Part shown: positions 1 to 56,916 of the stretch, in pieces | Numbering within the stretch: the first letter of the stretch is position 1 | How the letters are laid out: the number at the start of each line of letters is the position of its first letter | Virus record (IMG/VR): IMGVR_UViG_3300037458_001688 | Coordinates: 1 to 56,916 of that record | From: a virus | Taxonomy: Duplodnaviria; Caudoviricetes | Reading direction: 5' to 3' (one strand) | Length of the DNA: 56,916 bases | Translations under genes and position numbers: made by a program | Notes under the pieces: model-generated | Told to the model about the DNA's origin: nothing | Seen by the model: the letters and a program-made list of their open reading frames with translations, nothing else | Databases searched by the model: none

Positions 1-91
1 ACACGTAGGGATACGGCCAGTCGCTCCTGCCGCGTGTATCCAACCGCACGTCGAGTGAACCACAGAACGGACACGCCTTGAGATCGCTCAC
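1..91 (-). CDS. Lar-family restriction alleviation-like protein, N-terminal fragment (runs off the window edge)
   Basis: Manual translation from GTG at 91: MSDLKACPFCGSLDVRL...; LKxCPFCG start is typical of Lar-family proteins; preceded by GGAGG. Confidence 0.55.
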   Translation of the reverse strand, partial: MSDLKACPFCGSLDVRLDTRGRSDWPYPYV

Positions 92-282
92 AGTTCCACC
101 TCCTCCAGCAGCATCCACAGTGATCGGTCCCACGCCCCTGGGCCGTCCTCGTGCTGCAACGTCATCGTCCGGTGCGCGTCGATGGCGTTCTCCAGCGCCG
201 CGACTCGGGCGCGGAGGCACTCCGGGCAGTTCTCCATCGGGTACACTACCAAATGCTCACATCGCGGTCTGTCGTCGCTCAA
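88..282 (-). CDS. small hypothetical protein (CxxC, LRARVAALE coiled coil)
   Basis: TTG start overlapping the upstream stop, with GGAGG RBS. Confidence 0.55.
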   Translation of the reverse strand: MSDDRPRCEHLVVYPMENCPECLRARVAALENAIDAHRTMTLQHEDGPGAWDRSLWMLLEEVEL

Positions 283-716
283 GGCTCCACCTCCCGTCTG
301 AGGAGGTGGCAGGCACGGTCGATGTCTCGCTTCCACACGTACTGCGCTGCTTGTACTGCGTCCAACGGAAGTATCATTTCTGCGAACGGCCTCAACCCCT
401 CCTCCAGCTCCGCGACGCGGGCGCGGAGGCGGTCGATCTCCTCCTCACGCTCGTTCCAGCGCTCCATCGACGCGATGTCCTCCTCGCCCATCGGCTCAAT
501 CACGCTGTCAATCCCACCCATCGCCGTCTCCTCCTCCCCGAACAGCCCGAGCTTGAGCTGCTCCGGCTCGACCCCTGCCTTCAGCCTGCACACGCGCCCC
601 ATGCCGTTCTGGACCGACGCCGAGGCTGACAGCCTCCGGTTGCACCGCCGGCACACCCGCGACGCCAGGGGACGCTCAACCCGTTCGACCCGGTCGACTA
701 CCACGTCCTCGCTCAT
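279..716 (-). CDS. DUF6011-like zinc-finger protein
   Basis: CRRCNRRLSASASVQNGMGRVC motif; ATGA coupling with the upstream gene. Confidence 0.6.
   Translation of the reverse strand: MSEDVVVDRVERVERPLASRVCRRCNRRLSASASVQNGMGRVCRLKAGVEPEQLKLGLFGEEETAMGGIDSVIEPMGEEDIASMERWNEREEEIDRLRARVAELEEGLRPFAEMILPLDAVQAAQYVWKRDIDRACHLLRREVEP
398..507. repeat. 110-bp exact repeat, copy 1 (copy 2 at 56807-56916)
   Basis: Identical sequence cctcctccagctccgcg...atcacgctg. Confidence 0.95.
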
Positions 717-1018
717 CGCAGCGTCGCCTCCACCTCGGTCCAGTCGCTCGGCCGCCACACCCGCGTCTCCTGCCCGCACGCCGCGAGCAGCTCGAGCCAC
801 GCGCGTTGCTCGTCGGTCAGCCTCCCCCGCTCCGCCTTGAGCTCCACGAACAGCAGCCGCGGGGGACGCCCGAGGACCAGGTCCGGGAAGCCGCGCGGTG
901 AGTGGTCGCTCCGCCTGGTGTGGTAGTGCATCCACCCCATGAGGCCCGCGTACTGCAGAACCGTGCCCTGCCACGCCTCTTCTGAAACGGACCCGTCCCG
1001 GAGCCTAGATCGAGCCAT
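713..1018 (-). CDS. VRR-NUC domain nuclease
   Basis: GFPDLVL...FVELKAERGRLTDEQRAWL, PD-(D/E)xK VRR-NUC signature. Confidence 0.85.
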   Translation of the reverse strand: MARSRLRDGSVSEEAWQGTVLQYAGLMGWMHYHTRRSDHSPRGFPDLVLGRPPRLLFVELKAERGRLTDEQRAWLELLAACGQETRVWRPSDWTEVEATLR

Positions 1019-1253
1019 CCCGTACCGCCTCGACGAGCTGCTGCGCGACCCGGCGATCGCATGCGAGCGTCCCCCACTTCACGACCTGGCCCTTCTGGAT
1101 CCGCGCGAGCTCGCGGTCCTTCCCGGCCTTCGTCTTCGCCCGCAGCACGTACCGTCGCGAACCGTCAGGCCAGGTGGATACTTCGACCGTCCCGAGACGC
1201 GGGATGTCGAGAAGCGCGTGGCAGCACTGCCCCGGTCCCACGGTAGTGGTCAC
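1005..1253 (-). CDS. hypothetical protein
   Basis: Translationally coupled ORF in the early operon. Confidence 0.5.
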   Translation of the reverse strand: MTTTVGPGQCCHALLDIPRLGTVEVSTWPDGSRRYVLRAKTKAGKDRELARIQKGQVVKWGTLACDRRVAQQLVEAVRDGSI

Positions 1254-1504
1254 CGCACCACAGCCCGCTGCGACCCCGCAGCGGTGCACGCGCAACCACC
1301 GATCTGCTCGACGTGGTCGCGGACCAGAGCCAACGGGCTCTTCTCGACATCAGGCGTTGCGGATCGGCTCTCCGCTGACGCCAACCGCCGCTCGAGGTCG
1401 GCGATCAGTGCGGTCTTCTGCCTCAGGGCGCGTGTCGCAGCCTCGATCAGGCGGTGAAGCACATCCACGTCCCTCACGGAGCGCCACCACTCAATCCCTG
1501 CCAT
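1250..1504 (-). CDS. hypothetical coiled-coil protein
   Basis: Coupled ORF with GGAGG RBS. Confidence 0.5.
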   Translation of the reverse strand: MAGIEWWRSVRDVDVLHRLIEAATRALRQKTALIADLERRLASAESRSATPDVEKSPLALVRDHVEQIGGCACTAAGSQRAVVR

Positions 1505-2852
1505 ACCACCCTCCATCGTCTTCTGGCTCCACACTGGAATCCCCGAGCGCCGTGGTGACCTCACTGAACCGCGTCGTCACCCCGTCAAACCGCAGCCGCA
1601 CGGTCACCCCTGCGGGACCCTGCCTGTTCTTCGCCACCCGCAGCTCGGCGGCGTTACCCTTCTCTGGTCGGTGAAGGAAAAGCACCACGTCCGCGTCTTG
1701 CTCCAGCCGCCCGGACTCGCGCAGGTGGTAGAGCTGGGGCCCGTGCTCCGCGTGGTCCGCCGCCCGGTTGAGTTGGGCGAGTGCCAGGACCGGCACTCCG
1801 AGTTCCTTCGCGAGATTCTTGAGGCCACGAGAGACCTCAGAGACCTCTTCCTCCCGGCTCCGACCTCTGGCCGTTGGAGCCACCAGGCCAAGGTAATCGA
1901 CCACAACCAGGTCGACACGCCCGCCGATCGCAAGCGACCGTGACCTGGCTGCGATCTCCGCCATCGTGAGCGAGCCTGAATCGTCGATGAGCAACCCCTT
2001 CGGCAGCCACTCGATCGCCGACTCGAGCCTGTCCCGGGCGTAGTCCGAGAGCCTCCCGTTGACCATGAGATGGCACGAGACCCCAGTCCTCCCTGCGAGC
2101 ACCCTCTGCACGAGCTGCTGCGCGCTCATCTCGAGCGAGAAGAAGAGCACCGTGGAACCGTCAGTGGCGGCCTGATCGGCCACTTGGAGGGCAAGCGCCG
2201 TCTTCCCGACGCTCGTGGTGGCACCGAGCAGGTAGAGCCCGCCGGCACGCATCCCGCCCAACACCCCGTCGAGCCCGACGATGCCGCTCGCCACACCGAC
2301 CGACGCCGCTCCCGACGCCGCGATCGTGGTCGCGACCTCCATGACGTCCCGCGCAACCTCCACCACCGCCTGCGGGCCGCCGCGCCCCGTCGTGGCCTGC
2401 CGCACGAGGTCTCCGACGGAGGCGTACACCCTGCCCAACGCAGCGTCGAGATCGGCTCCAGCAACACCACTCTCGGCAACATCCTGGGCGTCCTTGGCGA
2501 GCTGCTCGAGCCTCCTCCTCAGGGATTCGCAGCGTACAAGCCGCGCGTAGTGGCCCGCACTGGTGACGTCAGGGACCTGGTCGGTGAGCCGGCTCAGGTA
2601 TGACACCCCACCCACGGTCGTGAGCTGCCCCCAGCTTTCGAGCCTCGCCCCCACCGTGATCTCGTCGAGGGGTTCGCTCTGGCGCAGGAGGTCCTCGACA
2701 GCTTCCAGGATCAGCTCGTGAGCGTGGCACCGACAGTCGGACGGCCTCATGACCCGCAGAGCGTCCGCCGCGGCCACTGGGTCGACCACCGCGGCACCGA
2801 TGACCGCCAGCTCCGCCACGCTTGGCGAGCCGGTCTCGCGCTTCCTAGCCAC
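1491..2852 (-). CDS. dnaB: replicative DNA helicase, DnaB family
   Basis: Walker A GATTSVGKT, FSLEMS, VVVDYL, LAQLNR, LRESGRLEQDADVV, VAKNRQGP. Confidence 0.95.
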   Translation of the reverse strand: MARKRETGSPSVAELAVIGAAVVDPVAAADALRVMRPSDCRCHAHELILEAVEDLLRQSEPLDEITVGARLESWGQLTTVGGVSYLSRLTDQVPDVTSAGHYARLVRCESLRRRLEQLAKDAQDVAESGVAGADLDAALGRVYASVGDLVRQATTGRGGPQAVVEVARDVMEVATTIAASGAASVGVASGIVGLDGVLGGMRAGGLYLLGATTSVGKTALALQVADQAATDGSTVLFFSLEMSAQQLVQRVLAGRTGVSCHLMVNGRLSDYARDRLESAIEWLPKGLLIDDSGSLTMAEIAARSRSLAIGGRVDLVVVDYLGLVAPTARGRSREEEVSEVSRGLKNLAKELGVPVLALAQLNRAADHAEHGPQLYHLRESGRLEQDADVVLFLHRPEKGNAAELRVAKNRQGPAGVTVRLRFDGVTTRFSEVTTALGDSSVEPEDDGGWYGRD

Positions 2853-3807
2853 CGCGCACCGCCGGCCGGGTCCGCTTCTCGGCGTCCTCCCTCGCCCACT
2901 TCAGCTCGAGTGGCTCCGGTTTCGGTTGGACCTGCGGCTTCCCGTTTCCAGGCGACAGGGTGGGGCCCGGAGGAGGTGGGTCATCCGTCCACCGGGCCCC
3001 CCGTAGGTAGCTCGCCGGAAGCGGGAGAAATCGCTGCTCGAGGTGGGAGCGGGCCGCAATCCACACCGGCGTGAGAGCGATGCACTGCTCGCGCTGGTCG
3101 GGGCGCAGGCTCCGCCATGCCTTCTCGGCGTCGGCTCGTGCCTCGTGGCGTGGGTAGCTCTCGTACCAGGCCGCGAACTGGGCCATGATGGCCGGGTCCC
3201 CCTTCTGCGGTTTGACACGCACACCTCCGGCGTCAGCCGGAGCACCAGCAGCTACGAGGGTGGTGTCGCCGTCGGGTTTGGCCGGCAGCGGAGCGGTCGG
3301 AGGTGTGTGTTCTGTCCCTGTCACTGTCCCTGTCACTGTCCCTGTACTTCGAAGGGCCTTCGCAGGGCCTTCCGAGGCCCTTCGTTGGGGTGGAGCACTC
3401 CACTCCGGAGGCCCTTCGAGGCCCTCGTCGGCGAGCAGCTTCCGCGCGATCTTCAGCTTTCCCAGGCTGGCGACGTGGGACCAGACGTTGCGGAGGTGCT
3501 TCTGGTCCTTCTGCGGCTTGAAGCCGGGCTCGAACCGCATGGCGTGGACGAGCAGGATGTAGCCAGCCTCTCGGATCACCCAGCCGCTCGACTCCAGACC
3601 GGCCACCGCGGCCTCGAAGCTGATCTCGTCCATCCGCATGCGCTCGCGATGGAGCCCGGGGTAGAAGCGGAAAAGCCCCGTCGGACCGCACTCCGGCGCC
3701 AACCTGAGGAAGAACCAGACCCGCTGCTCGTCGGCGCTGAGCGCCTGAAAGTCGGGGTCGTCGAGGAGACGACAGTAGATCGCTCGGTGCTCGTCAGAGC
3801 GATTCAT
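2845..3807 (-). CDS. phage replication initiator / replisome organiser
   Basis: Immediately upstream of dnaB; N-terminal DPDFQALS helix region, internal repeats, C-terminal FAAWYESYPRHEARADAEKAW...PASYLRGARWTD. Confidence 0.75.
   Translation of the reverse strand: MNRSDEHRAIYCRLLDDPDFQALSADEQRVWFFLRLAPECGPTGLFRFYPGLHRERMRMDEISFEAAVAGLESSGWVIREAGYILLVHAMRFEPGFKPQKDQKHLRNVWSHVASLGKLKIARKLLADEGLEGPPEWSAPPQRRASEGPAKALRSTGTVTGTVTGTEHTPPTAPLPAKPDGDTTLVAAGAPADAGGVRVKPQKGDPAIMAQFAAWYESYPRHEARADAEKAWRSLRPDQREQCIALTPVWIAARSHLEQRFLPLPASYLRGARWTDDPPPPGPTLSPGNGKPQVQPKPEPLELKWAREDAEKRTRPAVRGG
3312..3430. repeat. repeat cluster within the initiator gene, candidate origin
   Basis: (ctgtccctgtca) about x3, then several gggccttc/ggcccttcg copies. 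Confidence 0.45.
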
Positions 3808-3811
3808 GTTT

Positions 3812-4546
3812 TCACCTTGCCGCCCGCTGGACGGCGCGGCGGGCAAGCTCACCGCAGAGCTTGACAGCGGCCGCCCTCGCCGCCCGCAGAGCCGCGGCGT
3901 GAGTCCTGGCGGACCCCTGGTTGCGCAGCTCGACCTGATGGTCACTGGTACGCGCCACCCACTCCCACCACGCCGGCCCAGCCGGCAGCTCGACCCCGAA
4001 CGTCTCCTCGAGCCGATCTACTACTGCGCGGTGGGGCACCAGCGTCACGTCGCACCTGCCGACCCGGATCGTGTAGGCCGCGGTGGGCGTCTCTGGTGGC
4101 CCATCCCGCCGCTGTCTGCGGATGGAGGGGGACCCGGGCCGGCGGCGGCTCGGCCCGGGTTGGTGAGCGAGACATGGAGCTTCAGGCGGGGTAACCGCCG
4201 CGTGGTCCGCCGACCCGAGGTCTTCGCCGGGGTGGGCTGGGTGACAATCTGGCGGGCCCGGGACGCCCGCCGTGTGAGTGAGTCCGTTCACGACGTCCTT
4301 CTGGGTGATCTCGGCGCTCCCGCGGCGCCGGAGGTTGATGACGCGGTACAGCTGGGTCCGGACGTTTCCCTTCCGGTCTCGCACGCGGAGCGGCGTCTCG
4401 AAGAGGTGGTAGACCGATCGCAGCAGCGAGTCAGCGAACCTCTCCCGCAGCCGCTGCACGAGGGCCACGTCGGACTCGGCCTGTACCTCGAAGCCGTAGC
4501 GCCCTTGTTGGGCCTGACGCCGGCTGAACGTCAGCTGGAACGTCAT
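3812..4546 (-). CDS. hypothetical protein
   Basis: ATG after GGAGG, coupled to the upstream gene. Confidence 0.55.
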   Translation of the reverse strand: MTFQLTFSRRQAQQGRYGFEVQAESDVALVQRLRERFADSLLRSVYHLFETPLRVRDRKGNVRTQLYRVINLRRRGSAEITQKDVVNGLTHTAGVPGPPDCHPAHPGEDLGSADHAAVTPPEAPCLAHQPGPSRRRPGSPSIRRQRRDGPPETPTAAYTIRVGRCDVTLVPHRAVVDRLEETFGVELPAGPAWWEWVARTSDHQVELRNQGSARTHAAALRAARAAAVKLCGELARRAVQRAAR

Positions 4547-5622
4547 CACCGTGACCTCCTGCTCGCGGCAAGCATGCCGGCGATCTCGTTGCGGGAGGCG
4601 CAGCCGTTCCTGAGCAACGCGGCGTAGTCCGACAGCGCCGCCTGCGCCGGGGAGAGCGTCGCCGACCAGCGCCCGGCCTCCCGGGTCTGGTCCACCCACA
4701 GCAACAGCAATGGGATGAACCCGACCCACAGCCGCATCTCCTGAATACACCCGATCACAACCGTGGCCACCCAGAGCGAGAGGTACAAGCCACCCAGCTC
4801 GGCGATCTCGCGGCGCTGCCGCTGGCACAGCGCCCACCCGACGAGCCAGGCGAACGCCACCGCCACCAGCGGCTCCGGAATCCTCCACTCGCAGAGCAGC
4901 TCCCACCCGCGGCTCAGGTTGTACGGCAGGCAGAAAGGGTAGCCCGGGACCTGCTCCCAACCCATCCCTGTCCCCACCTCACGCAGGGCCAGCCCTCGCG
5001 CCCACCACGCCCACCATGCCGCATACCCCGTCAGCGCCACGAAGAGGCCCGCAAGCTGCCATCGCCGACGAAACACATGCACCGCCACGAGCCAGAGACC
5101 CAGGATGAGCGCGATCTCCCGGTTGAAGACCGCGAGGAAGACCAACCCGATGAGCACACCCGGTGCTGCCTTCCGCGTCACCGCCAGCACGACACCTCCA
5201 AGGATGAGCAGGTCGATGAGGTCCCAGCTGAGAAACCAGCACCCACGGCACAGCGCCGCGAGCGCCAGCGCCGCCACGGCTGTCAAGGTGGCTGAGCGGC
5301 TGTTGACGCCACCGCAGGCCCACACGAGGCCCACGTAGAAGGCGCCGAGCAGGCCGACGACGAGCACCCCCCAGGCAATGGCGTGGGGCACGCCCGCAAG
5401 CATCGCGATGGCTTCGACCAGTAGGGGGCCCAGGAGCCGCGACTGATGCAGCACCGACACCGGCTCGAGCGCGACGATCTGCGCTTGATACCACGACGTC
5501 AACCCGAGCTGCGGCGCCAGCGCGTGGAGCGTCGCCGCGATCTGCGCCCCGGGGGCGAGGACCACCACCAGCACCGGCCACACGCGAGGCCAGGCGCCGC
5601 GGAGGCTGGCACGCACGCTCAT
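4546..5622 (-). CDS. multi-pass membrane protein, possibly GT-C/Gtr-like
   Basis: Many hydrophobic segments; WDLIDL, FNRE and QEMRLW loops. Confidence 0.6.
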   Translation of the reverse strand: MSVRASLRGAWPRVWPVLVVVLAPGAQIAATLHALAPQLGLTSWYQAQIVALEPVSVLHQSRLLGPLLVEAIAMLAGVPHAIAWGVLVVGLLGAFYVGLVWACGGVNSRSATLTAVAALALAALCRGCWFLSWDLIDLLILGGVVLAVTRKAAPGVLIGLVFLAVFNREIALILGLWLVAVHVFRRRWQLAGLFVALTGYAAWWAWWARGLALREVGTGMGWEQVPGYPFCLPYNLSRGWELLCEWRIPEPLVAVAFAWLVGWALCQRQRREIAELGGLYLSLWVATVVIGCIQEMRLWVGFIPLLLLWVDQTREAGRWSATLSPAQAALSDYAALLRNGCASRNEIAGMLAASRRSR

Positions 5623-5996
5623 GGCCGCACCGTCCGCTCCTCGATCGCCTCCTGGTACGCGTCCATGAGGGCGTCTCTCCCGTTGTGCGCCTGCAGCTTC
5701 GTGCCGTACTTTCGCTCCCCGGCCTCGACGCGGGCACGGATGTCCGCCAGGACCAGGGGCGCGATCTCCACGCCGCCGGGCTGCGGTGGGGGCTGCGGGG
5801 TGGCCGCCTCGATCCCCTGCGGCGATAGCGAGCGCGAGTAGTACGCCTCGAGCTCCCGCGCCAGCGCCAGCAGACAGCGGTCCTTCGCCATGCCGAGGGT
5901 CCCCTCCTCCGCGTCGTAGGGAAGGTGGTCGGTGCTGCGCACCACCAGCAACACGTACCTGAACCGATTGAGCGCGCTCTCCGCTGGGACTCCCAT
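5619..5996 (-). CDS. phage protein with a MazG/dNTP-pyrophosphatase-like motif, possibly truncated
   Basis: GERKYGTKLQAHNGRDALMDAYQEAI. Confidence 0.5.
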   Translation of the reverse strand: MGVPAESALNRFRYVLLVVRSTDHLPYDAEEGTLGMAKDRCLLALARELEAYYSRSLSPQGIEAATPQPPPQPGGVEIAPLVLADIRARVEAGERKYGTKLQAHNGRDALMDAYQEAIEERTVRP

Positions 5997-6238
5997 CAGC
6001 TCCTCCTCACGCCCACAGCGAGTCCGAGTGCCGCCTCCCACCACTCGAGGGCACCACGCACCCAGCTCTGGGGCACGCCGTAGTCCTCGGCCAGCGCCTC
6101 GACCGAGTCTCCCGCTCGGTGGCGGTTGGCCAGGATTGACACGCCGACGCCGGTGCCACGGATGTGAAAGGCCCCGAAGCAGACTCCAGGGTCCCTCGTC
6201 ACGCCCGGAAACGGCCCCGTGAAGGCAGGCTCGCTCAT
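5996..6238 (-). CDS. DUF433 domain protein
   Basis: TRDPGVCFGAFHIRGTGVGV...GDSVEALAEDYGV. Confidence 0.8.
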   Translation of the reverse strand: MSEPAFTGPFPGVTRDPGVCFGAFHIRGTGVGVSILANRHRAGDSVEALAEDYGVPQSWVRGALEWWEAALGLAVGVRRS

Positions 6239-6555
6239 CTCGCGTCGCTCCTCTCTGCCAGCGCGTCGCCCTGGCGCAGCCAGGCGGTGATGACGTACTC
6301 CCCGCCGACCGACACCTCGACCGGGATGCACCAGTCGTGGATCATCCGGTCGCGGGCGGGGCTCCAGCGGAACGGCTCCCCCGGCTTCACGTGGTGCCCG
6401 CAGATGCAGGGGCGGCGCGGGATCACCACCACGTCGCACTCCGGGGAGACCCACCAGTAGATGACCGCCAGCGCGCACGCTGCGAGGAGCAGGATGGCGG
6501 TGAGCATGAGGATCACTGGGAGCATGGGGGGCCTCCGGTCACGTCGACTGGTCAT
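6235..6555 (-). CDS. small membrane-anchored hypothetical protein
   Basis: N-terminal TM helix followed by CICGH and HDWC. Confidence 0.5.
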   Translation of the reverse strand: MTSRRDRRPPMLPVILMLTAILLLAACALAVIYWWVSPECDVVVIPRRPCICGHHVKPGEPFRWSPARDRMIHDWCIPVEVSVGGEYVITAWLRQGDALAERSDAR

Positions 6556-7675
6556 TCGGGGCCGCCACCGGGTCGCAGACCTTCCTCCACTCGCTCCAGA
6601 GGTCGCGCAGCAGCAGCTTGTCGAGGTACCGGTGCGCCCTCTTGGCGATGTGCCCGCACCCCATGTGGGCAGCCGTCAGCTTCTTGACGACCTCTGGCCT
6701 CGGGAGCCCCTTCGCCTCCCAGTTGTCGGCTGTGGACTTCACGGTCGTGGCGACCGTCAGCCCGCGGCGACCCGCCATTTCGATCTCGTACACCAGCCGC
6801 GCGTCGTAGACGTCCCTGTACGGCCCGTGGGATGCCTTGACGATGCCCTCGCCGAGCTTCCACGCGATGCACCGCCGCCCCGGCACGTACCCCATCGCCA
6901 ACACTTCCTCGAGCGTGCCAGGCATACGGCGCTGGATCTTCCCGTCGCGCATGCCGACGCCCATCCACGCCCAGAGCTTCGCCGGGCTGGCGAATCGCCC
7001 GAGGTCCCCAGCGGTGCCGATGACCTCCGCCAGGATCAGCGGACCGATCCCGCGCACGGACTTCGCCCACGGCCAGACCCGGAGCTTGCGAACCACCTTC
7101 TCCAGGTCGTGCTCCACCCCCTTTCGCAGGGGCTCGAGCGCGGCCCTAGCGGCGAGAAGTCCGGAGCAGGCCGGAAGCGCGAGGAGCATCTGCGGGTGGT
7201 CTCCACCCTTGACGATCGCGCTGTACAGCTTCGCCGCGTCCGTCTTCTCGCCGGCGCAGCACCGCCTGCAGATGGCCTTGACCTGGAGCGTGAGCTTCAC
7301 TTCGGCCCGGTGGAAGTCCTCGCGCAGGCGGTAAAGCTCCCGGATGTGGGCGACAACCGTGTATTGGGTGGCATAGTTTCCGTGGTCGCCCACACCCGGG
7401 GAAGGGGAGTCCGGAACCGAGGCAGAGCTGGAATGGGTGGCAGTTCTATCATGGCCTCGGCCCCGGGAGCTTGAGCGACGGAGCCCAACAGATCCACGGT
7501 GGGGGGCATGACCAGGTTGGTCGGGCTCCGTCTCGTTCGAATCGCCGTGGTCGGCACTGACCAATTGGGTGGCAACCGGAGACTGGCCTTCCACGGCAAA
7601 AGGTGAGCCGCTGTCGTCAGCCGACGCATGGGCAACATTGCACGGGTGGACTTCAGCGGCTGCAATCTTCGACAT
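6539..7675 (-). CDS. tasA: TIGR-associated Nop-domain protein without a nuclease domain (TasA type; IS110/Nop fold)
   Basis: ATG at 7675 with GGAGGT RBS; coiled coil, then SVRGIGPLILAEVIG...DLGRFASPAKLWAWMG and PYRDVYDAR...HIAKRAHRYLDKLLLRDLW; no RuvC DEDD or HNH domain; overlaps the guide array. Confidence 0.85.
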   Translation of the reverse strand: MSKIAAAEVHPCNVAHASADDSGSPFAVEGQSPVATQLVSADHGDSNETEPDQPGHAPHRGSVGLRRSSSRGRGHDRTATHSSSASVPDSPSPGVGDHGNYATQYTVVAHIRELYRLREDFHRAEVKLTLQVKAICRRCCAGEKTDAAKLYSAIVKGGDHPQMLLALPACSGLLAARAALEPLRKGVEHDLEKVVRKLRVWPWAKSVRGIGPLILAEVIGTAGDLGRFASPAKLWAWMGVGMRDGKIQRRMPGTLEEVLAMGYVPGRRCIAWKLGEGIVKASHGPYRDVYDARLVYEIEMAGRRGLTVATTVKSTADNWEAKGLPRPEVVKKLTAAHMGCGHIAKRAHRYLDKLLLRDLWSEWRKVCDPVAAPNDQST

Positions 7676-7818
7676 AGCTACCTCCTGAAAGGGGTCGGGC
7701 GGGGTGAAGGCAGGGGTTCCGTGGGTGACAGAAGTAAACTGGCCTCCACCCCGCCGAATGGACAGCGAGACCGGACAAAGTGCCGTCGGGTGACATGGAG
7801 CAGATGGGCCGGTCTCGC
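7345..7818 (-). ncRNA. TIGR array: 7 stem-loop dual-spacer guide units
   Basis: Units at 7765-7818, 7698-7755, 7606-7661, 7544-7597, 7477-7532, 7411-7466 and 7345-7394; each is stem-CCA-9 nt-loop (TGCCACCCA, TGTCACCCA and variants)-9 nt-TG-complementary stem. Confidence 0.9.
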
Positions 7819-7826
7819 CATTTCTC

Positions 7827-8390
7827 TCACGCATCGCGCGTGACCTGGGCGTACAGATCGGCCACTGCGTCGTTGCTGAGCACCTCGGCCACGGTCACCT
7901 GGTCGCCGGGGAGCCGCGCCGCGATGGCCTCCTCGAACCGCGCCCTCTCGAGCGTTGTCCCCGCTGCCGTCCGCCGAGCGTTGGCGCTCTCCAGCAGGTC
8001 GTTGCGCCGGCACTCGCCGAGGACGCGCCCCCGAACCAGCCAACCCCTCAGCCAGTCGGTCGACATCGCCTGAAGACCTTCGGTGTTGCTGTTCCCCTTG
8101 GCGGACCTACGCTTGTTGCTCTCGACCGCCACCGGGTCGGGCTGTGGCTTCGGCAGAACCTGCGGGAACACCCGCCCTCCGGCCAGGTGGCTGCGCAGCT
8201 GCGACCCCGCCGCGTCGACCGCGGTGGCGATCCCGAGCTCCGCCGCCTCATGCAGCAGGTCGTCGTCAGCCAGGACCATCTCCCGGAGCTTCGCCCTCGC
8301 CGTGTTGCGGTCCTTGACCTCGTTGAGAATGTCCATGGCGAGCCGCCCGACTCCGACACAGTCCTGATGCTCTTCCGCTCGCGCGCTCAT
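7827..8390 (-). CDS. hypothetical protein directly upstream of the TIGR array
   Basis: ATG with GGAGGT RBS; stop codon ends 8 nt before unit 1. Confidence 0.7.
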   Translation of the reverse strand: MSARAEEHQDCVGVGRLAMDILNEVKDRNTARAKLREMVLADDDLLHEAAELGIATAVDAAGSQLRSHLAGGRVFPQVLPKPQPDPVAVESNKRRSAKGNSNTEGLQAMSTDWLRGWLVRGRVLGECRRNDLLESANARRTAAGTTLERARFEEAIAARLPGDQVTVAEVLSNDAVADLYAQVTRDA

Positions 8391-8392
8391 CG

Positions 8393-8593
8393 TTACCTCC
8401 CGTGTTTTCCCCGACACCCCAGCATCTCGCCGAGGTGGTGGACGATCCGTTGCTGGTTCGTGCTGTTGAGGATGTCGAGCGCCACCGCGCCCGGCCGCTC
8501 GGGGTCGCGGATCACGAGCAGGTGGGACCCGCAATCCGGGCACGTCGCCTCGCGGTAGCCGCAGCACCAGCGCCAGTGGTGGTTGCGCTTCAT
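8393..8593 (-). CDS. small zinc-ribbon protein
   Basis: CCG...CPDCG; ATGA coupling. Confidence 0.5.
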   Translation of the reverse strand: MKRNHHWRWCCGYREATCPDCGSHLLVIRDPERPGAVALDILNSTNQQRIVHHLGEMLGCRGKHGR

Positions 8594-9168
8594 GGGCCTT
8601 CCTCCCCAGCGGTCCGGCGCAGGCTGCTGCGCCAGTCGATGACGGCGTTCAGGAGCCGGTCCGCGAGGGGGAGCAGGGTGGTCGCCTCGCGCTTCGACAC
8701 CTCGCCGTCGGCCGCCGCCAGCACCCACGACGTGAGGGCGCCGCCGAATGCCTCGACGGTCTTCGCCGTCGTCTCCACCACCGTCTCCTGGTCCTCCTCC
8801 CCGTCCGCCAGCTCCAGCGGCCGGAATCCAGCAGCCTCCAAGGCCAGCGAGAGGCCCGCCCGCGCCACCTCTGGCCGTCTGAGCACGAGCAGCCAGAAGT
8901 CCTCGAGGGGAAGCCCATGCTCCCCGTCGAGCTGCTTGTTGCGGAAGCGGGGTGTCCGGTCGGCCGCGACCTGCGGCACCAGGCGGAAGAAGTCCTCGCC
9001 CCACCGACCCAAGAGCGACGCCGTGACGTCCACTGCTCCGACGTCGTCATGCTCGGCCAGCTCCCGCCGGCGCTCGGCGATGTTCTGGCGGACCATGCAG
9101 GCCCGTCCCGTGACCACCACATGGGCAACCCGCGGCTCGTGCTCGACCACCCTCAGCTGCTGGCGCAT
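8590..9168 (-). CDS. CII-like phage regulatory protein
   Basis: Position in the early operon; C-terminal AADGEVSKRE helix pair. Confidence 0.4.
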   Translation of the reverse strand: MRQQLRVVEHEPRVAHVVVTGRACMVRQNIAERRRELAEHDDVGAVDVTASLLGRWGEDFFRLVPQVAADRTPRFRNKQLDGEHGLPLEDFWLLVLRRPEVARAGLSLALEAAGFRPLELADGEEDQETVVETTAKTVEAFGGALTSWVLAAADGEVSKREATTLLPLADRLLNAVIDWRSSLRRTAGEEGP

Positions 9169-9410
9169 GTGTCCCTCCTCCTCAGAGCCAGGGCCGCGAG
9201 GTGCGAGTTGGCCTCGTCAACCGACCCGCTGTCGCGCTGCAGCGTCCGCAGGAGGCTGCTGTCGACGCGGTCGAGAGCTCGCTGCAGCTCTGGCCGCGCG
9301 GCCGCCACGTCAGGCCACACCCGGCACAGCACATCCGCGCTGATGACCGCACGTTGCAGCAGCGTGTGGACCTCGATCGCCTCGCCTACGGTGAGCTGGA
9401 CCTCGATCAC
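9153..9410 (-). CDS. hypothetical protein
   Basis: Coupled ORF. Confidence 0.5.
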   Translation of the reverse strand: MIEVQLTVGEAIEVHTLLQRAVISADVLCRVWPDVAAARPELQRALDRVDSSLLRTLQRDSGSVDEANSHLAALALRRRDTCASS

Positions 9411-9667
9411 TTGGCCTCCCCGTTGTCACCCTCCGCCTTCCCGTCGCCGAGGGTCTGCTTCACGTCCCGCCGCAGGTTCTTCAGCTGGTAACGGATGGCG
9501 GCGACGTCCTTGGCCAGCGCCTCGAGCTGCGGGTCGTGCCCGAGGGCGGTCTCGACCAGGTTGCCGACCCGCCGCAGCTGCCGCCACATGCCGAAGGCGC
9601 ACGCCACGAGAACCCCGAGACCCACCAGCTCGACCGCGTCCATCGCTCCGTCCCTCCTCCAGCTCAT
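9407..9667 (-). CDS. small TM plus coiled-coil protein
   Basis: Hydrophobic helix; coupled ORF. Confidence 0.5.
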   Translation of the reverse strand: MSWRRDGAMDAVELVGLGVLVACAFGMWRQLRRVGNLVETALGHDPQLEALAKDVAAIRYQLKNLRRDVKQTLGDGKAEGDNGEAK

Positions 9668-9933
9668 CGCGATGCCTTCCTCTCCCGGTGCTCGGCCATC
9701 GTGGCCGTCTGCGCCTCCAGGTGGCGCTCGAGCTCGCGGCGGGGCACCACGATCCGGCGTCCCACCCGCACCACCCTGATCAACCCCGCGTCGATGCGCC
9801 GGCGCAGCTCCGTCTCCCCGATGGAGGACGCCGCGGCCGCCTCGCGCACCGTCAGCCCAAGCTTCCCGGCGCCGCTGGAGGCGACCATCCCCTCGAGCTT
9901 CCGAAGAAGCCGCTGCTCTTCCTTGGCCGTCAC
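9664..9933 (-). CDS. excisionase-like HTH protein
   Basis: LTVREAAAASSIGETELRRRIDAGLIRVVRVGRRIVVP. Confidence 0.8.
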   Translation of the reverse strand: MTAKEEQRLLRKLEGMVASSGAGKLGLTVREAAAASSIGETELRRRIDAGLIRVVRVGRRIVVPRRELERHLEAQTATMAEHRERKASR

Positions 9934-9934
9934 G

Positions 9935-10354
9935 TCAGCCCCCGGAGTTCTCGACCAGGTAGAGGTGGTGCTCGCTCGCCGCCAGCACGGCAGGCGTGAC
10001 CTCGAGGTCGCCGTGCCGGCCCCCCATCCTCGCCAGGTGGAGGAGGCTCTGCGCCTCCCTCGGGTGGGCGACGAGGTCGGACCTCAGGCCGAGCCCGGCC
10101 AGGTAGGAGCGGATCTCGGGCTCGGTCATCGACGCGAAGTCCGGCTCGGGCTCGGTCGCGAGCCGCACCTTCAGCCAGCGCAGCGCCCGCTGGACCCGCA
10201 GCGTCCCGAGCTCGACCTCGATCCGGTCGGCGCATGTCTCGTGCGCTACCACCTTGGCACCCTTGCGGAGGCGCTTTGTGCGGTACCTGTCGAGGAGCCG
10301 GATCTGCCGGCCGCAGTAGCAGCAGGTGTGCGAGCGGAAGCTCAGCCAGCGCAT
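9935..10354 (-). CDS. hypothetical protein
   Basis: CCYCG motif; RBS present. Confidence 0.5.
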   Translation of the reverse strand: MRWLSFRSHTCCYCGRQIRLLDRYRTKRLRKGAKVVAHETCADRIEVELGTLRVQRALRWLKVRLATEPEPDFASMTEPEIRSYLAGLGLRSDLVAHPREAQSLLHLARMGGRHGDLEVTPAVLAASEHHLYLVENSGG

Positions 10355-11328
10355 GACCCCTCCTCGTCGCCGTCACCCCACGGCGGCTGGTCGTAGTCGT
10401 CTCCGTCCCCATCCTCCGAAGGGCTCCCCAGCCCGGCCTGGGGAGCGGGAGGAGGCGTGTGCGAACCCGGCGAAGGGAGGTCTGCGGACGCCACCGGGGC
10501 GGGAGAAGGTCCGGGGTCCCCCGACCGGGTGGGACGAAGCGAGGAGACAGGGGCAACGTCGCCGCACGGGGCTGACCCGGTCTCGACGAGGTTGCCCACG
10601 CGTGTGGTGTCGATGGGAGCCCCGCACGCGTCGACGGCGTGTGGGAGCGCGGTGTTGGACAGGACGTAGGAGTGGACGCGGGGCCCGCCCGGGGAGGAGG
10701 CATGGACCCCGGGTGTCGTCGGCGTGGGCCCCGCGTCCGACTCGCGTGACGGTCGCCAGCTGGTGCTGCTGTTGTCCGGCGCGTCCATGTTCTCGGCGGT
10801 GAGGAGCTGGTCGTGGTAAGCCAGCTGCTCGAGCGTCGCTGCCGCCACCAGGGCCGCCGACGTGGCGACGCGCCGCGCCACCTCCATCGTCAGCGCGGAC
10901 TCGACGGGGTACCCGTCAGAGCCCATGTGGTGCGCCCGGCACAGCAGGCGCCGGCCGCTCTCGCCTGCCAGCAGCCCCGTGATCGCCGCGGCGGCGAAAA
11001 GGTCGCGCCGCTGGTGGTCGTCGGGGGTCAGCGCAGGCTCATAGGCGGTGGTGTACTCGTAGCCCTCCATGATCTTTTGGAAGGCGACGCTCAGCGGGGC
11101 TTCACGCTCAACCTGGCCCGTCCCGTTGCACGCGGTGCACACCAGCTCCTCGGGGCCGTGCTCGCGCTCGAGCGAGTCGGCCAGCACGAGCAGCGCGGCC
11201 AGGTCCTCGCCTCTCGCGTGGCGGTAGCGATGCTGCCACCCCTCCCACGCCGGGTTGTTGACGACCGCAGACCCGCCGCAGATGTCGCAGGGGCCCCTGT
11301 AGCACACGAAGTAGAGGTCTGCGTCCAT
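10342..11328 (-). CDS. hypothetical protein (Zn-finger N-terminus, RDLFAAAAITGLLA motif)
   Basis: CDICGG and CTACNGTG motifs; common phage RDxFAxxAxxGLLA motif. Confidence 0.55.
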   Translation of the reverse strand: MDADLYFVCYRGPCDICGGSAVVNNPAWEGWQHRYRHARGEDLAALLVLADSLEREHGPEELVCTACNGTGQVEREAPLSVAFQKIMEGYEYTTAYEPALTPDDHQRRDLFAAAAITGLLAGESGRRLLCRAHHMGSDGYPVESALTMEVARRVATSAALVAAATLEQLAYHDQLLTAENMDAPDNSSTSWRPSRESDAGPTPTTPGVHASSPGGPRVHSYVLSNTALPHAVDACGAPIDTTRVGNLVETGSAPCGDVAPVSSLRPTRSGDPGPSPAPVASADLPSPGSHTPPPAPQAGLGSPSEDGDGDDYDQPPWGDGDEEGSCAG

Positions 11329-11565
11329 CAGCTCTTCCCCCGGTTGAAGAGGTTCACCAGGCCCGTGAGGGCCCGCTTCAGGACGCCGACGCCAGACGCC
11401 GGCGCCGGAGCCGCGGCCCGGCCCAGCGCGTGGCGCATCCTCTCCCGCTGCGCCGCAGCCTTGGCCTCGCGGTCAGCCTCTGCGCGGTTGCGCATCGTCC
11501 GCCCGACCCACTCGACGCCGGCACGGCGGTAAACCGCCCTACGGAGAGTCCTGAGCCCGCCCACC

Positions 11566-11892
11566 TCACACCGCCTTCCGCTGGCACCTGGGGCCGCCGG
11601 CGATCTCAAACGGGAGGCAGACGACGAGCGCGCTGTGGTCCGCAGGCACGACCCACTTCAGGTTGCCGCGGTAGGCCTGCGCCTTCTCGAGGCCCGCGGC
11701 GCGGCCCACGATGCGGACGTAGGGGAGGCCGCCCTTCTTCGCGCAGGCCAGCACCCGGCAGCTGATGCCCCGCGGCTCGCCGGGGCTCAGCCGCAGCATC
11801 CCGGGCCCCTGCTTGCGCAGGCTCATGGTCACGCCTGGATGGCGCCGAGACCCGATCGCCTGCCCGTACTCGATCAACGGCTCCCAGCTCAT
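11566..11892 (-). CDS. hypothetical protein
   Basis: ATG with GGAGG RBS. Confidence 0.5.
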   Translation of the reverse strand: MSWEPLIEYGQAIGSRRHPGVTMSLRKQGPGMLRLSPGEPRGISCRVLACAKKGGLPYVRIVGRAAGLEKAQAYRGNLKWVVPADHSALVVCLPFEIAGGPRCQRKAV

Positions 11893-12250
11893 GACGGACC
11901 TCCTCGCAGGTGGGGGCGGGTCATTTCGTTGACGGCCCACCGTCGAAGCTCGAGCAACAGCGCGTCCTCCTGGCACGGAGGCACCCCCGGGAACGCCGGC
12001 GGCTCACCACCGCCGCGCCGGTCGCCGGCGTCCCCTCCCGTGTTCGCGGTCGTCGAGGCTGCGTCGAAGCGATCGCTCTGGGGCTGCTTCCGCCCGCCAC
12101 GGTTGTCTGGTCCGTGGTCGGGCCCCGTCACGCCGCAGCCGACGCGATCGACCGGTGAGCTGGGTCGACATGCTTGGAAGACGCCGCCCGAGGCACGCAG
12201 GGCAGCGCCGGGGATCACCGCGCCGTGCCACGCGGAGATGGAGTCGTGAG

Positions 12251-12517
12251 TCACCCGCGCTCCACCGGGGCCGATGCGCCCTCAACCGGCACTGGCGCTG
12301 GAACGATCGGGCATGCAAGTTCCTCGCATGGCCACAGCTCGTCCACCGACGTTTCGAGCGCAGCAGCGATGCGGCGGGCCAGCGGTAGCGTCGGGGCGTG
12401 CTCCCCGTCCTCCAACCGCTGCACGTGCGAAATGCTCATCTCGGCCAGCTCGGCGAGCTTCTGCTGCGTCAACCCCCGGGCTAGCCTGTGGTCGCGAATC
12501 AGTGATCGTTGTTCCAT
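12251..12517 (-). CDS. cro: Cro-like XRE HTH regulator
   Basis: RLARGLTQQKLAELAEMSISHVQRLEDGEHAPTL; divergent from cI. Confidence 0.85.
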   Translation of the reverse strand: MEQRSLIRDHRLARGLTQQKLAELAEMSISHVQRLEDGEHAPTLPLARRIAAALETSVDELWPCEELACPIVPAPVPVEGASAPVERG

Positions 12518-12524
12518 GAACGCG

Positions 12525-12553
12525 AATTTAACACCCCGCAAATGCGCTGTCAA
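12525..12553 (-). promoter_or_regulatory. sigma70-type early promoter for cro (leaderless)
   Basis: TTGACA-17 nt-TAAATT, with ATG 7 nt downstream. Confidence 0.75.
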
Positions 12554-12578
12554 GGGTGGGGCGACCACTTTCTCGCGG

Positions 12579-12607
12579 TTGACCTCGAATTCGCGTCAAG
12601 CGATCTT
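12579..12607 (+). promoter_or_regulatory. cI promoter (leaderless)
   Basis: TTGACC-17 nt-GATCTT, with GTG 7 nt downstream; inverted ACGCGAATT/AATTCGCGT candidate operators lie in both promoters. Confidence 0.5.
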
Positions 12608-12614
12608 CGGAGAG

Positions 12615-13271
12615 GTGACCATCGGCGAGGCCATTCGGGGGTGGAGAGAGGTCCGCGGGCTCAGCATCGAGGCCCTTGCGGACCGGGCTGGAATCGCGAA
12701 GACGTCCCTGCAGCGGTACGAGACGAACGCAAACTCCCCGACCTACCACCAGCTCGAGAAGATCGCCGGCAAGCTGGACCTGACGGTGGCGGAGCTCGTC
12801 TCCGGCCCGTCACCCGTGGTGCGGGAGCCGTCCTCTCCCTACCGCGCCGACATCGACCACCCGCGCCCAGTCCACACGGTGGCTGTACCCCTCTACGACG
12901 GCGTGCCGGCCGGAGGGTGGTCACCATCGGCGCCGGAGCGGGACGGCGAGCACGAGGTTCTCCACCACCTGGTGGGCGATCGCGACGGCGGACGGTACGT
13001 CGTCGTACGCGTCCGGGGCGACAGCATGTACCCGCGCCTCCTCGACGGGGACCTGGTCCTCGTCGACACCCACCAGCGCCGGCCGAAGAGCCAGCAGGTG
13101 GTGGTCGCCGTCTACCGGGGCGCCACGACGCTGAAGCGGTACATGGTCATCAACCGCAGGCCGGTGCTGATGCCATTCAACCCCGACTACCAGGCCCTCG
13201 AGATTGATGACCCCGAGGACTTGCGCATCATCGGGGTGGTAACCGATCTTGTACACAGGGCTGGCGTCTGA
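12615..13271 (+). CDS. cI: CI repressor, HTH plus S24 autopeptidase
   Basis: XRE HTH; VPAG cleavage site, VRGDSMYP serine motif and TLKR lysine motif. Confidence 0.92.
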   Translation: MTIGEAIRGWREVRGLSIEALADRAGIAKTSLQRYETNANSPTYHQLEKIAGKLDLTVAELVSGPSPVVREPSSPYRADIDHPRPVHTVAVPLYDGVPAGGWSPSAPERDGEHEVLHHLVGDRDGGRYVVVRVRGDSMYPRLLDGDLVLVDTHQRRPKSQQVVVAVYRGATTLKRYMVINRRPVLMPFNPDYQALEIDDPEDLRIIGVVTDLVHRAGV

Positions 13272-13288
13272 GCCGCTATGGAGCGATC

Positions 13289-13582
13289 ATGAGCGACATC
13301 TACCTGTTGGGCCTGATCTGGATCTTGGGGCCGCTGGTCGGCATCGCCGCCGCTAACCACCAGGGCTTCGACCGTGTGAGCGGTGCGATTGGAGGGCTTC
13401 TGCTCGGGCCGGTGTTCGCCCTCGGGCTCTTCTGGGTGAGCCCGACGAAGCAGCGGTGCCCCCACTGCACCGAGTGGGTCCCGAAGGATGCACGTGTTTG
13501 CTCGCACTGCCAGCGCGACCTCCCGCAACCGCCCGCGCCACGCCAGATCGCCACCTCCTCCGCTGCCAGGCGCGGCCGGTGA
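13289..13582 (+). CDS. membrane protein with zinc ribbon (lysogenic-conversion-like)
   Basis: Two TM helices; CPHC...CSHC. Confidence 0.7.
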   Translation: MSDIYLLGLIWILGPLVGIAAANHQGFDRVSGAIGGLLLGPVFALGLFWVSPTKQRCPHCTEWVPKDARVCSHCQRDLPQPPAPRQIATSSAARRGR

Positions 13583-14115
13583 GCCCCACCCTCTCCGTCG
13601 GCCAGCTCTACCACCCAGAGCGCACGCGATGGCTGGAAGGCGTCGAGTACTCCTACGACCGCAACGGCCACACCCTGCTGCTGATCTGGTCCGGGCTCGA
13701 CCACCAGGTGGTGGAGGCGGTGCGGAAGGGCCGGGTAGACCTCGCCCTGTGGGCGCGCGGCGGGGTCGTGATCCTGCTCTACCGGATCGAGGGCGCCTGC
13801 GACTGGAGCGACGCCCCCTACTCCTGGCATATCGTGCCGCCGGAGCGCCGCCAGCTGCCGCCCATGCCGGCTGCGGAGGAGCGCGCCCTCCTGAGTGTCA
13901 TCCTGGTGGACGCGGACACGGGGCTGGTGCGCGTCCTGCGCGCGGTGACGATGGCGACGACGTTCACCCGCCGCCTCCACGGTGAGATCGCCGCCCAGGC
14001 ATCAGCGCAGTGGGACGCCGCCGCCTACGACGAGGAGCTACGCCTCCTCTACGCCTCGCACAGCACGGCCGCCCTCCTCGCCACCGCAGCCTCCACGTGC
14101 CGCGGTGGGGAGTAG
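13579..14115 (+). CDS. hypothetical protein
   Basis: GTGA coupling; globular-looking sequence. Confidence 0.6.
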   Translation: MSPTLSVGQLYHPERTRWLEGVEYSYDRNGHTLLLIWSGLDHQVVEAVRKGRVDLALWARGGVVILLYRIEGACDWSDAPYSWHIVPPERRQLPPMPAAEERALLSVILVDADTGLVRVLRAVTMATTFTRRLHGEIAAQASAQWDAAAYDEELRLLYASHSTAALLATAASTCRGGE

Positions 14116-14790
14116 CTCCATCCTCGGCATCTGGCACAACCGCTGGTTGCCAACCCACCAGGCCGGCGGGCGGATTCCCCAGGTCATCACCAGCAGACCT
14201 CCATGTGCGTCGTCCTGGCTCACCACCGGCAGTGGCCGACACTTGCACGCGGCAGCCCACCAGAGGTTGCGCATCCCCAACGGGGGCGCCGCGTCGACAT
14301 CCCAGCGCTGCACTACCCCGTACCCGTGCGCGCGCTTCTCCCCGATCGCCTGGACCAGGTCGAGCAGCTCGCGCACCCCGGCGGGATCTCCGATGAGGTA
14401 CCAGCTCACCGACGGGGTGACCCTGAGGATCCCCATGAGGCGGTAGCTCTTGTAGCGCCCGGAGGAGGCGTTGACCTTTCTCCGCTTGCCCGCGTCGAGG
14501 TGCTCCGCGTACTGGTCGTCAAACCGCTTGTGGTAGTGGATGACGTGCTTGTGGTCGAGCGCCGGCACCGGTGAGCTGCAGGCGTAGTACCAGTCGTCCC
14601 CCATGCCGAGCCGCTTCACCGGTAGCTCCGGCTCGATGGGCGGGCCGTCGATCACACCCACGTCCAGAACCTCTGGGCAGTCGCGCCGCAACATCGCCCA
14701 GGCGAGGATCCCGTCGAGCGCCGGCGTCCAATCGTCCGCTGCCACGTACCCGTTCACCAGGTGGGCCGTCACCCGCATCGGCGTGCTCAT
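14038..14790 (-). CDS. csf3: type IV CRISPR Cas5-like subunit Csf3
   Basis: MRVTAHL...LDGILAWA, WYYACS, HYHKRFD, SGRYKSYRL, Gly-rich IGEKRAHGYGVV. Confidence 0.85.
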   Translation of the reverse strand: MSTPMRVTAHLVNGYVAADDWTPALDGILAWAMLRRDCPEVLDVGVIDGPPIEPELPVKRLGMGDDWYYACSSPVPALDHKHVIHYHKRFDDQYAEHLDAGKRRKVNASSGRYKSYRLMGILRVTPSVSWYLIGDPAGVRELLDLVQAIGEKRAHGYGVVQRWDVDAAPPLGMRNLWWAAACKCRPLPVVSQDDAHGGLLVMTWGIRPPAWWVGNQRLCQMPRMELLPTAARGGCGGEEGGRAVRGVEEA

Positions 14791-15065
14791 CCCACACCTC
14801 CCGTCGCCCGGTCGCAGCCGAGCAGCACCGTCACCAGCTGAGGCAGGCGGCCGGGCCCCACCCGCTCCTGGACGTAGCACCGCAACCGCAGCGGCTTAGG
14901 CCCGCGGTAGAGCGCCAGACCTGTCGGCAGCGCCTTGACCCGGTGCGCCACCTCAGAGAGCCGCACCAGCTCCGCCAGGGCCACCTGATACTCGACTCCC
15001 GGCCGGCACCGGCGGCGGTACTGCTCGACCGCGTGCGGCGTCACGAACCACCGGCCCGGAATCAC
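14787..15065 (-). CDS. small RelE/DUF4258-like (BECR) RNase-fold protein
   Basis: FVTPHAVEQYRRR N-terminal helix and terminal LVTV strand; coupled to both cysH and csf3. Confidence 0.5.
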   Translation of the reverse strand: MIPGRWFVTPHAVEQYRRRCRPGVEYQVALAELVRLSEVAHRVKALPTGLALYRGPKPLRLRCYVQERVGPGRLPQLVTVLLGCDRATGGVG

Positions 15066-15883
15066 GCCGGCAACCTCTTCGCCTCTGGAATCGCCGCGAC
15101 CAGACGGGTGTAGAGGTCGGGGAAGTTGGCCTTGACCCATGCCAGCTCTCCATGCCGGTGGTGGTCTGTCGACGCCCACCAGCTGAGCCGGATCCGCCCG
15201 CGGTGCTCGAGGTGGAGCAAGGGCGCCGAGTAGATTGGGTGGAGCGGCAGCCGGTGCGTCGCGACGTAGGCGAAAACGTCCCGCCAGCTCCAGTCCGCCA
15301 GCGGCTGGCAGACCAGCATCCCGTCGCCCCGCTGGTAGACGAGGCCGTGGGTGGCCCGCGACACAGCCCGCCCGCTGCTCTCCTCTGACCGTAGGCCCAG
15401 CGCCACCCCGTCGAAGGGCAGCGTCCTGGGTTCGGGCGGAAAGGAGAGGAAGCGCCGGATCGGCCGGAACAGCGCCAGGTCGTCCTTCCGCTCCGCCGTG
15501 ATCTGCCCCAGCAGCTGACGGCGCTTGAGCGCGACCACATCCTCCTCGGGCCTCACCACGTGGAGCCTCTCGACCAGGCCCGCAGCCTGCAGCCGCTCGA
15601 ACACCTCGGCAGTTCCCGGCCACTCGACCCCGCTGTCGTGCCACATCACCTCGACGAGCTCGTTCCCACCCCGCGCCCGGATCCGCCGCGCCACCTCCTG
15701 CACCAGGTGAAGCATCGCCACCGAGTCCTTGCCCCCGGAGCAGGCGACGTAGGGGCGGGCGCACCGCCCGAGCCATGCCTCCGCGGCCGCCTGCGCCTTC
15801 GCCACCGCCCGCAGGTGCGCGGCCAGCCGGGCGTGGACAAGGTCCTCCTCGCGGTAGTCGTCCCAGCGCAAGGTCGCGTTCAA
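15062..15883 (-). CDS. cysH: type IV-B-associated CysH-like (PAPS reductase family) protein
   Basis: PP-loop ACSGGKDS, DSGVEWP, GLRSEESSGR, PLADWSWRDVFAY. Confidence 0.85.
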   Translation of the reverse strand: MNATLRWDDYREEDLVHARLAAHLRAVAKAQAAAEAWLGRCARPYVACSGGKDSVAMLHLVQEVARRIRARGGNELVEVMWHDSGVEWPGTAEVFERLQAAGLVERLHVVRPEEDVVALKRRQLLGQITAERKDDLALFRPIRRFLSFPPEPRTLPFDGVALGLRSEESSGRAVSRATHGLVYQRGDGMLVCQPLADWSWRDVFAYVATHRLPLHPIYSAPLLHLEHRGRIRLSWWASTDHHRHGELAWVKANFPDLYTRLVAAIPEAKRLPA

Positions 15884-16461
15884 CTCCCTCCCCCACGGCC
15901 TATACCCTCAAACGTCAATGACCGACGGTACCTCGAGCGCCGCCTGTCGATCAGGCTCACCCCAAAGCGATGGTCTGCTAGGTTCGGTACCTCGAGCCAG
16001 TATCGGCATCGCCGGCTCTTGAGGTAGTCGGCAACGAGGAGGTCGCAGCCGGTTGGATGCTCTGCGATTCTGGGCCACGACCGAGACAGGTCGAGCACGC
16101 CCATGGAAAATCCGGGTGGCAGGTAGAAACAGACCGCTGCGAGGAATGTCGATCCAGGCGCGAACCTGGATCCTATTGTGAGATCGGCTGAGCGCATGGA
16201 GAAGAGCTGGATTGGCATGCCCCTCGCACGGTCAAGTACACCGGTGAATCGCCGCTGGAAGTGCTCGCACAGGAGTGCATCGTCCTCGATGTGCAGTGCA
16301 GCGGCGTCGCCGGCGGCTTCCATGGCTCGCCGGAAGGTGGTCATCGCGTTGCGGTCTTGATCCCAGATCACCTCCGCCTGTGGCAGCTGGGCCAGGATCT
16401 CGCGGACCCACTCGGAGCGCTCACGGCAGGCGCGAACGAGGACTCTCAGAGGAGTTTCCAC
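15880..16461 (-). CDS. GT-A-fold glycosyltransferase-like protein
   Basis: LHIEDDA (EDD motif) and PNLADH, as seen in phage glycosyltransferases. Confidence 0.6.
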   Translation of the reverse strand: METPLRVLVRACRERSEWVREILAQLPQAEVIWDQDRNAMTTFRRAMEAAGDAAALHIEDDALLCEHFQRRFTGVLDRARGMPIQLFSMRSADLTIGSRFAPGSTFLAAVCFYLPPGFSMGVLDLSRSWPRIAEHPTGCDLLVADYLKSRRCRYWLEVPNLADHRFGVSLIDRRRSRYRRSLTFEGIGRGGGS

Positions 16462-17498
16462 CACACCTCCCGGAGACGGTCGCGCTTGGCGTAGAGGCGT
16501 GGCAGGCGCCCCTCCCAATCATTGATCAGGAGCTGCTTGACCTGCCAGCGACACGTGAGCTCGTCGTCGCCTTGCTTGGCAAAGCGCCGCGCGAACCGCT
16601 GCAGCTTCTCGGTGGGCGTGGTCTGGAGCATGTGGTCCCGGTACTCTCGCCAGGATCCAAACCGGCTTGGGAGGACGTCGGCGGAGTACAGCGACCGCTC
16701 CGCGCCGTAGAGTGCTGCGGCGTGAACCCCTCCGAGGCGCCGGACCAGACGGTCGTAGGTCTCAGGTTCAAACTCTTGGAGGCTAGTGAGGCACCGGAAG
16801 GCGTGCTCGTGGATGAGGTTCGAGACGCGCATGGAGGAGATGTTTTGTCCGGACCTCGCAAACATCAGGTCGTATAGCCTGTTGTAACGCACACCCGAGT
16901 CCGCAATGAACTTCCAGACGTCTCGAAAGTGCCAGTCGTAGATCGGGTAGAAGCGATAGCTACCGGGTGAGCGGCAGGCGGTCGACCATGCATAGTGCTC
17001 GTAGCCGTTGGCCTTGCGCGTTGCCCGGTGACGATTCAGGCTTTCGAACTGCCGCAGCCCGACCAGGTGCGCGGTGGGCACCTCGTCCTGTGCCTCGAAC
17101 CAGGCGAAGAAGTCGTAGAACCGCTGAGGGTATGGCCCGTCAACTGAGTGAATCGAGACCTCACTCTTGGGTCTCACCCACTCCTCCCCATCGCCCCAGG
17201 CACGCAGAAACAGGTCGCGGTGGCTCGTGGCGTTCGTCATGTCGATCGGCACCTGGTACCACCGCGGGATGACCAGAGGGTGCCGCATCATTTCTTCCAT
17301 CAGGTCGACCGTCGATTGGTACTCTGCTTCCTGGTCGAGAAAGAACGCCTCCATCCTTCGCCCGCAGCGCTCAGCCTCTCGCAGCGCCAGATGATAGAGG
17401 CAGGTGGAGTCCTTCCCTCCCGAAATGCTGATGACGATGCGCTCGAAACGCGAGAATATGAATGCCACTCGTCGGACGGCAGCCTCGTAGACGTTCAT
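16446..17498 (-). CDS. ibrA: IbrA-like PAPS reductase/DUF3440 family protein
   Basis: NVYEAAVRR, SISGGKDS, FLDQEAEY, GLRQFESLNR, YPIYDW...DVW, YNRLYDLM, MRVS. Confidence 0.85.
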   Translation of the reverse strand: MNVYEAAVRRVAFIFSRFERIVISISGGKDSTCLYHLALREAERCGRRMEAFFLDQEAEYQSTVDLMEEMMRHPLVIPRWYQVPIDMTNATSHRDLFLRAWGDGEEWVRPKSEVSIHSVDGPYPQRFYDFFAWFEAQDEVPTAHLVGLRQFESLNRHRATRKANGYEHYAWSTACRSPGSYRFYPIYDWHFRDVWKFIADSGVRYNRLYDLMFARSGQNISSMRVSNLIHEHAFRCLTSLQEFEPETYDRLVRRLGGVHAAALYGAERSLYSADVLPSRFGSWREYRDHMLQTTPTEKLQRFARRFAKQGDDELTCRWQVKQLLINDWEGRLPRLYAKRDRLREVWWKLL

Positions 17499-18274
17499 CG
17501 GCGCGCCTGAAAGTGTTCGGCGATGAAGTTGGTGAGGTCGATGCGCTCCCTGATGCCCCGCGTCAAAAACTGGTCTACCCCAAGGTCGGTCGCTACGACG
17601 TGAACCGACCTGGACTTGAAGAGGTCGCGGGTGCTGGGAACGGACCGCTCCGGGAGTGCCTCGTCGGCAAAGCGCGCTAGCCGGGAGATGATCTTGGTGG
17701 CCGTCGTCTCCTGCGCGAAAGCGGCCGCCTTCTCCGCCTGATAGCGTGCGTGATCGTCCGGATCTACCTGCACGACCCGAATCGTCACCGTCTCGAAGTG
17801 GAAGGGGCGCTCCGCAATGACCACGCCGTCACCGTACCGCACGATCTCCTCTGGGGTGCAAGGGTTCGGTCCGGCGCCCTCGACGTAGCGGTTCCACCGG
17901 CCCTCGAGCGCGTAGCTCACGTCGTGCCCGCCGAACCACACTCCCACACAGCCAAAGTGCCACCAGAGTCGCCAAGGATCCGCGGTGAACAGCCGGTCGT
18001 CAATCGAGATCCGTTCCACCCCAGGCAGGGGATCTGTGAGCAGCTTCCCCGTCCGCACCCGATTTCCTGGCGTCGTGATCTCGGAGACCAGTCCGACCAC
18101 GACCATCGTCCTGATACCTCGCATGAGCTCACCCGGCCGGTCGAGTAGCTCGGTGACGGTCACACACCGCGAAGCCAGAGGGCGTCGGCCACGGTTGCCG
18201 TACACCCACAGGGCCACCTCGCCACGGGGCGCGTCGACGGCGTCAAGATTGGTGGTGAGGTGGATCCGGCTCAT
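17495..18274 (-). CDS. hypothetical protein between ibrB and ibrA
   Basis: Coupled ORF of about 260 aa. Confidence 0.65.
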   Translation of the reverse strand: MSRIHLTTNLDAVDAPRGEVALWVYGNRGRRPLASRCVTVTELLDRPGELMRGIRTMVVVGLVSEITTPGNRVRTGKLLTDPLPGVERISIDDRLFTADPWRLWWHFGCVGVWFGGHDVSYALEGRWNRYVEGAGPNPCTPEEIVRYGDGVVIAERPFHFETVTIRVVQVDPDDHARYQAEKAAAFAQETTATKIISRLARFADEALPERSVPSTRDLFKSRSVHVVATDLGVDQFLTRGIRERIDLTNFIAEHFQARR

Positions 18275-18893
18275 CACTCCTCCCGTAGGATTCTGAGTAG
18301 GTCTCCGCCGCTAGCAGCCGGGCGGCACCCACGATCTGCTTGAGTCGCAGAAGCTCCTCTGGCGACATGCCGAGCGCAGTCCCCATCCGCTCGTCATCCC
18401 ATCCTAGCTCGACCATGTCCCTGACGAGGGCCGCCATCAGCTCCACCTGATGTTTCCCGCGGGCACGGTTGTGCCGCACCGTCGAGGCCATGCGGTCGGC
18501 CAGGTCGCGGGTGATCTCGGTGCACGGCAGGTACGCGCAGCCGAGGCGCCCAGCCGCGACCTCCCGGCGGTGGAACCCGTCGACCACCACCCACCGCCCC
18601 CGCGCTCGGTCTGGCATGACGACGATCGCCATCGTGATACCGTCGGCCCGGATTGACTCCTCGAGCAGGTCGAGCTCTACCGACGCAACTCGGTTCGGGT
18701 TGTAGTCGTTGCCGACCACAGCCTCCGCGGGGATCAGTTGGGGGCGGAGCGCGGGGTCCTTGGAGATGTCGGCAACCATCTCGGCGAGGGTCCGGACCGC
18801 GGTGTTGTAAATTCCGATCCGCTCCCGCTCGGGGTAGTCGGAGCACGATTCGACCACGTTGTGGATCACCCACGTTGGGTTGGGCTCGCTCAC
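18243..18893 (-). CDS. ibrB: IbrB-like ParB/Srx domain protein
   Basis: NDYNPNRVA..ELDLLEESIRADG, VVDGFHR, RMASTVRHNRARGKH. Confidence 0.88.
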   Translation of the reverse strand: MSEPNPTWVIHNVVESCSDYPERERIGIYNTAVRTLAEMVADISKDPALRPQLIPAEAVVGNDYNPNRVASVELDLLEESIRADGITMAIVVMPDRARGRWVVVDGFHRREVAAGRLGCAYLPCTEITRDLADRMASTVRHNRARGKHQVELMAALVRDMVELGWDDERMGTALGMSPEELLRLKQIVGAARLLAAETYSESYGRSDEPDPPHHQS

Positions 18894-18997
18894 CGCTGGT
18901 CCTCCACGTAGCCGTGCCGAAGCAGCCGGCGGATCGCGTACTCGAGGTGTTGGACGAGCCCGCTCTGATGCCGGAAGACGCGGAAGGTGGGGCTCAC
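18890..18997 (-). CDS. 35-aa coupled ORF
   Basis: GTGA overlaps with both csf2 and ibrB. Confidence 0.35.
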   Translation of the reverse strand: MSPTFRVFRHQSGLVQHLEYAIRRLLRHGYVEDQR

Positions 18998-19857
18998 GTG
19001 ACCTCCCCGGTCAACACCTGGCGGATCTCGTCGGCGTGGCCTTCGACGTGCGCCATGTAGGCGTCCGCTGCGGCACGGGCCGACTCGGCCAGCAGCCTCC
19101 TGCCGTCGATCGGCTCCGTCGAGTACCACCCGTCGTACCAGAGGTGTGCGTGGCCGTGGCCCTTGCTCGCCTGCCCGCCGATGAATGGCCGCTGAGCGAA
19201 CCGCGCCAGCGCGACCGCAAGCGCCCCCATCTCGAGGTCAGACGCCCGGTCGAGCAGCAGGTAAGTGTAGAGCCGAGCCCCGGCAGCGAGCAGCTCCACG
19301 GTGTACCGCATCTGCTGCGTGTCGGTCCCCCGCTCCCCGTCGAGGTGGTCCGCCCGGTGCGCATGCTTGCGGTCGTCAGTCCGGGTGAAGCTCTTCTCTG
19401 TGGTCAGTAGCCGGTACTCCTGCAGCTCCTCGGGGTGGAACTGTACCGGCACCAGGTGGGCGGTCTCCCGGCAGATCGGGTAGCTGTTGCCCACGATCAG
19501 CCGCCCGGGCAGCATCTGGTTGCCAACGCCACCACCGAGCAAGGACACCGCCGGCAACAGCTCCCGGATCCGGCGAGCCTGTGCGAGGTCGACGCTCACC
19601 GAGTCGCCAATCGAGCCCCCGGAGAAAAGCAGGTGGAAGGCCGGCAGCGGCAGCCGGATGCCGAGCCGCTCGCACAGGTCCATCGCGAGCAGGTCCCGCA
19701 GCTGCCCCCGCCATGCGTTGCCGTTGTAGACGAAGACCGACTCCACCCGGCCGGACGGCTGTACCACCGGCTCCTCGTTCAGGTAGCTGTCAGTCGAGAT
19801 GCTCTCCCCGATGTGGGACAGGGGGGAGAGCAACGTGAACGTGCCCTCGAGCCTCAC
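18994..19857 (-). CDS. csf2: type IV CRISPR Cas7-like backbone Csf2
   Basis: TLLSPLSHIG, NGNAWRGQLRD, LFSGG, SLLGG, FTRTDD, QMRYTVELL, Gly-loop IGGQASKGHG. Confidence 0.9.
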   Translation of the reverse strand: MRLEGTFTLLSPLSHIGESISTDSYLNEEPVVQPSGRVESVFVYNGNAWRGQLRDLLAMDLCERLGIRLPLPAFHLLFSGGSIGDSVSVDLAQARRIRELLPAVSLLGGGVGNQMLPGRLIVGNSYPICRETAHLVPVQFHPEELQEYRLLTTEKSFTRTDDRKHAHRADHLDGERGTDTQQMRYTVELLAAGARLYTYLLLDRASDLEMGALAVALARFAQRPFIGGQASKGHGHAHLWYDGWYSTEPIDGRRLLAESARAAADAYMAHVEGHADEIRQVLTGEVT

Positions 19858-20273
19858 GCCGCACCTCCGTTGTTAACCGCCTTCTCCCGCTCCAGTCGCT
19901 CCCGCTCCAGTCGCTCCCGTACCAGCGCCACCACGAGCCCGGTCTCCCGGTGGAGGCGTCGGAGGATCTCACCGGCGAGCACCGGCTCCCGCTCCCCCAG
20001 CACGCCGACGAGGAACTGCCGGCTGTCTCCGCTGCTCCCCTCCAGGTCGCAGTGCTGGGGCTTCAGCGTCCTGCACTCAACCCGCCGCTTCAGCCGGTCG
20101 ACGAACTCCGCCGGCGAGCATGCCCTCTTCGCCGCCGACCTGGTCCACCGCTCGACCTGCGCCCAGATGTCGGGCGTGATCTTGAGCTTGCCCGGCTCCC
20201 GGCTGCACCACGTCACGTACACCAGTGCCGCGGCCGCAGCGGCCGGCCCGTCGTCAGTCGCAAACCCCAGCAT
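19854..20273 (-). CDS. cas11: type IV-B small subunit, Cas11 (Csf4)
   Basis: 139-aa helical protein between csf1 and csf2; RSAAKRA...EFVDRL and VVALVRERLE. Confidence 0.65.
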   Translation of the reverse strand: MLGFATDDGPAAAAAALVYVTWCSREPGKLKITPDIWAQVERWTRSAAKRACSPAEFVDRLKRRVECRTLKPQHCDLEGSSGDSRQFLVGVLGEREPVLAGEILRRLHRETGLVVALVRERLERERLEREKAVNNGGAA

Positions 20274-21003
20274 CCCTCCCCCTTTCCGGCCCGTGGGCCA
20301 CTCGCAGCGCCAGCTCCAGATGTAGCGGCCGCAGCCGTCGCGCCTCGATGATCCTCCGCTCGAGCGCCGCGTACCGCTCGAGGCCGAAGGAGAGCACACG
20401 CCGGCTGTTGACACGGCCCGAGCGCAGCTCCTCGCGCCGGAACCCCGCCGCCAGCAGCGTCTCGATCGTGCCGAGCAGCTCCCGGAGGACCTCCCTCTCC
20501 ACCATCACCTGCTCCTCCTCGTACTGGAGGGGAAACACCTCGCGACCACGCGCGACCGTCCCCCGGAAGATGAGGTGCTTCTGCCCGCTCGTGGGCAGGC
20601 AGAGGAGGAACGGCGGCTCCGGTGGGTCGAGCAGTATCCCGCGCCACTCCGCCCGGCTGGGGTGGCAGAGGTGGGGCGGGCTGACCGTGAACACGTGCCC
20701 CTGGTTGCGCCAGTAGTGGCGGGCCTCTGGGTGGCTCATCAAGAAGACCGCGCAGGGCAGGCAGAGCCACTCCGACCGCGGCGCCTTCGCCCAGCCGTGG
20801 TTGGTGAAGCCCTCGTTCAGCCGCAGCCGGCGGGGTATCATCTCATGGTGGGTCCACCCGCACAGCCAGCACATCTCCCAGAAAGGGGACGCCTGAACTT
20901 GGTCGAGCAGCTCCGCGTAGTGCAGGTGCTGCCGCCACCCCGGGCACGCACGCTCCCAGCAGGAGAACGCGAAGTGGGTCGGGCTCGCAGTCAGGCAGTG
21001 CAA
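20254..21003 (-). CDS. csf1: type IV large subunit Csf1 (Cas8-like)
   Basis: TTG after GGAGG; CWLCG...FTN...LCLPC zinc finger; LLDPPEPPF and SGQKH. Confidence 0.82.
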   Translation of the reverse strand: MHCLTASPTHFAFSCWERACPGWRQHLHYAELLDQVQASPFWEMCWLCGWTHHEMIPRRLRLNEGFTNHGWAKAPRSEWLCLPCAVFLMSHPEARHYWRNQGHVFTVSPPHLCHPSRAEWRGILLDPPEPPFLLCLPTSGQKHLIFRGTVARGREVFPLQYEEEQVMVEREVLRELLGTIETLLAAGFRREELRSGRVNSRRVLSFGLERYAALERRIIEARRLRPLHLELALRVAHGPERGRDAGVCD

Positions 21004-21218
21004 GATCGCCTCCGGAACACCCGGGGCGGGCGCCCGACCCCGGAGGCCTTGCAGTCGCTCTCGAGGGCATCCTCGGCCTCGAGCGCGCGGAGGATGCGCC
21101 ACGCCTGGCTACGGTCGATCCCGAGGGCTGCGGCCAGCTGCACCGGCGTGACACCGCCGTCTCGCCCCGCCATCTCGAGTGCCTTGAGCATGTCTGAGGG
21201 CTTCATGGCAACCATCAT
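20991..21218 (-). CDS. winged-HTH regulator heading the type IV operon
   Basis: VTPVQLAAALGIDRSQAWRILRALE...GRP; preceded by TTGTTT-17 nt-CATACT. Confidence 0.7.
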   Translation of the reverse strand: MMVAMKPSDMLKALEMAGRDGGVTPVQLAAALGIDRSQAWRILRALEAEDALESDCKASGVGRPPRVFRRRSCTA

Positions 21219-21334
21219 AGGGAGTATGGTGCCTGCCGCGCAACCAAACAAGGGCCGATTGTGAGCTACGTCACCGTTCGGGCCCTTTATATATTGACCT
21301 ACGCGCACTATATTACACACAGGAGGATGCGACG

Positions 21335-21553
21335 ATGACAGCAGCAGAGCTTAGGACGGCCGCGGAGGATGTGGTGAGAGAAGAGATCGACGCTCGTGGA
21401 GCGCGGCGGGCGGCCTGTGGGGTGAGCTTCACCGCCGACGTCGCCGTGCTCCTCGGTGACGTACAGGCCGATGTGACCTACAACGCCGCCGCGTGGCTCG
21501 AGGGTCGCCTTGAGGCCGATGCGATGGCCTACCCGGTCGTGGAGATCGCCTGA
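21335..21553 (+). CDS. hypothetical protein
   Basis: AGGAGG RBS after an AT-rich promoter-like region. Confidence 0.55.
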   Translation: MTAAELRTAAEDVVREEIDARGARRAACGVSFTADVAVLLGDVQADVTYNAAAWLEGRLEADAMAYPVVEIA

Positions 21554-21615
21554 CCCGCCGGTGGTGGAGCCGGCACCGACGTGGGCCGGGGCGGTAGCCC
21601 CGAGGGAGGTTACGA

Positions 21616-21903
21616 ATGGCACGGCACCGCATGACCTTTTCCGCCTGGGGCATCCCCCGCCGCCTCCGCGATCTCATCACGGGGACCTGCTACCGCCACG
21701 ACGACGAGAGCGCGATCGGCGCAGTCTGCCGGCATCTCGAGCGGCAAACTCGCTTGTCGGTCGTGGCATGTCGTCTCGACAATCACCGCCGCGACCGTGG
21801 GGTGGTGATTGGCGCACAGTATGAGATCACTCTCGGACGTGGCCTCGACCCGCGCTACGGCGGGGGATATTCCGTCGATGGGCGGGTGTGGGTCGAGATC
21901 TAG
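21616..21903 (+). CDS. hypothetical protein
   Basis: GGAGGT RBS. Confidence 0.55.
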   Translation: MARHRMTFSAWGIPRRLRDLITGTCYRHDDESAIGAVCRHLERQTRLSVVACRLDNHRRDRGVVIGAQYEITLGRGLDPRYGGGYSVDGRVWVEI

Positions 21904-22077
21904 CGACCACCCGCCGGATGACCGCGGCCGGGAACGGCCTCCCGAGCATCGGCGAAGAGGTCATCATCGAGGGCAAGGTGCTCCTGCGAGCGGGCGCAGC
22001 GGGAGAGGCAGAGAGGAGAGATGACGACGGCAAATCGGCCCTTGTCTGAAGGTCTCGTCGGCTCCACACTTGGAGCC

Positions 22078-23370
22078 ATGGCCAAGAAGCGAGCGCCGGG
22101 CGAAGGGTCGATCCACCAGCGGAGGGACGGCCGGTGGGAGGCCTCGCGCACCGTCGGCCGCACCAAGGGCGGCAACCCCCGCCGGGTCCGCGCCTACGGC
22201 CGAACCAAGGGCGAGGCGATCGCCAAGCTGGACAAGGCCCTCACCGAGCTCGGCGGCGTGGTGGGAGCCGGCATTGCAGTGGACCCCGGCACCCTCACCG
22301 TGGCCGGCCTGCTCGAGCGGTGGCTCCGGATGAAGGCCGGTGTCGGCGGGCTGAAGGAGACCACCATCACCAGCTACCGGTGGTACCTCAACCACTACGT
22401 CGTGCCGGCGATCGGCGCCGTCCCCCTGCGCCGCCTGCGGTCGACCCACGTCCAGGAGCTGCTCTCGAACCTCGCCGCCGGCATCCGGCCGGAGCCCCCC
22501 GACCAGGTCGATGGGGAGGAGTCACCGGCGAAGGAGACGGCCCCGCTCTCCCCCCGGGTCATCCGGTACGTCTGGACCCTCCTCAACGGCGCGTGCCGTC
22601 ACGCGGTCCGGCTCGAGCTGCTGCGCTCGAACCCGTGCGACCAGGTCAGCCCGCCCCGAGGTGGGCGCACCAAGGTCCCGCAGTCGTGGACCCCGGACGA
22701 GGTGGAGCGTCTCCTCGCGGCAGCCGCGGCCACGTCGCCCGCCCTGCGCCCGCTCTACTACCTGGCCGTCACCACCGGCTTGCGCCGCGGCGAGCTGCTC
22801 GCCCTGCGGTGGGAGGACCTCGACCTGGTCGAGGGCCTGGTGACGGTGCGCAGCTCCCGGGACGCCGCCGGCGTCACTACCACCCCGAAGACGGCCGCGG
22901 GCGTGCGGCAGGTCCCGATCTCCACCGATGCGGTGACCGTGCTCGAGGACCACCTCCAGGCGCAGCACGAGCGGCGCGAGCTCGCCATCGAGGCGGGGCT
23001 CTGGCAGGAGACCGGGTACGTGTTCACCACCTCCACCGGCCGCCCGGTCGCCGCCCGCAACCTCCTCCACAATCTCGAGCGCCTCTGCCGCCGGGCTGCG
23101 ATCCGCCGTCTCCCCTTCCACGCCCTACGTCACACCGCGGCCACCCTGGCCCTGCGCAGCGGCGTCCCCATCCGCGACCTGGCGGACCGCCTCGGCCACC
23201 GCCACGCCGCCTTCACCCTGAACGTCTACACCCACGTCCTGCAGGAGTCCGCCCGCGCCGCGGCCCTCACGCTCGAGGAGCTGCTGCAGGGCAAGAAAGC
23301 GGAGCCGGCCGAGCTCAAGGCCGAGCATCAGGATGGACAGGCGGCTCCCACAGAAGGGCAGGTCAACTGA
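22078..23370 (+). CDS. int: tyrosine integrase
   Basis: GEGSIHQRRDGRW arm-binding domain; TGLRRGEL, TPKT, FHALRHT, RLGH, and catalytic Tyr in NVYTH. Confidence 0.95.
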   Translation: MAKKRAPGEGSIHQRRDGRWEASRTVGRTKGGNPRRVRAYGRTKGEAIAKLDKALTELGGVVGAGIAVDPGTLTVAGLLERWLRMKAGVGGLKETTITSYRWYLNHYVVPAIGAVPLRRLRSTHVQELLSNLAAGIRPEPPDQVDGEESPAKETAPLSPRVIRYVWTLLNGACRHAVRLELLRSNPCDQVSPPRGGRTKVPQSWTPDEVERLLAAAAATSPALRPLYYLAVTTGLRRGELLALRWEDLDLVEGLVTVRSSRDAAGVTTTPKTAAGVRQVPISTDAVTVLEDHLQAQHERRELAIEAGLWQETGYVFTTSTGRPVAARNLLHNLERLCRRAAIRRLPFHALRHTAATLALRSGVPIRDLADRLGHRHAAFTLNVYTHVLQESARAAALTLEELLQGKKAEPAELKAEHQDGQAAPTEGQVN

Positions 23371-23720
23371 TGACCCAGGTGAAAACTGCACAACTCGAGA
23401 CAGCCGAAGAGTTTCTACAGGGGTACGCGGCACGCGCGCGGATGACAGTGGACCAGGTCCTCTTCGAGCGGAAGATCGTCCCCTGCGATCCAGCGACCTG
23501 CGGTTACGAGGGTTGCACCGGGTGGCGTGCAGAGCTGATCGTCGTCGACGTCACCACGGTGGATGAGCCTCAGGTGCCGTGCGAGCGGTGCGGGGCACCC
23601 TCTCACTGGGTGTTCGTACCCGTCGATGCCGGCAGCCCGAGGATCCGCGCGTGCTCGAAAGGGTGCGCCGAGATTGTCCTCTACAAGACTTCTCGCGCCA
23701 GCCGGCCGGCGAGCCGGTGA
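23370..23720 (+). CDS. Cys-rich hypothetical protein
   Basis: TGATG coupling with int. Confidence 0.5.
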   Translation: MTQVKTAQLETAEEFLQGYAARARMTVDQVLFERKIVPCDPATCGYEGCTGWRAELIVVDVTTVDEPQVPCERCGAPSHWVFVPVDAGSPRIRACSKGCAEIVLYKTSRASRPASR

Positions 23721-23835
23721 ACTGAGGACGGACCATACAACACCGCGTGATCAGTCCTAGTACGGTCCTAACTACGTCTGGTGTTACCTTGGTATCGTGG
23801 CGAATCTGATACAACGCCACAGAAGGGATAGACCG

Positions 23836-24051
23836 ATGACCATTCAGCCAGCTACCCTCCTGCCAGAGCGACTCGCCTATCGCGTGACCGAGGCCGGAGA
23901 CCTCGTCGGCGTCTCCAGGACCACGGCCTACCAGCTGGTGGCCTCCGGCGACTGGCCCACGATTCGGATCGGTCGCGCGGTCCGTGTCACCGCCGACGGC
24001 CTGCGCGAGTGGGTCCGGCGGAACGCGCTGCGGGCGGCCGCGAGCCGGTGA
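23836..24051 (+). CDS. xis: excisionase-family HTH protein
   Basis: LAYRVTEAGDLVGVSRTTAYQLVASGDWPTIRIGRAVRV. Confidence 0.8.
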   Translation: MTIQPATLLPERLAYRVTEAGDLVGVSRTTAYQLVASGDWPTIRIGRAVRVTADGLREWVRRNALRAAASR

Positions 24052-24067
24052 AGTCAGGTGGCTGGTG

Positions 24068-24595
24068 ATGATCTTCCTCATGGGTGACACCTTGGAGAAT
24101 GCGCGGTTGACGGCAGACGACTGCGGCTTCTGCTGGAAGGCAAGGGACGAATACGTCTACTACTGGGATGTCACCCATGGGGAGGAACTAAAACTTGTCG
24201 GCAGACCTCATGAGCTCGTCGGCATCGGTTACCACGTAATGGCGGGCTACGGCTTTTGGGAGAGACGAGACCTCTCTGAGGTTCTTGATCATCTCCGACT
24301 ATCAGGCGGGACGCTTATCGACCATACCGGGAAGACACCGACCTGGTGGGCTCTGGATCGTCGAGTGCTCGCTGATTACCTGGACGGGATTGCTGCAGCT
24401 CAGTTTGTCGGACGGGCGTCATCTACTCTCGCGAGGTGGCGTAGGAACGGGACTGGCCCGCGGGCTACCCGCTTCGCCCGCAATGTCTTTTACCGTAAGC
24501 TCGATCTCTACATCTGGCTCGAATCCCGTCGGCAGCTTCTGCCGTCAGTATGCCGCAAACGACGAAAAACCCCCACCGAAGTTGGGGCTAAGTAA
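24068..24595 (+). CDS. protein with a C-terminal AlpA/excisionase-like HTH
   Basis: AAAQFVGRASSTLARWRRNGTGP...VFYRKLDLYIWL. Confidence 0.65.
   Translation: MIFLMGDTLENARLTADDCGFCWKARDEYVYYWDVTHGEELKLVGRPHELVGIGYHVMAGYGFWERRDLSEVLDHLRLSGGTLIDHTGKTPTWWALDRRVLADYLDGIAAAQFVGRASSTLARWRRNGTGPRATRFARNVFYRKLDLYIWLESRRQLLPSVCRKRRKTPTEVGAK
24565..24587 (-). terminator. intrinsic terminator downstream of the tRNA fragment
   Basis: CCCCAAC-TTCG-GTGGGGG followed by TTTTT on the minus strand. Confidence 0.6.
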
Positions 24596-24597
24596 CA

Positions 24598-24641
24598 TGC
24601 GCCCGGCGAGATTCGAACTCACGACCTTCAGATCCGGAGTC
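24598..24641 (-). mobile_element. attP core: 3' half of tRNA-Arg(CCG)
   Basis: Minus strand GACT-CCG-GATCTGAAGGTCGTGAGTTCGAATCTCGCCGGGCGCA gives anticodon loop, T-arm and acceptor 3' strand; 5' half absent. Confidence 0.85.
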
Positions 24642-24851
24642 CGGCGCGGCTCGTCGTGCGGTGTGGTGCGTCGTCGTAACTCATTGCCGCTGCTGAGCTG
24701 CTCGCGTGCCTCCCGCGCGTCTCGTCATGGGTCGCCGCGCCGGCACTGCCGTCAGTATGCCGCAGACACAACAAGGCCCCCGGGGTTGCGAGCCCCGGGG
24801 GTAACGGAAAGGGAGGGTGTGCGTCCGCCTTTGACCCGGCGGCTGGGTGTC

Positions 24852-24896
24852 GTCAGTGCTGGTCAGTGCTGGTCAGTGCTGGTCAGTGCTGGTCAG
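24852..24896. repeat. 10-bp tandem repeat (gtcagtgctg) x4.5
   Basis: Directly visible in the sequence. Confidence 0.9.
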
Positions 24897-25157
24897 GAGG
24901 GTCCAGACCTCGACTGTGTAGCGGTCCACCAGCTCGGTCAGGCGGGCCTGCCAGTCGAGGCCGTGGCCCGGGTGCCCCACGTGGGCAATCTCGTGGAGGA
25001 CAATACCCGGCCCCGCGTCGAGGGGGAGGACGATCTCCTGGTGAGGGTAGTTGCAGCACCCCTGCCCGCGGACAACGCCCTGAACGACGACGTGCCAGCC
25101 GTCGAGGCCCTCGGCCGCCAGAATCTCCCGGGCCCACTCAGCCAGGTGGTGGCTCAT
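24873..25157 (-). CDS. small HExxH zincin-like protein
   Basis: IVLHEIAH...GHGLDW. Confidence 0.6.
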   Translation of the reverse strand: MSHHLAEWAREILAAEGLDGWHVVVQGVVRGQGCCNYPHQEIVLPLDAGPGIVLHEIAHVGHPGHGLDWQARLTELVDRYTVEVWTLLTSTDQH

Positions 25158-25494
25158 CGGTCTGCACCCGGTCGCCGGGGATGGCCTGGTACAGCTCCCA
25201 GAGCTGCAACCCCCAGGCCCTCCAGCTCTCCCATGCCCGCTCGATGGTGAGGATCACGTCCGCCTCGGTGGCGTCCTCGGGGATCACCGGGTCGGCTGGC
25301 TGGGCCGGCGCCGGCGGTACCTGGCAGGGGCGCGTCAGCGGTACGGGGTAGGGCTGGTACTCGGTGCGGACAATCGGCTCGCAGCTGCCGCAGCCGTAGA
25401 GGGAGAGCAGCACGGCGGCCAGGAACAGAACGGCGGCGAGGCCCAACGCAATCCGCACGTCGACCAGGTCCTCGGGTGGGATGTCACGGCGCAT
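25138..25494 (-). CDS. o-spanin (Rz1)-like lipoprotein
   Basis: Lipobox LSLYGC, Pro-rich; follows the Rz-like gene. Confidence 0.6.
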   Translation of the reverse strand: MRRDIPPEDLVDVRIALGLAAVLFLAAVLLSLYGCGSCEPIVRTEYQPYPVPLTRPCQVPPAPAQPADPVIPEDATEADVILTIERAWESWRAWGLQLWELYQAIPGDRVQTDEPPPG

Positions 25495-25921
25495 GGACCA
25501 CCTCCCGGTACCGGTCCGCCGCCCACCTGGCGGCAGCCTCGCAGCGATCGTCCGGCGGTAGGGCCTCGAGCTCGGCGCGTAGCTCCACCTCCCGGCGGTC
25601 ACGCTCGGCGAGTGCCGCCCGGTCGCGCGAGGCCCGCTCGGCGGCGGCCGCGGCGGCCTCGCGTGCAGCCGCGCGGTCCGCCACCATCCGCTGCCGGTGG
25701 AGCTCGACGGCGCCGGTCTGGACGGTGAGGGCGGCGTCGCAGCTGGCGGCCGTCTGCTCTGCGGCCGTGCGGGCGACCCGCTCGCGCTCGAGCTTGGCCT
25801 CGGTCCGCTCGAGGGCCGCGCCCCGGCACGACCAGGTGCCCCACAGGGCGAGGACCAACACGGCGATCAACCCCTCACGCCACCAGCGGCGCAGGGCCAG
25901 CAACACCTCGACGGTGATCAT
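25484..25921 (-). CDS. i-spanin (Rz)-like protein
   Basis: N-terminal TM helix followed by an Ala-rich coiled coil. Confidence 0.6.
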   Translation of the reverse strand: MITVEVLLALRRWWREGLIAVLVLALWGTWSCRGAALERTEAKLERERVARTAAEQTAASCDAALTVQTGAVELHRQRMVADRAAAREAAAAAAERASRDRAALAERDRREVELRAELEALPPDDRCEAAARWAADRYREVVHAP

Positions 25922-26139
25922 GTCGCACCTCCCCGCCAGGCCCGCACCACCTCGGCGCCGGCCCGGAGCACATCCGGGAACGAGGCCCACCCCTTGCCGC
26001 CGATGACGCAGCCGAGGATGCCGACGCTGACCGCGCCCCAGGTGAGAAGCAAGGTCGGCGAGGGATGCTCGTGGGCGATCCACACGCCGCCGGCGAGCGC
26101 CGCCAGGCAGAGAATCAGGGTGCGGAGGCCGGTCAGCAA
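25918..26139 (-). CDS. holin-like two-TM protein
   Basis: Two TM helices and a basic C-terminus, within the lysis region. Confidence 0.45.
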   Translation of the reverse strand: MLTGLRTLILCLAALAGGVWIAHEHPSPTLLLTWGAVSVGILGCVIGGKGWASFPDVLRAGAEVVRAWRGGAT

Positions 26140-26158
26140 TCGTCCCCCGGCGCCCACG

Positions 26159-26704
26159 TCAGGGCTCCGGGTCGTTGCGGATGTTGCGCAGCCAGGCCGG
26201 CAGGTGGTCGTACACCCCGCCGGTGGTGCCGCCCACGACCGGCCGGCTGTAGGTGCGGTAGTTGCCGTGGTAGCCGGCGATGATGTAGCCGAGCCCACCC
26301 AGCCGCTCGGTGACGGCATTGAGGGCGACGGCGCCACCCATGCCCATGCTGCCGGGTCGGTCAGCCCCCAGCTGTCCCGCCACGAGCGGGTGGCTGGCGA
26401 GATCGCCGAGGGCCATGGCGCACGCCCGCAGGCGGTCTCCGGCGGACACGGGGGAGCCGAAGCTCGCCTCGAAATAGTGCAGGTGCTCGGCGGTGCGGGT
26501 TTCGAGGTCGCGCAGGACGGCGTCCGGCAGGGCCGTCATGACGGCATCGAACAGGGCCGTCAACGAGGGGCACACATCCCACGGGAACTGTGGCTCCGTG
26601 GGGGCCTCGGGCGGCTCCACGATCGGGGCGGCCTCCTGCGGCAGGGTCTGCACGCCGAGCTCCACGAGGAGTGCGATCACGTCGTCGCGGGTCATGTACG
26701 CCAT
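26159..26704 (-). CDS. hypothetical protein
   Basis: AGGAG RBS. Confidence 0.55.
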   Translation of the reverse strand: MAYMTRDDVIALLVELGVQTLPQEAAPIVEPPEAPTEPQFPWDVCPSLTALFDAVMTALPDAVLRDLETRTAEHLHYFEASFGSPVSAGDRLRACAMALGDLASHPLVAGQLGADRPGSMGMGGAVALNAVTERLGGLGYIIAGYHGNYRTYSRPVVGGTTGGVYDHLPAWLRNIRNDPEP

Positions 26705-26705
26705 C

Positions 26706-27947
26706 TCACTCTCCTTGTGCCGCAGTCCACGCGGCGGTGTTTCCACTCTCGAACCCATCGGCGAAGATCGCCGCGGGGTTGGTGTGCAGCTGGAAGGTCT
26801 CGCCGACGGAGTGGCGGGACAGCCGCAGGGTGTCGGTCACTGGGTCCCAGGTGCCGCCCTTGTTGCCGGAGCAGGGGTAGCTGTTCCAGGGCTGCGCCGG
26901 GTCCCAGGTGCCGGGGTCGACGGACAGGGGACGCGCCGGGTCGCTGACGTCCCAGAGGTAGGTGGAGCCGGCGTCGAGGGTGTGCATGGCGCCGACCCAG
27001 ACGTACGGCCAGCGCAGCTCCACCCCCCACGCCCGCACACCTGCCCACAGGGGCGTGAGGCTCAACCGGTGTGGCGCCGCCGGGTCGTCGATCCGCCACA
27101 CGGACAGGCCGTCGCTGTAGGCCGAGACGGCGATCCGCCGCGCGAGGTCGACGTCGACGCCGTGGTCGAGCAGCCACCCCGCCCGGAAGACCCACCCGAT
27201 CGCGTCCAGCCACGGATCCCCGGCGACGGTGCGGACGGTGTAGGCGTGGACGCGCTCGCCGAGCTGGCGGTCGAGCAGCCAGACGTGGCCGGTGATGGGG
27301 TCGCCTGGCGCCGGGTCGCGTGGCAGCCAGAACCCGCCGTCCACCGTGTAGGGCTGGCCGGCGCCGTCGGTGACGCACTGCACGAGGCGCTGATCCTCCG
27401 GCCTGATCCCCGTGATCTCCACCAGCGCGTCGCCCTGGCAGTCTGCGTGGACGCGGGCGATCAGGTACTGCCGCGGCCCGTAGGTGAACGTGAGCGCGCC
27501 GGCCGTGCCGGAGTCGACCCACCGCCGGCTTTCACCGAGGATCGGCCCGCTGCCGGTGCCGGAGTCCCACAGCACCAGCCCCTGGACGTCGAACCCTGCC
27601 GCGCCGTAGCGGCAGTCGTCGCAGACGGTGAAGTTGAACAGGTTGACGTCCCGGTCCCCGTACGGCGGCACGCCGAACCGCGACCAGGACAGCGGAGCGA
27701 GCCCGGTGGCCCGCAGCTCCGCCATCCCCAGCTCGAGCTGTGAGGCCACCACCAGGTACTGCCGCCCGCGCCAGGTCATCACCTCCCCGCCGTGTACGCG
27801 GCGGATACCGGGGTCGGCGGCGCAGGTGCTGCTGGTGTTGTGCCACGGCGGCGGCACGTACTCGAGGCTGGTGGCGGACGCCTCGCAGACGCACAGGCAC
27901 ACCACCGCCAGGAGGGCAGCGGCCCCCGGGTAGGTCGTATGGCGCAT
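26706..27947 (-). CDS. secreted beta-propeller-like protein with a C-terminal IFADGFESG motif
   Basis: Signal peptide; LVIVD-like repeats (VWRIDDPAAP, LWDVSDPARP); ends IFADGFESGNTAAWT. Confidence 0.7.
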   Translation of the reverse strand: MRHTTYPGAAALLAVVCLCVCEASATSLEYVPPPWHNTSSTCAADPGIRRVHGGEVMTWRGRQYLVVASQLELGMAELRATGLAPLSWSRFGVPPYGDRDVNLFNFTVCDDCRYGAAGFDVQGLVLWDSGTGSGPILGESRRWVDSGTAGALTFTYGPRQYLIARVHADCQGDALVEITGIRPEDQRLVQCVTDGAGQPYTVDGGFWLPRDPAPGDPITGHVWLLDRQLGERVHAYTVRTVAGDPWLDAIGWVFRAGWLLDHGVDVDLARRIAVSAYSDGLSVWRIDDPAAPHRLSLTPLWAGVRAWGVELRWPYVWVGAMHTLDAGSTYLWDVSDPARPLSVDPGTWDPAQPWNSYPCSGNKGGTWDPVTDTLRLSRHSVGETFQLHTNPAAIFADGFESGNTAAWTAAQGE

Positions 27948-27949
27948 GG

Positions 27950-28480
27950 TCAGCAGCTCCCTGTCAGCTCGAGGAACGCGGCCGGGTCGTAGCAGCGGAT
28001 CATCCAACCGTAGGCGGCGTGTGGCTTGTGGATGCAGTGCACCTCCTCGAGCTCCTCCGGCTCGGGGTCGGACCACCGTATCCACACGCGGACGTGGGTG
28101 TGAGGCTCCATCGGCTCGGCGCCTGGCGCTGGCGGGTAGCGGCGCGAGACGTCCTGCAGGATGCCGATCGGCGCACCGGCGGCGACCTGCGCGCCCGCCT
28201 CGACGATGCCCGGCAGGGGCAGCAGGTAGAGCAGGTCGACGTGGAGGTTCGCCGGCGTGACGAGCTCCAGGCCGAGGTACACGTCGCCGCGGTAGCAGGT
28301 GATTTGCCGCACCACCCGGCCGGTCACGGGGCTGTGGACGGCGGCTCCCGGGCTACCGCCGAGGTCGAGGCCGTCGTGCTCGTACACGGTGGAGCCCCGG
28401 GTGCGGCGGGCGCGGAAGCGAGGGTTGCCGCCGCCACCACCGCGGAGGCGCAGGGGGTCGAGGGGCGGGTGGAAGATCAT
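27950..28480 (-). CDS. M23 peptidase, putative endolysin
   Basis: HDGLDL (HxxxD) and PHTHV (HxH). Confidence 0.8.
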   Translation of the reverse strand: MIFHPPLDPLRLRGGGGGNPRFRARRTRGSTVYEHDGLDLGGSPGAAVHSPVTGRVVRQITCYRGDVYLGLELVTPANLHVDLLYLLPLPGIVEAGAQVAAGAPIGILQDVSRRYPPAPGAEPMEPHTHVRVWIRWSDPEPEELEEVHCIHKPHAAYGWMIRCYDPAAFLELTGSC

Positions 28481-28758
28481 CAGTCGTCACTCCAACGCGC
28501 GTAGACGCGCCCCATGTCGTTGCTGTAAGCCAGCAGGCGGCGCCCGCCTCCGCGGCTGACCCTGCCGCTCACCTGCGCGTTGGCCGCGCGGATAGCGCGT
28601 ACGCGGTCGTGGTGCTCCTCCCACGCGCGGGTTGCGAACTCGATCCACGCCTGGGTGAGGATCTCTGAGCCGCGGGTGGCTTTGCACCGCCGATGGGCGT
28701 CCTCCGGCCGGAACACCACGCAAGCCGGCGCCGCGGCGGTCTGGTCGGGCGGGTTCAC
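28480..28758 (-). CDS. hypothetical protein
   Basis: Coupled ORF. Confidence 0.45.
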   Translation of the reverse strand: MNPPDQTAAAPACVVFRPEDAHRRCKATRGSEILTQAWIEFATRAWEEHHDRVRAIRAANAQVSGRVSRGGGRRLLAYSNDMGRVYARWSDD

Positions 28759-29159
28759 GGCTGCCGGTGGTGGCCGCGGAGCTGCTCCCGGAGCGCCGAC
28801 AGCTCGGCCTTGACGCCCGCCATCTCAGGGACCAGGCTGCTCAGCTCGCGCACGGCCTGGCGGATCTCTCGCACGTCCTCGGCCAGCGTGCCCTCGATCC
28901 GCTCCACCTCGTGGCGTAGGTCGCCGAGCCGCGTCTGCCGTCCGCTCTGGCACTCCCGCAGCTGCTGGCGAGTCACCTCGAGCTGCTCCGCCACCCAGCG
29001 CCGCTCACGCTCGAGCGCTTTGTCGATCCACTCGCCGACCTGGGGGGCCATCCAGAGGCGCAGGATCAACCCCACCATTCCGCCGATGCCACCGACCGCG
29101 AGCGCCAGGCCGAACACCGCCTGCCACCAGGACACGTCAATCGTGATCTGCTCGGCCAT
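28755..29159 (-). CDS. membrane protein with coiled coil (lysis region)
   Basis: Single TM helix plus coiled coil. Confidence 0.55.
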   Translation of the reverse strand: MAEQITIDVSWWQAVFGLALAVGGIGGMVGLILRLWMAPQVGEWIDKALERERRWVAEQLEVTRQQLRECQSGRQTRLGDLRHEVERIEGTLAEDVREIRQAVRELSSLVPEMAGVKAELSALREQLRGHHRQP

Positions 29160-29398
29160 CAGCCCTCCACGCCGCCGTCGTCGAGGTCTTCGTCTGTCGG
29201 CGTCGCCACGGCGTTGAGGACGACACCCGTCAGGAGCATGAGGTAGCGGCGGACGAACGCCCTCTCTCTCTGCGCCGCGGTGCGCTCGCCAGGTGGCGGC
29301 AGGGCGCGGATGTCGTCGCGGGCCTGGCGGCGCTTGGCGCGCAGCTCGGCGAGGTCGGTCGTCAGCTTGGCGCGGCGGGTCTCGCGGTCAGGCATCAC
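29159..29398 (-). CDS. hypothetical protein
   Basis: Coupled ORF. Confidence 0.5.
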   Translation of the reverse strand: MMPDRETRRAKLTTDLAELRAKRRQARDDIRALPPPGERTAAQRERAFVRRYLMLLTGVVLNAVATPTDEDLDDGGVEG

Positions 29399-29688
29399 AC
29401 CACCCCCTCAGTCAGTGCGGCGGCGAGGGCGTCGCGGAGGTCGTCGAGTAGCAGCGGGTCAGCCTGGAGCTGCGCGAGCAGTGCGGCCCGAGGATCGGGC
29501 GGTGGCGGCACCTCCACCGGGGCCAGCGTGCCGGCGTCCCAGCGCCAAGCCCCGCTGCGGTATTCCTCCCACGTAGGGCTGCCAAACGTCAGCACCCCCA
29601 GGCCCACCGGCACGGCCCCCGGCACCACGGAGCCGACGCTCACCGCCTGTCCGGTGGCGAGCTGGTAGACGACCACAAGATCGGACAT
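29395..29688 (-). CDS. hypothetical protein, possible tail-fibre chaperone
   Basis: GAGGAGG RBS; follows the tail genes. Confidence 0.5.
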   Translation of the reverse strand: MSDLVVVYQLATGQAVSVGSVVPGAVPVGLGVLTFGSPTWEEYRSGAWRWDAGTLAPVEVPPPPDPRAALLAQLQADPLLLDDLRDALAAALTEGVV

Positions 29689-29697
29689 GCTGCCTCC

Positions 29698-30570
29698 TCA
29701 GACCATAGGTATGCCGAGCAGGATCACGCTCGGAACCAACGTTGTACTGGTTCGCGAGAACCTCGCCGACAGGCGAGATCCGGCAGGTATATGACGTGCA
29801 AAACATGAACGATAGATGCGGGTGATGTACTCCGTGCTGGTATGGTAAATCAACAGATCGCTGATGATTGCAACCTCGCTCCCGGCAGCACCAACGGCGA
29901 CATCAATCAGCGCGGTCTGTCCGGCGGTGTTGCCCCCTGTACCTTGGCCGATCATCACGACCAAGCCAGAAAACGATTCGGCAGTTGTGGCGATGACTTC
30001 CGTCCAAGCTCCCTTGGCGGTGCCTACTCCCTCGGTTAACAGAGTGCCCGTCGAGTCTGCCCTGTTGTCACCCATCGTCACGATTCGCGATGACGACAGC
30101 TTTCCAGCACTTGATGGGCGCAGGATGAGGCCGAACGAGCAGGTTTCCGCTGAGTTCACACCCTGGATTCTCGCCGCGATGCGCGTCCCTTTCGCAATCC
30201 GAATCGGCATGGCGTATCTGATGAAGTTCGCGCCAGTGCTTGGCGGCGCAGCACTCACGTCGATAGAGGAAATCACTGCCGCCTCATTTGGAGCCGCACC
30301 GATCCCGACATCGACCAACGCTCTAGTATTGGTCGTGGACACTGCTACCTCAGCAGCCAACACCTCCACCCAACCGACCTCAAACGGGGCGCTGGCTATG
30401 ACCTCCGTCCACGCCCCCATCGTGTGAGCGTCCACATGCCCGGTCAGGGTTGCGGTGGTCACTGATCCGGCGGCTGTGCCCCCAGTTGTCGCTGGATTCA
30501 CGTCTGCCGGGAACCCATCCCGCAGCACGCTGCTCAGCGGTAGCCCAATGGGTGGTGCTGAACGCATCAC
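29698..30570 (-). CDS. virion protein with an internal duplication, candidate receptor-binding protein
   Basis: Two copies of GAWTEVIA...DV.GAA..E..IIS...I..G.R..AR; lower GC than its neighbours. Confidence 0.6.
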   Translation of the reverse strand: MMRSAPPIGLPLSSVLRDGFPADVNPATTGGTAAGSVTTATLTGHVDAHTMGAWTEVIASAPFEVGWVEVLAAEVAVSTTNTRALVDVGIGAAPNEAAVISSIDVSAAPPSTGANFIRYAMPIRIAKGTRIAARIQGVNSAETCSFGLILRPSSAGKLSSSRIVTMGDNRADSTGTLLTEGVGTAKGAWTEVIATTAESFSGLVVMIGQGTGGNTAGQTALIDVAVGAAGSEVAIISDLLIYHTSTEYITRIYRSCFARHIPAGSRLSARFSRTSTTLVPSVILLGIPMV

Positions 30571-30935
30571 GACTCCACCACCCGCAGCACCGACCCGTAC
30601 ACCTGGACGTCGTTGGCCTCGTCGGCGAACGCCTTGACGACGAGCGTGTTCCGCAACGGCAGCTCCGAGCAGACCAGCACCGGGCCGACCTTGCAGGGGA
30701 TCGGGACCACGAGCACGTTATCCGGGTCGGTCGTGCCGCCGAACTCGATGGTCAACGTCCGCGTCTCGCCGTCGGCGTCGTTGTTGACCGCCCACAGGGT
30801 GACGAGGTCGTAGCTCGTCACTCCGGCCACTGCCGTGTGGAGGGTGACCGTCGCCGCCGTCGAGGTGCCGGTGACCTTGATGCCGAGACCGTTGGTCGAG
30901 CCGGACAGGATGATCCTCGAGACCGTCTGTGCCAT
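30567..30935 (-). CDS. virion structural protein
   Basis: Beta-rich, in the tail region. Confidence 0.55.
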   Translation of the reverse strand: MAQTVSRIILSGSTNGLGIKVTGTSTAATVTLHTAVAGVTSYDLVTLWAVNNDADGETRTLTIEFGGTTDPDNVLVVPIPCKVGPVLVCSELPLRNTLVVKAFADEANDVQVYGSVLRVVES

Positions 30936-31466
30936 CTACCACCCCCCTGCGTAGCACTGGACCCCGAACACCAGCGACCCCGCTTGCGGATCGACAGAGC
31001 CGCCAGCAGCCGCCGCCCACGTCCCGTCGTCCCGAAGAAACAGCCCGCTCGGCACGCCGGTCGCCGGGACCGCGCCGCCCTTCGTCTGGCTCATCGCCGG
31101 CAGCCGATCGCCGTCGATCGTGCCGCTCGTGATGTCGCTGCCCGCGTGGGCGTGGGATGCCGCCGCCGCCCCCACGTCACCCGCGCTCGGCATCGCGTGG
31201 ACGTGGTCGTCCCGGCTCGCCTCCTCGCCCGTGCCGGCAGCAGCCACGCCGAGAGCTGCGGGCGCGTCGTCGGAGAGGGCGGCGCCGCTGCCCGTCTGGT
31301 CGGCCCACTCGGTGTCGTTGTCGTCGTTACTGGCCTTCACCAGCGCCTGGCCGGTGGTGCCGCCAGCCGGCACTCCAGGTCCCTGTAGGCCGGTGCTGCC
31401 GGCGACGAGGACGCGGGGGGCGGACTCGAGGACGACAGGCTTGACTTGCTGCACCACGATAATCAT
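30936..31466 (-). CDS. tail fibre-like protein
   Basis: GVPAGGTTGQALVKAS, ASRDDHVH, HAHAGSDITSG and FLRDDGTW fibre motifs. Confidence 0.7.
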   Translation of the reverse strand: MIIVVQQVKPVVLESAPRVLVAGSTGLQGPGVPAGGTTGQALVKASNDDNDTEWADQTGSGAALSDDAPAALGVAAAGTGEEASRDDHVHAMPSAGDVGAAAASHAHAGSDITSGTIDGDRLPAMSQTKGGAVPATGVPSGLFLRDDGTWAAAAGGSVDPQAGSLVFGVQCYAGGW

Positions 31467-31861
31467 GGGATCACCGGGTCGTCGTAGACGTAGGTCGGCA
31501 GGGCGAGCCACTCGCCATAGGCCCAGCCGATGGGTTCGCCGCTCGGGTTGGTGAGCTGGATCGCCCAGGTCCCTCGCAGGCCGGCGAGTGCCTCGGCGTC
31601 CGCGGCCTCCATGGTGATCGTGACGGTCCCCAGGGCGCCGCCGAGGGTGACGAGGCTGCCGGTGTCGGCGTCGTCGAAGTCGAACACCGCCGGCGTCACG
31701 GTAGGCCCGGTGCGCCCCTGGCAGCGGGCATGGTAGCCCGTGAGGTTCACCAGGCCAGTCGGCACGCCGTCGACGAGGCTGTCGTAGAGGGTGGCCACCC
31801 ACTCGAACTTGTGGCCGGGAACGATCAGCCACGGCGCCGGTACTCGAATCGGATCCGCCAT
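31463..31861 (-). CDS. BppU-like/tail adaptor protein
   Basis: VNLTGYHARCQ...GTVTITM pattern. Confidence 0.5.
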   Translation of the reverse strand: MADPIRVPAPWLIVPGHKFEWVATLYDSLVDGVPTGLVNLTGYHARCQGRTGPTVTPAVFDFDDADTGSLVTLGGALGTVTITMEAADAEALAGLRGTWAIQLTNPSGEPIGWAYGEWLALPTYVYDDPVIP

Positions 31862-31874
31862 GATGCCTCCGCGC

Positions 31875-32216
31875 TCAGGTTCCGGTGCCGAGCCAGAGCT
31901 CGACGATCTTGGTCCGTACGTCGGTCCCAAGGGGGATTGTCAGCCGCAGTGTGATGGCCTTGCGCTCGCCATCCGCAAGGGGTCCCAGCTCGACGCCGGT
32001 CGCCGGGTCCGTCCCGACCGCCGTCCACGTCACGCCGTCGTCATCCGAGACCTCGAGCCAGTCCGCCACCGAGCAGGCCAGTACCGCACTGGATGCAGCG
32101 GCGCCGTCGGCGACCACCTCGAGGTCGACGGTGTACGCCTCGCCGACCCGCACCCAGTCGAGGGCGAGCCGCCGCAACGGCTTGCTGCCCTCAGGAGCTG
32201 ACAGGCGGAGTGCCAC
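31875..32216 (-). CDS. virion protein
   Basis: Beta-rich, SDDGVTW. Confidence 0.5.
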   Translation of the reverse strand: MALRLSAPEGSKPLRRLALDWVRVGEAYTVDLEVVADGAAASSAVLACSVADWLEVSDDDGVTWTAVGTDPATGVELGPLADGERKAITLRLTIPLGTDVRTKIVELWLGTGT

Positions 32217-32499
32217 GCCGGATCTCCCTGATCGCTGCCCGGGCGCGCTCTCCGCGCTCCTTGGCCGCCGCGATCATCTCGTCGCGCTTCGTGCGCAGCT
32301 CGGTGCTGCGCTGACCCAAGGTCCCCTGCAGGCTCGTGATCTGATCCGCAAGGGTGCCGGCCGCCTCGGCGAAGGTCTCGAAAGCGGCGGTCTGCGCCTG
32401 GACCGCTACCACCAGCGCACCGATCAGCCTCTCGAGCCGAGCGTCGCCGCTGACTCCCCCCTGCGCCGGCGCGGGCTTTGTCTCGTCAGGCCTCTCCAT
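32191..32499 (-). CDS. hypothetical coiled-coil protein
   Basis: Purine-rich RBS. Confidence 0.5.
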   Translation of the reverse strand: MERPDETKPAPAQGGVSGDARLERLIGALVVAVQAQTAAFETFAEAAGTLADQITSLQGTLGQRSTELRTKRDEMIAAAKERGERARAAIREIRRGTPPVSS

Positions 32500-32512
32500 G
32501 CCCCTCTCCCTC

Positions 32513-33688
32513 CTATGTGTCCAGCCGGAACAGCGCCGACAGGAACTGCCCCAGCACCCGCGGCGGGTACTCCGCGCTCATGTCCTCCCGCTGCACCAGC
32601 CAGATCCTGGATTCCAGCCCGGTGGCGGTGTCGATCCTCCCGAGGCCGCAGACGACATCGTGGGCCCTGGCCGGGTACGCCCACACGGTCATGTCCGGGA
32701 GCTCGTAGCCGACCAGAACGTAGGCCATGCAGGGGTCGAAGAACTGGGCGGCGACGATCTCGTGGGCGAGCTCGCCGGCGGTGCGCGACATGCTGAAGGC
32801 GGTGTCGAGCCCGAGGTCGTAGGACCGCGGCTCGCCGAAGTAGTTGTAGAGCGGGGTCTCGAGCGTGGTGTGGAGGAGGTCGTGCCGCTCCGGGTAGACC
32901 GGCGGTCGGTCGAAGTAGGCCCGCGTGAAGATTTCGTCGTTCAGCACGAGCTCGAAGAAGGTCGCGTACATGTAGTGCGCGATGACGGTCACCACGATCC
33001 GCAGGCGCCGCGGCCGCAGGTAGAGGGCGTGGGTGCTGCGCTGGGTGAAGTCCAAGAACGCGGCGGCATCACTGTCGTCCACGCGCATCCCGTCGTCGCT
33101 GACGACGTAGTAGCCGTCGAGGCCGCGCCGCAGGTCGAAGGGCGTCCACAGGCTCTGGTCGGGTATCTCAAGGCGGAAGGCGGAGCCGCGGACGCCGTCG
33201 AAGATGATGCGCGCCGGCGCCAGCAGCCTGGTCCCGAGCGCCTCGTTGCGGGTGTCCAGGCGGTACCACTCGGTGGGGGCTATCGCGTAGGACTGCACCT
33301 CGCGCCAGGTCATCAGGCGGGAGATCCGCGCCTCCTCGCGCCGCAGCTCCTCCTCCGGCGCCTCGTCGAGGTATGCCTCTCCAGCCGGGACCACGGCGCA
33401 GGTGCCAGTTTCGGTCTCCAGGTGGTGGAGGTTGACGAGCAGGCCGTCCGTCTCTCCCGCGTACTCCGGGCACCAGTCGACCCACATCTTGCCCGGCAGC
33501 TGCTCGGGCCACGGCTCGACCTCCCACGGCGTCACCTGGCGCATCTCGGCGTTGATGTCGACGTGGCGGTCCTCGTTCGGGAACTCCTCGCAGTTGACCT
33601 CGCGCCAGTAGCCCTCGCTCACGCCGGGCAGGCTCGAGGCTACCGGCCGCGGCACGGTGAGCGCGTCGTAGGGGAGGAGGGTGATCAC
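32513..33688 (-). CDS. putative tail protein
   Basis: Long ORF in the tail module. Confidence 0.55.
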   Translation of the reverse strand: MITLLPYDALTVPRPVASSLPGVSEGYWREVNCEEFPNEDRHVDINAEMRQVTPWEVEPWPEQLPGKMWVDWCPEYAGETDGLLVNLHHLETETGTCAVVPAGEAYLDEAPEEELRREEARISRLMTWREVQSYAIAPTEWYRLDTRNEALGTRLLAPARIIFDGVRGSAFRLEIPDQSLWTPFDLRRGLDGYYVVSDDGMRVDDSDAAAFLDFTQRSTHALYLRPRRLRIVVTVIAHYMYATFFELVLNDEIFTRAYFDRPPVYPERHDLLHTTLETPLYNYFGEPRSYDLGLDTAFSMSRTAGELAHEIVAAQFFDPCMAYVLVGYELPDMTVWAYPARAHDVVCGLGRIDTATGLESRIWLVQREDMSAEYPPRVLGQFLSALFRLDT

Positions 33689-33689
33689 C

Positions 33690-35438
33690 CTACTGCTCGA
33701 CCAGGTCCAGAGTCATGTCCACGTCGGAAAGCTGCCCGTCGGAGCCGCGACTGAGCGCGAGGCGGAAGCCGTCGAGGACCCAGGCGTCGGGGACGGTCTC
33801 GCTGCCGATCTGCAGGCTGTTGCCGGTGGTGAGCCACTCCACAGCGCCCACCACGATCTCCTGCCCGCGCTCGAGCACGAGCAGTGGAAAGCCGAGCTCG
33901 AGCCGCGCCTGGAGGCCCTCCTTGCGGTCCCTCGCCACCACCGCCTGCGCCAGCTCCTCCAGGGTGTCAACCAGGTCCTCGTAGTAGTCGCCGTCCGGGT
34001 CGGTAATGTCGACGAGGTCCACCAGGTCGACCGGCACCGGGTCGAAGACCAGCGTCTCGCCGTACTCCAGCGGCAGGAGGCCGGTGTCCTCGGGGGCGAG
34101 CACGTCCACCTCGACCGACCCGTCCTCGGCCCTCCGCACCCGCGAGGTGAAGCCAGCACCTGAGGTGGTGCCGTGGAAGTCGACGCGGGCGACCGGCCCC
34201 GGCGCGGAGCTGTCCTCACCGATCATGGCCACGGCGCGGTACTCGTAGGAGGTCCCGCTGATCACGTCGGTGTCAACCCACGTGGCGTAGCCCTCCTGCC
34301 ACCACTCACCGAGGTTGACCAGCTCGGCGACCTCGGCCCAGTCCTCCACCATCGGCTCCGGCTCGGTAACATCCCCCGGCTCGGTGTAGGCGGTCTGCGC
34401 CGGCAGGGGGTCGGTCGGGTTGCCGGAGATGTCCTCGACCGAGGTGTCCTGCCAGAGCCGCTCGCTCGTGTCCGGCCACCATCCGGCAGGGTCGGTGTCG
34501 TACATGCCGAAGGGGTCGTCGCTTGGGTCGCGGTCCGGGCCTGAGGTGGCCCGCCGTTGCACCCGGTACCGCTCCGGGGGGACGCGGACGTCGTCCCCAA
34601 TGGTCGAGGTGATGGTTGCGCCGCCGCCGCGGACCTCGACCCGGATGTCGGCGGTCTGGGCGGTCGCCTCCACCACCGGAGGGTCGATCGGCACCGGCAG
34701 GGTGTACTGCCAGGACTCCACGCGTTGGAACCGCGGGCCGTCGACGTCCGGCGGGCCCGGGCGGATGTGGGACTTGCGGATCGTGTAGGTGGTCCACTTG
34801 TCCGGCTCCGTGTAGACCAGGTCCACCTCGGTCTCGACCGGGCTCACCCACATCGCGAGCTGGGGGGTGGCGCTGTCGTCCACCACCTCCCCGCCGTCGA
34901 TGGCCTCGCTCCACATCCGCGCGGAGTCGATCACCCGGTGAAGCGGCATGCCGGCCACAGCCTCCGCTGAGTAGCCGCGCTCCTCGAGCCGTGAGATCGC
35001 CTCCGCCGTGAGAATCGCCGGCGCCGGTTTGAGGTCGTAGATCACGTAGCCCGAGAGCTCGCGCTTGCGCGAGAGGTTCGCGCCGCGCGCGAAACCGGTC
35101 CAGGGGTAGAAGCGTGTGGTCTCCTCCTCGAGCTTGAAGTAGGCCCGGCCCGGGTTGACGCGGGGCAGGTAGACGCAGCCCCAGGTCTCGCGGTGATGCT
35201 CGAGTGGGGGGCCTCCAGCAACCTCGTACACCCACCGCTCGATGTCCCGCCGCAGCACCCGGCCGGCGTGGCTGGTGACGGTGCGGGTCTGCTCGATGAG
35301 CCAGGACTCCCCAGTCGCCGGGTCGTCGTAGAACCCAGCCTCGATCGTGATGCTGCCGATGCCTTCGCACAGCACGTCCGGGCCGGACATGTCCTCGAGC
35401 ACGTGGGGCCCGGTCCAGCGGTTTGCGATCAGCGACAC
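33690..35438 (-). CDS. putative tail tip protein with an FN3-like segment
   Basis: DTDVISGTSYEYRAVA FN3-like motif. Confidence 0.6.
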   Translation of the reverse strand: MSLIANRWTGPHVLEDMSGPDVLCEGIGSITIEAGFYDDPATGESWLIEQTRTVTSHAGRVLRRDIERWVYEVAGGPPLEHHRETWGCVYLPRVNPGRAYFKLEEETTRFYPWTGFARGANLSRKRELSGYVIYDLKPAPAILTAEAISRLEERGYSAEAVAGMPLHRVIDSARMWSEAIDGGEVVDDSATPQLAMWVSPVETEVDLVYTEPDKWTTYTIRKSHIRPGPPDVDGPRFQRVESWQYTLPVPIDPPVVEATAQTADIRVEVRGGGATITSTIGDDVRVPPERYRVQRRATSGPDRDPSDDPFGMYDTDPAGWWPDTSERLWQDTSVEDISGNPTDPLPAQTAYTEPGDVTEPEPMVEDWAEVAELVNLGEWWQEGYATWVDTDVISGTSYEYRAVAMIGEDSSAPGPVARVDFHGTTSGAGFTSRVRRAEDGSVEVDVLAPEDTGLLPLEYGETLVFDPVPVDLVDLVDITDPDGDYYEDLVDTLEELAQAVVARDRKEGLQARLELGFPLLVLERGQEIVVGAVEWLTTGNSLQIGSETVPDAWVLDGFRLALSRGSDGQLSDVDMTLDLVEQ

Positions 35439-36193
35439 GGCGGCACCCGGTAGATGACCCGACGCACGCGGCGCCGGCGAATCGGCCAGGCCGAGGCGGA
35501 CTTGACGATGCCTGCCGGGACCTCCAGGCGGCGGCCGAGGCCGTATCGCGGCGCGAGGGGGTCGACGCAGACGAGGGTACGATCGGATCGGCGGTACCAG
35601 ACCTCGGCCGCGGTCGGCTCGAGCAGCTGGTACATGGCGGCCCAGTAGCTCATGGCCGGGTCGACCACCAGCGCGGAGAAGGGGTAGTTGGGGATGCGAC
35701 AGAGGACGTTGACCCCCGCCGCCGTCCCCAGCGCCTCCAGGGCGTGGTGGAGGGTGGCAATGCCGGACCAGACGCGGTACCGGCCCACGGGCTGCCCGTA
35801 CTCCTCGATGGCGGCCGCGGCGGTCTTGCCCTCCGACAGCATCACCACGGTGTCCCGCGGGGCGCGGCGCTGGATCATCCACACGTGGTCGACACCCTGC
35901 ACGGTGAGCTCGGGCACGATGCCGGCGCCGAGCTGCAGGTTGCGCATGCGGTCGGGCGGGATCACGCCGGCGCGGATCAGGCACTCCGCCCGCGGGTCCG
36001 CCGGGTCGTAGGTGCCGAAGATGTCCCAGAGGACGTCATCCTCGATGGATGACCAGCCGGCAAAGGTCACGCTCCACTCGCGGTGAATGCAACGCGGAGG
36101 TTGGGTCACCTCGATGGAGGTAGCCCACTGGGTGACGTCGCGCTGGTTCATGTAGACCGTCAGCAGGAGCTGGGTGTGCGCGGTGACGGTCAC
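35429..36193 (-). CDS. putative tail hub protein
   Basis: NQRDVTQWATSIEV; position in the tail module. Confidence 0.55.
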   Translation of the reverse strand: MTVTAHTQLLLTVYMNQRDVTQWATSIEVTQPPRCIHREWSVTFAGWSSIEDDVLWDIFGTYDPADPRAECLIRAGVIPPDRMRNLQLGAGIVPELTVQGVDHVWMIQRRAPRDTVVMLSEGKTAAAAIEEYGQPVGRYRVWSGIATLHHALEALGTAAGVNVLCRIPNYPFSALVVDPAMSYWAAMYQLLEPTAAEVWYRRSDRTLVCVDPLAPRYGLGRRLEVPAGIVKSASAWPIRRRRVRRVIYRVPPCR

Positions 36194-37134
36194 GACCACA
36201 CCACCCCGGCCGCAGTCAGCGCGGTGTAGCTCGACTCGCTCAGCACGTGGACCTCGAGCACGTTGTCGCGGACGACACCGTAGACCACGCCGGAGGCCGC
36301 GATGCGCCTGAGAGTCTCGACGCCCACGAGCCCGGACGCTCGGTGGCGGTATACGAACCGGATGCCCACGACCCCGGACGCCTGCGCCCGCAGGAGCTTC
36401 CAGCCTTGGACGACGCCGGATGCACGGTAGCGGTCGAGCCTCCACCCCTCGACAAGCCCTGACGCGGACCAGCGGATGACCTCGAGGCCCCCGACGATAC
36501 CGGACGCGAGCATGCGCTCCACGTACCGTTCGCCGATGATGAACTGCACGTCGGCGGCGACGTAGCGGGACAGCTCCGACACGACGCACTCAACGGTCCG
36601 CTCCTCGCCGTGCCAGATCTCAATGATCGCGACCTCGGCGTTGGCGCCGGCACTCGTCACACCTGGCTCGGTGGCCCACAGCTCGAACCAGGCGTCCGCC
36701 GAGCTCCACCAGTCCTCCGGAGGCACGGGGGTGAACGTCACCGACCCCGGCAGCGCCCAGCCGTGGTACGACACCTCCACGGTGACCGGTAGTGCCTCCC
36801 CCTCGTACCAGCGGCAGAGCACTCCGTAGTCGACGGCTCGACGGTCGACTCGCACGGATCCGCTGCGGATCATCCCAGCCGGGTCAGCTGCCAGCGTGTT
36901 GGCCGTCGTGGTGGCGGTGGCGCCACCCACCTCCACGGACACCAGCTCGTCCTGGAGCTGGGCCAGACACCGCAGCTCAACCGTTACGCCGGCGTCGGCC
37001 TGGACGCCGTCCTCGCCGTTGCCGGGGGTGATGGACTCGACCCAGACCACTCCGGCGTGCGGCAGCTCAGGCTCCCACACCGGCAGCGGGCGGGGGATCC
37101 TCCGCGTGAGCAGCTCCGGGGCCGGGTCCATCAT
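36190..37134 (-). CDS. putative tail protein with ASG repeats
   Basis: Six xASG(V/L/I)V repeats. Confidence 0.55.
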   Translation of the reverse strand: MMDPAPELLTRRIPRPLPVWEPELPHAGVVWVESITPGNGEDGVQADAGVTVELRCLAQLQDELVSVEVGGATATTTANTLAADPAGMIRSGSVRVDRRAVDYGVLCRWYEGEALPVTVEVSYHGWALPGSVTFTPVPPEDWWSSADAWFELWATEPGVTSAGANAEVAIIEIWHGEERTVECVVSELSRYVAADVQFIIGERYVERMLASGIVGGLEVIRWSASGLVEGWRLDRYRASGVVQGWKLLRAQASGVVGIRFVYRHRASGLVGVETLRRIAASGVVYGVVRDNVLEVHVLSESSYTALTAAGVVWS

Positions 37135-37137
37135 GCC

Positions 37138-37602
37138 TCACCCAAGCTCCTCGAAGGTGACCTCGACGGAGGGGGTGAAGGTCGTCAGGCCGCCGGCGGA
37201 AACGACGTAGAAGCCGATGATCCCGGACGGGGCTACGACGATCTCGTCGCCGTCCGGCAGGAACAGATCCCGACCCGTGAGGCTGTTCCACCCCACGAGG
37301 ATGAGCTCGGAACCCGTGTAGGTGGGCTCGCTCGTCGGCCCAGACTCGGCGGTGCTGCCCGCTGCGCCCTGTTGGGGCTGGAGTGGGACCGGCGTTCGAG
37401 CGGCCCCACCCGACCCCGCCGCGCTCGCCAGCTTGGCCGCCAGGGTGTACTGCTCACTGGTCCCGTGGGTGACCTGCGACACCCGCACCCGACGGATTCG
37501 GACTATACGGTTCGCCGGCGCCGTGATCCTGACGGCCGTTTCCGTCGCCGATGCGGCGGTGCTCTGCCCGCCCGCCACCACGTACACCCGTCCCTGAGCC
37601 AT
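37138..37602 (-). CDS. virion protein
   Basis: Beta-rich; ends VEVTFEE. Confidence 0.55.
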   Translation of the reverse strand: MAQGRVYVVAGGQSTAASATETAVRITAPANRIVRIRRVRVSQVTHGTSEQYTLAAKLASAAGSGGAARTPVPLQPQQGAAGSTAESGPTSEPTYTGSELILVGWNSLTGRDLFLPDGDEIVVAPSGIIGFYVVSAGGLTTFTPSVEVTFEELG

Positions 37603-37611
37603 GGTGTCCCC

Positions 37612-39726
37612 CTAAACCCGCGCGTTGATGCGGGCGCGCTTCAGCTCCTCGGTGGTCCCACTGCCAGCCACGGCCCGCAGCCAGAACGGCGCCTCCCCAG
37701 ACCCCTTCACCACCACGATCGAACCCGCGACGTAGTCGTTTGCCAGGTTGGCGGTCAGGTCCACGTAGGTGGCGGCAACGGTGAGGATCTCGCCCTCCTC
37801 GTGCGTCGCGCCCTCAACGTCGGTGATGTAGATCGTCTGACCCATCACGAAGCCGGCGGCCGCGGGGGCAAGGTCGTCCGGAGGTGAGCCCTGCAGGTAG
37901 ACCCGGTTGTCGACCGCCTCCGAAGGCCCCGCACCAGCGGTCGTCACACCCCAGACCGCAGCGGCCATCCCGTCCACCGGCAGACCGGTACCGATGCGAG
38001 CCCCGGCAGCGTAGACGGTCGAATCCACCGACAGGCCGGTAAGCTCCACTCCGAAGCTCTGTACCGGTGCCGTCCAGTAGTCGGTGGCGGTGTGGCCCGT
38101 GATGGCGCCGAAGGTGACGATGATGCCGTAGTCGTGCAGGGTGCCGGTAGTGGTGCAGTTTTCGCCGGTGACCGCCCAGCTGCTGCCACCGTCGTAGGAG
38201 AGCTTGTACGTGTCCTGCGCGCCGGTGGCGTCGATCTCCACCACAACGTCGTCGTCGAAGGTGCCGTTGTAGTTGCCGCTGATGGCGCAGTCGTCCAGGC
38301 CGACGCCGGTGAACACCGTCGCGCCGACCTCTGCCTCCTGGGCGCTGTTCACGGTGCCCTCGTGCAGGTTGGTGCCGTCACCGACGAACGCCCGGGTTCC
38401 CACGGGCCACTGCGCGGAGTCGATCGCGCGCGTCGGGAACAGCTTCGTGGCGCCGTCGACCGTGACGGCCGCGGTCGAGCGGGTGCGCCGGCCGTTGATG
38501 GGCCGCCACCCGGCGGCGTCCGGGCTGCCCGCCGAATCGTGGGTGATCTGCATCTGCGACGCCGAGTCCGCGGGCCACGTGAGGTCCGAGCTGTTGCCAC
38601 GGACGTAGACGCGGAACTCGTCGTTCACCTGGGTCCCGGGCTGCCAGGCGGCAGCAGGGATCGTGAGCCCACCCTCGGGGGCGGTGAAGTCCGTCGAGGT
38701 GTCACCCTGCCACGTCGGGTCCGCGTCGTAGGCGGGGTGGTAGCTCTCGATGTTGTCGCGGTACGCCTCGGCGAGCACCTCGTAAGCGCTCGCCGAGCTG
38801 AACTTCACCGTGTACTTCTGGGAGCCCGCCGCGTCGCTCGGCGCCACGTAGTCGAGCTGGCCCGTGCCGGCCCCGGCGATCTGCGACGGCTCGGACCACT
38901 CCGGATGGTCGTCGAGTATCTCGACCAGTGCCGCCGCCCGACCGGAGAAGTTCTTAAGGACACCCTTCACGGCCGTCCCGGTCTCACCGCGCTCGATAGC
39001 ACCCAGGTTGTACGGGTTCTCGTCCGCCAGCGTGTCGACCATGGACGCCATGTCGATGTCCCCGAACGTGTCGCAGAGGAAAAACTCGTACGGGAACAAG
39101 TAGTGAACCTTCAGGTAGGGCCGCCGCGACGACCCGCCAATGTTCCAACCGATCGAGAAGGACGCGACCGTCTGCGACCACAGCAGCAGCTCGAGGTTCT
39201 TGCTCGAGCGCAGCGCCTCCGTCACCGGGCTCGTTACGTTGAACGCACCGTTCCAAGTCGTAGGAATACCGCTGACGGCGAACACTTGGGTGTCGAATGG
39301 CGTGTACGCAATATCCTGGCCGGGGACTGGGGAGTAAGCGTTCATGTACCAGGTGATGGGCCCGGTGGAGTCGCGGTAGCGGTATGTGGCGTCCGTGAAG
39401 TCCGGTGAGACGCGGAACGTGTAGGCCCGCACCGTGTAGGATCCGGCCCCGCCGGCGCTTTCCAGCGCCGCCACTCTGAGATCAGCTCTGAGAATCGTCG
39501 GGGTGTGGCCGAGCTGCGCCCGCGGCACGTCCAGTGTCACCTTGACGAGCATTTTCTGGAAACTGCCGGAGGCACCGTTCGTGAGCCTGACGTCGTCGCC
39601 CGGGACAACGCTGGCGTAGCTGTTGTTCGACGAGTACCCGTCGACAACGATTGAGGTCCCGTTGATCTGAATTGCTTGCACGCTTGCATACTGCGGCGAA
39701 TACCGCCCGAACTCGTAAACCCGCAT
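37612..39726 (-). CDS. large tail-associated protein
   Basis: 704 aa, beta-rich; shares a domain with the long tail tube paralog. Confidence 0.65.
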   Translation of the reverse strand: MRVYEFGRYSPQYASVQAIQINGTSIVVDGYSSNNSYASVVPGDDVRLTNGASGSFQKMLVKVTLDVPRAQLGHTPTILRADLRVAALESAGGAGSYTVRAYTFRVSPDFTDATYRYRDSTGPITWYMNAYSPVPGQDIAYTPFDTQVFAVSGIPTTWNGAFNVTSPVTEALRSSKNLELLLWSQTVASFSIGWNIGGSSRRPYLKVHYLFPYEFFLCDTFGDIDMASMVDTLADENPYNLGAIERGETGTAVKGVLKNFSGRAAALVEILDDHPEWSEPSQIAGAGTGQLDYVAPSDAAGSQKYTVKFSSASAYEVLAEAYRDNIESYHPAYDADPTWQGDTSTDFTAPEGGLTIPAAAWQPGTQVNDEFRVYVRGNSSDLTWPADSASQMQITHDSAGSPDAAGWRPINGRRTRSTAAVTVDGATKLFPTRAIDSAQWPVGTRAFVGDGTNLHEGTVNSAQEAEVGATVFTGVGLDDCAISGNYNGTFDDDVVVEIDATGAQDTYKLSYDGGSSWAVTGENCTTTGTLHDYGIIVTFGAITGHTATDYWTAPVQSFGVELTGLSVDSTVYAAGARIGTGLPVDGMAAAVWGVTTAGAGPSEAVDNRVYLQGSPPDDLAPAAAGFVMGQTIYITDVEGATHEEGEILTVAATYVDLTANLANDYVAGSIVVVKGSGEAPFWLRAVAGSGTTEELKRARINARV

Positions 39727-39735
39727 CGTCCGCTC

Positions 39736-40773
39736 CTACACCGTGAGCCCGCGCACCGACAGCCGGAAAAGCCTGATGGCGTCGGGTGTGGCGTCGTCTG
39801 GCAGGACCCAGCGGAACCAGAAGAAAGCGGCGCTGGACGCCGTGACGGTGCCGGCCGTCTCGCCCGACTCGGTGAGCGTCAGGGGGGTGGTCTGGTAGGC
39901 GCCGGGGCTGCCCGCGATGTCCTCGGCGAGCTCGACGTAGTCGTCCCCGTCGCCCACGACCAGCGTCACGGTCACGCCGGTGGGGTCGTCGGTGCTGTTC
40001 GCGTGCACGATCGACAGCCCGGTGAGCCGGTCGTTGCCGTCGTCGTAGGCCGCGTGGCCGTACTGAATCCGCGACGTCCCGTCGAACGGCACCGTCGTGG
40101 CGGCGAGGTTGCCGTCGACGTAGAGGTCCGCCGTCTTGTACCCGACGTAGTCCCCGACCCCGTCCTGCCAGTTGGCCCAGGTGAGGGCGTAGGTCCCCTT
40201 GACGCCGAGGTGCTCGCGGGTGTCGTCCGAGTGGTTGGTGATCTCCGCCACCACGTCGCCGGCGCCCGCCTGCGACCAGTACATGCCGGGGACGGCGTCG
40301 ACGGTCGTCTGGACGCTGTCGTCGGCGCCCACGTTCACCGCCGCGATTCGCTGCGGGGTGTTGGTCGAGCCAGCCTCCACCACGCCGACGTTGAGGATGT
40401 CGGTGGTGGCCCCCGCTGAGGTCATGCGGGCCCCGACGCTCACCTTTCCTGCCCACCCAGTGACGATCGAGGCCGACAGGACGATGGAGACGCCCGGGAC
40501 GATGTTGAGGTTCTCGGTGGCACCGTCCGCTGTCACCGTGACCCCGATCGCACCGTAGGTGTTCTTCGACCCCTCCGCCGGCGTGACGTCGACCGTGACA
40601 GTCACACCGCTTTTGGTGAAAGCGAGGGTGTAGATGTCCGCCACCGCCTGACCGTTCTCAAGGTCGGTGGCGCTGACGATTGGGGTGTTGGTGGTGTTCT
40701 CCCAACGGAGGCCCAGGTTCCCGTCAGGGTCCCCCACATCCGCGGGGTAGCGCAGCTGAATCTGTGCGGGCAT
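39736..40773 (-). CDS. tail-associated protein
   Basis: 345 aa, Thr/Gly/Val-rich. Confidence 0.6.
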   Translation of the reverse strand: MPAQIQLRYPADVGDPDGNLGLRWENTTNTPIVSATDLENGQAVADIYTLAFTKSGVTVTVDVTPAEGSKNTYGAIGVTVTADGATENLNIVPGVSIVLSASIVTGWAGKVSVGARMTSAGATTDILNVGVVEAGSTNTPQRIAAVNVGADDSVQTTVDAVPGMYWSQAGAGDVVAEITNHSDDTREHLGVKGTYALTWANWQDGVGDYVGYKTADLYVDGNLAATTVPFDGTSRIQYGHAAYDDGNDRLTGLSIVHANSTDDPTGVTVTLVVGDGDDYVELAEDIAGSPGAYQTTPLTLTESGETAGTVTASSAAFFWFRWVLPDDATPDAIRLFRLSVRGLTV

Positions 40774-40785
40774 GGAGTCTCCTCG

Positions 40786-41196
40786 TCACATCCTGTACAG
40801 GACCAATTCGCAGCGCCAGACCGTGAGCGCGGAGGGGGCGTTCTCCGGGTAGTGGCCCCAGATCGGCTCGAGGTCTCCGGGACGCCGGGGACCGAACACG
40901 CAGGTAATCGTCGTGGCGCTGGACGGATCGAGCTTGACCTCGACGGTCCCCGCTGTTCGGAGCAGGGTCTCGAGCGTGGCGGCCTGAACCGCGGTGAGCA
41001 GCTCGGACCGGATGACCAGGGCGGTGTCATCCTCGGCCGCCGCATACTCGACGACGATCGGGTTGCGCGGGATGCTGACCTTGACCACGCGGTCTGGTCC
41101 GCCTTCGCCGTGGCGGTTGACCACCTTCGGCGCGTGGTCGAAGAGGAGCTGGGTGGCGCCCCGCTCGATGCCGGTGGTGCCGGCGGCGAACGCCAT
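40786..41196 (-). CDS. distal tail-like protein
   Basis: Directly follows the tape measure gene. Confidence 0.45.
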   Translation of the reverse strand: MAFAAGTTGIERGATQLLFDHAPKVVNRHGEGGPDRVVKVSIPRNPIVVEYAAAEDDTALVIRSELLTAVQAATLETLLRTAGTVEVKLDPSSATTITCVFGPRRPGDLEPIWGHYPENAPSALTVWRCELVLYRM

Positions 41197-42584
41197 CAGG
41201 GCACCTGTCCGCCGGTGGCCGGTTCGCCCGAGCTGCCACCGTTGCGCCGTCGCCACTCCTGCAGGTCGCGGTCGTCGACCTTGATCTTGATGACGACCTC
41301 CTTGGACAGGTCCTCCAGGTCCTGGCCGAGTCGGGTGAGATCCCCTCGGGCGTCCCGGATCACGTCGCGGATGTCGCCGAACCCACTCTTGAGAGCGGTC
41401 GTGGCGATCGCGGCGGCGTCCGGGATCTCCTTGCGGATCCGCTCGGCGAACTGCTCCGCAACGTGGATCGCCCCCCCGGGGCCCGCTGACCTGGTCAGGA
41501 CGTCGTCGAACTCCCTCAGCGGGATCGGCAGGCTGATGCCGAGCCTGGACGCCTCGTCCATCAGATCCTTCACCCGGGGCGCGAAGGACTCCACCAGAGC
41601 CCGGGCGGAGTACTCCCCGCTCGCGGCGAGCAGCTTGAACTGCTCCATCAGGGACCCGAGCGCTGTCACCGGGTCCTTGTCCTCCACCACCTCGTTCATC
41701 TCGGCCAGCCGGTCGATGAACTCGCCGACGGACTTTCCGCCCTCCCGCAGCCGCTCCTGCTGCGCACGGATGGCGTAGCCGGCCTTCAACATGTTCTGGG
41801 TGAACTCGTCGACTGGTTTCTTCGCTGACCTCATCTCCTTAGCAAATTCAATGGCCTGGCGCGTCGCGCTCAACAGCACGCGAGCGTTTGCTTCTGTCGC
41901 TTCGGTCGACACCGCGAACGCATCGTCCAGTTGCGGCAACTGCTCCAGCAGCTTGAAATACGCTTTGTACTGCTGATCGTAGGCTGCCTGGTTCTCACCG
42001 AGATACCTGGCTTCGTCCGCGCGCGCAGCGTTGAGGTTCAGCGTCTCGACCGCCAACTCCTTGAGCATCTTCGACCATTGCTCGATGACGATCGGGGCGG
42101 CGATGGTGGCAGCTGCGGCGGCGACTGAGCTCAGCGCGGCGGATGCTTCGGCACCCCTTTGTGCGACCGAGCCAAGGCCAGTCGCCGTGTTGGCGGACGT
42201 AACTCGGAAGCCTTCGTAGGCGGCACGAGCCTGCGCCGCGGCAGCGGCGGAACGGAAGCCTGAGGACCCCGACGCTTCCCATGCCCTGGCGAGCGCCACC
42301 TGTTGGCGGTGCGTCTGTCTCACCTCCGAGTGGTACGCCCGCAGCTCTGCCTGAGACCGTTGGAGAACCCCGGCCAACATCCCCAGCGCCGGGGCCACCG
42401 AGCCGACGAGTCGCTGATTGAAGAGCTGCAGCTCGGGGTTCGCGGTCTCGATGATCCGCATGAACTTGGCCATGTCCGTCCCGGTCGTTCTGAGGCTGGA
42501 CGAGGCTCCAGCCATCCCCCCAACAAACCCGGACGCGTCGGCCCCGATCCGGACCAGCATCGAGGCGAGGGTGACGTCACCCAC
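41196..42584 (-). CDS. tape measure protein (short)
   Basis: LASMLVRIGADASGF N-terminus; helical and Ala-rich; follows the chaperone gene. Confidence 0.75.
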   Translation of the reverse strand: MGDVTLASMLVRIGADASGFVGGMAGASSSLRTTGTDMAKFMRIIETANPELQLFNQRLVGSVAPALGMLAGVLQRSQAELRAYHSEVRQTHRQQVALARAWEASGSSGFRSAAAAAQARAAYEGFRVTSANTATGLGSVAQRGAEASAALSSVAAAAATIAAPIVIEQWSKMLKELAVETLNLNAARADEARYLGENQAAYDQQYKAYFKLLEQLPQLDDAFAVSTEATEANARVLLSATRQAIEFAKEMRSAKKPVDEFTQNMLKAGYAIRAQQERLREGGKSVGEFIDRLAEMNEVVEDKDPVTALGSLMEQFKLLAASGEYSARALVESFAPRVKDLMDEASRLGISLPIPLREFDDVLTRSAGPGGAIHVAEQFAERIRKEIPDAAAIATTALKSGFGDIRDVIRDARGDLTRLGQDLEDLSKEVVIKIKVDDRDLQEWRRRNGGSSGEPATGGQVP

Positions 42585-42993
42585 GAGGCTTTGCCCTCAT
42601 GGCCGCAAGCATCCGGATCGTCTCCGGATCTTGGCCCGTCTCGGCCGCCGCGGCGGCAGCCTCAGCTCGCGCCTCCGAATCGGCGACTACTGGTTCACTC
42701 TCTGTCTGGGTCGGCTCCGATGACTTGCCGCATCCCCATCTTTCGAGGAGCACGAGGACGTCAGGCATCACTTCCTCGGTGATCTCGGAGCCGATCGTAC
42801 GGATGCTGACGTCAGGGTCTGCCTGGACGGCGCAGCACCAGAGGAGCGTGAGGACGTCGAGGATGGACATGTCCTTCCAGGTGCTCGCGAGCCTCACGCT
42901 GCGGCCAGACATGGCCTCCCACAGCGCCAGCGAGTTGAGGTCCATCCGGAGCACCCGCTGGCGCCCGCCGATGTCGAGGACGACGTCGGACAT
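42577..42993 (-). CDS. tail assembly chaperone
   Basis: IGGRQRVLRMDLNSLALWE; lies between tube and tape measure genes. Confidence 0.65.
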   Translation of the reverse strand: MSDVVLDIGGRQRVLRMDLNSLALWEAMSGRSVRLASTWKDMSILDVLTLLWCCAVQADPDVSIRTIGSEITEEVMPDVLVLLERWGCGKSSEPTQTESEPVVADSEARAEAAAAAAETGQDPETIRMLAAMRAKPRG

Positions 42994-42995
42994 GA

Positions 42996-43697
42996 TCAGG
43001 CCGGGTCGGTGTAGACCGGGGTGCCGGTGATCTCGAGCTTGACCGAGCACGTCTGCGGCTTGTTGGCCACGCCGAGGTCCCAGCCCTCGATCAGGACGAA
43101 GGCGTCGAAGTCGACGATGGTGCCGTCCTTGAAGATGAGCTGACAGTCGATGGCGGTAGTGCCGTCGTGCGCGTCCTTGAGGGCGACGTGGGTGGCGTTG
43201 TCTGGGTGGTAGAAGATGGAGAACGTCACCTCGCCGCCGTCACCGAAGCCCTTGATGTACTGGCGGTCGGTGGAGTCGTGGTGGGTGACGTCCACCTTCT
43301 CCTTCGCCGGTGGCTTGTACGTGATGTCCGTACGGTTCGCCACCGTGGCGAACTGGGTTACCGGGGTGGTCCAGTCATCCGCCAGGACGTGCCCGGTCAC
43401 CGCGCCGAAGACCGCCTTGAGGCCGTCCTGGAGGGTGGTGCCTGGGGTCGTCGCGCAGTTGACGCCGGTGGCCTCGAAGGTCGACCCGCCGTCGACCGAC
43501 CACTTGAACTTATTCGGGTTGCTGACGGCGTCGTCGATCTCGATGTAGAGGTCGTCCGCCCAGAGCCCGGTGAAAGGACCGGTGACGGTCAGGTCGTCGT
43601 TGCCGGTGCCGGCGAACACCGGCGTGCCGATGCTGCCGAGGGTGCCGCCGCCGATCTTGAGGATCGCCCCATGCGCGAGGATCGGTTCTCCTGCCAT
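42996..43697 (-). CDS. major tail tube protein paralog with an inserted domain
   Basis: Termini near-identical to 43732-44160, plus an insert of about 90 aa. Confidence 0.8.
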   Translation of the reverse strand: MAGEPILAHGAILKIGGGTLGSIGTPVFAGTGNDDLTVTGPFTGLWADDLYIEIDDAVSNPNKFKWSVDGGSTFEATGVNCATTPGTTLQDGLKAVFGAVTGHVLADDWTTPVTQFATVANRTDITYKPPAKEKVDVTHHDSTDRQYIKGFGDGGEVTFSIFYHPDNATHVALKDAHDGTTAIDCQLIFKDGTIVDFDAFVLIEGWDLGVANKPQTCSVKLEITGTPVYTDPA

Positions 43698-43731
43698 CGT
43701 CCTGCCCTTTCGTCGTCAGTGCCGGCCAGGA

Positions 43732-44160
43732 TCAGGCCGGGTCGGTGTGCACGGGGGTGCCGGTGATCTCGAGCTTCACGCCGAGAGTCTGCGGCTTGTT
43801 TGCCACGCCGAGGTCGAAGCCATCGAGCATCACGTAGGCGGAGAACTCCACCAAGGTAGTGTCCTTGAAGGTGAGCTCGAAGTTGGTCGGTGTGAGAGCG
43901 TCGTGGGCGTTGCGCAGGCTGATGTGGCTGGCGTTGCCGGGGTGGTAGAAGATGCTGAACGACACCTCTCCACCGTCGCCGAAGCCCTTCACGAACGCGC
44001 GGTCCGTGGAGTCGTGGTGGGTGACGTCCACCTTCTCCTTCTGCGGGGGCTTGTACGAGATGTCCGTGCGGTTGGCGATCGCCGCGAAGGTCTCCACCGG
44101 GGTACCGCCGTCGCCGATCTTCAGGACCGCGCCGTGGGCGAGGATGGGTTCACCAGCCAT
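43732..44160 (-). CDS. major tail tube protein
   Basis: LKIGDGGTPVETF...VDVTHHDS...GFGDGGEVSF...LEITGTP. Confidence 0.85.
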   Translation of the reverse strand: MAGEPILAHGAVLKIGDGGTPVETFAAIANRTDISYKPPQKEKVDVTHHDSTDRAFVKGFGDGGEVSFSIFYHPGNASHISLRNAHDALTPTNFELTFKDTTLVEFSAYVMLDGFDLGVANKPQTLGVKLEITGTPVHTDPA

Positions 44161-44162
44161 GG

Positions 44163-44525
44163 TCACACCTCGTAGTAGTGGAAGCGCGCCTCGACCAGGT
44201 AGAGCCAGCCGTCCCCACCGTCCCCGAGGTCCGCGTCGTTGAGGATCTCCGTGTTCGCCACAGTGGTCGTCCCGAGCGTGCCGGCATAGTCCTCGAGCAA
44301 GGCCACCAGGGCCCGCCCGCCGTTCATCGCCGCCAGGTGGGTGTCGCCGTGGTAGACGATGGCGAAGGTGCCGCCGGTGATGCCGGAGCCCCCGTCGTGG
44401 TGCTGGAAGCGGGACGTGGAGCTCCGGGTGTACGAGATCGCCGGCAGCGCGGTGTCGTCCGGCACGTGCCCGGGGTAGGCCGGCGCCACCGAGGCCAGCA
44501 GGGTGACGAGGCCGGCTTCGATCAC
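44163..44525 (-). CDS. tail terminator (DUF3168-like)
   Basis: MIEAGL...PAISY; position. Confidence 0.7.
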   Translation of the reverse strand: MIEAGLVTLLASVAPAYPGHVPDDTALPAISYTRSSTSRFQHHDGGSGITGGTFAIVYHGDTHLAAMNGGRALVALLEDYAGTLGTTTVANTEILNDADLGDGGDGWLYLVEARFHYYEV

Positions 44526-44965
44526 TTCATACCACCGGCGGCACTGAGAACTGCCAACCGCACACGCTCGCGCACCCGGAGTAGAGCTTCATCCCTACGG
44601 GCGAGGAAAGCCGGCTTTAAGAACGGTTGAGCCTTGTGGCCAGGGTGTGCCTTCTTGCCAACCCGGTGCGGCTTGACGCCGAACTCCTGGAGGATGGCGT
44701 GGGCCGCGGCCCGGATTGCACGCACCTTTGCGATCGCGTTCGGGGCGCCCCGCTTGCTTCGTGCCACGGCGATGACCAGACCACTTGCCTTCAGGAATCC
44801 GGTGTCGCTTGGTGCCAGCTCCTGGGCGCGGGCCAGCACCGGCTCCGCCGCGTACTCGACCGCATCGGCAAGCACCTCAACAGCCAGCGATTTTTCCAAG
44901 CGCGCCAGGGCGTCTTTGACGTCGTCCATGCCTGGCATTTCCATGGAGAACATGACCCGACTCAC
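44522..44965 (-). CDS. HK97 gp10-family protein
   Basis: APSDTGFL, QEFG and AQPFLKPAF. Confidence 0.85.
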   Translation of the reverse strand: MSRVMFSMEMPGMDDVKDALARLEKSLAVEVLADAVEYAAEPVLARAQELAPSDTGFLKASGLVIAVARSKRGAPNAIAKVRAIRAAAHAILQEFGVKPHRVGKKAHPGHKAQPFLKPAFLARRDEALLRVRERVRLAVLSAAGGMK

Positions 44966-45297
44966 GCCACCACCTCCCGGCACATCAGCTCGAGCATCCG
45001 ACCGCGGCCGTCGGTGTCGATGACGGCCTCGATCGAGAGGGTCCGCTCCCGCACCCTGCCCGCTGGAATGTGGACCCGCATAGTCGTCGTCACGTCGTCG
45101 CGCCAGCGGATCCAGACCCGGGTGGAGACGTCCGCGTGCGCCTCCTTGGCAGCGAGGTACTCCCGGCCGCGAAGGTCCACAACCGACGCCCACGTCGAGT
45201 CGACCGCCGACCAGCCCTCGATCAGCCCGCCGTCCGCCGCCCGGGTGTCGGAGCGCGACTCGATCGTCACCCAGGTGTTGAGCTGGCCTGCTCTCAC
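44962..45297 (-). CDS. head closure protein (SPP1 gp16-like)
   Basis: MRAGQLNTWVTIE...WASV..LRGREY. Confidence 0.85.
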   Translation of the reverse strand: MRAGQLNTWVTIESRSDTRAADGGLIEGWSAVDSTWASVVDLRGREYLAAKEAHADVSTRVWIRWRDDVTTTMRVHIPAGRVRERTLSIEAVIDTDGRGRMLELMCREVVA

Positions 45298-45881
45298 TGG
45301 GCGAAGCGCCCCCGCACACGCTGGGATCGGAGGTAGGCCTGGATGAATGGCAGCTCGGTGATTGCGGACCCGACGATGACCGCCTCGCGGTTCTCATAGG
45401 CGTAGCCGAGAAGCAGCTTGACCACGGAGACGACCTGAGGCTCCGCCGGCCTGGTTGTGGTGTGGCCGCAGGTGTACTCGACCAGGACCGCCGGGTGGAC
45501 GGTGGTCGACGTCGTCGGCCAGCCGTCGTCGCTGGGGTAGATCCTCGCCGGCTCGGCGTCCGAGTCGAGCACGTAGCCTGAGGAGGCGAGGGTCTGGAGG
45601 GCGTCGTTCTCGTCGTAGTACTTCACCGAGCTGATCGCGATCAGCGGCGGCCGCGGCAGCTCGATGTAGTCGCTTGGGAACGCATCGAGCGAGAGGCGGA
45701 AGCCCTGGGAGGACAAGGCGCGGCCGAGCAGGTCCTCGACCGCGCCCTGAGCCTCGGCCAGCTTCGAGATGATGTCCGCATCCTCCTGCGTCGATGTCAC
45801 CCGGAGGTGGGCCTTCGCCTCGGTGAGGGTGATCACGAGGCCGGAAGGCTGTGCCGGCAGCGAGGTGCGGACCAGGTTCAT
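45294..45881 (-). CDS. head-tail connector (gp6-like)
   Basis: ITLTEAKAHLRV, ELPRPPL and YENREAV. Confidence 0.88.
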   Translation of the reverse strand: MNLVRTSLPAQPSGLVITLTEAKAHLRVTSTQEDADIISKLAEAQGAVEDLLGRALSSQGFRLSLDAFPSDYIELPRPPLIAISSVKYYDENDALQTLASSGYVLDSDAEPARIYPSDDGWPTTSTTVHPAVLVEYTCGHTTTRPAEPQVVSVVKLLLGYAYENREAVIVGSAITELPFIQAYLRSQRVRGRFAQ

Positions 45882-45888
45882 GACGACC

Positions 45889-46290
45889 TCAGCTCTCGGG
45901 GCTGGCCACGGCGACGGGCTTCGCAGCCGCCGTCGCCTCCGCTTCCTCGACGGGGCCGACGAAGCGGTCCCACAGGGGGATGTGCACGGTGTTCAGCAGC
46001 TCCATCTGCGAAGCGCGGCGGAGAGCCTTGACGATCAGGCTCATTCCGATCGGCCCGATCTGGATCTCCTTGACGGGGTCCGCGCCGAGGTCCCACAGGA
46101 CCTGGTCGCCCTCCTGGCGGAGGTGGATGGCGCCGGCTTCCTCCTCGGTGAAGCCGAGCTCACGCTCGAGGTCGGCCTGGATCCGGATGGTGGTGATGTT
46201 CCCGCTGCTCGCCGCGCTCTGCAGGATGGGCAGCAGTAGCAGCCGCTCGGTGACGGTGAATCGCTGGGGCAGGTTCTTCACTTCGTGCAT
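45889..46290 (-). CDS. hypothetical protein
   Basis: GGAGG RBS. Confidence 0.55.
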   Translation of the reverse strand: MHEVKNLPQRFTVTERLLLLPILQSAASSGNITTIRIQADLERELGFTEEEAGAIHLRQEGDQVLWDLGADPVKEIQIGPIGMSLIVKALRRASQMELLNTVHIPLWDRFVGPVEEAEATAAAKPVAVASPES

Positions 46291-46397
46291 CTCGTCCTCC
46301 CGTGCTCAGCGGCACTCGTTGACCCGTGAGTGAAGCCCGGCCAGGGGGTCACGGGATACCCCTCTTCGCATGCCTGCTAGGCCGGGCGAGTGGATGG

Positions 46398-46559
46398 TCA
46401 GCGGTAGACCCGGCAGCCGCAGGAGTTGCACTCCGTGCTGACGGCTGCCACCTGCACCTCAGCGCCGCACTCGGGGCAGGTCACGGTGATGGGGTCCGGG
46501 ATGGCCTCGACGACTGCGGCGTCGTCGTCAGGCCTGGTGCGCGTGCTCTTCTTGGCCAT
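46398..46559 (-). CDS. small zinc-ribbon protein (not in the ORF track)
   Basis: MAKKSTRTRPDDD...CPECG...CNSCG; GAGGT RBS. Confidence 0.55.
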   Translation of the reverse strand: MAKKSTRTRPDDDAAVVEAIPDPITVTCPECGAEVQVAAVSTECNSCGCRVYR

Positions 46560-46571
46560 GGTCCACCTCGC

Positions 46572-47906
46572 CTACGAGTCGGTGTCGGCGAGGTACGGGA
46601 TGCGGTAGGCGGTCCCGTTGACCTTGATGTGCAGGTAGCCGGCGACAGCCGCCGCGGCCGCGCCGCCGTGGACGATGAGCTTGCCGGCGGTCGCCCAGCC
46701 CCCCCCGGTTTCAAACTCGAAGAGGGAGACGATGGCGGCGTTCTGCCCGCCGGCGCGGAACTTCACGAAGGCGTCGGCCGCCTGCACCCCGGTGCCGCCG
46801 GTCGCGGACTGGCAGTCGACCAGGATCATGTTGAGACCGCCGGTGGGGTCGGAGCTGAGCTGGGCGGCGACGGTGAGCACGTTGCACTCGGCGCCGTTGG
46901 TCGGGGAGGTCCCGGAGCCGGCCGTGGCGGGCTCGTCCTCCACCTTGAGGTAGGCGGCCGAGACGCCGTAGGAGGTCGCCCCGATGACGGAGCTGGCCTT
47001 CAGGATCGCCTCCGCCCGGATACCGGCCATCTCGCCGGCGTACTTCGACGCCGCGGTGCTGGCCTGGGCCAGGACACCGTAGACCCCAGGGGTCCCCGAG
47101 GCGGCGTTGGCGATCGCCCGCAGCCGCGCGCCGGTGAGGGTGCCGGTGGTGGCGGTCGAGGAGAAGAACGCCTTGATGCCGAACTGGCCGGCGGTGTTGA
47201 GGGCGAGCGGGGCGCTCAGGGTGCCGACCTGGATCGCCGTTCCGGCGGTGCCCGTGTCGGGGGAGGTGCCGCCCGGGATGCAGACGCCCACCTTGACCGC
47301 GGTCGGCTGCAGGAGCAGGCCGTAGCCCCACGCGGTGCGCGCGGTGCCGTCCGACCAGTTGCTGGTGTCGTAGATGTCCGCCAGGAAGGCGGCCACCTTG
47401 CCGGTCTGGGTGAGGCCGGTGCCGGCGAGCTTCGAGATGGCGGCGACGCCGGCGAGGATGTGGTTGGTGTCGACCGTCATGGTGCCGGAGGTCTCGACGC
47501 ACCCGAGCACCGCGGCGGTCTTGCCGTAGCCGCCGAAGGTCACGGTGCCGGACGCGCGCACCAGCTCGAGGTAGCCGTACACGCCGGCGGCCTGCTCGGT
47601 GTTCCAGGCGGCGTTGTACGCCTTGAGCTGGCCGAGCTCGGCGGCGAGCCGGACGTGTCCGCCGGTCTGGTCGGCGGTGACGAGGAGACGGGAGAGGCTG
47701 TTGCGGAGGTCCGGCACGGAGCCGGCCGCCCACATCGCGGCGCCGCCGTCGTCGCCGTAGACGCGGAAGTTGGCCGACCTGGTCGAGGACAGCTTCAGGC
47801 CGGAGCCCTGGGCAGCGGACGCGAAGAGCCCGATCTGCAGGCATCCGGTGGCGGAGCTGTTGTAGAAGACCAGGTTGCCCGAGACCCACTTCGAACGAAT
47901 CGCCAT
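46572..47906 (-). CDS. head decoration/fibre-like protein
   Basis: Gly/Ala/Thr-rich; ends YLHIKVNGTAYRIPY. Confidence 0.6.
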   Translation of the reverse strand: MAIRSKWVSGNLVFYNSSATGCLQIGLFASAAQGSGLKLSSTRSANFRVYGDDGGAAMWAAGSVPDLRNSLSRLLVTADQTGGHVRLAAELGQLKAYNAAWNTEQAAGVYGYLELVRASGTVTFGGYGKTAAVLGCVETSGTMTVDTNHILAGVAAISKLAGTGLTQTGKVAAFLADIYDTSNWSDGTARTAWGYGLLLQPTAVKVGVCIPGGTSPDTGTAGTAIQVGTLSAPLALNTAGQFGIKAFFSSTATTGTLTGARLRAIANAASGTPGVYGVLAQASTAASKYAGEMAGIRAEAILKASSVIGATSYGVSAAYLKVEDEPATAGSGTSPTNGAECNVLTVAAQLSSDPTGGLNMILVDCQSATGGTGVQAADAFVKFRAGGQNAAIVSLFEFETGGGWATAGKLIVHGGAAAAAVAGYLHIKVNGTAYRIPYLADTDS

Positions 47907-47986
47907 GATCGCGCTCCTTTCTGAGCGCACGGCGGGGGGCCCGGAGGCCCCCTGCCGCGATCAGGTGTCAGGGGTTGGAGGAGTCG

Positions 47987-48460
47987 TCAGTCGATGATGA
48001 TCGACGGCGGCGACGCCGACTGGTACTTCAGCTCGCCGATGGCGACGATGTTCACGATGTTGCTGCCGTGGCCGTTGGTGCCGGTGACGGCGATGCAGTC
48101 GTAGCCGGCGGAGTGCTTCACGGGGTCCCACTCGATGACGACGAGCGAGTTGCCGTAGAGGGCCGGGTCAATCACGTAGCTGGCGGCGTCGGTCTGCCGC
48201 ACCAGCAGGTCGGAGCTGGTGCCGTGGTCGGCGTCGACCCAGATCGGGAAGGTGGCGGTCACGGCCGCGTTGGTGCCCGCGGCGACGTCGGTGGCCTCGG
48301 TCAGGCCGAGGGTGAGGTCGGTGTCGTTGGCACCCTTGTGCTTCACGAGGAACCAGACCTTCAAGAGGTTCTTGGTGCAGATGTAGTCGCAGCCGAGCGC
48401 GTTCGCCGCGTTGCCGGGACCCACCCACACGACCTTGCACGCTTCGGGGAAGTTGAGCAT
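47987..48460 (-). CDS. capsid-associated protein
   Basis: Follows the major capsid gene; AGGAG RBS. Confidence 0.6.
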   Translation of the reverse strand: MLNFPEACKVVWVGPGNAANALGCDYICTKNLLKVWFLVKHKGANDTDLTLGLTEATDVAAGTNAAVTATFPIWVDADHGTSSDLLVRQTDAASYVIDPALYGNSLVVIEWDPVKHSAGYDCIAVTGTNGHGSNIVNIVAIGELKYQSASPPSIIID

Positions 48461-48556
48461 GCGAGCTCCTTTCGGGCGGTGCGGCGGCCCCAGCCGAGGC
48501 CGTCGCTGGTAGAAGTCGATGAGAGGGGCTCCCGCGGGGAAGCCCCGGGTTCAGAC

Positions 48557-49936
48557 CTACTCGCGGGCGTCCAGGGTGATGAAGGGGGAGATGGCGTTCG
48601 AGCCCTGCGCCGGGGTGATGGACGAGGAGAGCAGCGGCAGGCCGTTCACGCGGGTGGTGAACCGGATCGCCGACTCGTCGTACACGAACCGGACGTGGAT
48701 GGAGCTCGCGACCTTGACCCCGGCCTTGCGGACGTGGGCGTACCACCCGAGGTCCGCCAGGACGATGTCACCCTTGGAGCCGAGAGCCTTGGAGTGCTCG
48801 TTGACGAGCACCGGCATGTTGAAGAGCCGCGCCGGGGGAGCGTCCTGGTAGCCGGCGGCGGGCAGGTACACGGGCTGGCCGGCAACGCCGACGAGCACGC
48901 CCATGTCGATCATCTCGGACTCGACGTCCTGGTGGACGAGCCAGATGCCGCGCTTCCGGCTGCGGGGGGGCATCCGGGCGAGCATCTTACGGACGTTCTG
49001 CGACCAGATGGTCGCGGCGTCCTGGCCGGTCTCCTTCGCGATGCTCACGAGCGCCGCGGAGTTCAGGATGCCGAGGGCCATGCCGGCGCCGGTGCCGGCG
49101 AAGATGTCCTCGTCGATCTGGAACGCGATCTCCTCGGCGAAGCCCTGGGCGCCGACCGAGGCGATGTAGGCGGTGTCCTCGAGCTGCTCGTCGGACACGT
49201 ACCACAGCCCCATGATCTTCTCGAGCTTCGTGGTGACCTTGCGGAACTTCGGCTTCTTCGCCGTCACCTCGGCGCCCTCGGCGGCGTGGTAGACCTGGAG
49301 ACCGCCGTAGCGGGAGCCGAGCGCCCTGGAGGTTTCGTCGATGACGTCGATCTCGACGGAGTTGGAGCCGTCGCTGACCTCGATCGGCATGCAGCGGCTG
49401 GCCAGCTCCGCGGAGTCGAACGCCATCTTGTCGATGAGACCGACGGCGGTCGGGGCGAGGAGGAAGCCACCCTCGGACCCGATGCCCTCGTTGGTGCCGG
49501 CGGCGGCGAGGGGACGCAGGCGGGGGTCGACGCGGCCGTCGACGCGCGGCTCCGCCTTGTGGACCGCCTGGATGAACTCGGCGAACCCGAGGCGGGCGTC
49601 GCCGTGCCCCCACGGGCGTTCCTCGGCGTGGTCCTTGCCGAGCTCGATGCCGCTGCCCGAGGTCTTCGCCGGGGTGGCATGGGCGAGCTGACGGCGCTCG
49701 GCCTCCTCGGCGATCTCGATGGCCGCCTTGATCTCGTCCTCCCGGCCGCGGAGGCTGGCGAACTGCTCGCGCAGCGCCTTGGTCTGGGACGCCTCCTCGT
49801 CGGTCAGGGGGCGGCCCTTGCCGTCGTTCGTGGCCTCGGCGGCGGAGGTGATGCCGGTGATCCTCTGCGCGACCGCGGCCATCTCCGACGCCAGCTCGCC
49901 GAGCTTGCGCCGCATGTTGATGATCTGGTCCTTCAT
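48557..49936 (-). CDS. major capsid protein, HK97 fold
   Basis: Coiled-coil delta domain, EGGFLLAP, AEGAE and FVYDESAIRF. Confidence 0.93.
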   Translation of the reverse strand: MKDQIINMRRKLGELASEMAAVAQRITGITSAAEATNDGKGRPLTDEEASQTKALREQFASLRGREDEIKAAIEIAEEAERRQLAHATPAKTSGSGIELGKDHAEERPWGHGDARLGFAEFIQAVHKAEPRVDGRVDPRLRPLAAAGTNEGIGSEGGFLLAPTAVGLIDKMAFDSAELASRCMPIEVSDGSNSVEIDVIDETSRALGSRYGGLQVYHAAEGAEVTAKKPKFRKVTTKLEKIMGLWYVSDEQLEDTAYIASVGAQGFAEEIAFQIDEDIFAGTGAGMALGILNSAALVSIAKETGQDAATIWSQNVRKMLARMPPRSRKRGIWLVHQDVESEMIDMGVLVGVAGQPVYLPAAGYQDAPPARLFNMPVLVNEHSKALGSKGDIVLADLGWYAHVRKAGVKVASSIHVRFVYDESAIRFTTRVNGLPLLSSSITPAQGSNAISPFITLDARE

Positions 49937-49960
49937 GACGCTCTCCTTTCGTCCGGCCGG

Positions 49961-51109
49961 TCAGCCTTCTCGGCGGCGCCGGAGTTGTTCCAAGCTCAGC
50001 CACTCGCGGTGAAGCGATGGCACGGTGACGCCGCCGGATCCGGCGGACGGGGTTGCAGGCTCTTCGGGTGCGGGCTGGGTTGTCTCTGCGCCGGGTGCCG
50101 GCGGCGTGGGCGCTCGCAGTGGATCCGCGGCGGCGATCTCGCCTGCCGTAGCGGCGGCGTCCTCCGCCAGGGCCCTGCCCCTGCCCTGAGCCGCGGACCC
50201 CTTGCCGATGACGCCCAGGAGGTGAGCGACGGCCTCGTCCATGAGGCCGATCTCGTCGACCATGCCGGCCGCGAGCGCCTCCTCGGAGTCGAGCAGCCGG
50301 CCCTGACCGAAGTCGCGCTTGACGGCAGCGACGTCGACGCCGCGGCCCCTGGCAACGGCCGCGAGGAAGTCCACGTAGGAGCGGTCGACGTCCTCCTGGT
50401 AGGCGGCCTTGGCTTCGTCGCTGAGCGGCTGCCAGGCGTTCCTTTCGGCCTTGTACTTGCCGGCCGCGAATAGGGTGACGGTGATGCCCATCTCGTCCCA
50501 GAAGCGGCTCTCGTCCCAGTGGGCCATCCACACGCCGATGGACCCGGCGTCAGCCGAGGGCGCCATGACGACGTGCGCGGCCTGGGACGCGATCCAGTAG
50601 GCCGCGGACGCCGCGAGAGGATTGACGAGTGCAACCACCGGCTTGACACCGCGGAGACTGTGGACGGCGTCGGCTGCTTCGAGGGTGCCGTAGACCGAGC
50701 CGCCGGGGGAGTCGACGGGGATGACGATGCCGTCGATGCTGGAATCCGCTGCGAGCTCGAGCAGCTCCTCGCGCCACGACTGCAGGCCGGTCCCCCACCA
50801 GGTGTCCCAGTGGAGGAGGAGGCCGTAGAGGGGCAGGACAGCGATCTTCCAGCCGGCCGGAGTCGCGCCCTGCGCGGCGGCCTGGAGGTCTGGCAGGACG
50901 GTCGCGCGACGGCTGACGGCCGGCGGCTCCTCCTCACCGGTGCCGGTGCTGGTCCAGGTACGGTAGACCGAGGATCCGTCGGGGAGGAGGCCGGACCAGA
51001 GGGGGAATGCTTTCTGACCCTGCATCACGCTCCTGGCCAGCGTCGCGAGGACCCCGGGCTCCAGTGCCCACGGCGCCCTGCGGAGGAGGTCGACGAGGTT
51101 GGTGGTCAT
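49961..51109 (-). CDS. prohead protease, S49 family
   Basis: DSPGGSV, AASAAYWIAS, GSIGV and GKYKAE. Confidence 0.92.
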   Translation of the reverse strand: MTTNLVDLLRRAPWALEPGVLATLARSVMQGQKAFPLWSGLLPDGSSVYRTWTSTGTGEEEPPAVSRRATVLPDLQAAAQGATPAGWKIAVLPLYGLLLHWDTWWGTGLQSWREELLELAADSSIDGIVIPVDSPGGSVYGTLEAADAVHSLRGVKPVVALVNPLAASAAYWIASQAAHVVMAPSADAGSIGVWMAHWDESRFWDEMGITVTLFAAGKYKAERNAWQPLSDEAKAAYQEDVDRSYVDFLAAVARGRGVDVAAVKRDFGQGRLLDSEEALAAGMVDEIGLMDEAVAHLLGVIGKGSAAQGRGRALAEDAAATAGEIAAADPLRAPTPPAPGAETTQPAPEEPATPSAGSGGVTVPSLHREWLSLEQLRRRREG

Positions 51110-52371
51110 CGGGTCTCTCCAGTGGTTTTCGCGGCGGCAGGGTCGACCTCGCTGCCGAGCGGCACCCAGTTGCCGGGCCGGCACCGCTCGTTGCCCTCCT
51201 TACCGCCGATGAGGGGCTCGTTCTCCTTGCGGGCGATGTCGTCCCTGCTGTAAAGGCCAATCTCGCGCATGGTCCTGTACCACGCGGACCGGGCGGCGCT
51301 GTCGCCGCGGAGCAGGCCCTCCACCTGGTGCTCGACGTAGTAGCCGGCGTCGAGCTCTTCCTCGGTGAAGAGGGCGTTCATGATGGTCTGCTCGATGTCG
51401 ACAAGGCTCTGCTGCAGGGAGTAGGTGAGGAAGGCGAGGTTGGTCTGCTCGAGGCCGGACCCCCACGCCGTGTCCTTCGTGGTCTCGAAAGCGAGCCAGA
51501 GCGGGACGTCGAAGAAGCGGCAGATCTCCGCCACCTGGTAGGTCCGGAGGGCGATCTGCTGAGCCTCTTCGGGGGTGATGCCGATGTTCACCCACTCGAG
51601 GCCATCCTCGAGCACGGCGACCCGGGCCGCATTGGCGCCGCTGCCGCCGTAGGTCTCCCGCCAGTGCTCCCGGAGCTTCGCCTCAGCCTCGGGCGACATG
51701 GCCGGGCCCTTGTTGAGCAGGGCTCCGCGCCGGGCGCCACCGGAGTTGAAGATCCGCGCACCGTACTCCTCGGCGCTCATCGCCAGGCCGATGGCCTCCT
51801 TGGCGTGATAGGTGGTGTTCAGGCCGAGGAACCCGTCGAGGGAGGGCCCCGTCAGGTGGAGCACGTCGCCGCGCCAGATGCGCCGCGGCTGCGTCGGCAG
51901 GCCGTTGACGACCTGCGTGTACTCCCAGCCGACGAGATCCCCCGAGGCGTCGACCAGGCCGACCATGCGATCCGGGTGGCGCGGGACCAGCTCGACAGGG
52001 TTGGCATAGGCGTCGCGGATGATCTCGGCGTAGGCGTTGCCGCGGAGCAGGCGATGCCCCATGAGCATCTGCCGCGCCTTGAAGCTGGTCTGCCAGCGAC
52101 TGAACCGCCGGTGGAGGATCTTGTAGGTCGAGTGCTCCTTCGCGGGGCGGCGGCTTTCGTCCGGCATGGTCTGGTAGACCTTGAGCGGCAGCATCGCAGT
52201 CGTGCCGGAGAGGACCTTGAAGCACCGCCAGACGGCGGAGGTCCGCAGGGCGGTGTCGGGGTCGACGTTTTTCCCGCCGAAGGTGGAGCCCGAGGAGAAG
52301 CTCCACATGCGGGTCAGCCTCTGGCTCCCGATGTCGAAGGCCCCGCGCAGGATCTCGCTCAAGGCTCCCAT
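51106..52371 (-). CDS. portal protein, HK97 family
   Basis: LLRGNAYAEI, VLEDGLEW and EICRFFDVP. Confidence 0.95.
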   Translation of the reverse strand: MGALSEILRGAFDIGSQRLTRMWSFSSGSTFGGKNVDPDTALRTSAVWRCFKVLSGTTAMLPLKVYQTMPDESRRPAKEHSTYKILHRRFSRWQTSFKARQMLMGHRLLRGNAYAEIIRDAYANPVELVPRHPDRMVGLVDASGDLVGWEYTQVVNGLPTQPRRIWRGDVLHLTGPSLDGFLGLNTTYHAKEAIGLAMSAEEYGARIFNSGGARRGALLNKGPAMSPEAEAKLREHWRETYGGSGANAARVAVLEDGLEWVNIGITPEEAQQIALRTYQVAEICRFFDVPLWLAFETTKDTAWGSGLEQTNLAFLTYSLQQSLVDIEQTIMNALFTEEELDAGYYVEHQVEGLLRGDSAARSAWYRTMREIGLYSRDDIARKENEPLIGGKEGNERCRPGNWVPLGSEVDPAAAKTTGETR

Positions 52372-52529
52372 CAGCGTTCACCTCGCGGAGCGCCGCCGCG
52401 CATGCCTGCGGCCATCAGCAGAGCGCCGCAGACGATGAGGGCCACCGGCGGGTAGACCCACCACAGGCCTGCCGACACCATCCCCAGGCCCACCACCGTG
52501 AGCACGTCGAAACGGTCCAGCTTGCGCAT
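52371..52529 (-). CDS. small membrane protein
   Basis: Two TM helices; between terL and portal. Confidence 0.6.
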   Translation of the reverse strand: MRKLDRFDVLTVVGLGMVSAGLWWVYPPVALIVCGALLMAAGMRGGAPRGER

Positions 52530-54292
52530 CAGATGACGGTCAGCTCCTTGGTCTCGTACACGGAGCGCCGGGGCGGCGGGGGGTTGTCCAACTTGTGGAC
52601 GAGCGCACGGCCGCGAGCCATGATCGCGGACACGATGGGGTCGATCCGGAACCTCGACGCGCGCTTGTGAGGCTTCTGGTTGCCGGCCCAGTCCTGTCGG
52701 GTGACCATGTTGCCTGCACACCAGCCCGCCAACGGGTTGCGGTCGTGCCTCATCTTGCCGCTGCGGATCTCGTCGAGGAACTCACGGGTCGGCTCGGCGA
52801 AGGACTTGAGGTCCTGCATGAAGCCCACCATCTCGATGCCCGCCTCGTCCTCGAGCCGGCCGCCAAGCTGGGTCGTGTGCCACGGGTCGTGCGTCCACTC
52901 CTTGACGGCGTACATCCCGCTGATCTGCTTCACGCGTTCGGCGATGACGCGGTCGTCGATCTGGTTGCCGGGGGTGAGCTCGAGCCAGCCCTCGGTGACC
53001 CACCGGTCGTAGGGGACGCGGTCCTCCTCGATGCGCTCGAAGAGGTTGTCCTGCGGGAGCCAGGCGAAGAACCGGTACCACCAGAGCCCGTGCTTCGCGA
53101 AGAGCAGCGTCAACGCGGTCAGGTCGCGGCTGGAGGAGAGGTCCAAGGCGCCGATGCAGGAATCGCCGAGGAGCTCGTTCCAGTCGACGTCGGCGCCGCA
53201 GGCGTCCCACGCCTCCTTGGTGATGGGCTTGGAGTCGAGGCTGATTCGGATCCCGCAGTGCATGCGCAGGAAGTCGCGCTTGACGTCGCCGTTGGTATGG
53301 GCCCGCGCGGCCATGTCGCGCAGGTGCTCCACCTTCTGGCCGCTGCCGCGCAGGCCGAGCGATGGGTTCGCCTTCGGCCACAGGGTCTCGTCGAACGGGT
53401 CGTCCCCCTCGTCGAGGCAGTAGATGATGCAGAAGAACCGCTCGTCCACGAAGGAGCCGTCCACCGACCCCTCGAGCACGTCCTCGGCGTGACCGTGCAG
53501 CTCGTCGTAGAGGGTCTCGGTGCGGTCGTCGCCCGCGGTGGTGATGTGCGAGATGAGCGGCTGCCGCCGCTTCCCCATCGCCGTCTTCAGCTTGACGTAG
53601 AGCTTCCGGTTCTTGTGCTCGTGGACCTCGTCGTTGACCACCCCGTGGGGGTTCAGGCCGTCAGCCGTGCGGGAGTCCGCCGCGAGGGGGCGGAAGACGC
53701 GGGGGGAGCCGTTGCGGGTCTTGATGATCCGGTTGTTCGCCGAATCGAAGACCTGCAGCTCCTCGGCCAGGTCGCCGCTCTTCTTCGCGATCTCCGCCGC
53801 CGCGCCCCAGCACAGGGCCGCCTGGTCCTCCTTCGTGGCAGAGGAGTAGACCTTCGCGCCGGGCTCGCCGTCCGCCACCAGCAGGAAGAGCCCTTTGCAT
53901 GCGTGCCAGAAGGTCTTCCCAGCTCCGCGAGTGACCTCGCAGAAAGCCTCGCGGAAGCGCCGGGCCCCCGTGTCGTCGACCCATCCGAACACGATCCAGT
54001 CGACGGTCTTCTGCCACGGGTACGGCGCGAACGCCTCGCCGAGCTCGTCGTCCCCCTCCGCGGCCAGCTCGCCCTCGATGTGGTGGCAGAAGGGGAAGAA
54101 GTCCAGGATGCGCTGGGCTCGGCCCTCGTCGAAGTGGAAGGGGAAGTCGGGTGAGCCCTGGCGCTCGAGGTCGTGGACGTGGCGCTCGATTGCGAGGCGC
54201 ACCCACTTGCCGACCAGGATGCTGCCGTCGAGCACACCTCGGATGTACCCGTCGACGTCCGGGTTGGAGGCGTAGCGGATGATGTCAGCCAC
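52529..54292 (-). CDS. terL: terminase large subunit
   Basis: RGAGKT Walker A, NDEVHE Walker B, ITTAG, KANPSLG, LDLSSSRDLTA and RIDP. Confidence 0.95.
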   Translation of the reverse strand: MADIIRYASNPDVDGYIRGVLDGSILVGKWVRLAIERHVHDLERQGSPDFPFHFDEGRAQRILDFFPFCHHIEGELAAEGDDELGEAFAPYPWQKTVDWIVFGWVDDTGARRFREAFCEVTRGAGKTFWHACKGLFLLVADGEPGAKVYSSATKEDQAALCWGAAAEIAKKSGDLAEELQVFDSANNRIIKTRNGSPRVFRPLAADSRTADGLNPHGVVNDEVHEHKNRKLYVKLKTAMGKRRQPLISHITTAGDDRTETLYDELHGHAEDVLEGSVDGSFVDERFFCIIYCLDEGDDPFDETLWPKANPSLGLRGSGQKVEHLRDMAARAHTNGDVKRDFLRMHCGIRISLDSKPITKEAWDACGADVDWNELLGDSCIGALDLSSSRDLTALTLLFAKHGLWWYRFFAWLPQDNLFERIEEDRVPYDRWVTEGWLELTPGNQIDDRVIAERVKQISGMYAVKEWTHDPWHTTQLGGRLEDEAGIEMVGFMQDLKSFAEPTREFLDEIRSGKMRHDRNPLAGWCAGNMVTRQDWAGNQKPHKRASRFRIDPIVSAIMARGRALVHKLDNPPPPRRSVYETKELTVI

Positions 54293-54857
54293 CGAGGAAC
54301 GCCTTCAGCCCGCCGGGCGCCTTCTGCTGCTTCTGCCCCTTCGCCACCGGCGCCTTGAGCCGGACGCGGGAGGTGGGGTCGAGGCCGAGAGCGGCGGAGT
54401 ACTTGAGGACCAGGTCCTGGGCGTACCGCTGCTCCATCACCTCGGGCGCCTTGTGGCGCTCGCGGCGTCGCGGACCGCGGATGATGCCCTTGCCCTTGCA
54501 GGCCCGGCACTGGAGGTCGGTCACACCGGCCTTGCCGCCGCACGCCGGGCACTTCTGGGCACGACCCTCGGTCTCGACCCAGTAGTACTCGCCGTTGAGG
54601 TTGAGGTACTCGGTCATCCGGAGCAGCTTGTCCATGGCGATCGCGAGGGACGCGATGACGTTGCGGTCCGCCGAGTCGAGCCAGCCGAGGTCGCGGATCT
54701 CACGGCAGATCGCCCGGTACTCCCGCTCCTGCGCCTCGGTCAGGACGGTGGGGCAGCGGGGCCGGCGCGGGGGGCGCACTGTCGTGGTTTTGCCCCCGTT
54801 GCGCTCGTCCTCGCGGACGGCCCGGAGGTTGGCGGGGTTCGGCTTGCGTCCCCTCAC
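54285..54857 (-). CDS. terS: terminase small subunit (P27-like) with a Zn-finger insert
   Basis: MRGRKPNP...LGLDPTSRVRL. Confidence 0.85.
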   Translation of the reverse strand: MRGRKPNPANLRAVREDERNGGKTTTVRPPRRPRCPTVLTEAQEREYRAICREIRDLGWLDSADRNVIASLAIAMDKLLRMTEYLNLNGEYYWVETEGRAQKCPACGGKAGVTDLQCRACKGKGIIRGPRRRERHKAPEVMEQRYAQDLVLKYSAALGLDPTSRVRLKAPVAKGQKQQKAPGGLKAFLGG

Positions 54858-55246
54858 GATGCGGCCCTCACCTGCGCCTCGCGGCGGGCGTGGCACCTCG
54901 TGCAAAGCCCCTCGAGGTTGTCGACCGCGAAGGGGGCGCCGCCATCGGCCAGGCCGACACGGTGATGCACCTGCGTGGCCTCCGCCCGACCGCAGTCCTC
55001 ACACACGGGGTGAGCACCCAGGTGCAGAGCGCGGACGCGCTGCCACCGCGCCGTCTTCCGCGGGTCACCAGCTCGTGATCCACGCGGGTCGGTCCGGTAC
55101 TCCTCGGCCCGGCGCTCGGCCTCGCGCCGCTCGTCCCGCTCGCGCTGTGCTGGCCAGCAGTGCGGACAATAGCCGCGCGTGTCGTGTGTACGGACCAGAC
55201 CCGGACACCCATTGGTCCGACACGCCCGAGGTCCTCGGTGCGGCAC
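54854..55246 (-). CDS. packaging-associated HNH endonuclease
   Basis: CEDCG...VHH...GG...NLEGLCTRCH. Confidence 0.9.
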   Translation of the reverse strand: MPHRGPRACRTNGCPGLVRTHDTRGYCPHCWPAQRERDERREAERRAEEYRTDPRGSRAGDPRKTARWQRVRALHLGAHPVCEDCGRAEATQVHHRVGLADGGAPFAVDNLEGLCTRCHARREAQVRAAS

Positions 55247-55278
55247 TTTCGGCTTTCGACTCTTCGACTTCTAGCTAT

Positions 55279-55307
55279 ACAGTAGTCCGAGTTGGATACC
55301 GTGTCAA
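55279..55307 (-). promoter_or_regulatory. candidate late promoter
   Basis: TTGACA-17 nt-TACTGT upstream of the HNH gene. Confidence 0.55.
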
Positions 55308-55543
55308 GCGAAGACGCTCGTGCCCGCCGCGGGACCGAACCGTTCCAACCACGCCGGCGCGGCACCCGGGAAATTCTCCCTGGCATTTCCCCAATTCGGC
55401 GTGGGTGTGTTTCGACCTTCGTGCGCCGGTCTATAGATGTGCCCCGGGGACTTTGTGTGTCCCCTGTGGGTGCCACCAGGTAAAGTTTCCCTGCCTGCTG
55501 TTGGTTGATCTCGTGAAGCCTGACCCGGAGCGGCTCTCCCGTC

Positions 55544-56125
55544 TCACCTCGACTCGAGAAAGCGACTCACCGTCACGTTCAGCCGCTCGAGCGCGGTGGC
55601 GCCTAGCTCCTCGAGCTTCAGGTTGCAGTCGCCGAGCAGCGTCAGACCGAGGCGGTGGTCGACGGCACGGGCCACCAGGTCCCGGGTGAGCAGCTCGTCG
55701 GCGAGACGGTCCTGCGCGGCCCGATACACCTCGGTCTGCTCAATACGCCGCTGGTGCTCGCGGTAGTGCGCGCGGAGGTTTCTCCACTCCTGCATCGCAC
55801 CATCCAAGGCAATGGCGACGTCACTCGAAGGACGCAGCTCATGCTGTCGAATGGATCGCAGGCGAGCGATGCGGCCTGAGCAGTAAGCGGCCCGGTCCCA
55901 CGCCGACCACCGCGACTCGAGGGCGCACCGCTGGATCATGGGCAGGGACTGGAGCGCCGCACCCATGTCACAGAGGAAGGCGACGATCCTGGTGCAGCTA
56001 CCGTGCCGCACCGTGGCCGTGGCCCGCTCGTGGCTCATCACCTTGCCGCTGATGGGGTCGAGGCGCAGGTACCAGTAGAGGGCGAGGACGCGGTCGTGGG
56101 GCCAGGCACGTTGACCTCCGGGCAT
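55544..56125 (-). CDS. hypothetical protein, possible late regulator
   Basis: Last early gene before the late promoter; function inferred from position only. Confidence 0.5.
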   Translation of the reverse strand: MPGGQRAWPHDRVLALYWYLRLDPISGKVMSHERATATVRHGSCTRIVAFLCDMGAALQSLPMIQRCALESRWSAWDRAAYCSGRIARLRSIRQHELRPSSDVAIALDGAMQEWRNLRAHYREHQRRIEQTEVYRAAQDRLADELLTRDLVARAVDHRLGLTLLGDCNLKLEELGATALERLNVTVSRFLESR

Positions 56126-56386
56126 CTACTCCTCCCGCTTGACGTGACCACTACCGTCGCAATTAGCGAGGGCGTCGCGCAACCTGTAGCCCTCATCGGA
56201 TGCCCCTAGAGTCGGCAGATCGGCAAACGGCCTCGCCGCCCCAACCACCTCCTCCAGCGCCGCGACGCGGGCGCGGAGGTTTTCGTTCTCACGCTCCAGA
56301 TGCTGGATGTTCGCCCCGGTGCCCTGAGCGTGGAACTCGCCAACTACTCCATCAACGACCACATCGTCAGTCCAGTCGTCGCTCAC
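56126..56386 (-). CDS. small hypothetical protein (LRARVAALE)
   Basis: GTGA coupling with GGAGG RBS. Confidence 0.55.
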   Translation of the reverse strand: MSDDWTDDVVVDGVVGEFHAQGTGANIQHLERENENLRARVAALEEVVGAARPFADLPTLGASDEGYRLRDALANCDGSGHVKREE

Positions 56387-56703
56387 GGCTCCACCTCCAC
56401 CCAAACATCCTCACCCGTGTAAGGGTCGAACCCCAGAGCGTTGCGGATGTCCTCGCAGAGGTGCCCGAACGTCCATGTGCAGCAGAAGCTCGCCCTCATG
56501 TCCGCGCAGGGCTTGCAAGTCCTGTAGCTCCACACCAACCCATCGCTCTTTCCCGCTGTGCGTTGGTGCAGCGACCCAACCGGGATAACTTCACGGCACT
56601 CGCAGCAGTGATGCTCCTTTCTCGCCACCGGCCAACTCTCGACGTAGAACTCGTTATCGCCGTCGTAGCCGTCGATGAGGCAGGAACATTCGATGCCACT
56701 CAC
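56383..56703 (-). CDS. Cys-rich phage protein
   Basis: ARKEHHCCECREVI...YRTCKPC. Confidence 0.65.
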   Translation of the reverse strand: MSGIECSCLIDGYDGDNEFYVESWPVARKEHHCCECREVIPVGSLHQRTAGKSDGLVWSYRTCKPCADMRASFCCTWTFGHLCEDIRNALGFDPYTGEDVWVEVEP

Positions 56704-56916
56704 GGCTCCACCTCCATTCCGAGACGCTTGGCGTCGATCTCGAGAGCAAGCCTGTCAGTCTCCGCGCTGCGATAGCTGGGGTGATTGCTCCAGGCGTCGA
56801 ACAGCGCCTCCTCCAGCTCCGCGACGCGGGCGCGGAGGCGGTCGATCTCCTCCTCACGCTCGTTCCAGCGCTCCATCGACGCGATGTCCTCCTCGCCCAT
56901 CGGCTCAATCACGCTG
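56700..56916 (-). CDS. 3' part of an LRARVAELE protein (5' end outside the window)
   Basis: Shares the 110-bp repeat with the gene at 279-716. Confidence 0.55.
   Translation of the reverse strand, partial: SVIEPMGEEDIASMERWNEREEEIDRLRARVAELEEALFDAWSNHPSYRSAETDRLALEIDAKRLGMEVEP
56807..56916. repeat. 110-bp exact repeat, copy 2
   Basis: Identical to 398-507. Confidence 0.95.

Follow-up and report, generated by a model that had tools for sequence, protein, structure and literature searches.

The window analysed here, the whole stretch of 56,916 nucleotides to which all positions refer, is the 56.9-kb record of a temperate phage from a wetland metagenome. The phage genome looks whole, with a repressor, an Xis-like gene, an integrase, and replication and structural modules all present. 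On its minus strand, the gene referred to here as tasA and an array of seven hairpin units (U1 to U7) lie inside a tightly packed block of same-strand genes, whose order runs from a CI/LexA-like repressor to DnaB; tasA itself stands between the immunity switch with the Xis-like gene and the replication genes. The array occupies the same strand as tasA, from 0 to 160 nt upstream of its start codon and on within codons 1-94, so that U1 and U2 are situated upstream of the start codon and U3-U7 inside the 5' coding region. The features are as follows, the bit scores being those of a covariance model built from the window's seven units:

6539-7675, minus strand: tasA open reading frame, 378 aa from an ATG with a strong Shine-Dalgarno sequence
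7681-7686, minus strand: Shine-Dalgarno AGGAGG, 5 nt ahead of the ATG at 7675-7673, as read from the sequence
6551-7375, minus strand: TasA core, approximately residues 101-375, with a coiled-coil hairpin (helices 101-139 and 163-195) and a Nop C-terminal domain; pLDDT > 90, GC3 0.90
7764-7819, minus strand: U1, comprising stem, box C CCA (7807-7805), spacer A, loop UG-N4-CCG, spacer B, box D UG (7777-7776) and stem; 50.5 bits
7699-7754, minus strand: U2, the last unit ahead of the tasA ribosome-binding site; 55.3 bits
7606-7661, minus strand: U3, within the tasA 5' coding region, with a 2x2 internal stem mismatch; 49.7 bits
7543-7598, minus strand: U4, intragenic, with a 2x2 internal stem mismatch; 51.5 bits
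7477-7532, minus strand: U5, intragenic; 51.9 bits
7411-7466, minus strand: U6, intragenic; 51.8 bits
7342-7397, minus strand: U7, intragenic, with a 15-bp stem that reaches 7339-7400; 54.6 bits

The seven units span 7342-7819 and share one layout, in which box C (CCA) and box D (UG) stand around two 9-nt spacers and a 9-nt loop reading UG-N4-CCR. The corresponding pattern, CCA-N9-TGYYNCCCR-N9-TG, gives seven minus-strand matches (7807-7776, 7742-7711, 7649-7618, 7586-7555, 7520-7489, 7454-7423 and 7385-7354) against 0.03 expected, and none of 100 shuffles reached seven. The initial annotation, made from the sequence without database searches, had proposed seven minus-strand units of this geometry; its unit positions were right and its spacer and loop strings are exactly those found. 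Its array edge needs correction, as the U1 stem begins at approximately 7820-7821 and not at 7818, and it left unstated that U3-U7 lie inside the reading frame starting at 7675. The gene upstream has its stop codon at 7829-7827, and U1 starts 6-7 nt past it. No further unit was found in the window: the covariance model recovers only the seven at E <= 1, and a relaxed scan of the whole window (boxes CNN, spacers of 8-11, loops of 3-6) remained at chance level, its additional candidates at 53311, 5531 and 5067 being discarded on that ground (five shuffles gave 16 matches).

The closing stems, extended outward from the boxes, contain 11-15 pairs (G-U counted) and differ in sequence in each unit. 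When the seven 56-nt units are aligned, which needs no gaps, 94.9% of the cells pair, compared with 60.8% in shuffles (0 of 500 reach 94.9%), and pairing falls to 32-50% on sliding the partner column. Compensatory changes, with both sides altered, are present in 11 of the 13 stem pairs, and in its minimum-free-energy structure the 501-nt array RNA forms seven hairpins, each separate from the rest (z = -7.3). Both the architecture of the RNA and its covariation are thereby directly observed, and they bear out the earlier statement that the stems differ in sequence and nevertheless pair. The accompanying suspicion that repeat finders would overlook such an array was also well founded: Tandem Repeats Finder returned 0 rows even at a score of 30, and a general repeat search sees only a three-copy, 14-nt loop family and the seven stems as separate inverted repeats. 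A 110-bp repeat was also recorded. An Rfam scan of 6000-8600 at E <= 1 gave no family save a chance lncRNA match (E 0.44). A CUU motif, counted by eye, occurs in only four of eight linkers or flanks; in the Xu 2026 preprint, CUU at the stem base is described as a processing mark.

RNA-guided DNA-binding systems of the TIGR-Tas kind were first described in 2025, with DNA as target, and not RNA as in the box C/D snoRNP; stem-loop arrays with TasA were among those described (Faure 2025, Science, PMC12045711). The published definition of the stem-loop TIGR array comprises CCA/UG boxes, two 9-nt spacers and variable palindromic stems (Faure 2025; Xu 2026, bioRxiv 10.64898/2026.09.09.750476), and the premise of the initial annotation, that CCA and UG boxes around two 9-nt spacers define TIGR-Tas, matches it. 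The Xu 2026 preprint, whose catalogue holds 20,096 tas loci and 2,559 stem-loop arrays, further reports arrays within the tas 5' end in disordered regions (the units at this end being described in general terms), a 9-nt loop and TasA acting as a repressor. A cryo-EM structure of a stem-loop TasA dimer is also available (Guan 2026, bioRxiv 10.64898/2026.08.11.744272).

The protein belongs with these systems by sequence family and by fold. It scores 105.1 bits against NCBIfam NF052498 (TIGR_Tas_endo, "TIGR-Tas system"; cut-off 100) over profile positions 2-215 of 215, and its best sequence match in the PDB is TasR (9MTY, chain 9mty_A; E 6.8e-12). In the AF2 model, pLDDT exceeds 90 across residues 101-375, and the first 94 residues are disordered. 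The ten leading Foldseek matches are without exception TasR/TasH structures (E 8e-7 to 1.6e-4), ranks 11-15 are IS110-type bridge recombinases (IS621, ISCro4), and Nop5 follows those with weak matches (E 0.46-0.83). The Nop-domain identity proposed for 6539-7675 and the suggested comparison of its predicted structure with TasA, Nop5 and IS110 were thus well aimed. No DEDD/RuvC, HNH or PF01548 domain was detected, and Pfam at E <= 1 gives only PF02371, in agreement with the description of a TasA-type protein that lacks RuvC and HNH and is not a transposase; the IS110 transposase model NF033542 yields 33.1 bits against a cut-off of 140 (E 3.1e-8). The final helix stops near residue 367 (of 378), leaving a C-terminal tail of 11 residues without Tyr or His, which fits the stem-loop clade, since that clade is reported in the Xu 2026 preprint to lack the C-terminal Y/H processing loop. 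A homodimer prediction scored 0.52 against 0.11 for the best control, with one of the three runs giving 0.01, and the score may reflect no more than likeness to Tas dimers already solved. Of 30 proteins solved as one-chain pairs, 20 attain the mark used, as does one of 23 known as single chains. The runs share at least 84% of contacts, with a partner pLDDT of at least 80 and a predicted interface on the coiled-coil helices 116-135 and 168-183.

The linkage between units and tas genes is family-wide. This TasA is approximately 30-45% identical to members of a clade from high-GC phages and prophages (Alphaproteobacteria, Myxococcota and others). A strict motif-plus-stem search found 83 units, every one on the tas strand, in 30 of the 67 viral loci bearing a homologue; the shuffle yielded 0. 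A covariance model of the window's seven units had been put forward as a check; once built (R1, from those seven only), it recovered 260 further matches at E <= 1 in the 67 viral loci, with no exception on the tas strand (260/260). In 25 loci from bacterial genomes it gave 55 matches at E <= 0.01, spread over 22 of the loci, and 54 of these matches were on the tas strand. In the distant loci the units stand upstream, inside and downstream of the tas homologues. Among phages, the TasA core matched three records (Rhizobium, Mycobacterium and Gordonia phages), in each of which the annotation reads hypothetical protein.

Concerning its genomic setting, megablast of positions 1-25000 against GenBank phages gave no match, and the TerL protein is at best approximately 35% identical to those of Burkholderia, Marinobacter, Brucella and Ralstonia phages, so a host call is not possible. 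Only two of the neighbouring genes could be named by comparison with PHROGs, Pfam and NCBIfam; the gene at 9664-9933 is an Xis/HTH gene, that at 5619-6044 gives a weak match to a family of unknown function, and no ParB-like partner was found in the same searches. A scan of 5500-12300 found 0 sigma-70-like promoters, being uninformative for the phage's organism, and one terminator-like site, on the other strand; the transcription unit is therefore drawn from gene packing only. By gene order and packing, expression of tasA probably goes together with that of the early genes, and the proposal of a "lytic early operon" is plausible from the gene order.

Identical sequence is also present in environmental RNA libraries. 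Contigs from three metatranscriptome runs cover 7357-7582 and 7358-7567 (U4-U7) and 7670-7820 (U1-U2) at 100% identity, and others, equally identical, cover 6589-6739 and 6811-6961 of the tasA core; the three studies behind the runs share year and habitat and may belong to a single campaign. Such contigs cannot give strand, ends or level, and DNA may occur in RNA libraries. No RNA-library contig lies on 5600-6588 or 7821-9200, where lack of cover proves nothing. Two of the RNA contigs, from two studies, end at 7357 and 7358, where a DNA run continues; this is a weak hint at most, and the point lies inside spacer B of U7 and not at a unit boundary. A joint from 6100 to 8750 in a DNA run was set aside, its shorter side of 21 letters being too short to count.

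Several known systems share parts of this arrangement. The closest by description are PlTasA, from a Peromyscus leucopus gut contig (Faure 2025; Guan 2026), and MbTasA (Xu 2026), both nuclease-free Nop-domain proteins and phage-borne as here; processing and binding were tested there and would apply here by analogy. Bifidobacterium longum BlTasA (Xu 2026) likewise has units upstream of tas and inside the coding sequence with the frame kept open; its intragenic segment is reported at the wedge loop, whereas the five units found here form a disordered N-terminal tail, the 5' end arrangement of that preprint. Dual-repeat TIGR-TasR and TIGR-TasH (TaTasR, PDB 9MTY; SpTasH, 9W04; and others) have in common with this locus the coiled-coil and Nop fold, the CCA/UG boxes and the 9-nt tandem spacers, but they possess RuvC or HNH, edge and loop repeats that are conserved, tigRNAs of 36 nt and a Y/H processing loop at the C-terminus; the present locus lacks a nuclease, variable stems take the place of edge repeats, and the 11-residue tail contains neither Y nor H. 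The bridge-RNA recombinases IS110, IS621 and ISCro4 share the C-terminal RNA-binding domain PF02371, but in the present case the DEDD catalytic domain and the two-loop bridge RNA are both absent, and the score stays below the family cut-off. Lastly, the archaeal and eukaryotic box C/D snoRNP proteins Nop5 and Nop56/58 likewise combine a Nop fold with a guide RNA that has two guide segments and box C/D-like anchors; in contrast, neither a fibrillarin-binding domain nor a K-turn/L7Ae motif is present here, and the fold match is weak (3icx, E 0.46).

On this evidence, the locus is very probably a stem-loop TIGR-TasA system of a temperate phage. That the gene is a degenerate IS110-family transposase or its remnant, with hairpins that are a bridge-RNA-like element or leftovers, the whole being a mobile element and not a guide array, could be argued from PF02371 as the only Pfam domain, from the weak NF033542 match (E 3.1e-8) and from IS621 and ISCro4 coming next after the Tas structures in the fold ranking. 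Nonetheless, the protein has no DEDD/RuvC domain and reaches only 33 of the 140 bits demanded by NF033542, whereas the Tas model clears its own cut-off; the RNA consists of seven tandem units of one geometry instead of a single two-loop bridge RNA, the covariance model finds only these units in the window, and the gene sits within a phage operon with neither a spare copy nor element ends, all of which makes a transposon origin extremely improbable. The periodicity might also be a protein feature, namely a repetitive disordered N-terminal domain, or reflect ordinary hairpins (REP-like, attenuators or RNase sites) without guide function, given that five units lie in an open frame at spacings that are multiples of three and that their loops translate to similar tripeptides (A-T-Q, A-T-H, A-P-H, V-A-H). 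Against this, U1 and U2 have the same geometry upstream of the Shine-Dalgarno sequence and ATG, 65 nt apart; the stems covary at the nucleotide level, G-U pairs included; GC3 is flat in the array stretch; and the CCA/UG boxes with their 9-9-9 geometry recur beside tas homologues in many distant loci. We consider this explanation very improbable.

Two further alternatives accept the system and concern its gene start and its targets. The collection's gene call for tasA begins at a GTG (7393-7391, contained in the U7 stem) and predicts 284 aa, which would place all seven units in an untranslated 5' leader. It agrees with most homologues being 246-300 aa long and with the character of the array-encoded codons 1-94 (7394-7675), which are predicted to be disordered, show GC of 0.68/0.61/0.61 by codon position (the GC3 of 0.61 across 7391-7675 contrasting with 0.90 in the core) and carry a second open frame; owing to this flat GC, the second frame and the GTG call, translation of the N-terminal tail is not certain. 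However, a perfect AGGAGG stands 5 nt before the ATG at 7675, and no purine-rich site precedes the GTG. U3-U7 are spaced by 63, 66, 66 and 69 nt, all multiples of three, against 65 nt between U1 and U2; across the family, 17 of 22 adjacent intragenic unit pairs are spaced by a multiple of three (p = 3e-5), and box C falls in the three codon phases at 42:21:3 in intragenic units versus 15:12:15 outside the frame. Intragenic units that keep the frame are also reported in the Xu 2026 preprint, and the GTG start appears rather unlikely. As for targets, natural ones are described as hard to determine for TIGR-Tas, with most loci on short metagenomic contigs (Faure 2025; Xu 2026). In the phage's own 56.9 kb, a search for A+rc(B) or rc(A)+B with up to 3 mismatches and a gap of 0-2 nt revealed no real site for the seven units, only a 3-mismatch site at chance level and a place where the array partly overlaps itself; the system probably does not target its own phage genome. 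A search with the U1 site in the viral contig collection gave two gapped matches, a chance-level result, on contigs with a GC of 45-47%, and the 94 loci analysed (578 kb), at up to 2 mismatches, returned the same two and one 2-mismatch U5 match, with approximately 0.5 such matches expected by chance; an 18-mer is expected to match by chance in large collections, as Xu 2026 also notes. A self-directed role, in which the system regulates the phage's own life cycle or aids the integrase by bending DNA, in place of acting on host or rival elements, would suit a gene flanked on one side by the immunity switch and Xis-like gene and on the other by the replication genes, and the two ideas have been raised previously (life-cycle regulation in Xu 2026, integrase aid in Faure 2025). 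The lack of a site with up to 3 mismatches for any of the seven units in the 56.9-kb record, in either arrangement, argues against it, and we judge it unlikely. The phage context narrows the hypotheses: expression with the early genes is probable, and the phage's own genome is probably not the target.

For the stem-loop TIGR-TasA system, a working model can be outlined by analogy with the published homologues, on which processing, binding of tigRNA by a dimer, DNA binding and repression would all depend. A single minus-strand transcript, probably read through from upstream early genes, would carry the seven hairpin units, each presenting its two 9-nt spacers between box C and box D. Individual hairpin tigRNAs would be cut out of the transcript by a putative enzyme, and each would associate with a coiled-coil dimer of TasA, the Nop-domain protein that lacks a nuclease. 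At an adjacent 9+9 bp site, spacer A would then pair with one strand of the DNA and spacer B with its partner strand, such guided binding of both strands being suggested by the work on TasR, PlTasA and MbTasA. Sitting on DNA, the RNP may block transcription or other DNA transactions without cutting. TasA would accordingly qualify as the "programmable DNA binder" that the initial annotation had supposed, by analogy with tested homologues (Xu 2026; Guan 2026).

Five of the seven units would moreover double as tasA codons 1-94, the disordered tail, and if this tail is translated, excising those guides would destroy the same tasA mRNA. It is possible, and we suggest it tentatively, that the 5' 285 nt of tasA are both message and guide store: U3-U7 would be translated as the tail and also excised as tigRNAs, every guide so released would cost one tasA mRNA, providing a built-in control of the protein-to-guide ratio, and the early-expressed system would silence host or rival-phage DNA, a direction proposed because none of the seven 18-bp sites occurs in the phage's own genome.

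The locus adds no new principle, as intragenic units and TasA as an RNA-guided repressor have already been published (Faure 2025; Xu 2026; Guan 2026). Among TIGR-Tas systems, which are compact, bind DNA under RNA guidance and need no PAM, this locus has its value as a clean case in a seemingly whole temperate-phage genome, with identical sequence in environmental RNA libraries. It also illustrates that arrays overlooked by repeat finders can be spotted by a reader or by a simple rule of motif plus stem. If the double use of the tasA 5' end as message and guide store is true, the family-wide frame and codon-phase bias would be the footprint of that double duty.

A pattern scan of the 56,916-base window for CCA-N9-TGYYNCCCR-N9-TG returned seven matches, all on the minus strand, where 0.03 are expected; no eighth match was found anywhere in the window, and none of 100 shuffles of it reached seven. 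The matches, taken as the hairpin units U1 to U7 of a tigRNA array, are the following:

7807-7776, minus strand, U1 motif
7742-7711, minus strand, U2 motif
7649-7618, minus strand, U3 motif
7586-7555, minus strand, U4 motif
7520-7489, minus strand, U5 motif
7454-7423, minus strand, U6 motif
7385-7354, minus strand, U7 motif

The 9-nt strings of spacer A, loop and spacer B listed for all seven units in the initial annotation were correct on re-scan, and its claim that the stems differ and still pair also holds: when the units are extended outward past the boxes, each is closed by a stem of 11 to 15 pairs, different in sequence in every unit, with G-U pairs in several and a 2x2 internal mismatch in U3 and U4. 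No gaps are needed to align the seven units of 56 nt, and the named structure pairs 94.9% of the cells of this alignment vs 60.8% in shuffles (0 of 500 equal it); sliding the 3' partner by 1-3 columns lowers pairing to 32-50%, and 11 of the 13 stem pairs carry two-sided changes. The 501-nt array RNA is predicted to fold into seven separate hairpins (-230 kcal/mol, z = -7.3). Since the loop reads UG-N4-CCR, it divides into box D', a 4-nt linker and box C'; within its closing stem, each unit thus runs from box C through spacer A to this loop and on through spacer B to box D. Tandem Repeats Finder reported nothing on the array, even at score 30, and a repeat search gave only a three-copy 14-nt loop family, besides listing the stems as inverted repeats unrelated to one another; the expectation that such tools overlook the array was therefore right.

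Box C' and spacer B of U2 (7709-7724) are 81% alike over 16 nt to box C and spacer A of U7 (7370-7385), a likeness that could be accidental or could reflect the origin of units by duplication. The CUU trinucleotide reported at stem bases (Xu 2026, 10.64898/2026.09.09.750476) was read by eye in four of eight linkers or flanks across 7339-7830 (U2-U3, U3-U4, U6-U7 and after U7), the other four being without it.

The open reading frame at 6539-7675 (minus strand; tasA) encodes 378 aa, its ATG lying 5 nt downstream of a perfect AGGAGG. The only Pfam domain found is the IS110-family C-terminal PF02371; the NCBIfam TIGR-Tas model NF052498 scores 105.1 bits vs a cut-off of 100 over profile positions 2-215 of 215, and the closest PDB sequence is the TasR of 9MTY (E 6.8e-12). 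In an AlphaFold2 model based on 44 homologues, residues 101-375 have pLDDT >90 and form a long helical hairpin with a helical domain after it, and residues 1-94 are disordered. In Foldseek against the PDB, ranks 1-10 are TIGR TasR or TasH chains only, with ISCro4 and IS621, which are bridge-RNA recombinases, ranking next and Nop5 after them as a weak match. Neither Pfam nor the model shows a RuvC or HNH domain in the ORF, the protein therefore being of TasA type, as had been proposed (a nuclease-less Nop-domain protein). Two other identities were rejected: Nop5, for which no fibrillarin-binding domain is seen and the fold match is weak, and IS110 transposase, whose NCBIfam model reaches 33 bits vs a cut-off of 140; with the lack of a RuvC domain, the latter agrees with the earlier statement that this is not a transposase. 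NF052498 is named “RNA-guided endonuclease”, yet its 215-position profile spans the Nop part only, so a nuclease-free TasA would receive an endonuclease annotation.

The tail past the last helix has 11 residues without Tyr or His, in agreement with the trait reported for stem-loop clades (Xu 2026). Homodimer prediction scored 0.52 vs 0.11 for the best control, with one run in three at 0.01; of proteins solved as one-chain pairs, 20 of 30 attain this mark, and of those solved as single chains, 1 of 23. The runs share at least 84% of contacts at pLDDT of at least 80, and the predicted interface lies on the coiled-coil helices; solved Tas dimers exist, and the score may reflect likeness to them only. 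The C-terminal domain also carries a beta-hairpin insertion (residues ~305-340, window 6656-6761; strands 307-310 and 337-339), near-identical in only some homologues (e.g., P0015) and absent from most, which may be one of the clade-specific insertions linked to stem contacts (Xu 2026).

Homologues of TasA at 27-49% identity form 43 further protein clusters, found in 67 viral contigs and 25 bacterial genome records, including Bosea, Methylobacterium, Microvirga, Mesorhizobium, Magnetospirillum, and Myxococcota and Acidobacteriota MAGs; part of the genome records duplicate the DNA of viral loci (e.g., loci L082 and L030 are a single contig). When the strict motif was required together with at least 8 of 10 stem pairs, 30 of the 67 viral loci yielded 83 units in total, every one on the tas strand, and a shuffle yielded none. 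A covariance model, proposed earlier and now trained solely on the window's seven units, recovers just U1-U7 in the window and 260 more matches in the viral loci at E <= 1, all 260 on the tas strand. The best 150 model matches hold 143 units from 44 loci, with 93.4% of cells paired in an alignment fitted to the model. Among the 25 genome loci, 22 have model matches at E <= 0.01, 55 in total; of these, 54 lie on the tas strand, the exception being L074:1361-1416 (minus), on a Methylobacterium iners contig, ~1.6 kb upstream of tas.

U1 begins 6-7 nt past the stop codon of the upstream gene and U2 ends ~13 nt upstream of the Shine-Dalgarno sequence, while U3-U7 lie within tasA codons 1-94. Their start-to-start distances of 63, 66, 66 and 69 nt are all multiples of three; U1-U2 and U2-U3 are 65 and 93 nt apart. 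A shorter tasA starting at GTG 7393, inside U7, is the gene call of the protein collection, and fits the flat GC by codon position in codons 1-94 (0.68/0.61/0.61, vs a GC3 of 0.90 in the TasA core and 0.82-0.97 in other genes) and the second frame that is also open across this stretch. We consider it the less likely model, given the behavior of the family: after removal of 4 duplicate loci and then of 7 loci without peptide anchor, and with the window's own pairs included, 17 of the 22 neighboring unit pairs within the tas open frame lie a multiple of three nt apart (p = 3e-5), vs 2 of 6 outside it. Box C falls in the three codon phases at 42:21:3 for units within the frame and at 15:12:15 for those outside, in-frame units avoiding the phase where box C is a codon (3/66) and outside units having no such bias. 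We read this sequence bias as probable selection keeping the frame open through the units, for which reason the start at 7675 is preferred.

Stem-loop arrays have been reported to be processed to single hairpin units bound by TasA, spacers A and B each pairing with a different strand of an 18-bp site and gaps of 1-2 bp being tolerated (Faure 2025, PMC12045711). A stem-loop TasA has been described as dimerizing through its coiled coil on a single tigRNA (Guan 2026, 10.64898/2026.08.11.744272), and TasA and dead TasR as giving RNA-guided, reversible transcription repression (Xu 2026). The target site would read spacer A and then the reverse complement of spacer B, because the published 8-nt 3' overhangs and “C - 5 rule” together require that order; both arrangements were searched. 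With gaps of 0-2 nt allowed, no site with <=3 mismatches to any of the seven units was found in the phage's own genome, apart from a partial overlap of the array with itself and one 3-mismatch site at chance level, and in the viral contig collection the U1 site gave two gapped matches in low-GC contigs, which is chance level.

Near-identical DNA occurs in wetland metagenome runs, of which two may be the source of the window's DNA and a third, X3, contains 96% of sampled words. Three metatranscriptome runs, each from a different study but alike in year and habitat and thus possibly one campaign, contain contigs that match array and tasA stretches at 100% identity:

7357-7582 and 7358-7567, U4-U7
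7670-7820, U1-U2 and the start codon
6589-6739 and 6811-6961, tasA core

With strand, ends and level not readable from these contigs, and DNA contamination possible, they are at most a hint that array and tasA are transcribed.

The virus record has the same extent as the window, and from its gene content looks like a temperate phage genome:

52529-54292, large terminase
51106-52371, portal
48557-49936, major head protein
22021-23370, plus strand, integrase
12174-13271, plus strand, CI/LexA-like repressor
9664-9933, minus strand, HTH/Xis-like gene
6235-6525, minus strand, small-protein gene directly after tasA, with its own GGAGG and ATG 14 nt past the tasA stop
1491-2852, minus strand, DnaB-like helicase

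Searches of GenBank (1-25000 at nucleotide level; terminase as protein) found no close phage. An exact 110-bp direct repeat (398-507 = 56807-56916) links the record end with a position 397 nt in from the beginning. It could be a true repeat, or an overlap left by assembly if the genome is circular or terminally redundant, in which case the first 397 nt would be odd. The tasA gene lies in a dense minus-strand block running from the repressor side toward the helicase; this block and the close start of the next gene make “early operon” a fair reading of gene order. The proposed lytic early operon fits in its order; a scan of 5500-12300 gave no promoter and no terminator on this strand, and expression in the lysogen is also possible. 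The 6235-6525 product starts with a hydrophobic helix and ends in a tail rich in Cys and His, and matched no family in Pfam, PHROGs or NCBIfam.

The features that define stem-loop TIGR-TasA on sequence are present here: a Nop-domain Tas protein without nuclease, box-bounded 9-nt spacers, variable closing stems and an array on the tas strand. The traits that seemed most unusual, namely variable stems with fixed boxes, units inside the tas 5' end coding a disordered region, and a nuclease-free effector, are already described for published systems (Faure 2025; Guan 2026; Xu 2026). Mining of public metagenomes gave 20,096 tas loci and, from these, 2,559 stem-loop arrays (Xu 2026), and the window's contig may already be among them. 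What gives this locus its value is its complete phage context, the lack of self-targets, and statistics on frame and codon phase in favor of guide units that are translated.

What the first reader, a model, noticed from the sequence alone, without database searches (positions are those of the whole stretch)
7345..7687. Guide array is dual-coding: five units lie inside the tas reading frame in one codon register
Seen: the only strong start found (GGAGGT-agct-ATG at 7675) lies between units 2 and 3, so units 3-7 encode the first ~110 aa. Loop-to-loop spacings within the CDS are 63, 66, 66 and 69 nt, all multiples of 3. The spacing between the two untranslated units is 65. The units translate in register: VHPCNVAHASAD, GQSPVATQLVSA, DQPGHAPHRGSV, GHDRTATHSSSA, DHGNYATQYTVV. 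This keeps the TGA box of unit 3 out of frame. Inference: the mRNA is its own guide precursor, so Tas binding or processing would destroy or block its own message. That would give negative autoregulation and constrain spacer evolution.
Basis: partly seen in the sequence, partly recalled or inferred. Interest (0 to 1): 0.85.

Follow-up and report, generated by a model that had tools for sequence, protein, structure and literature searches.

The report
Guide-RNA array inside phage tasA gene
A phage gene for a small RNA-guided DNA-binding protein (TasA) carries five of its seven guide-RNA units inside its own first 108 codons; related phages show the same layout, and a 2026 preprint has already described it in general terms.

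Summary
On the minus strand, seven units of the form CCA-N9-TG-N4-CCR-N9-TG, each closed by an 8-15 bp stem, lie at 7339-7821. This is a stem-loop TIGR array. It sits next to a nuclease-less Tas (Nop-fold) gene at 6539-7675. The only strong Shine-Dalgarno plus start (AGGAGG-5 nt-ATG, 7675) lies between units 2 and 3. Units 3-7 follow in one codon register, spaced 63/66/66/69 nt, with no stop.

The window alone is weak evidence. A second frame is also open, 18% of shuffles keep the tas frame open, and the stretch shows no codon bias.

The family comparison is strong. In all 14 homologue clusters that have a strong SD-start within 700 nt upstream of the core, one such start is in frame and stop-free to the core (45-450 nt). 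Of 70 units inside the longest open frame, 69 sit in the two registers where the box letters cannot form stops. Of 35 spacings between such units, 27 are multiples of three. Arrays outside the frame show neither bias.

The encoded tail is predicted to be disordered. The proposed negative autoregulation is plausible but untested.

Xu et al. (bioRxiv, September 2026) already report stem-loop arrays inside tas coding sequences "without disrupting the reading frame". This is therefore a new member of a known kind, with a quantified register rule added.

The parts
7762..7821 (-). TIGR unit 1, in the 5' untranslated region. Box C CCA at 7807, second box CCG, 13-bp closing stem. Register 0 relative to the tas frame.
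7698..7755 (-). TIGR unit 2, in the 5' untranslated region. CCA at 7742, 13-bp stem.
7673..7686 (-). Shine-Dalgarno AGGAGG (7686-7681), 5-nt spacer, ATG (7675-7673). It sits in the widened 93-nt interval between units 2 and 3 (CCA to CCA), in about 34 nt not covered by a stem.
7606..7661 (-). TIGR unit 3, inside the ORF in register 1 (xxC CAN NNN NNN NNT Gxx). 8-bp stem whose 5' arm starts 14 nt after the A of the ATG.
7542..7599 (-). TIGR unit 4, inside the ORF in register 1. 9-bp stem.
7477..7532 (-). TIGR unit 5, inside the ORF in register 1. 12-bp stem.
7411..7466 (-). TIGR unit 6, inside the ORF in register 1. 12-bp stem.
7339..7400 (-). TIGR unit 7, inside the ORF in register 1. 15-bp stem. 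The 3' arm (7353-7339) encodes V-A-H-I-R-E, the first residues of the conserved core. The 5' arm contains GTG 7393, the start chosen by the gene caller.
7352..7675 (-). N-terminal extension of TasA, 108 codons. Predicted disordered (pLDDT below 50 for residues 1-83). GC3 is 0.55-0.70 against 0.91 in the core.
6539..7351 (-). TasA core, 270 aa plus stop: coiled-coil helix and Nop-like domain. Model pLDDT about 98. Best fold matches are TIGR-TasR 9mty and the TasH structures.

Best explanation
This is a phage-borne stem-loop TIGR-TasA system, and the array and the gene overlap. One minus-strand transcript region (about 7821 to 6539) carries seven tigRNA units. Units 1-2 lie in the 5' leader. Translation of tasA starts at ATG 7675 behind AGGAGG and reads through units 3-7. 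[quoted passage not shown]

The frame stays open because the units sit in a codon register where the constant box letters read as xxC-CAN and NNT-Gxx, which can never form stops. Unit-to-unit distances are multiples of three, and the two free codons in each spacer carry no stop.

Shown: the anatomy, the Tas fold, family-wide maintenance of the frame, and the disorder of the tail.

Inferred: a given transcript can either be cut into tigRNAs 3-7 or be translated into full-length TasA, but not both, so guide maturation and TasA synthesis compete for the same molecules. Also inferred: a TasA dimer, or the folded stem of unit 3 at +14, could hinder initiation, which would give feedback.

I put 0.7 on translation starting at 7675 and reading through units 3-7, and about 0.9 on at least unit 7 being translated. 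I put about 0.3 on this acting as true negative autoregulation.
For: Identity. The AF2 model of the core has pLDDT about 98. Its top 10 PDB fold matches are TasR 9mty (E 8e-7) and TasH complexes, followed by IS110-family recombinases and Nop5/Prp31. The family profile hits 9mty_A at E 7.9e-22.

Array. There are 7 of 7 exact box-pattern matches against 0.35 expected. Stems are 8-15 bp. The fold has z = -7.05.

Start. I scanned 43 loci in 28 clusters (80% identity) for a strong SD followed 4-10 nt later by a start in any frame, within 700 nt upstream of the core. All 14 clusters that have any such site have one in the tas frame with 0 stops to the core, at distances of 45-450 nt. Off-frame or stop-containing sites occur only in L071, L006, L028 and L058/L059. 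Over those same intervals in 20 loci, the tas frame is open in 20 of 20, the next frame in 5 of 20 and the third in 0 of 20.

No alternative start. In the window, no in-frame ATG, GTG or TTG lies between unit 7 and core residue 10. The same holds for 12 of the 17 cluster representatives that have a unit within 120 nt of the core. GTG 7393 has no SD and lies inside unit 7's 15-bp stem.

Register. Of 89 distinct high-confidence units up to 600 nt upstream of the cores, 8 are in register 0, 46 in register 1 and 35 in register 2 (binomial p = 7e-8; the units are not fully independent). Inside the longest open frame the counts are 1/41/28. Upstream of it they are 7/5/7. Spacings that are 3n number 27 of 35 inside and 3 of 9 outside.

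Protein-level survey. Of 141 representative homologues with an aligned core N-terminus, 108 have called extensions of at least 30 aa. Of the 141, 86 carry at least one peptide signature of an embedded unit. The register-1 signature occurs at 16.8 per 1000 aa, against 0.93 in the cores and 1.1 in shuffled extensions.

Literature and RNA. Xu et al. 2026 report intragenic stem-loop tigRNAs, and small RNA-seq of BlTasA shows that such units are expressed. Contigs from 3 of 4 metatranscriptome runs cover parts of the array. This is weak evidence.
Against: The window alone does not prove it. A second frame is open across the array, and 17.6% of box-preserving shuffles keep the tas frame open.

The extension shows no codon bias. 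GC3 is 0.55 in the units and 0.70 in the linkers, against 0.91 in the core.

The gene caller behind the database entry chose GTG 7393, giving 284 aa.

Some homologues begin right at the core (P0005, P0010, P0011; arrays outside the ORF in L017, L020, L032). The tail is therefore not needed for Tas function.

There is no direct evidence of translation, and the RNA-library contigs cannot show strand, ends or processing.

The homologous loci were selected for the unit counts by my own caller, which requires a stem of at least 6-7 bp, and related loci share ancestry, so the p-values are optimistic.

On autoregulation specifically, Xu et al. argue that stem-loop tigRNA maturation probably uses a host RNase and that separate internal promoters cannot be excluded.
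Confidence: 0.7

Rival explanations
1. Only the last unit is translated. Translation starts at GTG 7393, as the gene caller chose, or at another internal codon. The open frame from 7675 is then a by-product of high GC content, and the AGGAGG-ATG is fortuitous or serves a short leader.
For: The database entry for this protein is 284 aa, which corresponds to GTG 7393. A second frame is also open, and 17.6% of shuffles are open in the tas frame. Residues 1-108 show no codon bias. Homologues without an extension exist.
Against: GTG 7393 has no SD and lies in the 5' arm of a 15-bp stem. AGGAGG-ATG 7675 is the only strong SD-start within 700 nt in any frame, and it is in frame. The same holds in 13 other clusters. 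Alternative frames over the same intervals are open in only 5 of 40 cases. Register and 3n bias appear only in arrays inside the frame.
Confidence: 0.15
2. Dual coding is real but has no regulatory meaning. Arrays grow by duplicating units next to the fixed last unit. Only in-frame, stop-free expansions survive, because the SD and start end up upstream. The tail is inert, and the ratio of Tas to tigRNA is set by other means such as a host RNase or separate promoters.
For: The tail is disordered. Its length varies from 45 to 450 nt between clusters. It is absent in some homologues. Register 1 outnumbers the equally safe register 2 (41 against 28; 78 against 27 proteins), which looks like inheritance of phase from the last unit rather than optimisation. 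Xu et al. favour host RNase processing.
Against: Physical exclusivity still follows from the anatomy: a cut inside units 3-7 removes the SD and ATG from the core. This rival disputes the function, not the structure, so nothing in my data excludes it.
Confidence: 0.4
3. The in-frame units are decayed fossils that no longer yield guides. Only units 1-2 would be functional.
For: No targets were found for any unit in the window. There is no direct evidence of processing.
Against: Units 3-7 have perfect boxes and the longest stems, 8-15 bp. The stem of the last unit covaries across 12 loci: 91% of cells are paired against 63% in shuffles, and 11 of 12 pairs show changes on both sides. That set was pre-selected for having a stem. 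RNA-library contigs cover 7357-7646.
Confidence: 0.07

Closest known systems
Intragenic stem-loop TIGR arrays (Xu et al., bioRxiv 10.64898/2026.09.09.750476; BlTasA)
   Same: Stem-loop tigRNA units with CCA/TG boxes lie inside the tas ORF without breaking the frame. They map to disordered protein regions. A link between tigRNA maturation and Tas translation is suggested. (Sections 5, 11, 13 and 30 read.)
   Different: In BlTasA the intragenic units map to the internal wedge loop. Here five units form the whole N-terminal tail and two more lie in the leader. In the sections and passages I read, I found no codon-register rule, no 3n spacing and no SD-start analysis. I did not read the whole text, and supplements are closed.
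PlTasA stem-loop TIGR system (Faure et al. 2025, PMC12045711 section 9; Guan et al. 2026, passages)
   Same: A nuclease-less TasA with an array of hairpins, each holding two 8-12-nt spacers flanked by box C/D-like motifs. The tigRNAs are expressed and processed.
   Different: The text I read does not describe those units as lying inside the tas coding sequence. It describes 13 units in three subarrays separated by an intergenic region of about 450 nt.
TnpB processing its own mRNA into omega-RNA (Nety et al. 2023, PMC10278001; search listing only)
   Same: The guide RNA overlaps the effector's ORF, and the message is the guide precursor. Making a guide therefore consumes a message.
   Different: The protein family is unrelated. 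There is one guide at the 3' end of the ORF, and processing by the effector itself has been shown. Here there are several guides at the 5' end and the processing enzyme is unknown.
IS110-family bridge RNA and box C/D snoRNP (Nop5)
   Same: They share the Nop-type RNA-binding fold (ranks 12-26; Pfam Transposase_20 hit). The guide is encoded next to the protein gene.
   Different: There is no RuvC or recombinase domain and no fibrillarin partner. As I recall, bridge RNAs and snoRNAs are non-coding.

Membership tests
TIGR-Tas, stem-loop type, TasA | Protein with the Tas coiled-coil and Nop fold | tested here: met
   The top 10 Foldseek PDB hits are TasR 9mty (E 8e-7) and TasH structures. The family profile hits 9mty_A at E 7.9e-22.
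TIGR-Tas, stem-loop type, TasA | No HNH or RuvC nuclease domain (TasA, not TasH or TasR) | tested here: met
   The only Pfam hit is Transposase_20. The first ~98 residues of the model, ahead of helix 1, have no secondary structure and low confidence (pLDDT below 50 for residues 1-83).
TIGR-Tas, stem-loop type, TasA | Units made of two ~9-nt spacers, each between box C (CCA-like) and box D (TG/CG), with the halves no more than 15 nt apart (TIGRFinder criteria) | tested here: met
   7 exact matches to CCA-N9-TG-N4-CCR-N9-TG against 0.35 expected.
TIGR-Tas, stem-loop type, TasA | Palindromic stem of at least 5 bp closing each spacer pair | tested here: met
   Stems of 13, 13, 8, 9, 12, 12 and 15 pairs. 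The MFE fold recovers them, z = -7.05.
TIGR-Tas, stem-loop type, TasA | [quoted passage not shown] | tested here: inconclusive
   Read by eye. CTT lies within about 6 nt 3' of the stems of units 3, 6 and 7, but not clearly at the others. No statistics were run.
TIGR-Tas, stem-loop type, TasA | Array transcribed and processed into tigRNAs bound by Tas | tested here: inconclusive
   Contigs from RNA libraries cover 7357-7646 and 7670-7820 in 3 of 4 runs. Contigs cannot show strand, ends or processing, and DNA carry-over is possible.
TIGR-Tas, stem-loop type, TasA | RNA-guided binding of DNA through both spacers | not testable with these tools
   No target with 2 or fewer mismatches for any of the 7 units in the window, in either spacer arrangement.
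Intragenic (dual-coding) TIGR array as described by Xu et al. 2026 | Units inside the tas ORF with the reading frame undisrupted | tested here: met
   0 stops from 7675 to 6542. The SD-start is upstream of units 3-7. Family-wide frame maintenance.
Intragenic (dual-coding) TIGR array as described by Xu et al. 2026 | The intragenic part corresponds to a disordered protein region outside the Nop fold | tested here: met
   pLDDT is below 50 for residues 1-83. Helix 1 starts at residue 99.
Self-mRNA-processing guide systems (TnpB type) | The effector itself cleaves its mRNA to release the guide | not testable with these tools
   Analogy only. [quoted passage not shown]

The most novel reading that the evidence does not exclude
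The 5' third of the tasA message is an obligate guide precursor and works as a homeostat. A TasA dimer loading on unit 3, whose stem begins 14 nt after the start codon, or cleavage at any of units 3-7, shuts off TasA synthesis from that transcript. Translating ribosomes, in turn, melt the stems and block guide maturation. The ratio of TasA to tigRNA would then set itself.

The two safe registers plus 3n spacing would be a general grammar that lets guide arrays expand inside ORFs. That grammar could be used to predict translated arrays across all TIGR loci.
Probability: 0.25. Interest if true: 0.7.

Novelty: new member of a known kind. Interest (0 to 1): 0.45.

Why it matters
Guide RNAs that are also codons of their own effector are rare, and they place two sets of constraints on one sequence.

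This locus is a clean case with five units in one register behind an unambiguous SD-ATG. It belongs to a large clade: 2672 cluster representatives match at E up to 0.001, and among 141 of the best-scoring representatives examined most called N-terminal extensions carry the unit signature.

The register rule gives a simple, testable criterion for which TIGR units are translated. It also fixes the true start codons, which gene callers currently place inconsistently (284 aa here against 378 aa). The layout defines a concrete experiment on coupling between guide maturation and effector translation, which Xu et al. raised but did not test.

For engineering TasA repressors, it implies that the native N-terminal tail is probably dispensable as protein.

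Tried and rejected
Self-targeting. For all 7 units I searched both strands of the window with rc(A)+B, B+rc(A), A+rc(B) and rc(B)+A and gaps of 0-2 nt. There were no hits with 2 or fewer mismatches. Hits with 3-4 mismatches were few and included the array itself. No target was identified.

Promoter and terminator scan of 6300-8700: 0 promoter-like and 0 terminator-like sites. This says nothing about separate promoters.

Rfam scan of 7000-8100: only a chance-level Norovirus CRE match at E 0.81. None of the Rfam families scanned matched these units above chance level.

Neighbouring genes. PHROGs and Pfam on 9 neighbouring minus-strand ORFs gave only unknown-function families and one HTH/excisionase-like protein at 9664-9933. 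They give no functional context.

RNA libraries. Four metatranscriptome runs, stored as assembled contigs, gave 7 fully laid short pieces plus 2 fragments of one mostly non-matching contig, at low depth (2-10). Stretches without cover (6000-6260, 6960-7300, 7830-8600) prove nothing. Two contigs from two studies end at 7357 and 7358, inside unit 7. That is a weak hint of an RNA end and no more.

Codon bias as a test of translation. The tail lacks the genome's GC3 bias. Because the RNA constraints dominate these positions, I count this as only mild evidence against translation.

Openness of the frame in this window alone. I rejected it as evidence.

Covariation of the last unit's stem is strong, but the 12 units were pre-selected by a caller that requires a stem, so it is only supporting evidence.

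The distance from the start codon to the first in-frame stem in other loci, worked out by hand, ranged from about 1 to 45 nt. It was too rough to use.

Paper supplements are closed. The supplementary tables of Xu et al. and the TIGRSafari resource may already list this locus or the register statistics.
Full report
WHAT IS THERE. The window is a 56.9-kb virus record, estimated 82% complete, with GC about 0.69.

On the minus strand, the pattern CCA-N9-TG-N4-CCR-N9-TG occurs seven times and nowhere else in the window. The first C of each unit is at 7807, 7742, 7649, 7586, 7520, 7454 and 7385. Shuffles give 0.35 matches on average, and 0 of 100 reach 7. Each unit is closed by a stem that flanks the boxes, of 13, 13, 8, 9, 12, 12 and 15 pairs. 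An RNA fold of 7325-7835(-) recovers all seven stem-loops: -233.9 kcal/mol, z = -7.05, and 0 of 100 shuffles fold as well.

These features match the criteria for stem-loop TIGR arrays: box C CCA-like, box D TG or CG, halves no more than 15 nt apart, stem at least 5 bp. I took the criteria from Faure et al. 2025 (PMC12045711, sections 9 and 24-26) and from passages of the methods of Xu et al. 2026.

THE PROTEIN. The adjoining ORF, 6539-7675(-), encodes 378 aa. Pfam gives only a weak Transposase_20 hit.

An AlphaFold2 model built on a 77-sequence alignment has pLDDT about 98 for residues 99-367. pLDDT is below 50 for residues 1-83. The ten best PDB fold matches are TIGR-TasR (9mty, E 8e-7) and TasH complexes. 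IS110-family recombinases and Nop5/Prp31 follow. The family profile hits 9mty_A at E 7.9e-22. There is no nuclease domain, so this is a TasA.

Every stated detail holds:
- AGGAGG-tagct-ATG at 7686-7673 lies between units 2 and 3.
- Spacings are 65 for units 1-2, a widened 93 for units 2-3 that houses the SD and ATG, and then 63, 66, 66 and 69.
- The five quoted peptides are in the translation.
- The TGA at the end of unit 3 reads GCT GAC in frame.

All five in-frame units share one register, xxC CAN NNN NNN NNT Gxx. The 3' arm of unit 7's stem encodes V-A-H-I-R-E, the first residues of the conserved core. Helix 1 of the model begins at residue 99, inside the part encoded by unit 7's second spacer.

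IS IT MORE THAN CHANCE? From this window alone, barely.
- The neighbouring frame is also stop-free over 7675-7346.
- With the boxes fixed and the other letters permuted, 17.6% of shuffles keep the tas frame open.
- 28% of random 330-nt frames in this GC-rich window are open.
- The tail lacks the genome's codon bias. GC3 is 0.55 in the units and 0.70 in the linkers, against 0.91 in the core.
- The gene caller behind the database entry chose GTG 7393, giving 284 aa.
- Four 3n spacings out of four has a naive chance of 1/81.

FAMILY COMPARISON. I fetched 71 related loci. I kept the 42 whose match reaches core residues 1-3, plus the window, giving 43 loci in 28 clusters at 80% identity. The other loci were dropped because the N-terminus of the core was not matched or because they duplicated a record.

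(a) Strong SD-starts. I scanned for AGGAG, GGAGG or AGGAGG followed 4-10 nt later by ATG, GTG or TTG, in any frame, within 700 nt upstream of the core. Fourteen clusters have such a site. In all 14, one site is in the tas frame with no stop before the core, at distances of 45-450 nt. The remaining sites are in L071 (off frame, 4 stops), L006 (1 stop), L028 (off frame) and the repeated sites in L058/L059.

(b) Other frames as control. Over those same intervals in 20 loci, the tas frame is open in 20 of 20. The next frame is open in 5 of 20 and the third in 0 of 20.

(c) No alternative start. Seventeen cluster representatives have a high-confidence unit within 120 nt of the core. Twelve of them, the window included, have no in-frame ATG, GTG or TTG between that unit and core residue 10. 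Five do: L009, L014, L032, L044 and L050. In the window the next downstream in-frame start is GTG 7300, which would delete 17 conserved residues. GTG 7393 has no SD and is buried in a 15-bp stem.

(d) Register. There are 89 distinct high-confidence units up to 600 nt upstream of the cores. Of these, 8 are in register 0 (CCA NNN NNN NNN TGx, where a stop is possible), 46 in register 1 and 35 in register 2. The binomial p for so few in register 0 is 7e-8, but the units share ancestry, so this is optimistic. Inside the longest open frame the counts are 1/41/28, and the single register-0 unit is the window's unit 1, upstream of the SD-ATG. Upstream of the frame the counts are 7/5/7.

(e) Spacing. 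Spacing between consecutive units is 3n in 27 of 35 cases inside the frame and in 3 of 9 outside.

(f) Homologues with arrays outside the ORF. L017 (46-nt period), L020, L032 and most of L058/L059 show cycling registers and stops. That is what dual coding predicts.

(g) Protein-level survey. Of 141 representative homologues with an aligned core N-terminus, 108 have called extensions of at least 30 aa. Of the 141, 86 carry at least one peptide signature of an embedded unit with a 4-nt loop (78 in register 1, 27 in register 2). The register-1 density is 16.8 per 1000 aa, against 0.93 in the cores and 1.1 in shuffled extensions. These N-termini are gene-caller choices.

(h) Spacer turnover. Three near-identical loci (L002, L025, L071) differ almost only in their 9-nt spacers. 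All three keep an AGGAGG-ATG that overlaps the stop of the upstream gene (ATGA) and 360 nt of open frame.

(i) Stem covariation. The stem of the last unit covaries across 12 loci. 91% of cells are paired against 63% in shuffles and 37-56% when slid, and 11 of 12 pairs show changes on both sides. These units were pre-selected for having a stem.

Results against the reading. Some homologues start directly at the core: P0005, P0010 and P0011. The tail is predicted to be disordered. So the tail is not needed for Tas function as protein.

MECHANISM.
Shown: a stem-loop TIGR array overlaps the 5' part of tasA, and the clade keeps the frame open through such arrays.

Inferred: translation starts at 7675 and yields a 108-residue disordered tail. 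Excising any of units 3-7 from a transcript separates the SD and ATG from the core ORF, so one RNA molecule yields either guides or protein. Unit 3's stem starts 14 nt after the A of the ATG, so a folded or Tas-bound unit 3 could hinder initiation. Whether this produces negative feedback is untested.

[quoted passage not shown] They suggest a host RNase and do not exclude internal promoters. The constraint on spacers is mild: two fully free codons per 9-nt spacer must avoid three stop codons (my arithmetic).

I found no target of the seven guides in the phage's own sequence.

Contigs from RNA libraries in 3 of 4 runs cover 7357-7646 and 7670-7820, and one run covers parts of the core. This is compatible with expression. 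It cannot show strand, ends or processing.

WHAT IS KNOWN. Xu et al. [quoted passage not shown] They show by small RNA-seq that BlTasA has tigRNAs inside its ORF, in the wedge loop. The phenomenon is therefore in print.

In the parts I read, and in two full-text searches ('TIGR-Tas'; 'tigRNA' with 'reading frame') plus passages of Guan et al. 2026, I found no statement of the codon-register rule, the 3n spacing or the SD-start test. I did not read the whole texts, and supplements are closed.

The nearest functional analogue is TnpB processing its own mRNA into omega-RNA (PMC10278001, search listing only).

VERDICT. The dual-coding interpretation is supported by comparative evidence, with confidence 0.7 for the start at 7675 and about 0.9 for at least unit 7 being translated. 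Autoregulation is unproven, at about 0.3. This is a new member of a known kind, with a quantified register rule that may be new. Interest 0.45.

Noticed in passing
L003, L008, L010, L012, L013, L019, L007 (about 660-675 nt after the core start): Many homologous loci also carry a high-confidence unit, mostly in register 1, overlapping the last ~15 codons of the tas ORF, with further units just downstream. The window has none at its 3' end.
   Followed up: partly
L002:200-800, L025:87-687, L071:1632-2232: Three loci are almost identical except in the 9-nt spacers (mean column identity 92%, with differences concentrated in the spacers). This looks like spacer replacement with no other change. How TIGR arrays acquire spacers is unknown.
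   Followed up: partly
L058 and L059, 170-490 nt upstream of the core: AGGAGG-7 nt-ATG recurs every ~131 nt inside the array, off frame or followed by stops. It could mark small ORFs or be part of the repeat.
   Followed up: no
window 7357-7358: RNA-library contigs from two different runs (X4 and X6) end at 7358 and 7357, inside unit 7 near its second box D. This is a weak hint of an RNA end.
   Followed up: no
window 7386-7400 and 7339-7353: The 5' arm of unit 7's stem, which encodes P-G-V-G-D of the tail, is the reverse complement of the codons for V-A-H-I-R-E at the start of the core. Part of the tail's sequence is therefore dictated by the core's codons.
   Followed up: partly
window 7297-7665 (-): A second open frame of 122 aa starting with TTG runs through the whole array. 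It corresponds to the other safe register and is probably not a gene.
   Followed up: partly
window 9664-9933 (-): An 89-aa HTH_17/excisionase-like protein lies about 2 kb upstream on the same strand. The other neighbours have no known family.
   Followed up: no
window 7762-7821 (unit 1): Unit 1 has CCG rather than CCA as its second box C. It is the only unit in register 0, and its spacing to unit 2 is 65 nt, not 3n. This is consistent with its lying outside the translated part.
   Followed up: yes

What the first reader, a model, noticed from the sequence alone, without database searches (positions are those of the whole stretch)
14038..21218. Array-less type IV-B CRISPR-Cas operon on a phage, expanded to 12 coupled genes with two PAPS-reductase-family enzymes
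Seen: wHTH, csf1, cas11, csf2, a 35-aa ORF, ibrB, a hypothetical gene, ibrA, a glycosyltransferase, cysH, an RNase-like gene and csf3. All are on the minus strand with overlapping stop and start codons. No cas1, cas2, cas6, dinG or CRISPR array was seen anywhere in the window. Known: type IV-B loci lack arrays, carry a cysH-like gene and have no established function. Unusual: a second PP-loop enzyme with its ParB partner and a glycosyltransferase sit in the middle of the effector operon. Inference: a Cascade-like complex coupled to nucleic-acid or nucleotide modification chemistry, or an anti-defence complex that sequesters host crRNAs.
Basis: partly seen in the sequence, partly recalled or inferred. 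Interest (0 to 1): 0.85.

Follow-up and report, generated by a model that had tools for sequence, protein, structure and literature searches.

The report
Phage type IV-B CRISPR operon with IbrAB cassette
A temperate phage carries an array-less type IV-B CRISPR-Cas operon into which a four-gene ParB/PP-loop enzyme/glycosyltransferase cassette has been spliced, and the same pairing turns up repeatedly in other mobile elements, which gives a new handle on what type IV-B systems do.

Summary
Twelve minus-strand genes (21218-14038) overlap by 4-35 nt. Profile searches confirm Csf1, Cas11, Csf2, Csf3, a CasCysH, an IbrA-type PAPS-reductase+DUF3440 enzyme and a ParB-like IbrB. The "glycosyltransferase" folds as GT-A. 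The "RNase-like" label is not supported. The record is a temperate-phage contig (82% complete) with no array, cas1, cas2, cas6e or dinG. The operon lies between a CI-type repressor and the integrase.

New here: ibrB-hyp260-ibrA-GT is an inserted cassette (63.9% vs 70.1% GC) but not a one-off. IbrAB modules sit beside or inside type IV-B loci in eight other loci, in different gene orders, scattered over both the Csf2 and IbrA trees. All belong to one IbrA subclade that carries a third, uncharacterised component (hyp260/Y1Z0). The pairing is a minority variant: 4 of 60 Csf2-seeded loci, 0 of 80 mostly short metagenome loci. CasCysH aligns with IbrA beyond the PAPS-reductase domain. Both keep the PP-loop and lack a conserved cysteine.

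Best reading: a Csf ribonucleoprotein coupled to adenylation-based nucleic-acid modification. This is inferred, not shown. It is a new variant of a known kind.

The parts
21219..21334 (.). Divergent intergenic region upstream of the operon. It holds an AT-rich patch in a 69% GC genome and is the likely promoter/operator. A + strand ORF with an AGGAGG site starts at 21335.
   Evidence: Sequence read. One sigma-70-like match on the + strand at 21286-21314 (1 found against 0.6 expected, so weak).
20991..21218 (-). Winged-HTH regulator, 75 aa, first gene of the operon.
   Evidence: Pfam HTH_IclR 3.5e-6 and HTH_24 6.7e-6.
20254..21003 (-). csf1 (type IV large subunit), 249 aa from TTG 21003. Two CxxC pairs are visible.
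   Evidence: PADLOC Csf1_0_IV 3.2e-27; TIGR03114 1.6e-13, below cut-off; start choice; sequence.
19854..20273 (-). cas11 (type IV small subunit), 139 aa.
   Evidence: PADLOC Cas11_2_IV 8.2e-22. No PDB sequence match at E<=0.1.
18994..19857 (-). csf2 (Cas7 backbone), 287 aa.
   Evidence: PADLOC Csf2_0_IV 5.9e-65. PDB 7JHY IV-B Csf2 3.8e-26, against IV-C 1.1e-7 and IV-A about 3e-5. 531 relatives at E<=1e-10.
18890..18997 (-). 35-aa ORF bridging csf2 and the cassette. GTG start with GGGGAGG upstream, 4-nt overlaps at both ends, GC3 0.89 like the csf genes.
   Evidence: No homologue in L001-L140. Coding status unproven.
18243..18893 (-). ibrB: ParB-like N-terminal domain protein, 216 aa. First gene of the inserted cassette.
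   Evidence: PHROG 2159 2.7e-50; Pfam ParB_N 2.2e-4, below the gathering score. An IbrB lies next to IbrA in 78 of 80 IbrA-seeded loci.
17495..18277 (-). hyp260: uncharacterised third component, directly upstream of ibrA. Probably the same family as 'Y1Z0'.
   Evidence: No Pfam, PHROG or PADLOC hit. AF2 pLDDT 69.7. Weak SF2/Snf2-lobe Foldseek hits, E 7e-4, TM 0.38-0.45. hhalign to Y1Z0: 86% probability, E 5e-6, 220 columns. 111 representatives among 1.84 billion proteins.
16446..17498 (-). ibrA: PP-loop PAPS-reductase-family enzyme with a DUF3440 C-terminal domain, 350 aa.
   Evidence: Pfam PAPS_reduct 2.5e-17 and DUF3440 1.2e-9; PHROG 2302 2.9e-89. The SGGKDS PP-loop is kept in 84 of 84 family members, and no Cys column reaches 90%.
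15880..16464 (-). GT-A fold glycosyltransferase-like protein, 194 aa. Last gene of the cassette.
   Evidence: AF2 pLDDT 91.4. Foldseek PDB: mimivirus R655 8.4e-6, POMGnT1, GnT-I, LH3, COLGALT1. PHROG 854 8e-7. E60 is nearly invariant and D62 invariant in 12 homologues. The family is found in 14 of 80 IbrA loci.
15062..15883 (-). CasCysH: the IV-B signature PAPS-reductase-family PP-loop enzyme, 273 aa. No Cys after residue 202.
   Evidence: Pfam PAPS_reduct 4.9e-17. PP-loop kept in 45 of 47 CasCysH sequences with no conserved Cys. Profile-profile match to IbrA: 99.9% probability, E 5e-33, 239 columns.
14787..15065 (-). N-terminal F-[VI]-T-P-H-A motif.
   Evidence: The family HMM hits 27 further ORFs among the loci fetched, 25 distinct loci. 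Alignment A7. No Pfam or PDB assignment.
14038..14790 (-). csf3 (Cas5), 250 aa. Its last ~26 codons overlap a convergent + strand ORF ending at 14115.
   Evidence: PADLOC Csf3_0_IV 1.2e-41; TIGR03116 1.8e-14, below cut-off.
12174..13271 (+). Context: CI/LexA-type repressor (HTH_3 plus Peptidase_S24). It bounds the lysogeny module on one side.
   Evidence: Pfam Peptidase_S24 4.6e-20, HTH_3 1.1e-9.
22021..23370 (+). Context: tyrosine integrase. It bounds the lysogeny module on the other side.
   Evidence: PHROG 1 integrase 6.9e-79.

Best explanation
SHOWN. This is a genuine array-less type IV-B effector operon: wHTH, Csf1, Cas11, Csf2, CasCysH, a conserved small protein and Csf3. It lies in the lysogeny module of a temperate phage, between a CI-type repressor and the integrase. 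A four-gene cassette has been spliced into it between csf2 and cysH: IbrB (ParB-like), hyp260, IbrA (PP-loop enzyme plus DUF3440) and a GT-A glycosyltransferase. The cassette comes from a widespread phage IbrA-IbrB module and is compositionally foreign. The IV-B/IbrAB pairing has nevertheless arisen repeatedly and is confined to the three-component IbrAB subclade. CasCysH is itself a shorter paralogue of IbrA.

INFERRED. The two modules work together. The Csf ribonucleoprotein supplies nucleic-acid binding, either RNA-guided or sequence-independent. IbrB acts as an NTP-dependent DNA clamp or loader that brings IbrA to DNA. The cysteine-less PP-loop enzymes (CasCysH, IbrA) activate a nucleic-acid substrate by adenylation rather than by sulphur chemistry. 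A transferase then completes a covalent mark: GT-A here, methylase-like proteins in other loci. The likely payoff is marking or shielding of the element's own DNA, or silencing of competitors, during lysogeny or early infection.
For: Identity: PADLOC Csf1/Cas11/Csf2/Csf3 at 3e-27 to 6e-65. Csf2 is closest to the solved IV-B Csf2, 7JHY (the PDB code is confirmed in passages of PMC7937560). Pfam and PHROG assignments for IbrA, IbrB and CasCysH. GT-A fold.

Operon structure: overlapping starts and stops throughout.

Insertion: the cassette is 63.9% GC (GC3 0.71-0.83), against 70.1% (GC3 0.84-0.91) for the csf/cysH genes.

Recurrence: IbrA plus IbrB are present in 4 of 60 Csf2-seeded loci, L001, L020, L022 and L054. 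Csf genes are present in 4 of 80 IbrA-seeded loci, L064, L074, L084 and L085.

Interleaving: the IbrAB block lies between csf genes, or between csf genes and cysH, in the window, L054, L074 and L084; in L064 it lies between csf2 and cysH, with the csf3 hit weak.

Independence: the IbrAB label needs 7 changes on a 58-row Csf2 tree, at least 5 of them forced by supported branches. The IV-B label needs 8 changes on an 84-row IbrA tree.

Specificity: all 9 IV-B-linked IbrAs fall in one 33-row clade with 100% SH-aLRT support. None of the other 51 rows is linked. 4 of 20 IbrA-seeded loci with hyp260/Y1Z0 carry csf genes against 0 of 60 without it, Fisher p 0.003.

Background: IbrA occurs in 167 of 50,697 phage records. 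With that rate, 4 of 60 has p about 5e-5 (rough).

L022 has IbrAB and no cysH hit.

Chemistry: CasCysH and IbrA profiles align at E 5e-33 over 239 columns. The alignment runs past the Pfam PAPS_reduct boundary. The PP-loop is kept in 84/84 and 45/47 sequences, and no Cys column reaches 90% in either family.
Against: The pairing is rare. 0 of 80 metagenome Csf2 loci had IbrA; only 25 of these are 8 kb or longer, and 9 duplicate earlier loci. 76 of 80 IbrA loci lack csf genes and 56 of 60 Csf2 loci lack IbrAB, so each module clearly works alone.

The cassette's lower GC shows a recent arrival. In L001 and L085 the two modules are on opposite strands. Accessory genes of temperate phages pile up in the same hotspots, which could inflate co-occurrence. 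My background rate comes from a different collection.

Four of the nine linked loci were found by seeding with IbrA, so the tree counts are not from an unbiased sample. The trees are quick searches without bootstraps, and the Csf2 rows of L064, L084 and L085 are long branches.

No expression, interaction or modification data exist. hyp260 has no assigned function. No outgroup was used, so 'CasCysH is closer to IbrA than to metabolic CysH' is only suggested.
Confidence: 0.55

Rival explanations
1. Two self-sufficient accessory modules share a hotspot and a promoter, with no mechanistic link. IbrAB-hyp260-GT would be a stand-alone phage DNA-modification or anti-restriction module that landed inside a IV-B operon. 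The recurrence would reflect common insertion sites in lysogeny or anti-defence islands.
For: 76 of 80 IbrA loci have no csf genes. 56 of 60 Csf2 loci, and 80 of 80 metagenome loci, have no IbrAB. The cassette has foreign GC. L001 and L085 have the modules on opposite strands. The operon lies between the repressor and the integrase, a typical accessory-gene site.
Against: In at least four architectures the IbrAB block is interleaved with csf genes and cysH rather than appended. Starts and stops overlap across the junctions. The link is confined to one IbrA subclade. One IV-B-like locus has IbrA and no cysH.
Confidence: 0.3
2. A composite counter-defence operon. The Csf complex soaks up host guide RNAs (anti-CRISPR by sequestration), while IbrAB-GT separately modifies phage DNA against restriction. 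The two act in parallel against different host defences.
For: The solved IV-B complex assembled on heterogeneous RNA rather than crRNA (PMC7937560, passages seen). The sponge idea is discussed in PMC7038947 and PMC8175902 (passages and section 7 seen). PMC13551039 cites a phage PAPS reductase as aiding evasion of Dnd defence (passage only; the cited paper was not seen).
Against: It does not explain why CasCysH is nearly always kept with IV-B, a point made in PMC8175902 section 7. It does not explain why IbrAB is embedded between csf genes. The host and its CRISPR content are unknown. Nothing here tests RNA binding.
Confidence: 0.1
3. A prophage-borne defence or inter-element competition system. 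Expressed from the lysogen, the operon would mark resident DNA and exclude or silence incoming phages and plasmids, as a modification-based immunity analogous to Dnd or BREX type 4.
For: Position in the lysogeny module, transcribed opposite to the repressor and integrase and diverging from the integrase-side genes. Weak PADLOC similarity of CasCysH to BrxP (3e-9) and of IbrA to DndC (1.1e-6). Type IV systems are linked to inter-plasmid conflict in PMC7038947 (passages).
Against: No restriction or effector nuclease partner was identified in the operon. No conserved Cys for phosphorothioation chemistry. The timing of expression is unknown.
Confidence: 0.05

Closest known systems
Type IV-B CRISPR-Cas (Csf1-Cas11-Csf2-Csf3 with cysH-like gene), e.g. 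Mycobacterium sp. JS623 plasmid system, PDB 7JHY
   Same: All four effector genes and a cysteine-less PP-loop CasCysH are present. There is no array, adaptation genes, Cas6e or DinG. It sits on a mobile element. Csf2 matches 7JHY at 3.8e-26.
   Different: A four-gene IbrB/hyp260/IbrA/GT cassette and a 35-aa ORF are spliced between csf2 and cysH. The gene order is csf2...cysH-RNL-csf3. It lies in a phage lysogeny module. The NCBIfam equivalog cut-offs are not reached.
IbrA-IbrB pairs (PAPS-reductase+DUF3440 enzyme with a ParB-like partner) of phages and prophages. The name comes from the E. coli immunoglobulin-binding regulators (recalled, not tested).
   Same: Same two-domain IbrA architecture with an adjacent ParB-like gene. 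PHROG 2302 and 2159 hits at 3e-89 and 3e-50. Homologues occur in 167 phage records, including Flavobacterium, Mycobacterium and Streptococcus phages.
   Different: Here it belongs to a subclade with a third component (hyp260/Y1Z0) and is embedded in a CRISPR-Cas effector operon. Orthology to the E. coli proteins was not tested. No function is established for the family.
DndB-DndC / SspD / BREX type 4 BrxP DNA phosphorothioation enzymes
   Same: PAPS-reductase-family PP-loop enzyme working with, or fused to, a ParB-like protein on DNA. Weak PADLOC similarity: DndC 1.1e-6, BrxP 3e-9.
   Different: No conserved cysteine in 84 IbrA or 47 CasCysH sequences, so sulphur transfer is unlikely. A methylase-like or GT-A transferase accompanies the pair instead.
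ParB-dependent phage DNA-hypermodification enzymes (ParB-dependent T-dioxygenases, PMC13229309; listing and abstract only)
   Same: A ParB-like partner is needed by a DNA-modifying enzyme in phages, and glycosyltransferases often follow in such pathways.
   Different: The catalytic enzyme is different (PP-loop, not a dioxygenase). The parallel is by analogy only.

Membership tests
Type IV-B CRISPR-Cas | Csf1, Csf2 (Cas7) and Csf3 (Cas5) effector genes | tested here: met
   PADLOC 3.2e-27, 5.9e-65 and 1.2e-41. NCBIfam hits are about 1e-13, below the equivalog cut-offs.
Type IV-B CRISPR-Cas | Cas11-like small subunit | tested here: met
   PADLOC Cas11_2_IV 8.2e-22. No PDB sequence hit.
Type IV-B CRISPR-Cas | Csf2 groups with IV-B rather than IV-A or IV-C | tested here: met
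   7JHY (IV-B) 3.8e-26, against Cas7c 1.1e-7 and IV-A Csf2 about 3e-5. No tree with reference subtypes was built.
Type IV-B CRISPR-Cas | Adjacent cysH-like gene with a PP-loop and no catalytic C-terminal cysteine (criterion from PMC8175902 section 7) | tested here: met
   PAPS_reduct 4.9e-17. SGGKDS is present and there is no Cys after residue 202 (sequence). Family-wide result.
Type IV-B CRISPR-Cas | No CRISPR array, Cas6, DinG/RecD helicase or Cas1-Cas2 | tested here: met
   This is limited to a record estimated 82% complete. Csf5 and other Cas6 profiles were not searched.
Type IV-B CRISPR-Cas | Forms an RNA-containing Csf2/Cas11 filament | not testable with these tools
IbrA/IbrB module | PAPS_reduct plus DUF3440 architecture | tested here: met
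   Pfam 2.5e-17 and 1.2e-9.
IbrA/IbrB module | Adjacent ParB-like partner | tested here: met
   PHROG 2159 2.7e-50. Adjacent in 78 of 80 IbrA loci. Pfam ParB_N scores below its gathering cut-off.
IbrA/IbrB module | Orthology to E. coli IbrA/IbrB | not tested
   No protein search of E. coli genomes is offered. The name rests on the architecture and on recall.
GT-A glycosyltransferase | GT-A Rossmann-like fold | tested here: met
   pLDDT 91.4. Foldseek E 8e-6 to 1e-3 against many GT-A enzymes, TM 0.5-0.6. Nucleotidyltransferases of the same fold also appear lower in the list.
GT-A glycosyltransferase | Acidic DxD-type metal/nucleotide-sugar motif | tested here: met
   An E-D-D motif at residues 60-62. 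E60 is nearly invariant and D62 invariant in 12 sequences.
GT-A glycosyltransferase | Sugar donor and acceptor (DNA base, protein or lipid) | not testable with these tools
   Needs biochemistry.
DndC/SspD-type phosphorothioation enzyme | Conserved catalytic or cluster-binding cysteines | tested here: not met
   No column with Cys in 90% or more of 84 IbrA or 47 CasCysH sequences.
   Pfam: DUF4258 at E 0.16 in 1 of 14 members. PDB profile search: nothing meaningful.

The most novel reading that the evidence does not exclude
Type IV-B Csf complexes are targeting platforms for a PP-loop-driven covalent nucleic-acid modification pathway. CasCysH would be a pared-down IbrA. The IbrAB-linked loci would keep the full pathway: a ParB-type clamp, an adenylating enzyme, an unknown third subunit, and a glycosyl- or methyl-transferase. 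This would make them the first CRISPR-Cas effectors whose output is a chemical mark on DNA rather than cleavage, signalling or transcriptional blockade.
Probability: 0.2. Interest if true: 0.9.

Novelty: new variant of a known kind. Interest (0 to 1): 0.62.

Why it matters
Type IV-B is the one widespread CRISPR-Cas subtype with no known function. Reviews point to the CysH-like gene as the key (PMC8175902 section 7; PMC7038947 and PMC7937560 passages). A 2026 paper still calls the function unclear (PMC13676074 introduction).

Two findings narrow the hypothesis space to adenylation-based nucleic-acid modification. First, CasCysH is a close paralogue of phage IbrA. Second, whole IbrA-IbrB-transferase modules have been recruited into IV-B operons several times.

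This also suggests concrete experiments: search for operon-dependent DNA marks and test for co-purification. In addition, it gives a first functional context to the widespread but unexplained IbrAB genes of phages, and defines two small families that travel with these systems (hyp260/Y1Z0 and the 92-aa protein).

Tried and rejected
Near-identity DNA searches of the operon found nothing in phages or plasmids. A single-protein scan of viral contigs with Csf2 confirmed no relative; the alignment-based scan worked.

hyp260 stays unassigned:
- Pfam, NCBIfam, PADLOC and PHROGs gave nothing.
- The Atlas gave no usable hit.
- The AF2 model is mediocre and its Foldseek hits to SF2/Snf2 lobes are weak, so I do not call it a helicase.
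- The Y1Z0 profile found nothing in the PDB or Pfam.
- The 1.84-billion-protein search found 111 mostly single-domain relatives and no fusion that reveals a function.

The 'RNase-like' idea has no support. GT and the methylase-like family are unrelated by hhalign.

No CRISPR-like repeats lie within about 10 kb in eight linked loci.

Sequencing runs: no RNA holder was listed, so nothing can be said on expression. Laid contigs showed no trustworthy variant lacking the cassette. The listed joints have sides of only 20-24 letters at 85% likeness, and I disregard them.

The metagenome scan found no further IbrAB-linked locus.

Literature. 'ParB' has 0 occurrences in the main texts of PMC8175902, PMC7038947, the Shmakov preprint 10.1101/270033, the Bathyarchaeia virus preprint and PMC12669027. 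'IbrA', 'CRISPR' linkage and 'type IV' are absent from PMC10853773. Searches listed no paper linking IbrAB or DUF3440 to type IV systems. Supplementary Data S1 of PMC7038947 and the Shmakov tables may list such neighbours, so 'not in print' holds only for searchable main texts.

Full report
WHAT THE RECORD IS. The window is the whole record held: 56,916 bases in one contig. It is an IMG/VR virus record classed as linear, with a CheckV completeness estimate of 82%, and about 69% G+C. It encodes a large terminase, portal, major head protein, DnaB-type helicase and a tyrosine integrase, plus a CI/LexA-type repressor with HTH_3 and Peptidase_S24 domains at 12174-13271 on the + strand. The nearest terminases in 50,697 phage records are only about 34% identical, from phages of Burkholderia, Marinobacter and Brucella. 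The operon has no near-identical DNA in the phage or plasmid collections. It is therefore a novel temperate phage of unknown host. Logan contigs of three wetland-metagenome runs reproduce the region with no differences, and both cassette junctions are covered in each. These runs may be the source samples, so this shows only that the arrangement is not an artefact of a single assembly.

THE OBSERVATION. Twelve minus-strand ORFs run from 21218 to 14038. Each start overlaps the preceding stop by 4-35 nt, and most have a GGAGG-like site upstream. PADLOC profiles identify Csf1 (3.2e-27), Cas11 (8.2e-22), Csf2 (5.9e-65) and Csf3 (1.2e-41). The NCBIfam equivalogs match at about 1e-13, below their cut-offs. 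Against solved structures, Csf2 matches the type IV-B Csf2 of 7JHY at 3.8e-26, against 1.1e-7 for a IV-C Cas7 and about 3e-5 for IV-A Csf2. The 7JHY code is given in PMC7937560 (passages).

Two genes carry the PAPS_reduct domain. 'ibrA' scores 2.5e-17 and also has DUF3440 at 1.2e-9. 'cysH' scores 4.9e-17. 'ibrB' is ParB-like: PHROG 2159 at 2.7e-50, with Pfam ParB_N only 2.2e-4 and below the gathering score.

The 'glycosyltransferase' has no Pfam hit. An AF2 model built on 12 homologues has pLDDT 91.4. It matches GT-A enzymes: mimivirus R655 at 8.4e-6, then POMGnT1, GnT-I, LH3 and COLGALT1, with TM 0.5-0.6. It has an E-D-D motif, with E60 nearly invariant and D62 invariant, and PHROG 854 'glucosyltransferase' scores 8e-7.

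The 260-aa 'hypothetical' and the 35-aa ORF have no family. The 92-aa 'RNase-like' gene has no detectable RNase similarity.

The record holds no CRISPR-like repeats, no tRNA, and no Cas1, Cas2, Cas6e or DinG-type helicase domain. Csf5 and other Cas6 profiles were not searched. The caveat is that 18% of the phage may be missing.

POSITION. The operon lies between the repressor and the integrase, transcribed opposite to both. An AT-rich divergent intergenic region at 21219-21334 separates its first gene, a winged-HTH regulator, from + strand ORFs that lead towards the integrase. This is the classic site for accessory genes of temperate phages. Whether the operon is expressed in lysogens is unknown, because no RNA run was listed.

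THE CASSETTE IS AN INSERTION. ibrB, hyp260, ibrA and GT together are 63.9% G+C, with GC3 of 0.71-0.83. The csf genes, cysH, the small ORFs and the wHTH gene are 70.1%, with GC3 of 0.84-0.91. The four genes therefore arrived as a block from a donor of lower G+C, into an operon that read csf1-cas11-csf2-(35 aa)-cysH-RNL-csf3.

THE CASSETTE IS NOT A ONE-OFF. Csf2 has many relatives: 531 at E<=1e-10 among the candidates scored. With an alignment of 36 of them I fetched 46 viral-contig loci and 11 genome loci. I added three annotated records: a Rhodovastum plasmid, Skermania phage SPI1 and a Rhodococcus plasmid. IbrA together with IbrB is present in 4 of these 60 loci:
- L001, the plasmid with the closest named Csf2 (46%). 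IbrB, a GNAT and a DUF3440 protein lie 1.4 kb downstream on the other strand.
- L020: csf1-RNL-cas11-csf2-csf3-cysH-ibrB-two methylase-like genes-hyp260-ibrA.
- L022: Y1Z0-ibrA-ibrB-methylase-like-csf1-cas11-csf2-Cas6e-like-csf3, with no cysH hit.
- L054: csf1-Y1Z0-ibrA-ibrB-methylase-like-cysH-cas11-csf2-RNL-csf3.

Four of these 80 carry csf genes:
- L064: csf2...GT-ibrB-hyp260-ibrA-cysH.
- L074: csf1-cas11-csf2-csf3-Y1Z0-ibrA-ibrB-methylase-like-cysH.
- L084: csf2-cysH-methylase-like-Y1Z0-ibrA-ibrB-csf3.
- L085: the modules are convergent.

That makes nine loci including the window, each with a different gene order. In at least four of them the IbrAB block lies between csf genes, or between csf genes and cysH. 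None has a CRISPR-like repeat within about 10 kb.

HOW OFTEN, AND HOW INDEPENDENT. The variant is rare. A second Csf2-seeded sample of 80 metagenome loci had none, although only 25 are 8 kb or longer and 9 duplicate earlier loci. IbrA occurs in 167 of 50,697 phage records. At that rate, 4 of 60 has a binomial p of about 5e-5, and 4 of 131 about 1e-3. The background comes from a different collection, so these figures are rough.

On a 58-row Csf2 tree (64 sequences; six identical rows and one short row dropped), the nine IbrAB-linked rows need 7 gains or losses, at least 5 of them forced by well-supported branches. They are no more clustered than shuffled labels: mean 8.6, with 37 of 500 shuffles as low. 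On an 84-row IbrA tree the IV-B label needs 8 changes, yet all nine linked IbrAs fall inside one 33-row clade with 100% SH-aLRT support. None of the other 51 rows is linked. The window's IbrA is sister to that of L020 (59% identity), while their Csf2 proteins sit in different parts of the Csf2 tree. The modules have therefore been re-paired.

Caveats: four linked loci entered through the IbrA seed. The trees are quick searches without bootstraps. Three Csf2 rows are long branches.

THE IBRAB MODULE ITSELF. In the 80 IbrA-seeded loci, the following were found at E<=1e-4:
- IbrB next to IbrA in 78;
- a small family with weak N6_N4_Mtase similarity (best 4.8e-5, below cut-off) in 32, many of them weak hits;
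- the GT family in 14;
- Y1Z0 in 13;
- hyp260 in 7.

hyp260 and Y1Z0 occupy the same slot directly upstream of ibrA and are probably one family (hhalign 86% probability, E 5e-6, 220 columns). Csf genes occur in 4 of the 20 loci with this third component and in 0 of the 60 without it (Fisher p 0.003). The hyp260 profile finds only 111 representatives among 1.84 billion proteins, nearly all single-domain and 250-290 aa long. Its AF2 model (pLDDT 69.7) gives only weak matches to SF2/Snf2 ATPase lobes. I leave its function open.

CASCYSH AND IBRA ARE PARALOGUES. Profiles of 47 CasCysH and 84 IbrA sequences align at 99.9% probability, E 5e-33, over 239 columns. The alignment runs about 50 residues past the Pfam PAPS_reduct boundary into the start of IbrA's DUF3440 region. 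Both families keep the SGGKDS PP-loop (45 of 47 and 84 of 84) and an R-x-x-E-x-x-x-R motif. Neither has a column with cysteine in 90% of sequences. This matches the published view that CasCysH is an ATP alpha-hydrolase or AMPylating enzyme rather than a reductase or phosphorothioation enzyme (PMC8175902, section 7 read), and extends it to IbrA. I had no outgroup, so 'closer to IbrA than to metabolic CysH' is suggested but not shown. In support, PHROG 2302 at 1.7e-26 is CasCysH's best phage family.

MECHANISM. What is shown:
- identities, operon structure, insertion and recurrence;
- restriction of the link to one IbrA subclade;
- paralogy of the two PP-loop enzymes;
- absence of conserved cysteines.

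What is inferred: the Csf ribonucleoprotein provides nucleic-acid binding. IbrB works as an NTP-dependent DNA clamp that brings IbrA to DNA; ParB-fold proteins bind varied NTPs and partner with DNA-modifying domains (PMC12704722 passages; PMC13229309 abstract only). The PP-loop enzymes adenylate a nucleic-acid substrate, and the GT-A or methylase-like enzyme completes a covalent mark. I give the functional coupling about 0.55 and this specific chemistry about 0.2.

The main rival is that two independent accessory modules share a hotspot and a promoter (0.3). It is favoured by the rarity of the pairing, the foreign composition of the cassette and the two loci with opposite orientation. It is disfavoured by the interleaved architectures and the subclade specificity. 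The guide-RNA sponge idea and a prophage-defence role remain possible and untested.

COMPARISON WITH WHAT IS KNOWN. Type IV-B on plasmids, prophages and some phages, array-less and tied to cysH, is established (PMC7038947, PMC8175902 and 10.1101/270033 passages; Bathyarchaeia virus preprint passages). Its function was still described as unclear in 2026 (PMC13676074 introduction). I found no mention of ParB, IbrA/IbrB or DUF3440 with type IV systems in the main texts read, or in seven full-text searches. Supplements could not be opened. The finding is therefore a new variant of a known kind, not a new kind of system.

VERDICT. Observation confirmed; interpretation partly supported. Interest is 0.62. 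The phage-borne IV-B locus itself is ordinary. The repeated capture of a full ParB/PP-loop/transferase module, and the IbrA-CasCysH kinship, give a long-standing open question a testable direction.

Noticed in passing
window 14787-15065 (-); also L054:6140-6445, L020:9173-9511, L056:10972-11292, L194:9599-9928 and others: The 92-aa protein belongs to a conserved family of about 90-125 aa small proteins found in 25 of the other loci fetched, mostly Csf2-seeded, at variable positions (before csf3, before csf1, or between csf1 and cas11). It has an invariant F..H-A and P..T signature. It looks like an unrecognised accessory gene of type IV-B and has no known family.
   Followed up: partly
L022:10972-11556 (+): An IV-B-like locus with cas11 has a Cas6e-type gene (Pfam CRISPR_assoc 2.1e-9) between csf2 and csf3. 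It has IbrA-IbrB upstream, no cysH hit and no repeat array within about 10 kb. A flagellin gene follows, so it may be chromosomal.
   Followed up: partly
window 17495-18277 (-); L054:837-1799, L022:5282-6277 and 18 IbrA-seeded loci: hyp260 and 'Y1Z0' form a small family (111 representatives among 1.84 billion proteins) that always lies directly upstream of ibrA in one IbrA subclade. Its function is unknown.
   Followed up: partly
window 46323-46387 (-): Rfam int-alpA RNA match (46.4 bits, E 1.7e-6) in the head-gene region, far from the integrase.
   Followed up: no
window 24852-24896: A perfect 10-nt tandem repeat, GTCAGTGCTG x 4.5, at the edge of a minus-strand ORF (24873-25253).
   Followed up: no
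window 13289-13582 (+): A 97-aa ORF just after the repressor gene. It has two hydrophobic stretches followed by CPHC...CSHC, so it is a small membrane protein with a zinc-ribbon-like tail. A superinfection-exclusion-type gene is possible.
   Followed up: no
window 14038-14115: The last ~26 codons of csf3 overlap the end of a convergent + strand ORF (13456-14115, GC3 0.83) with no family hit.
   Followed up: no
L002 (Skermania phage SPI1, KR011061.1: 33743-36242): This is the only record of 50,697 phage records with a Csf2 match (32.5%). Csf2, Csf3 and a cysH-like gene are all annotated as hypothetical proteins, so this isolated phage carries an unannotated type IV-B-like locus.
   Followed up: partly
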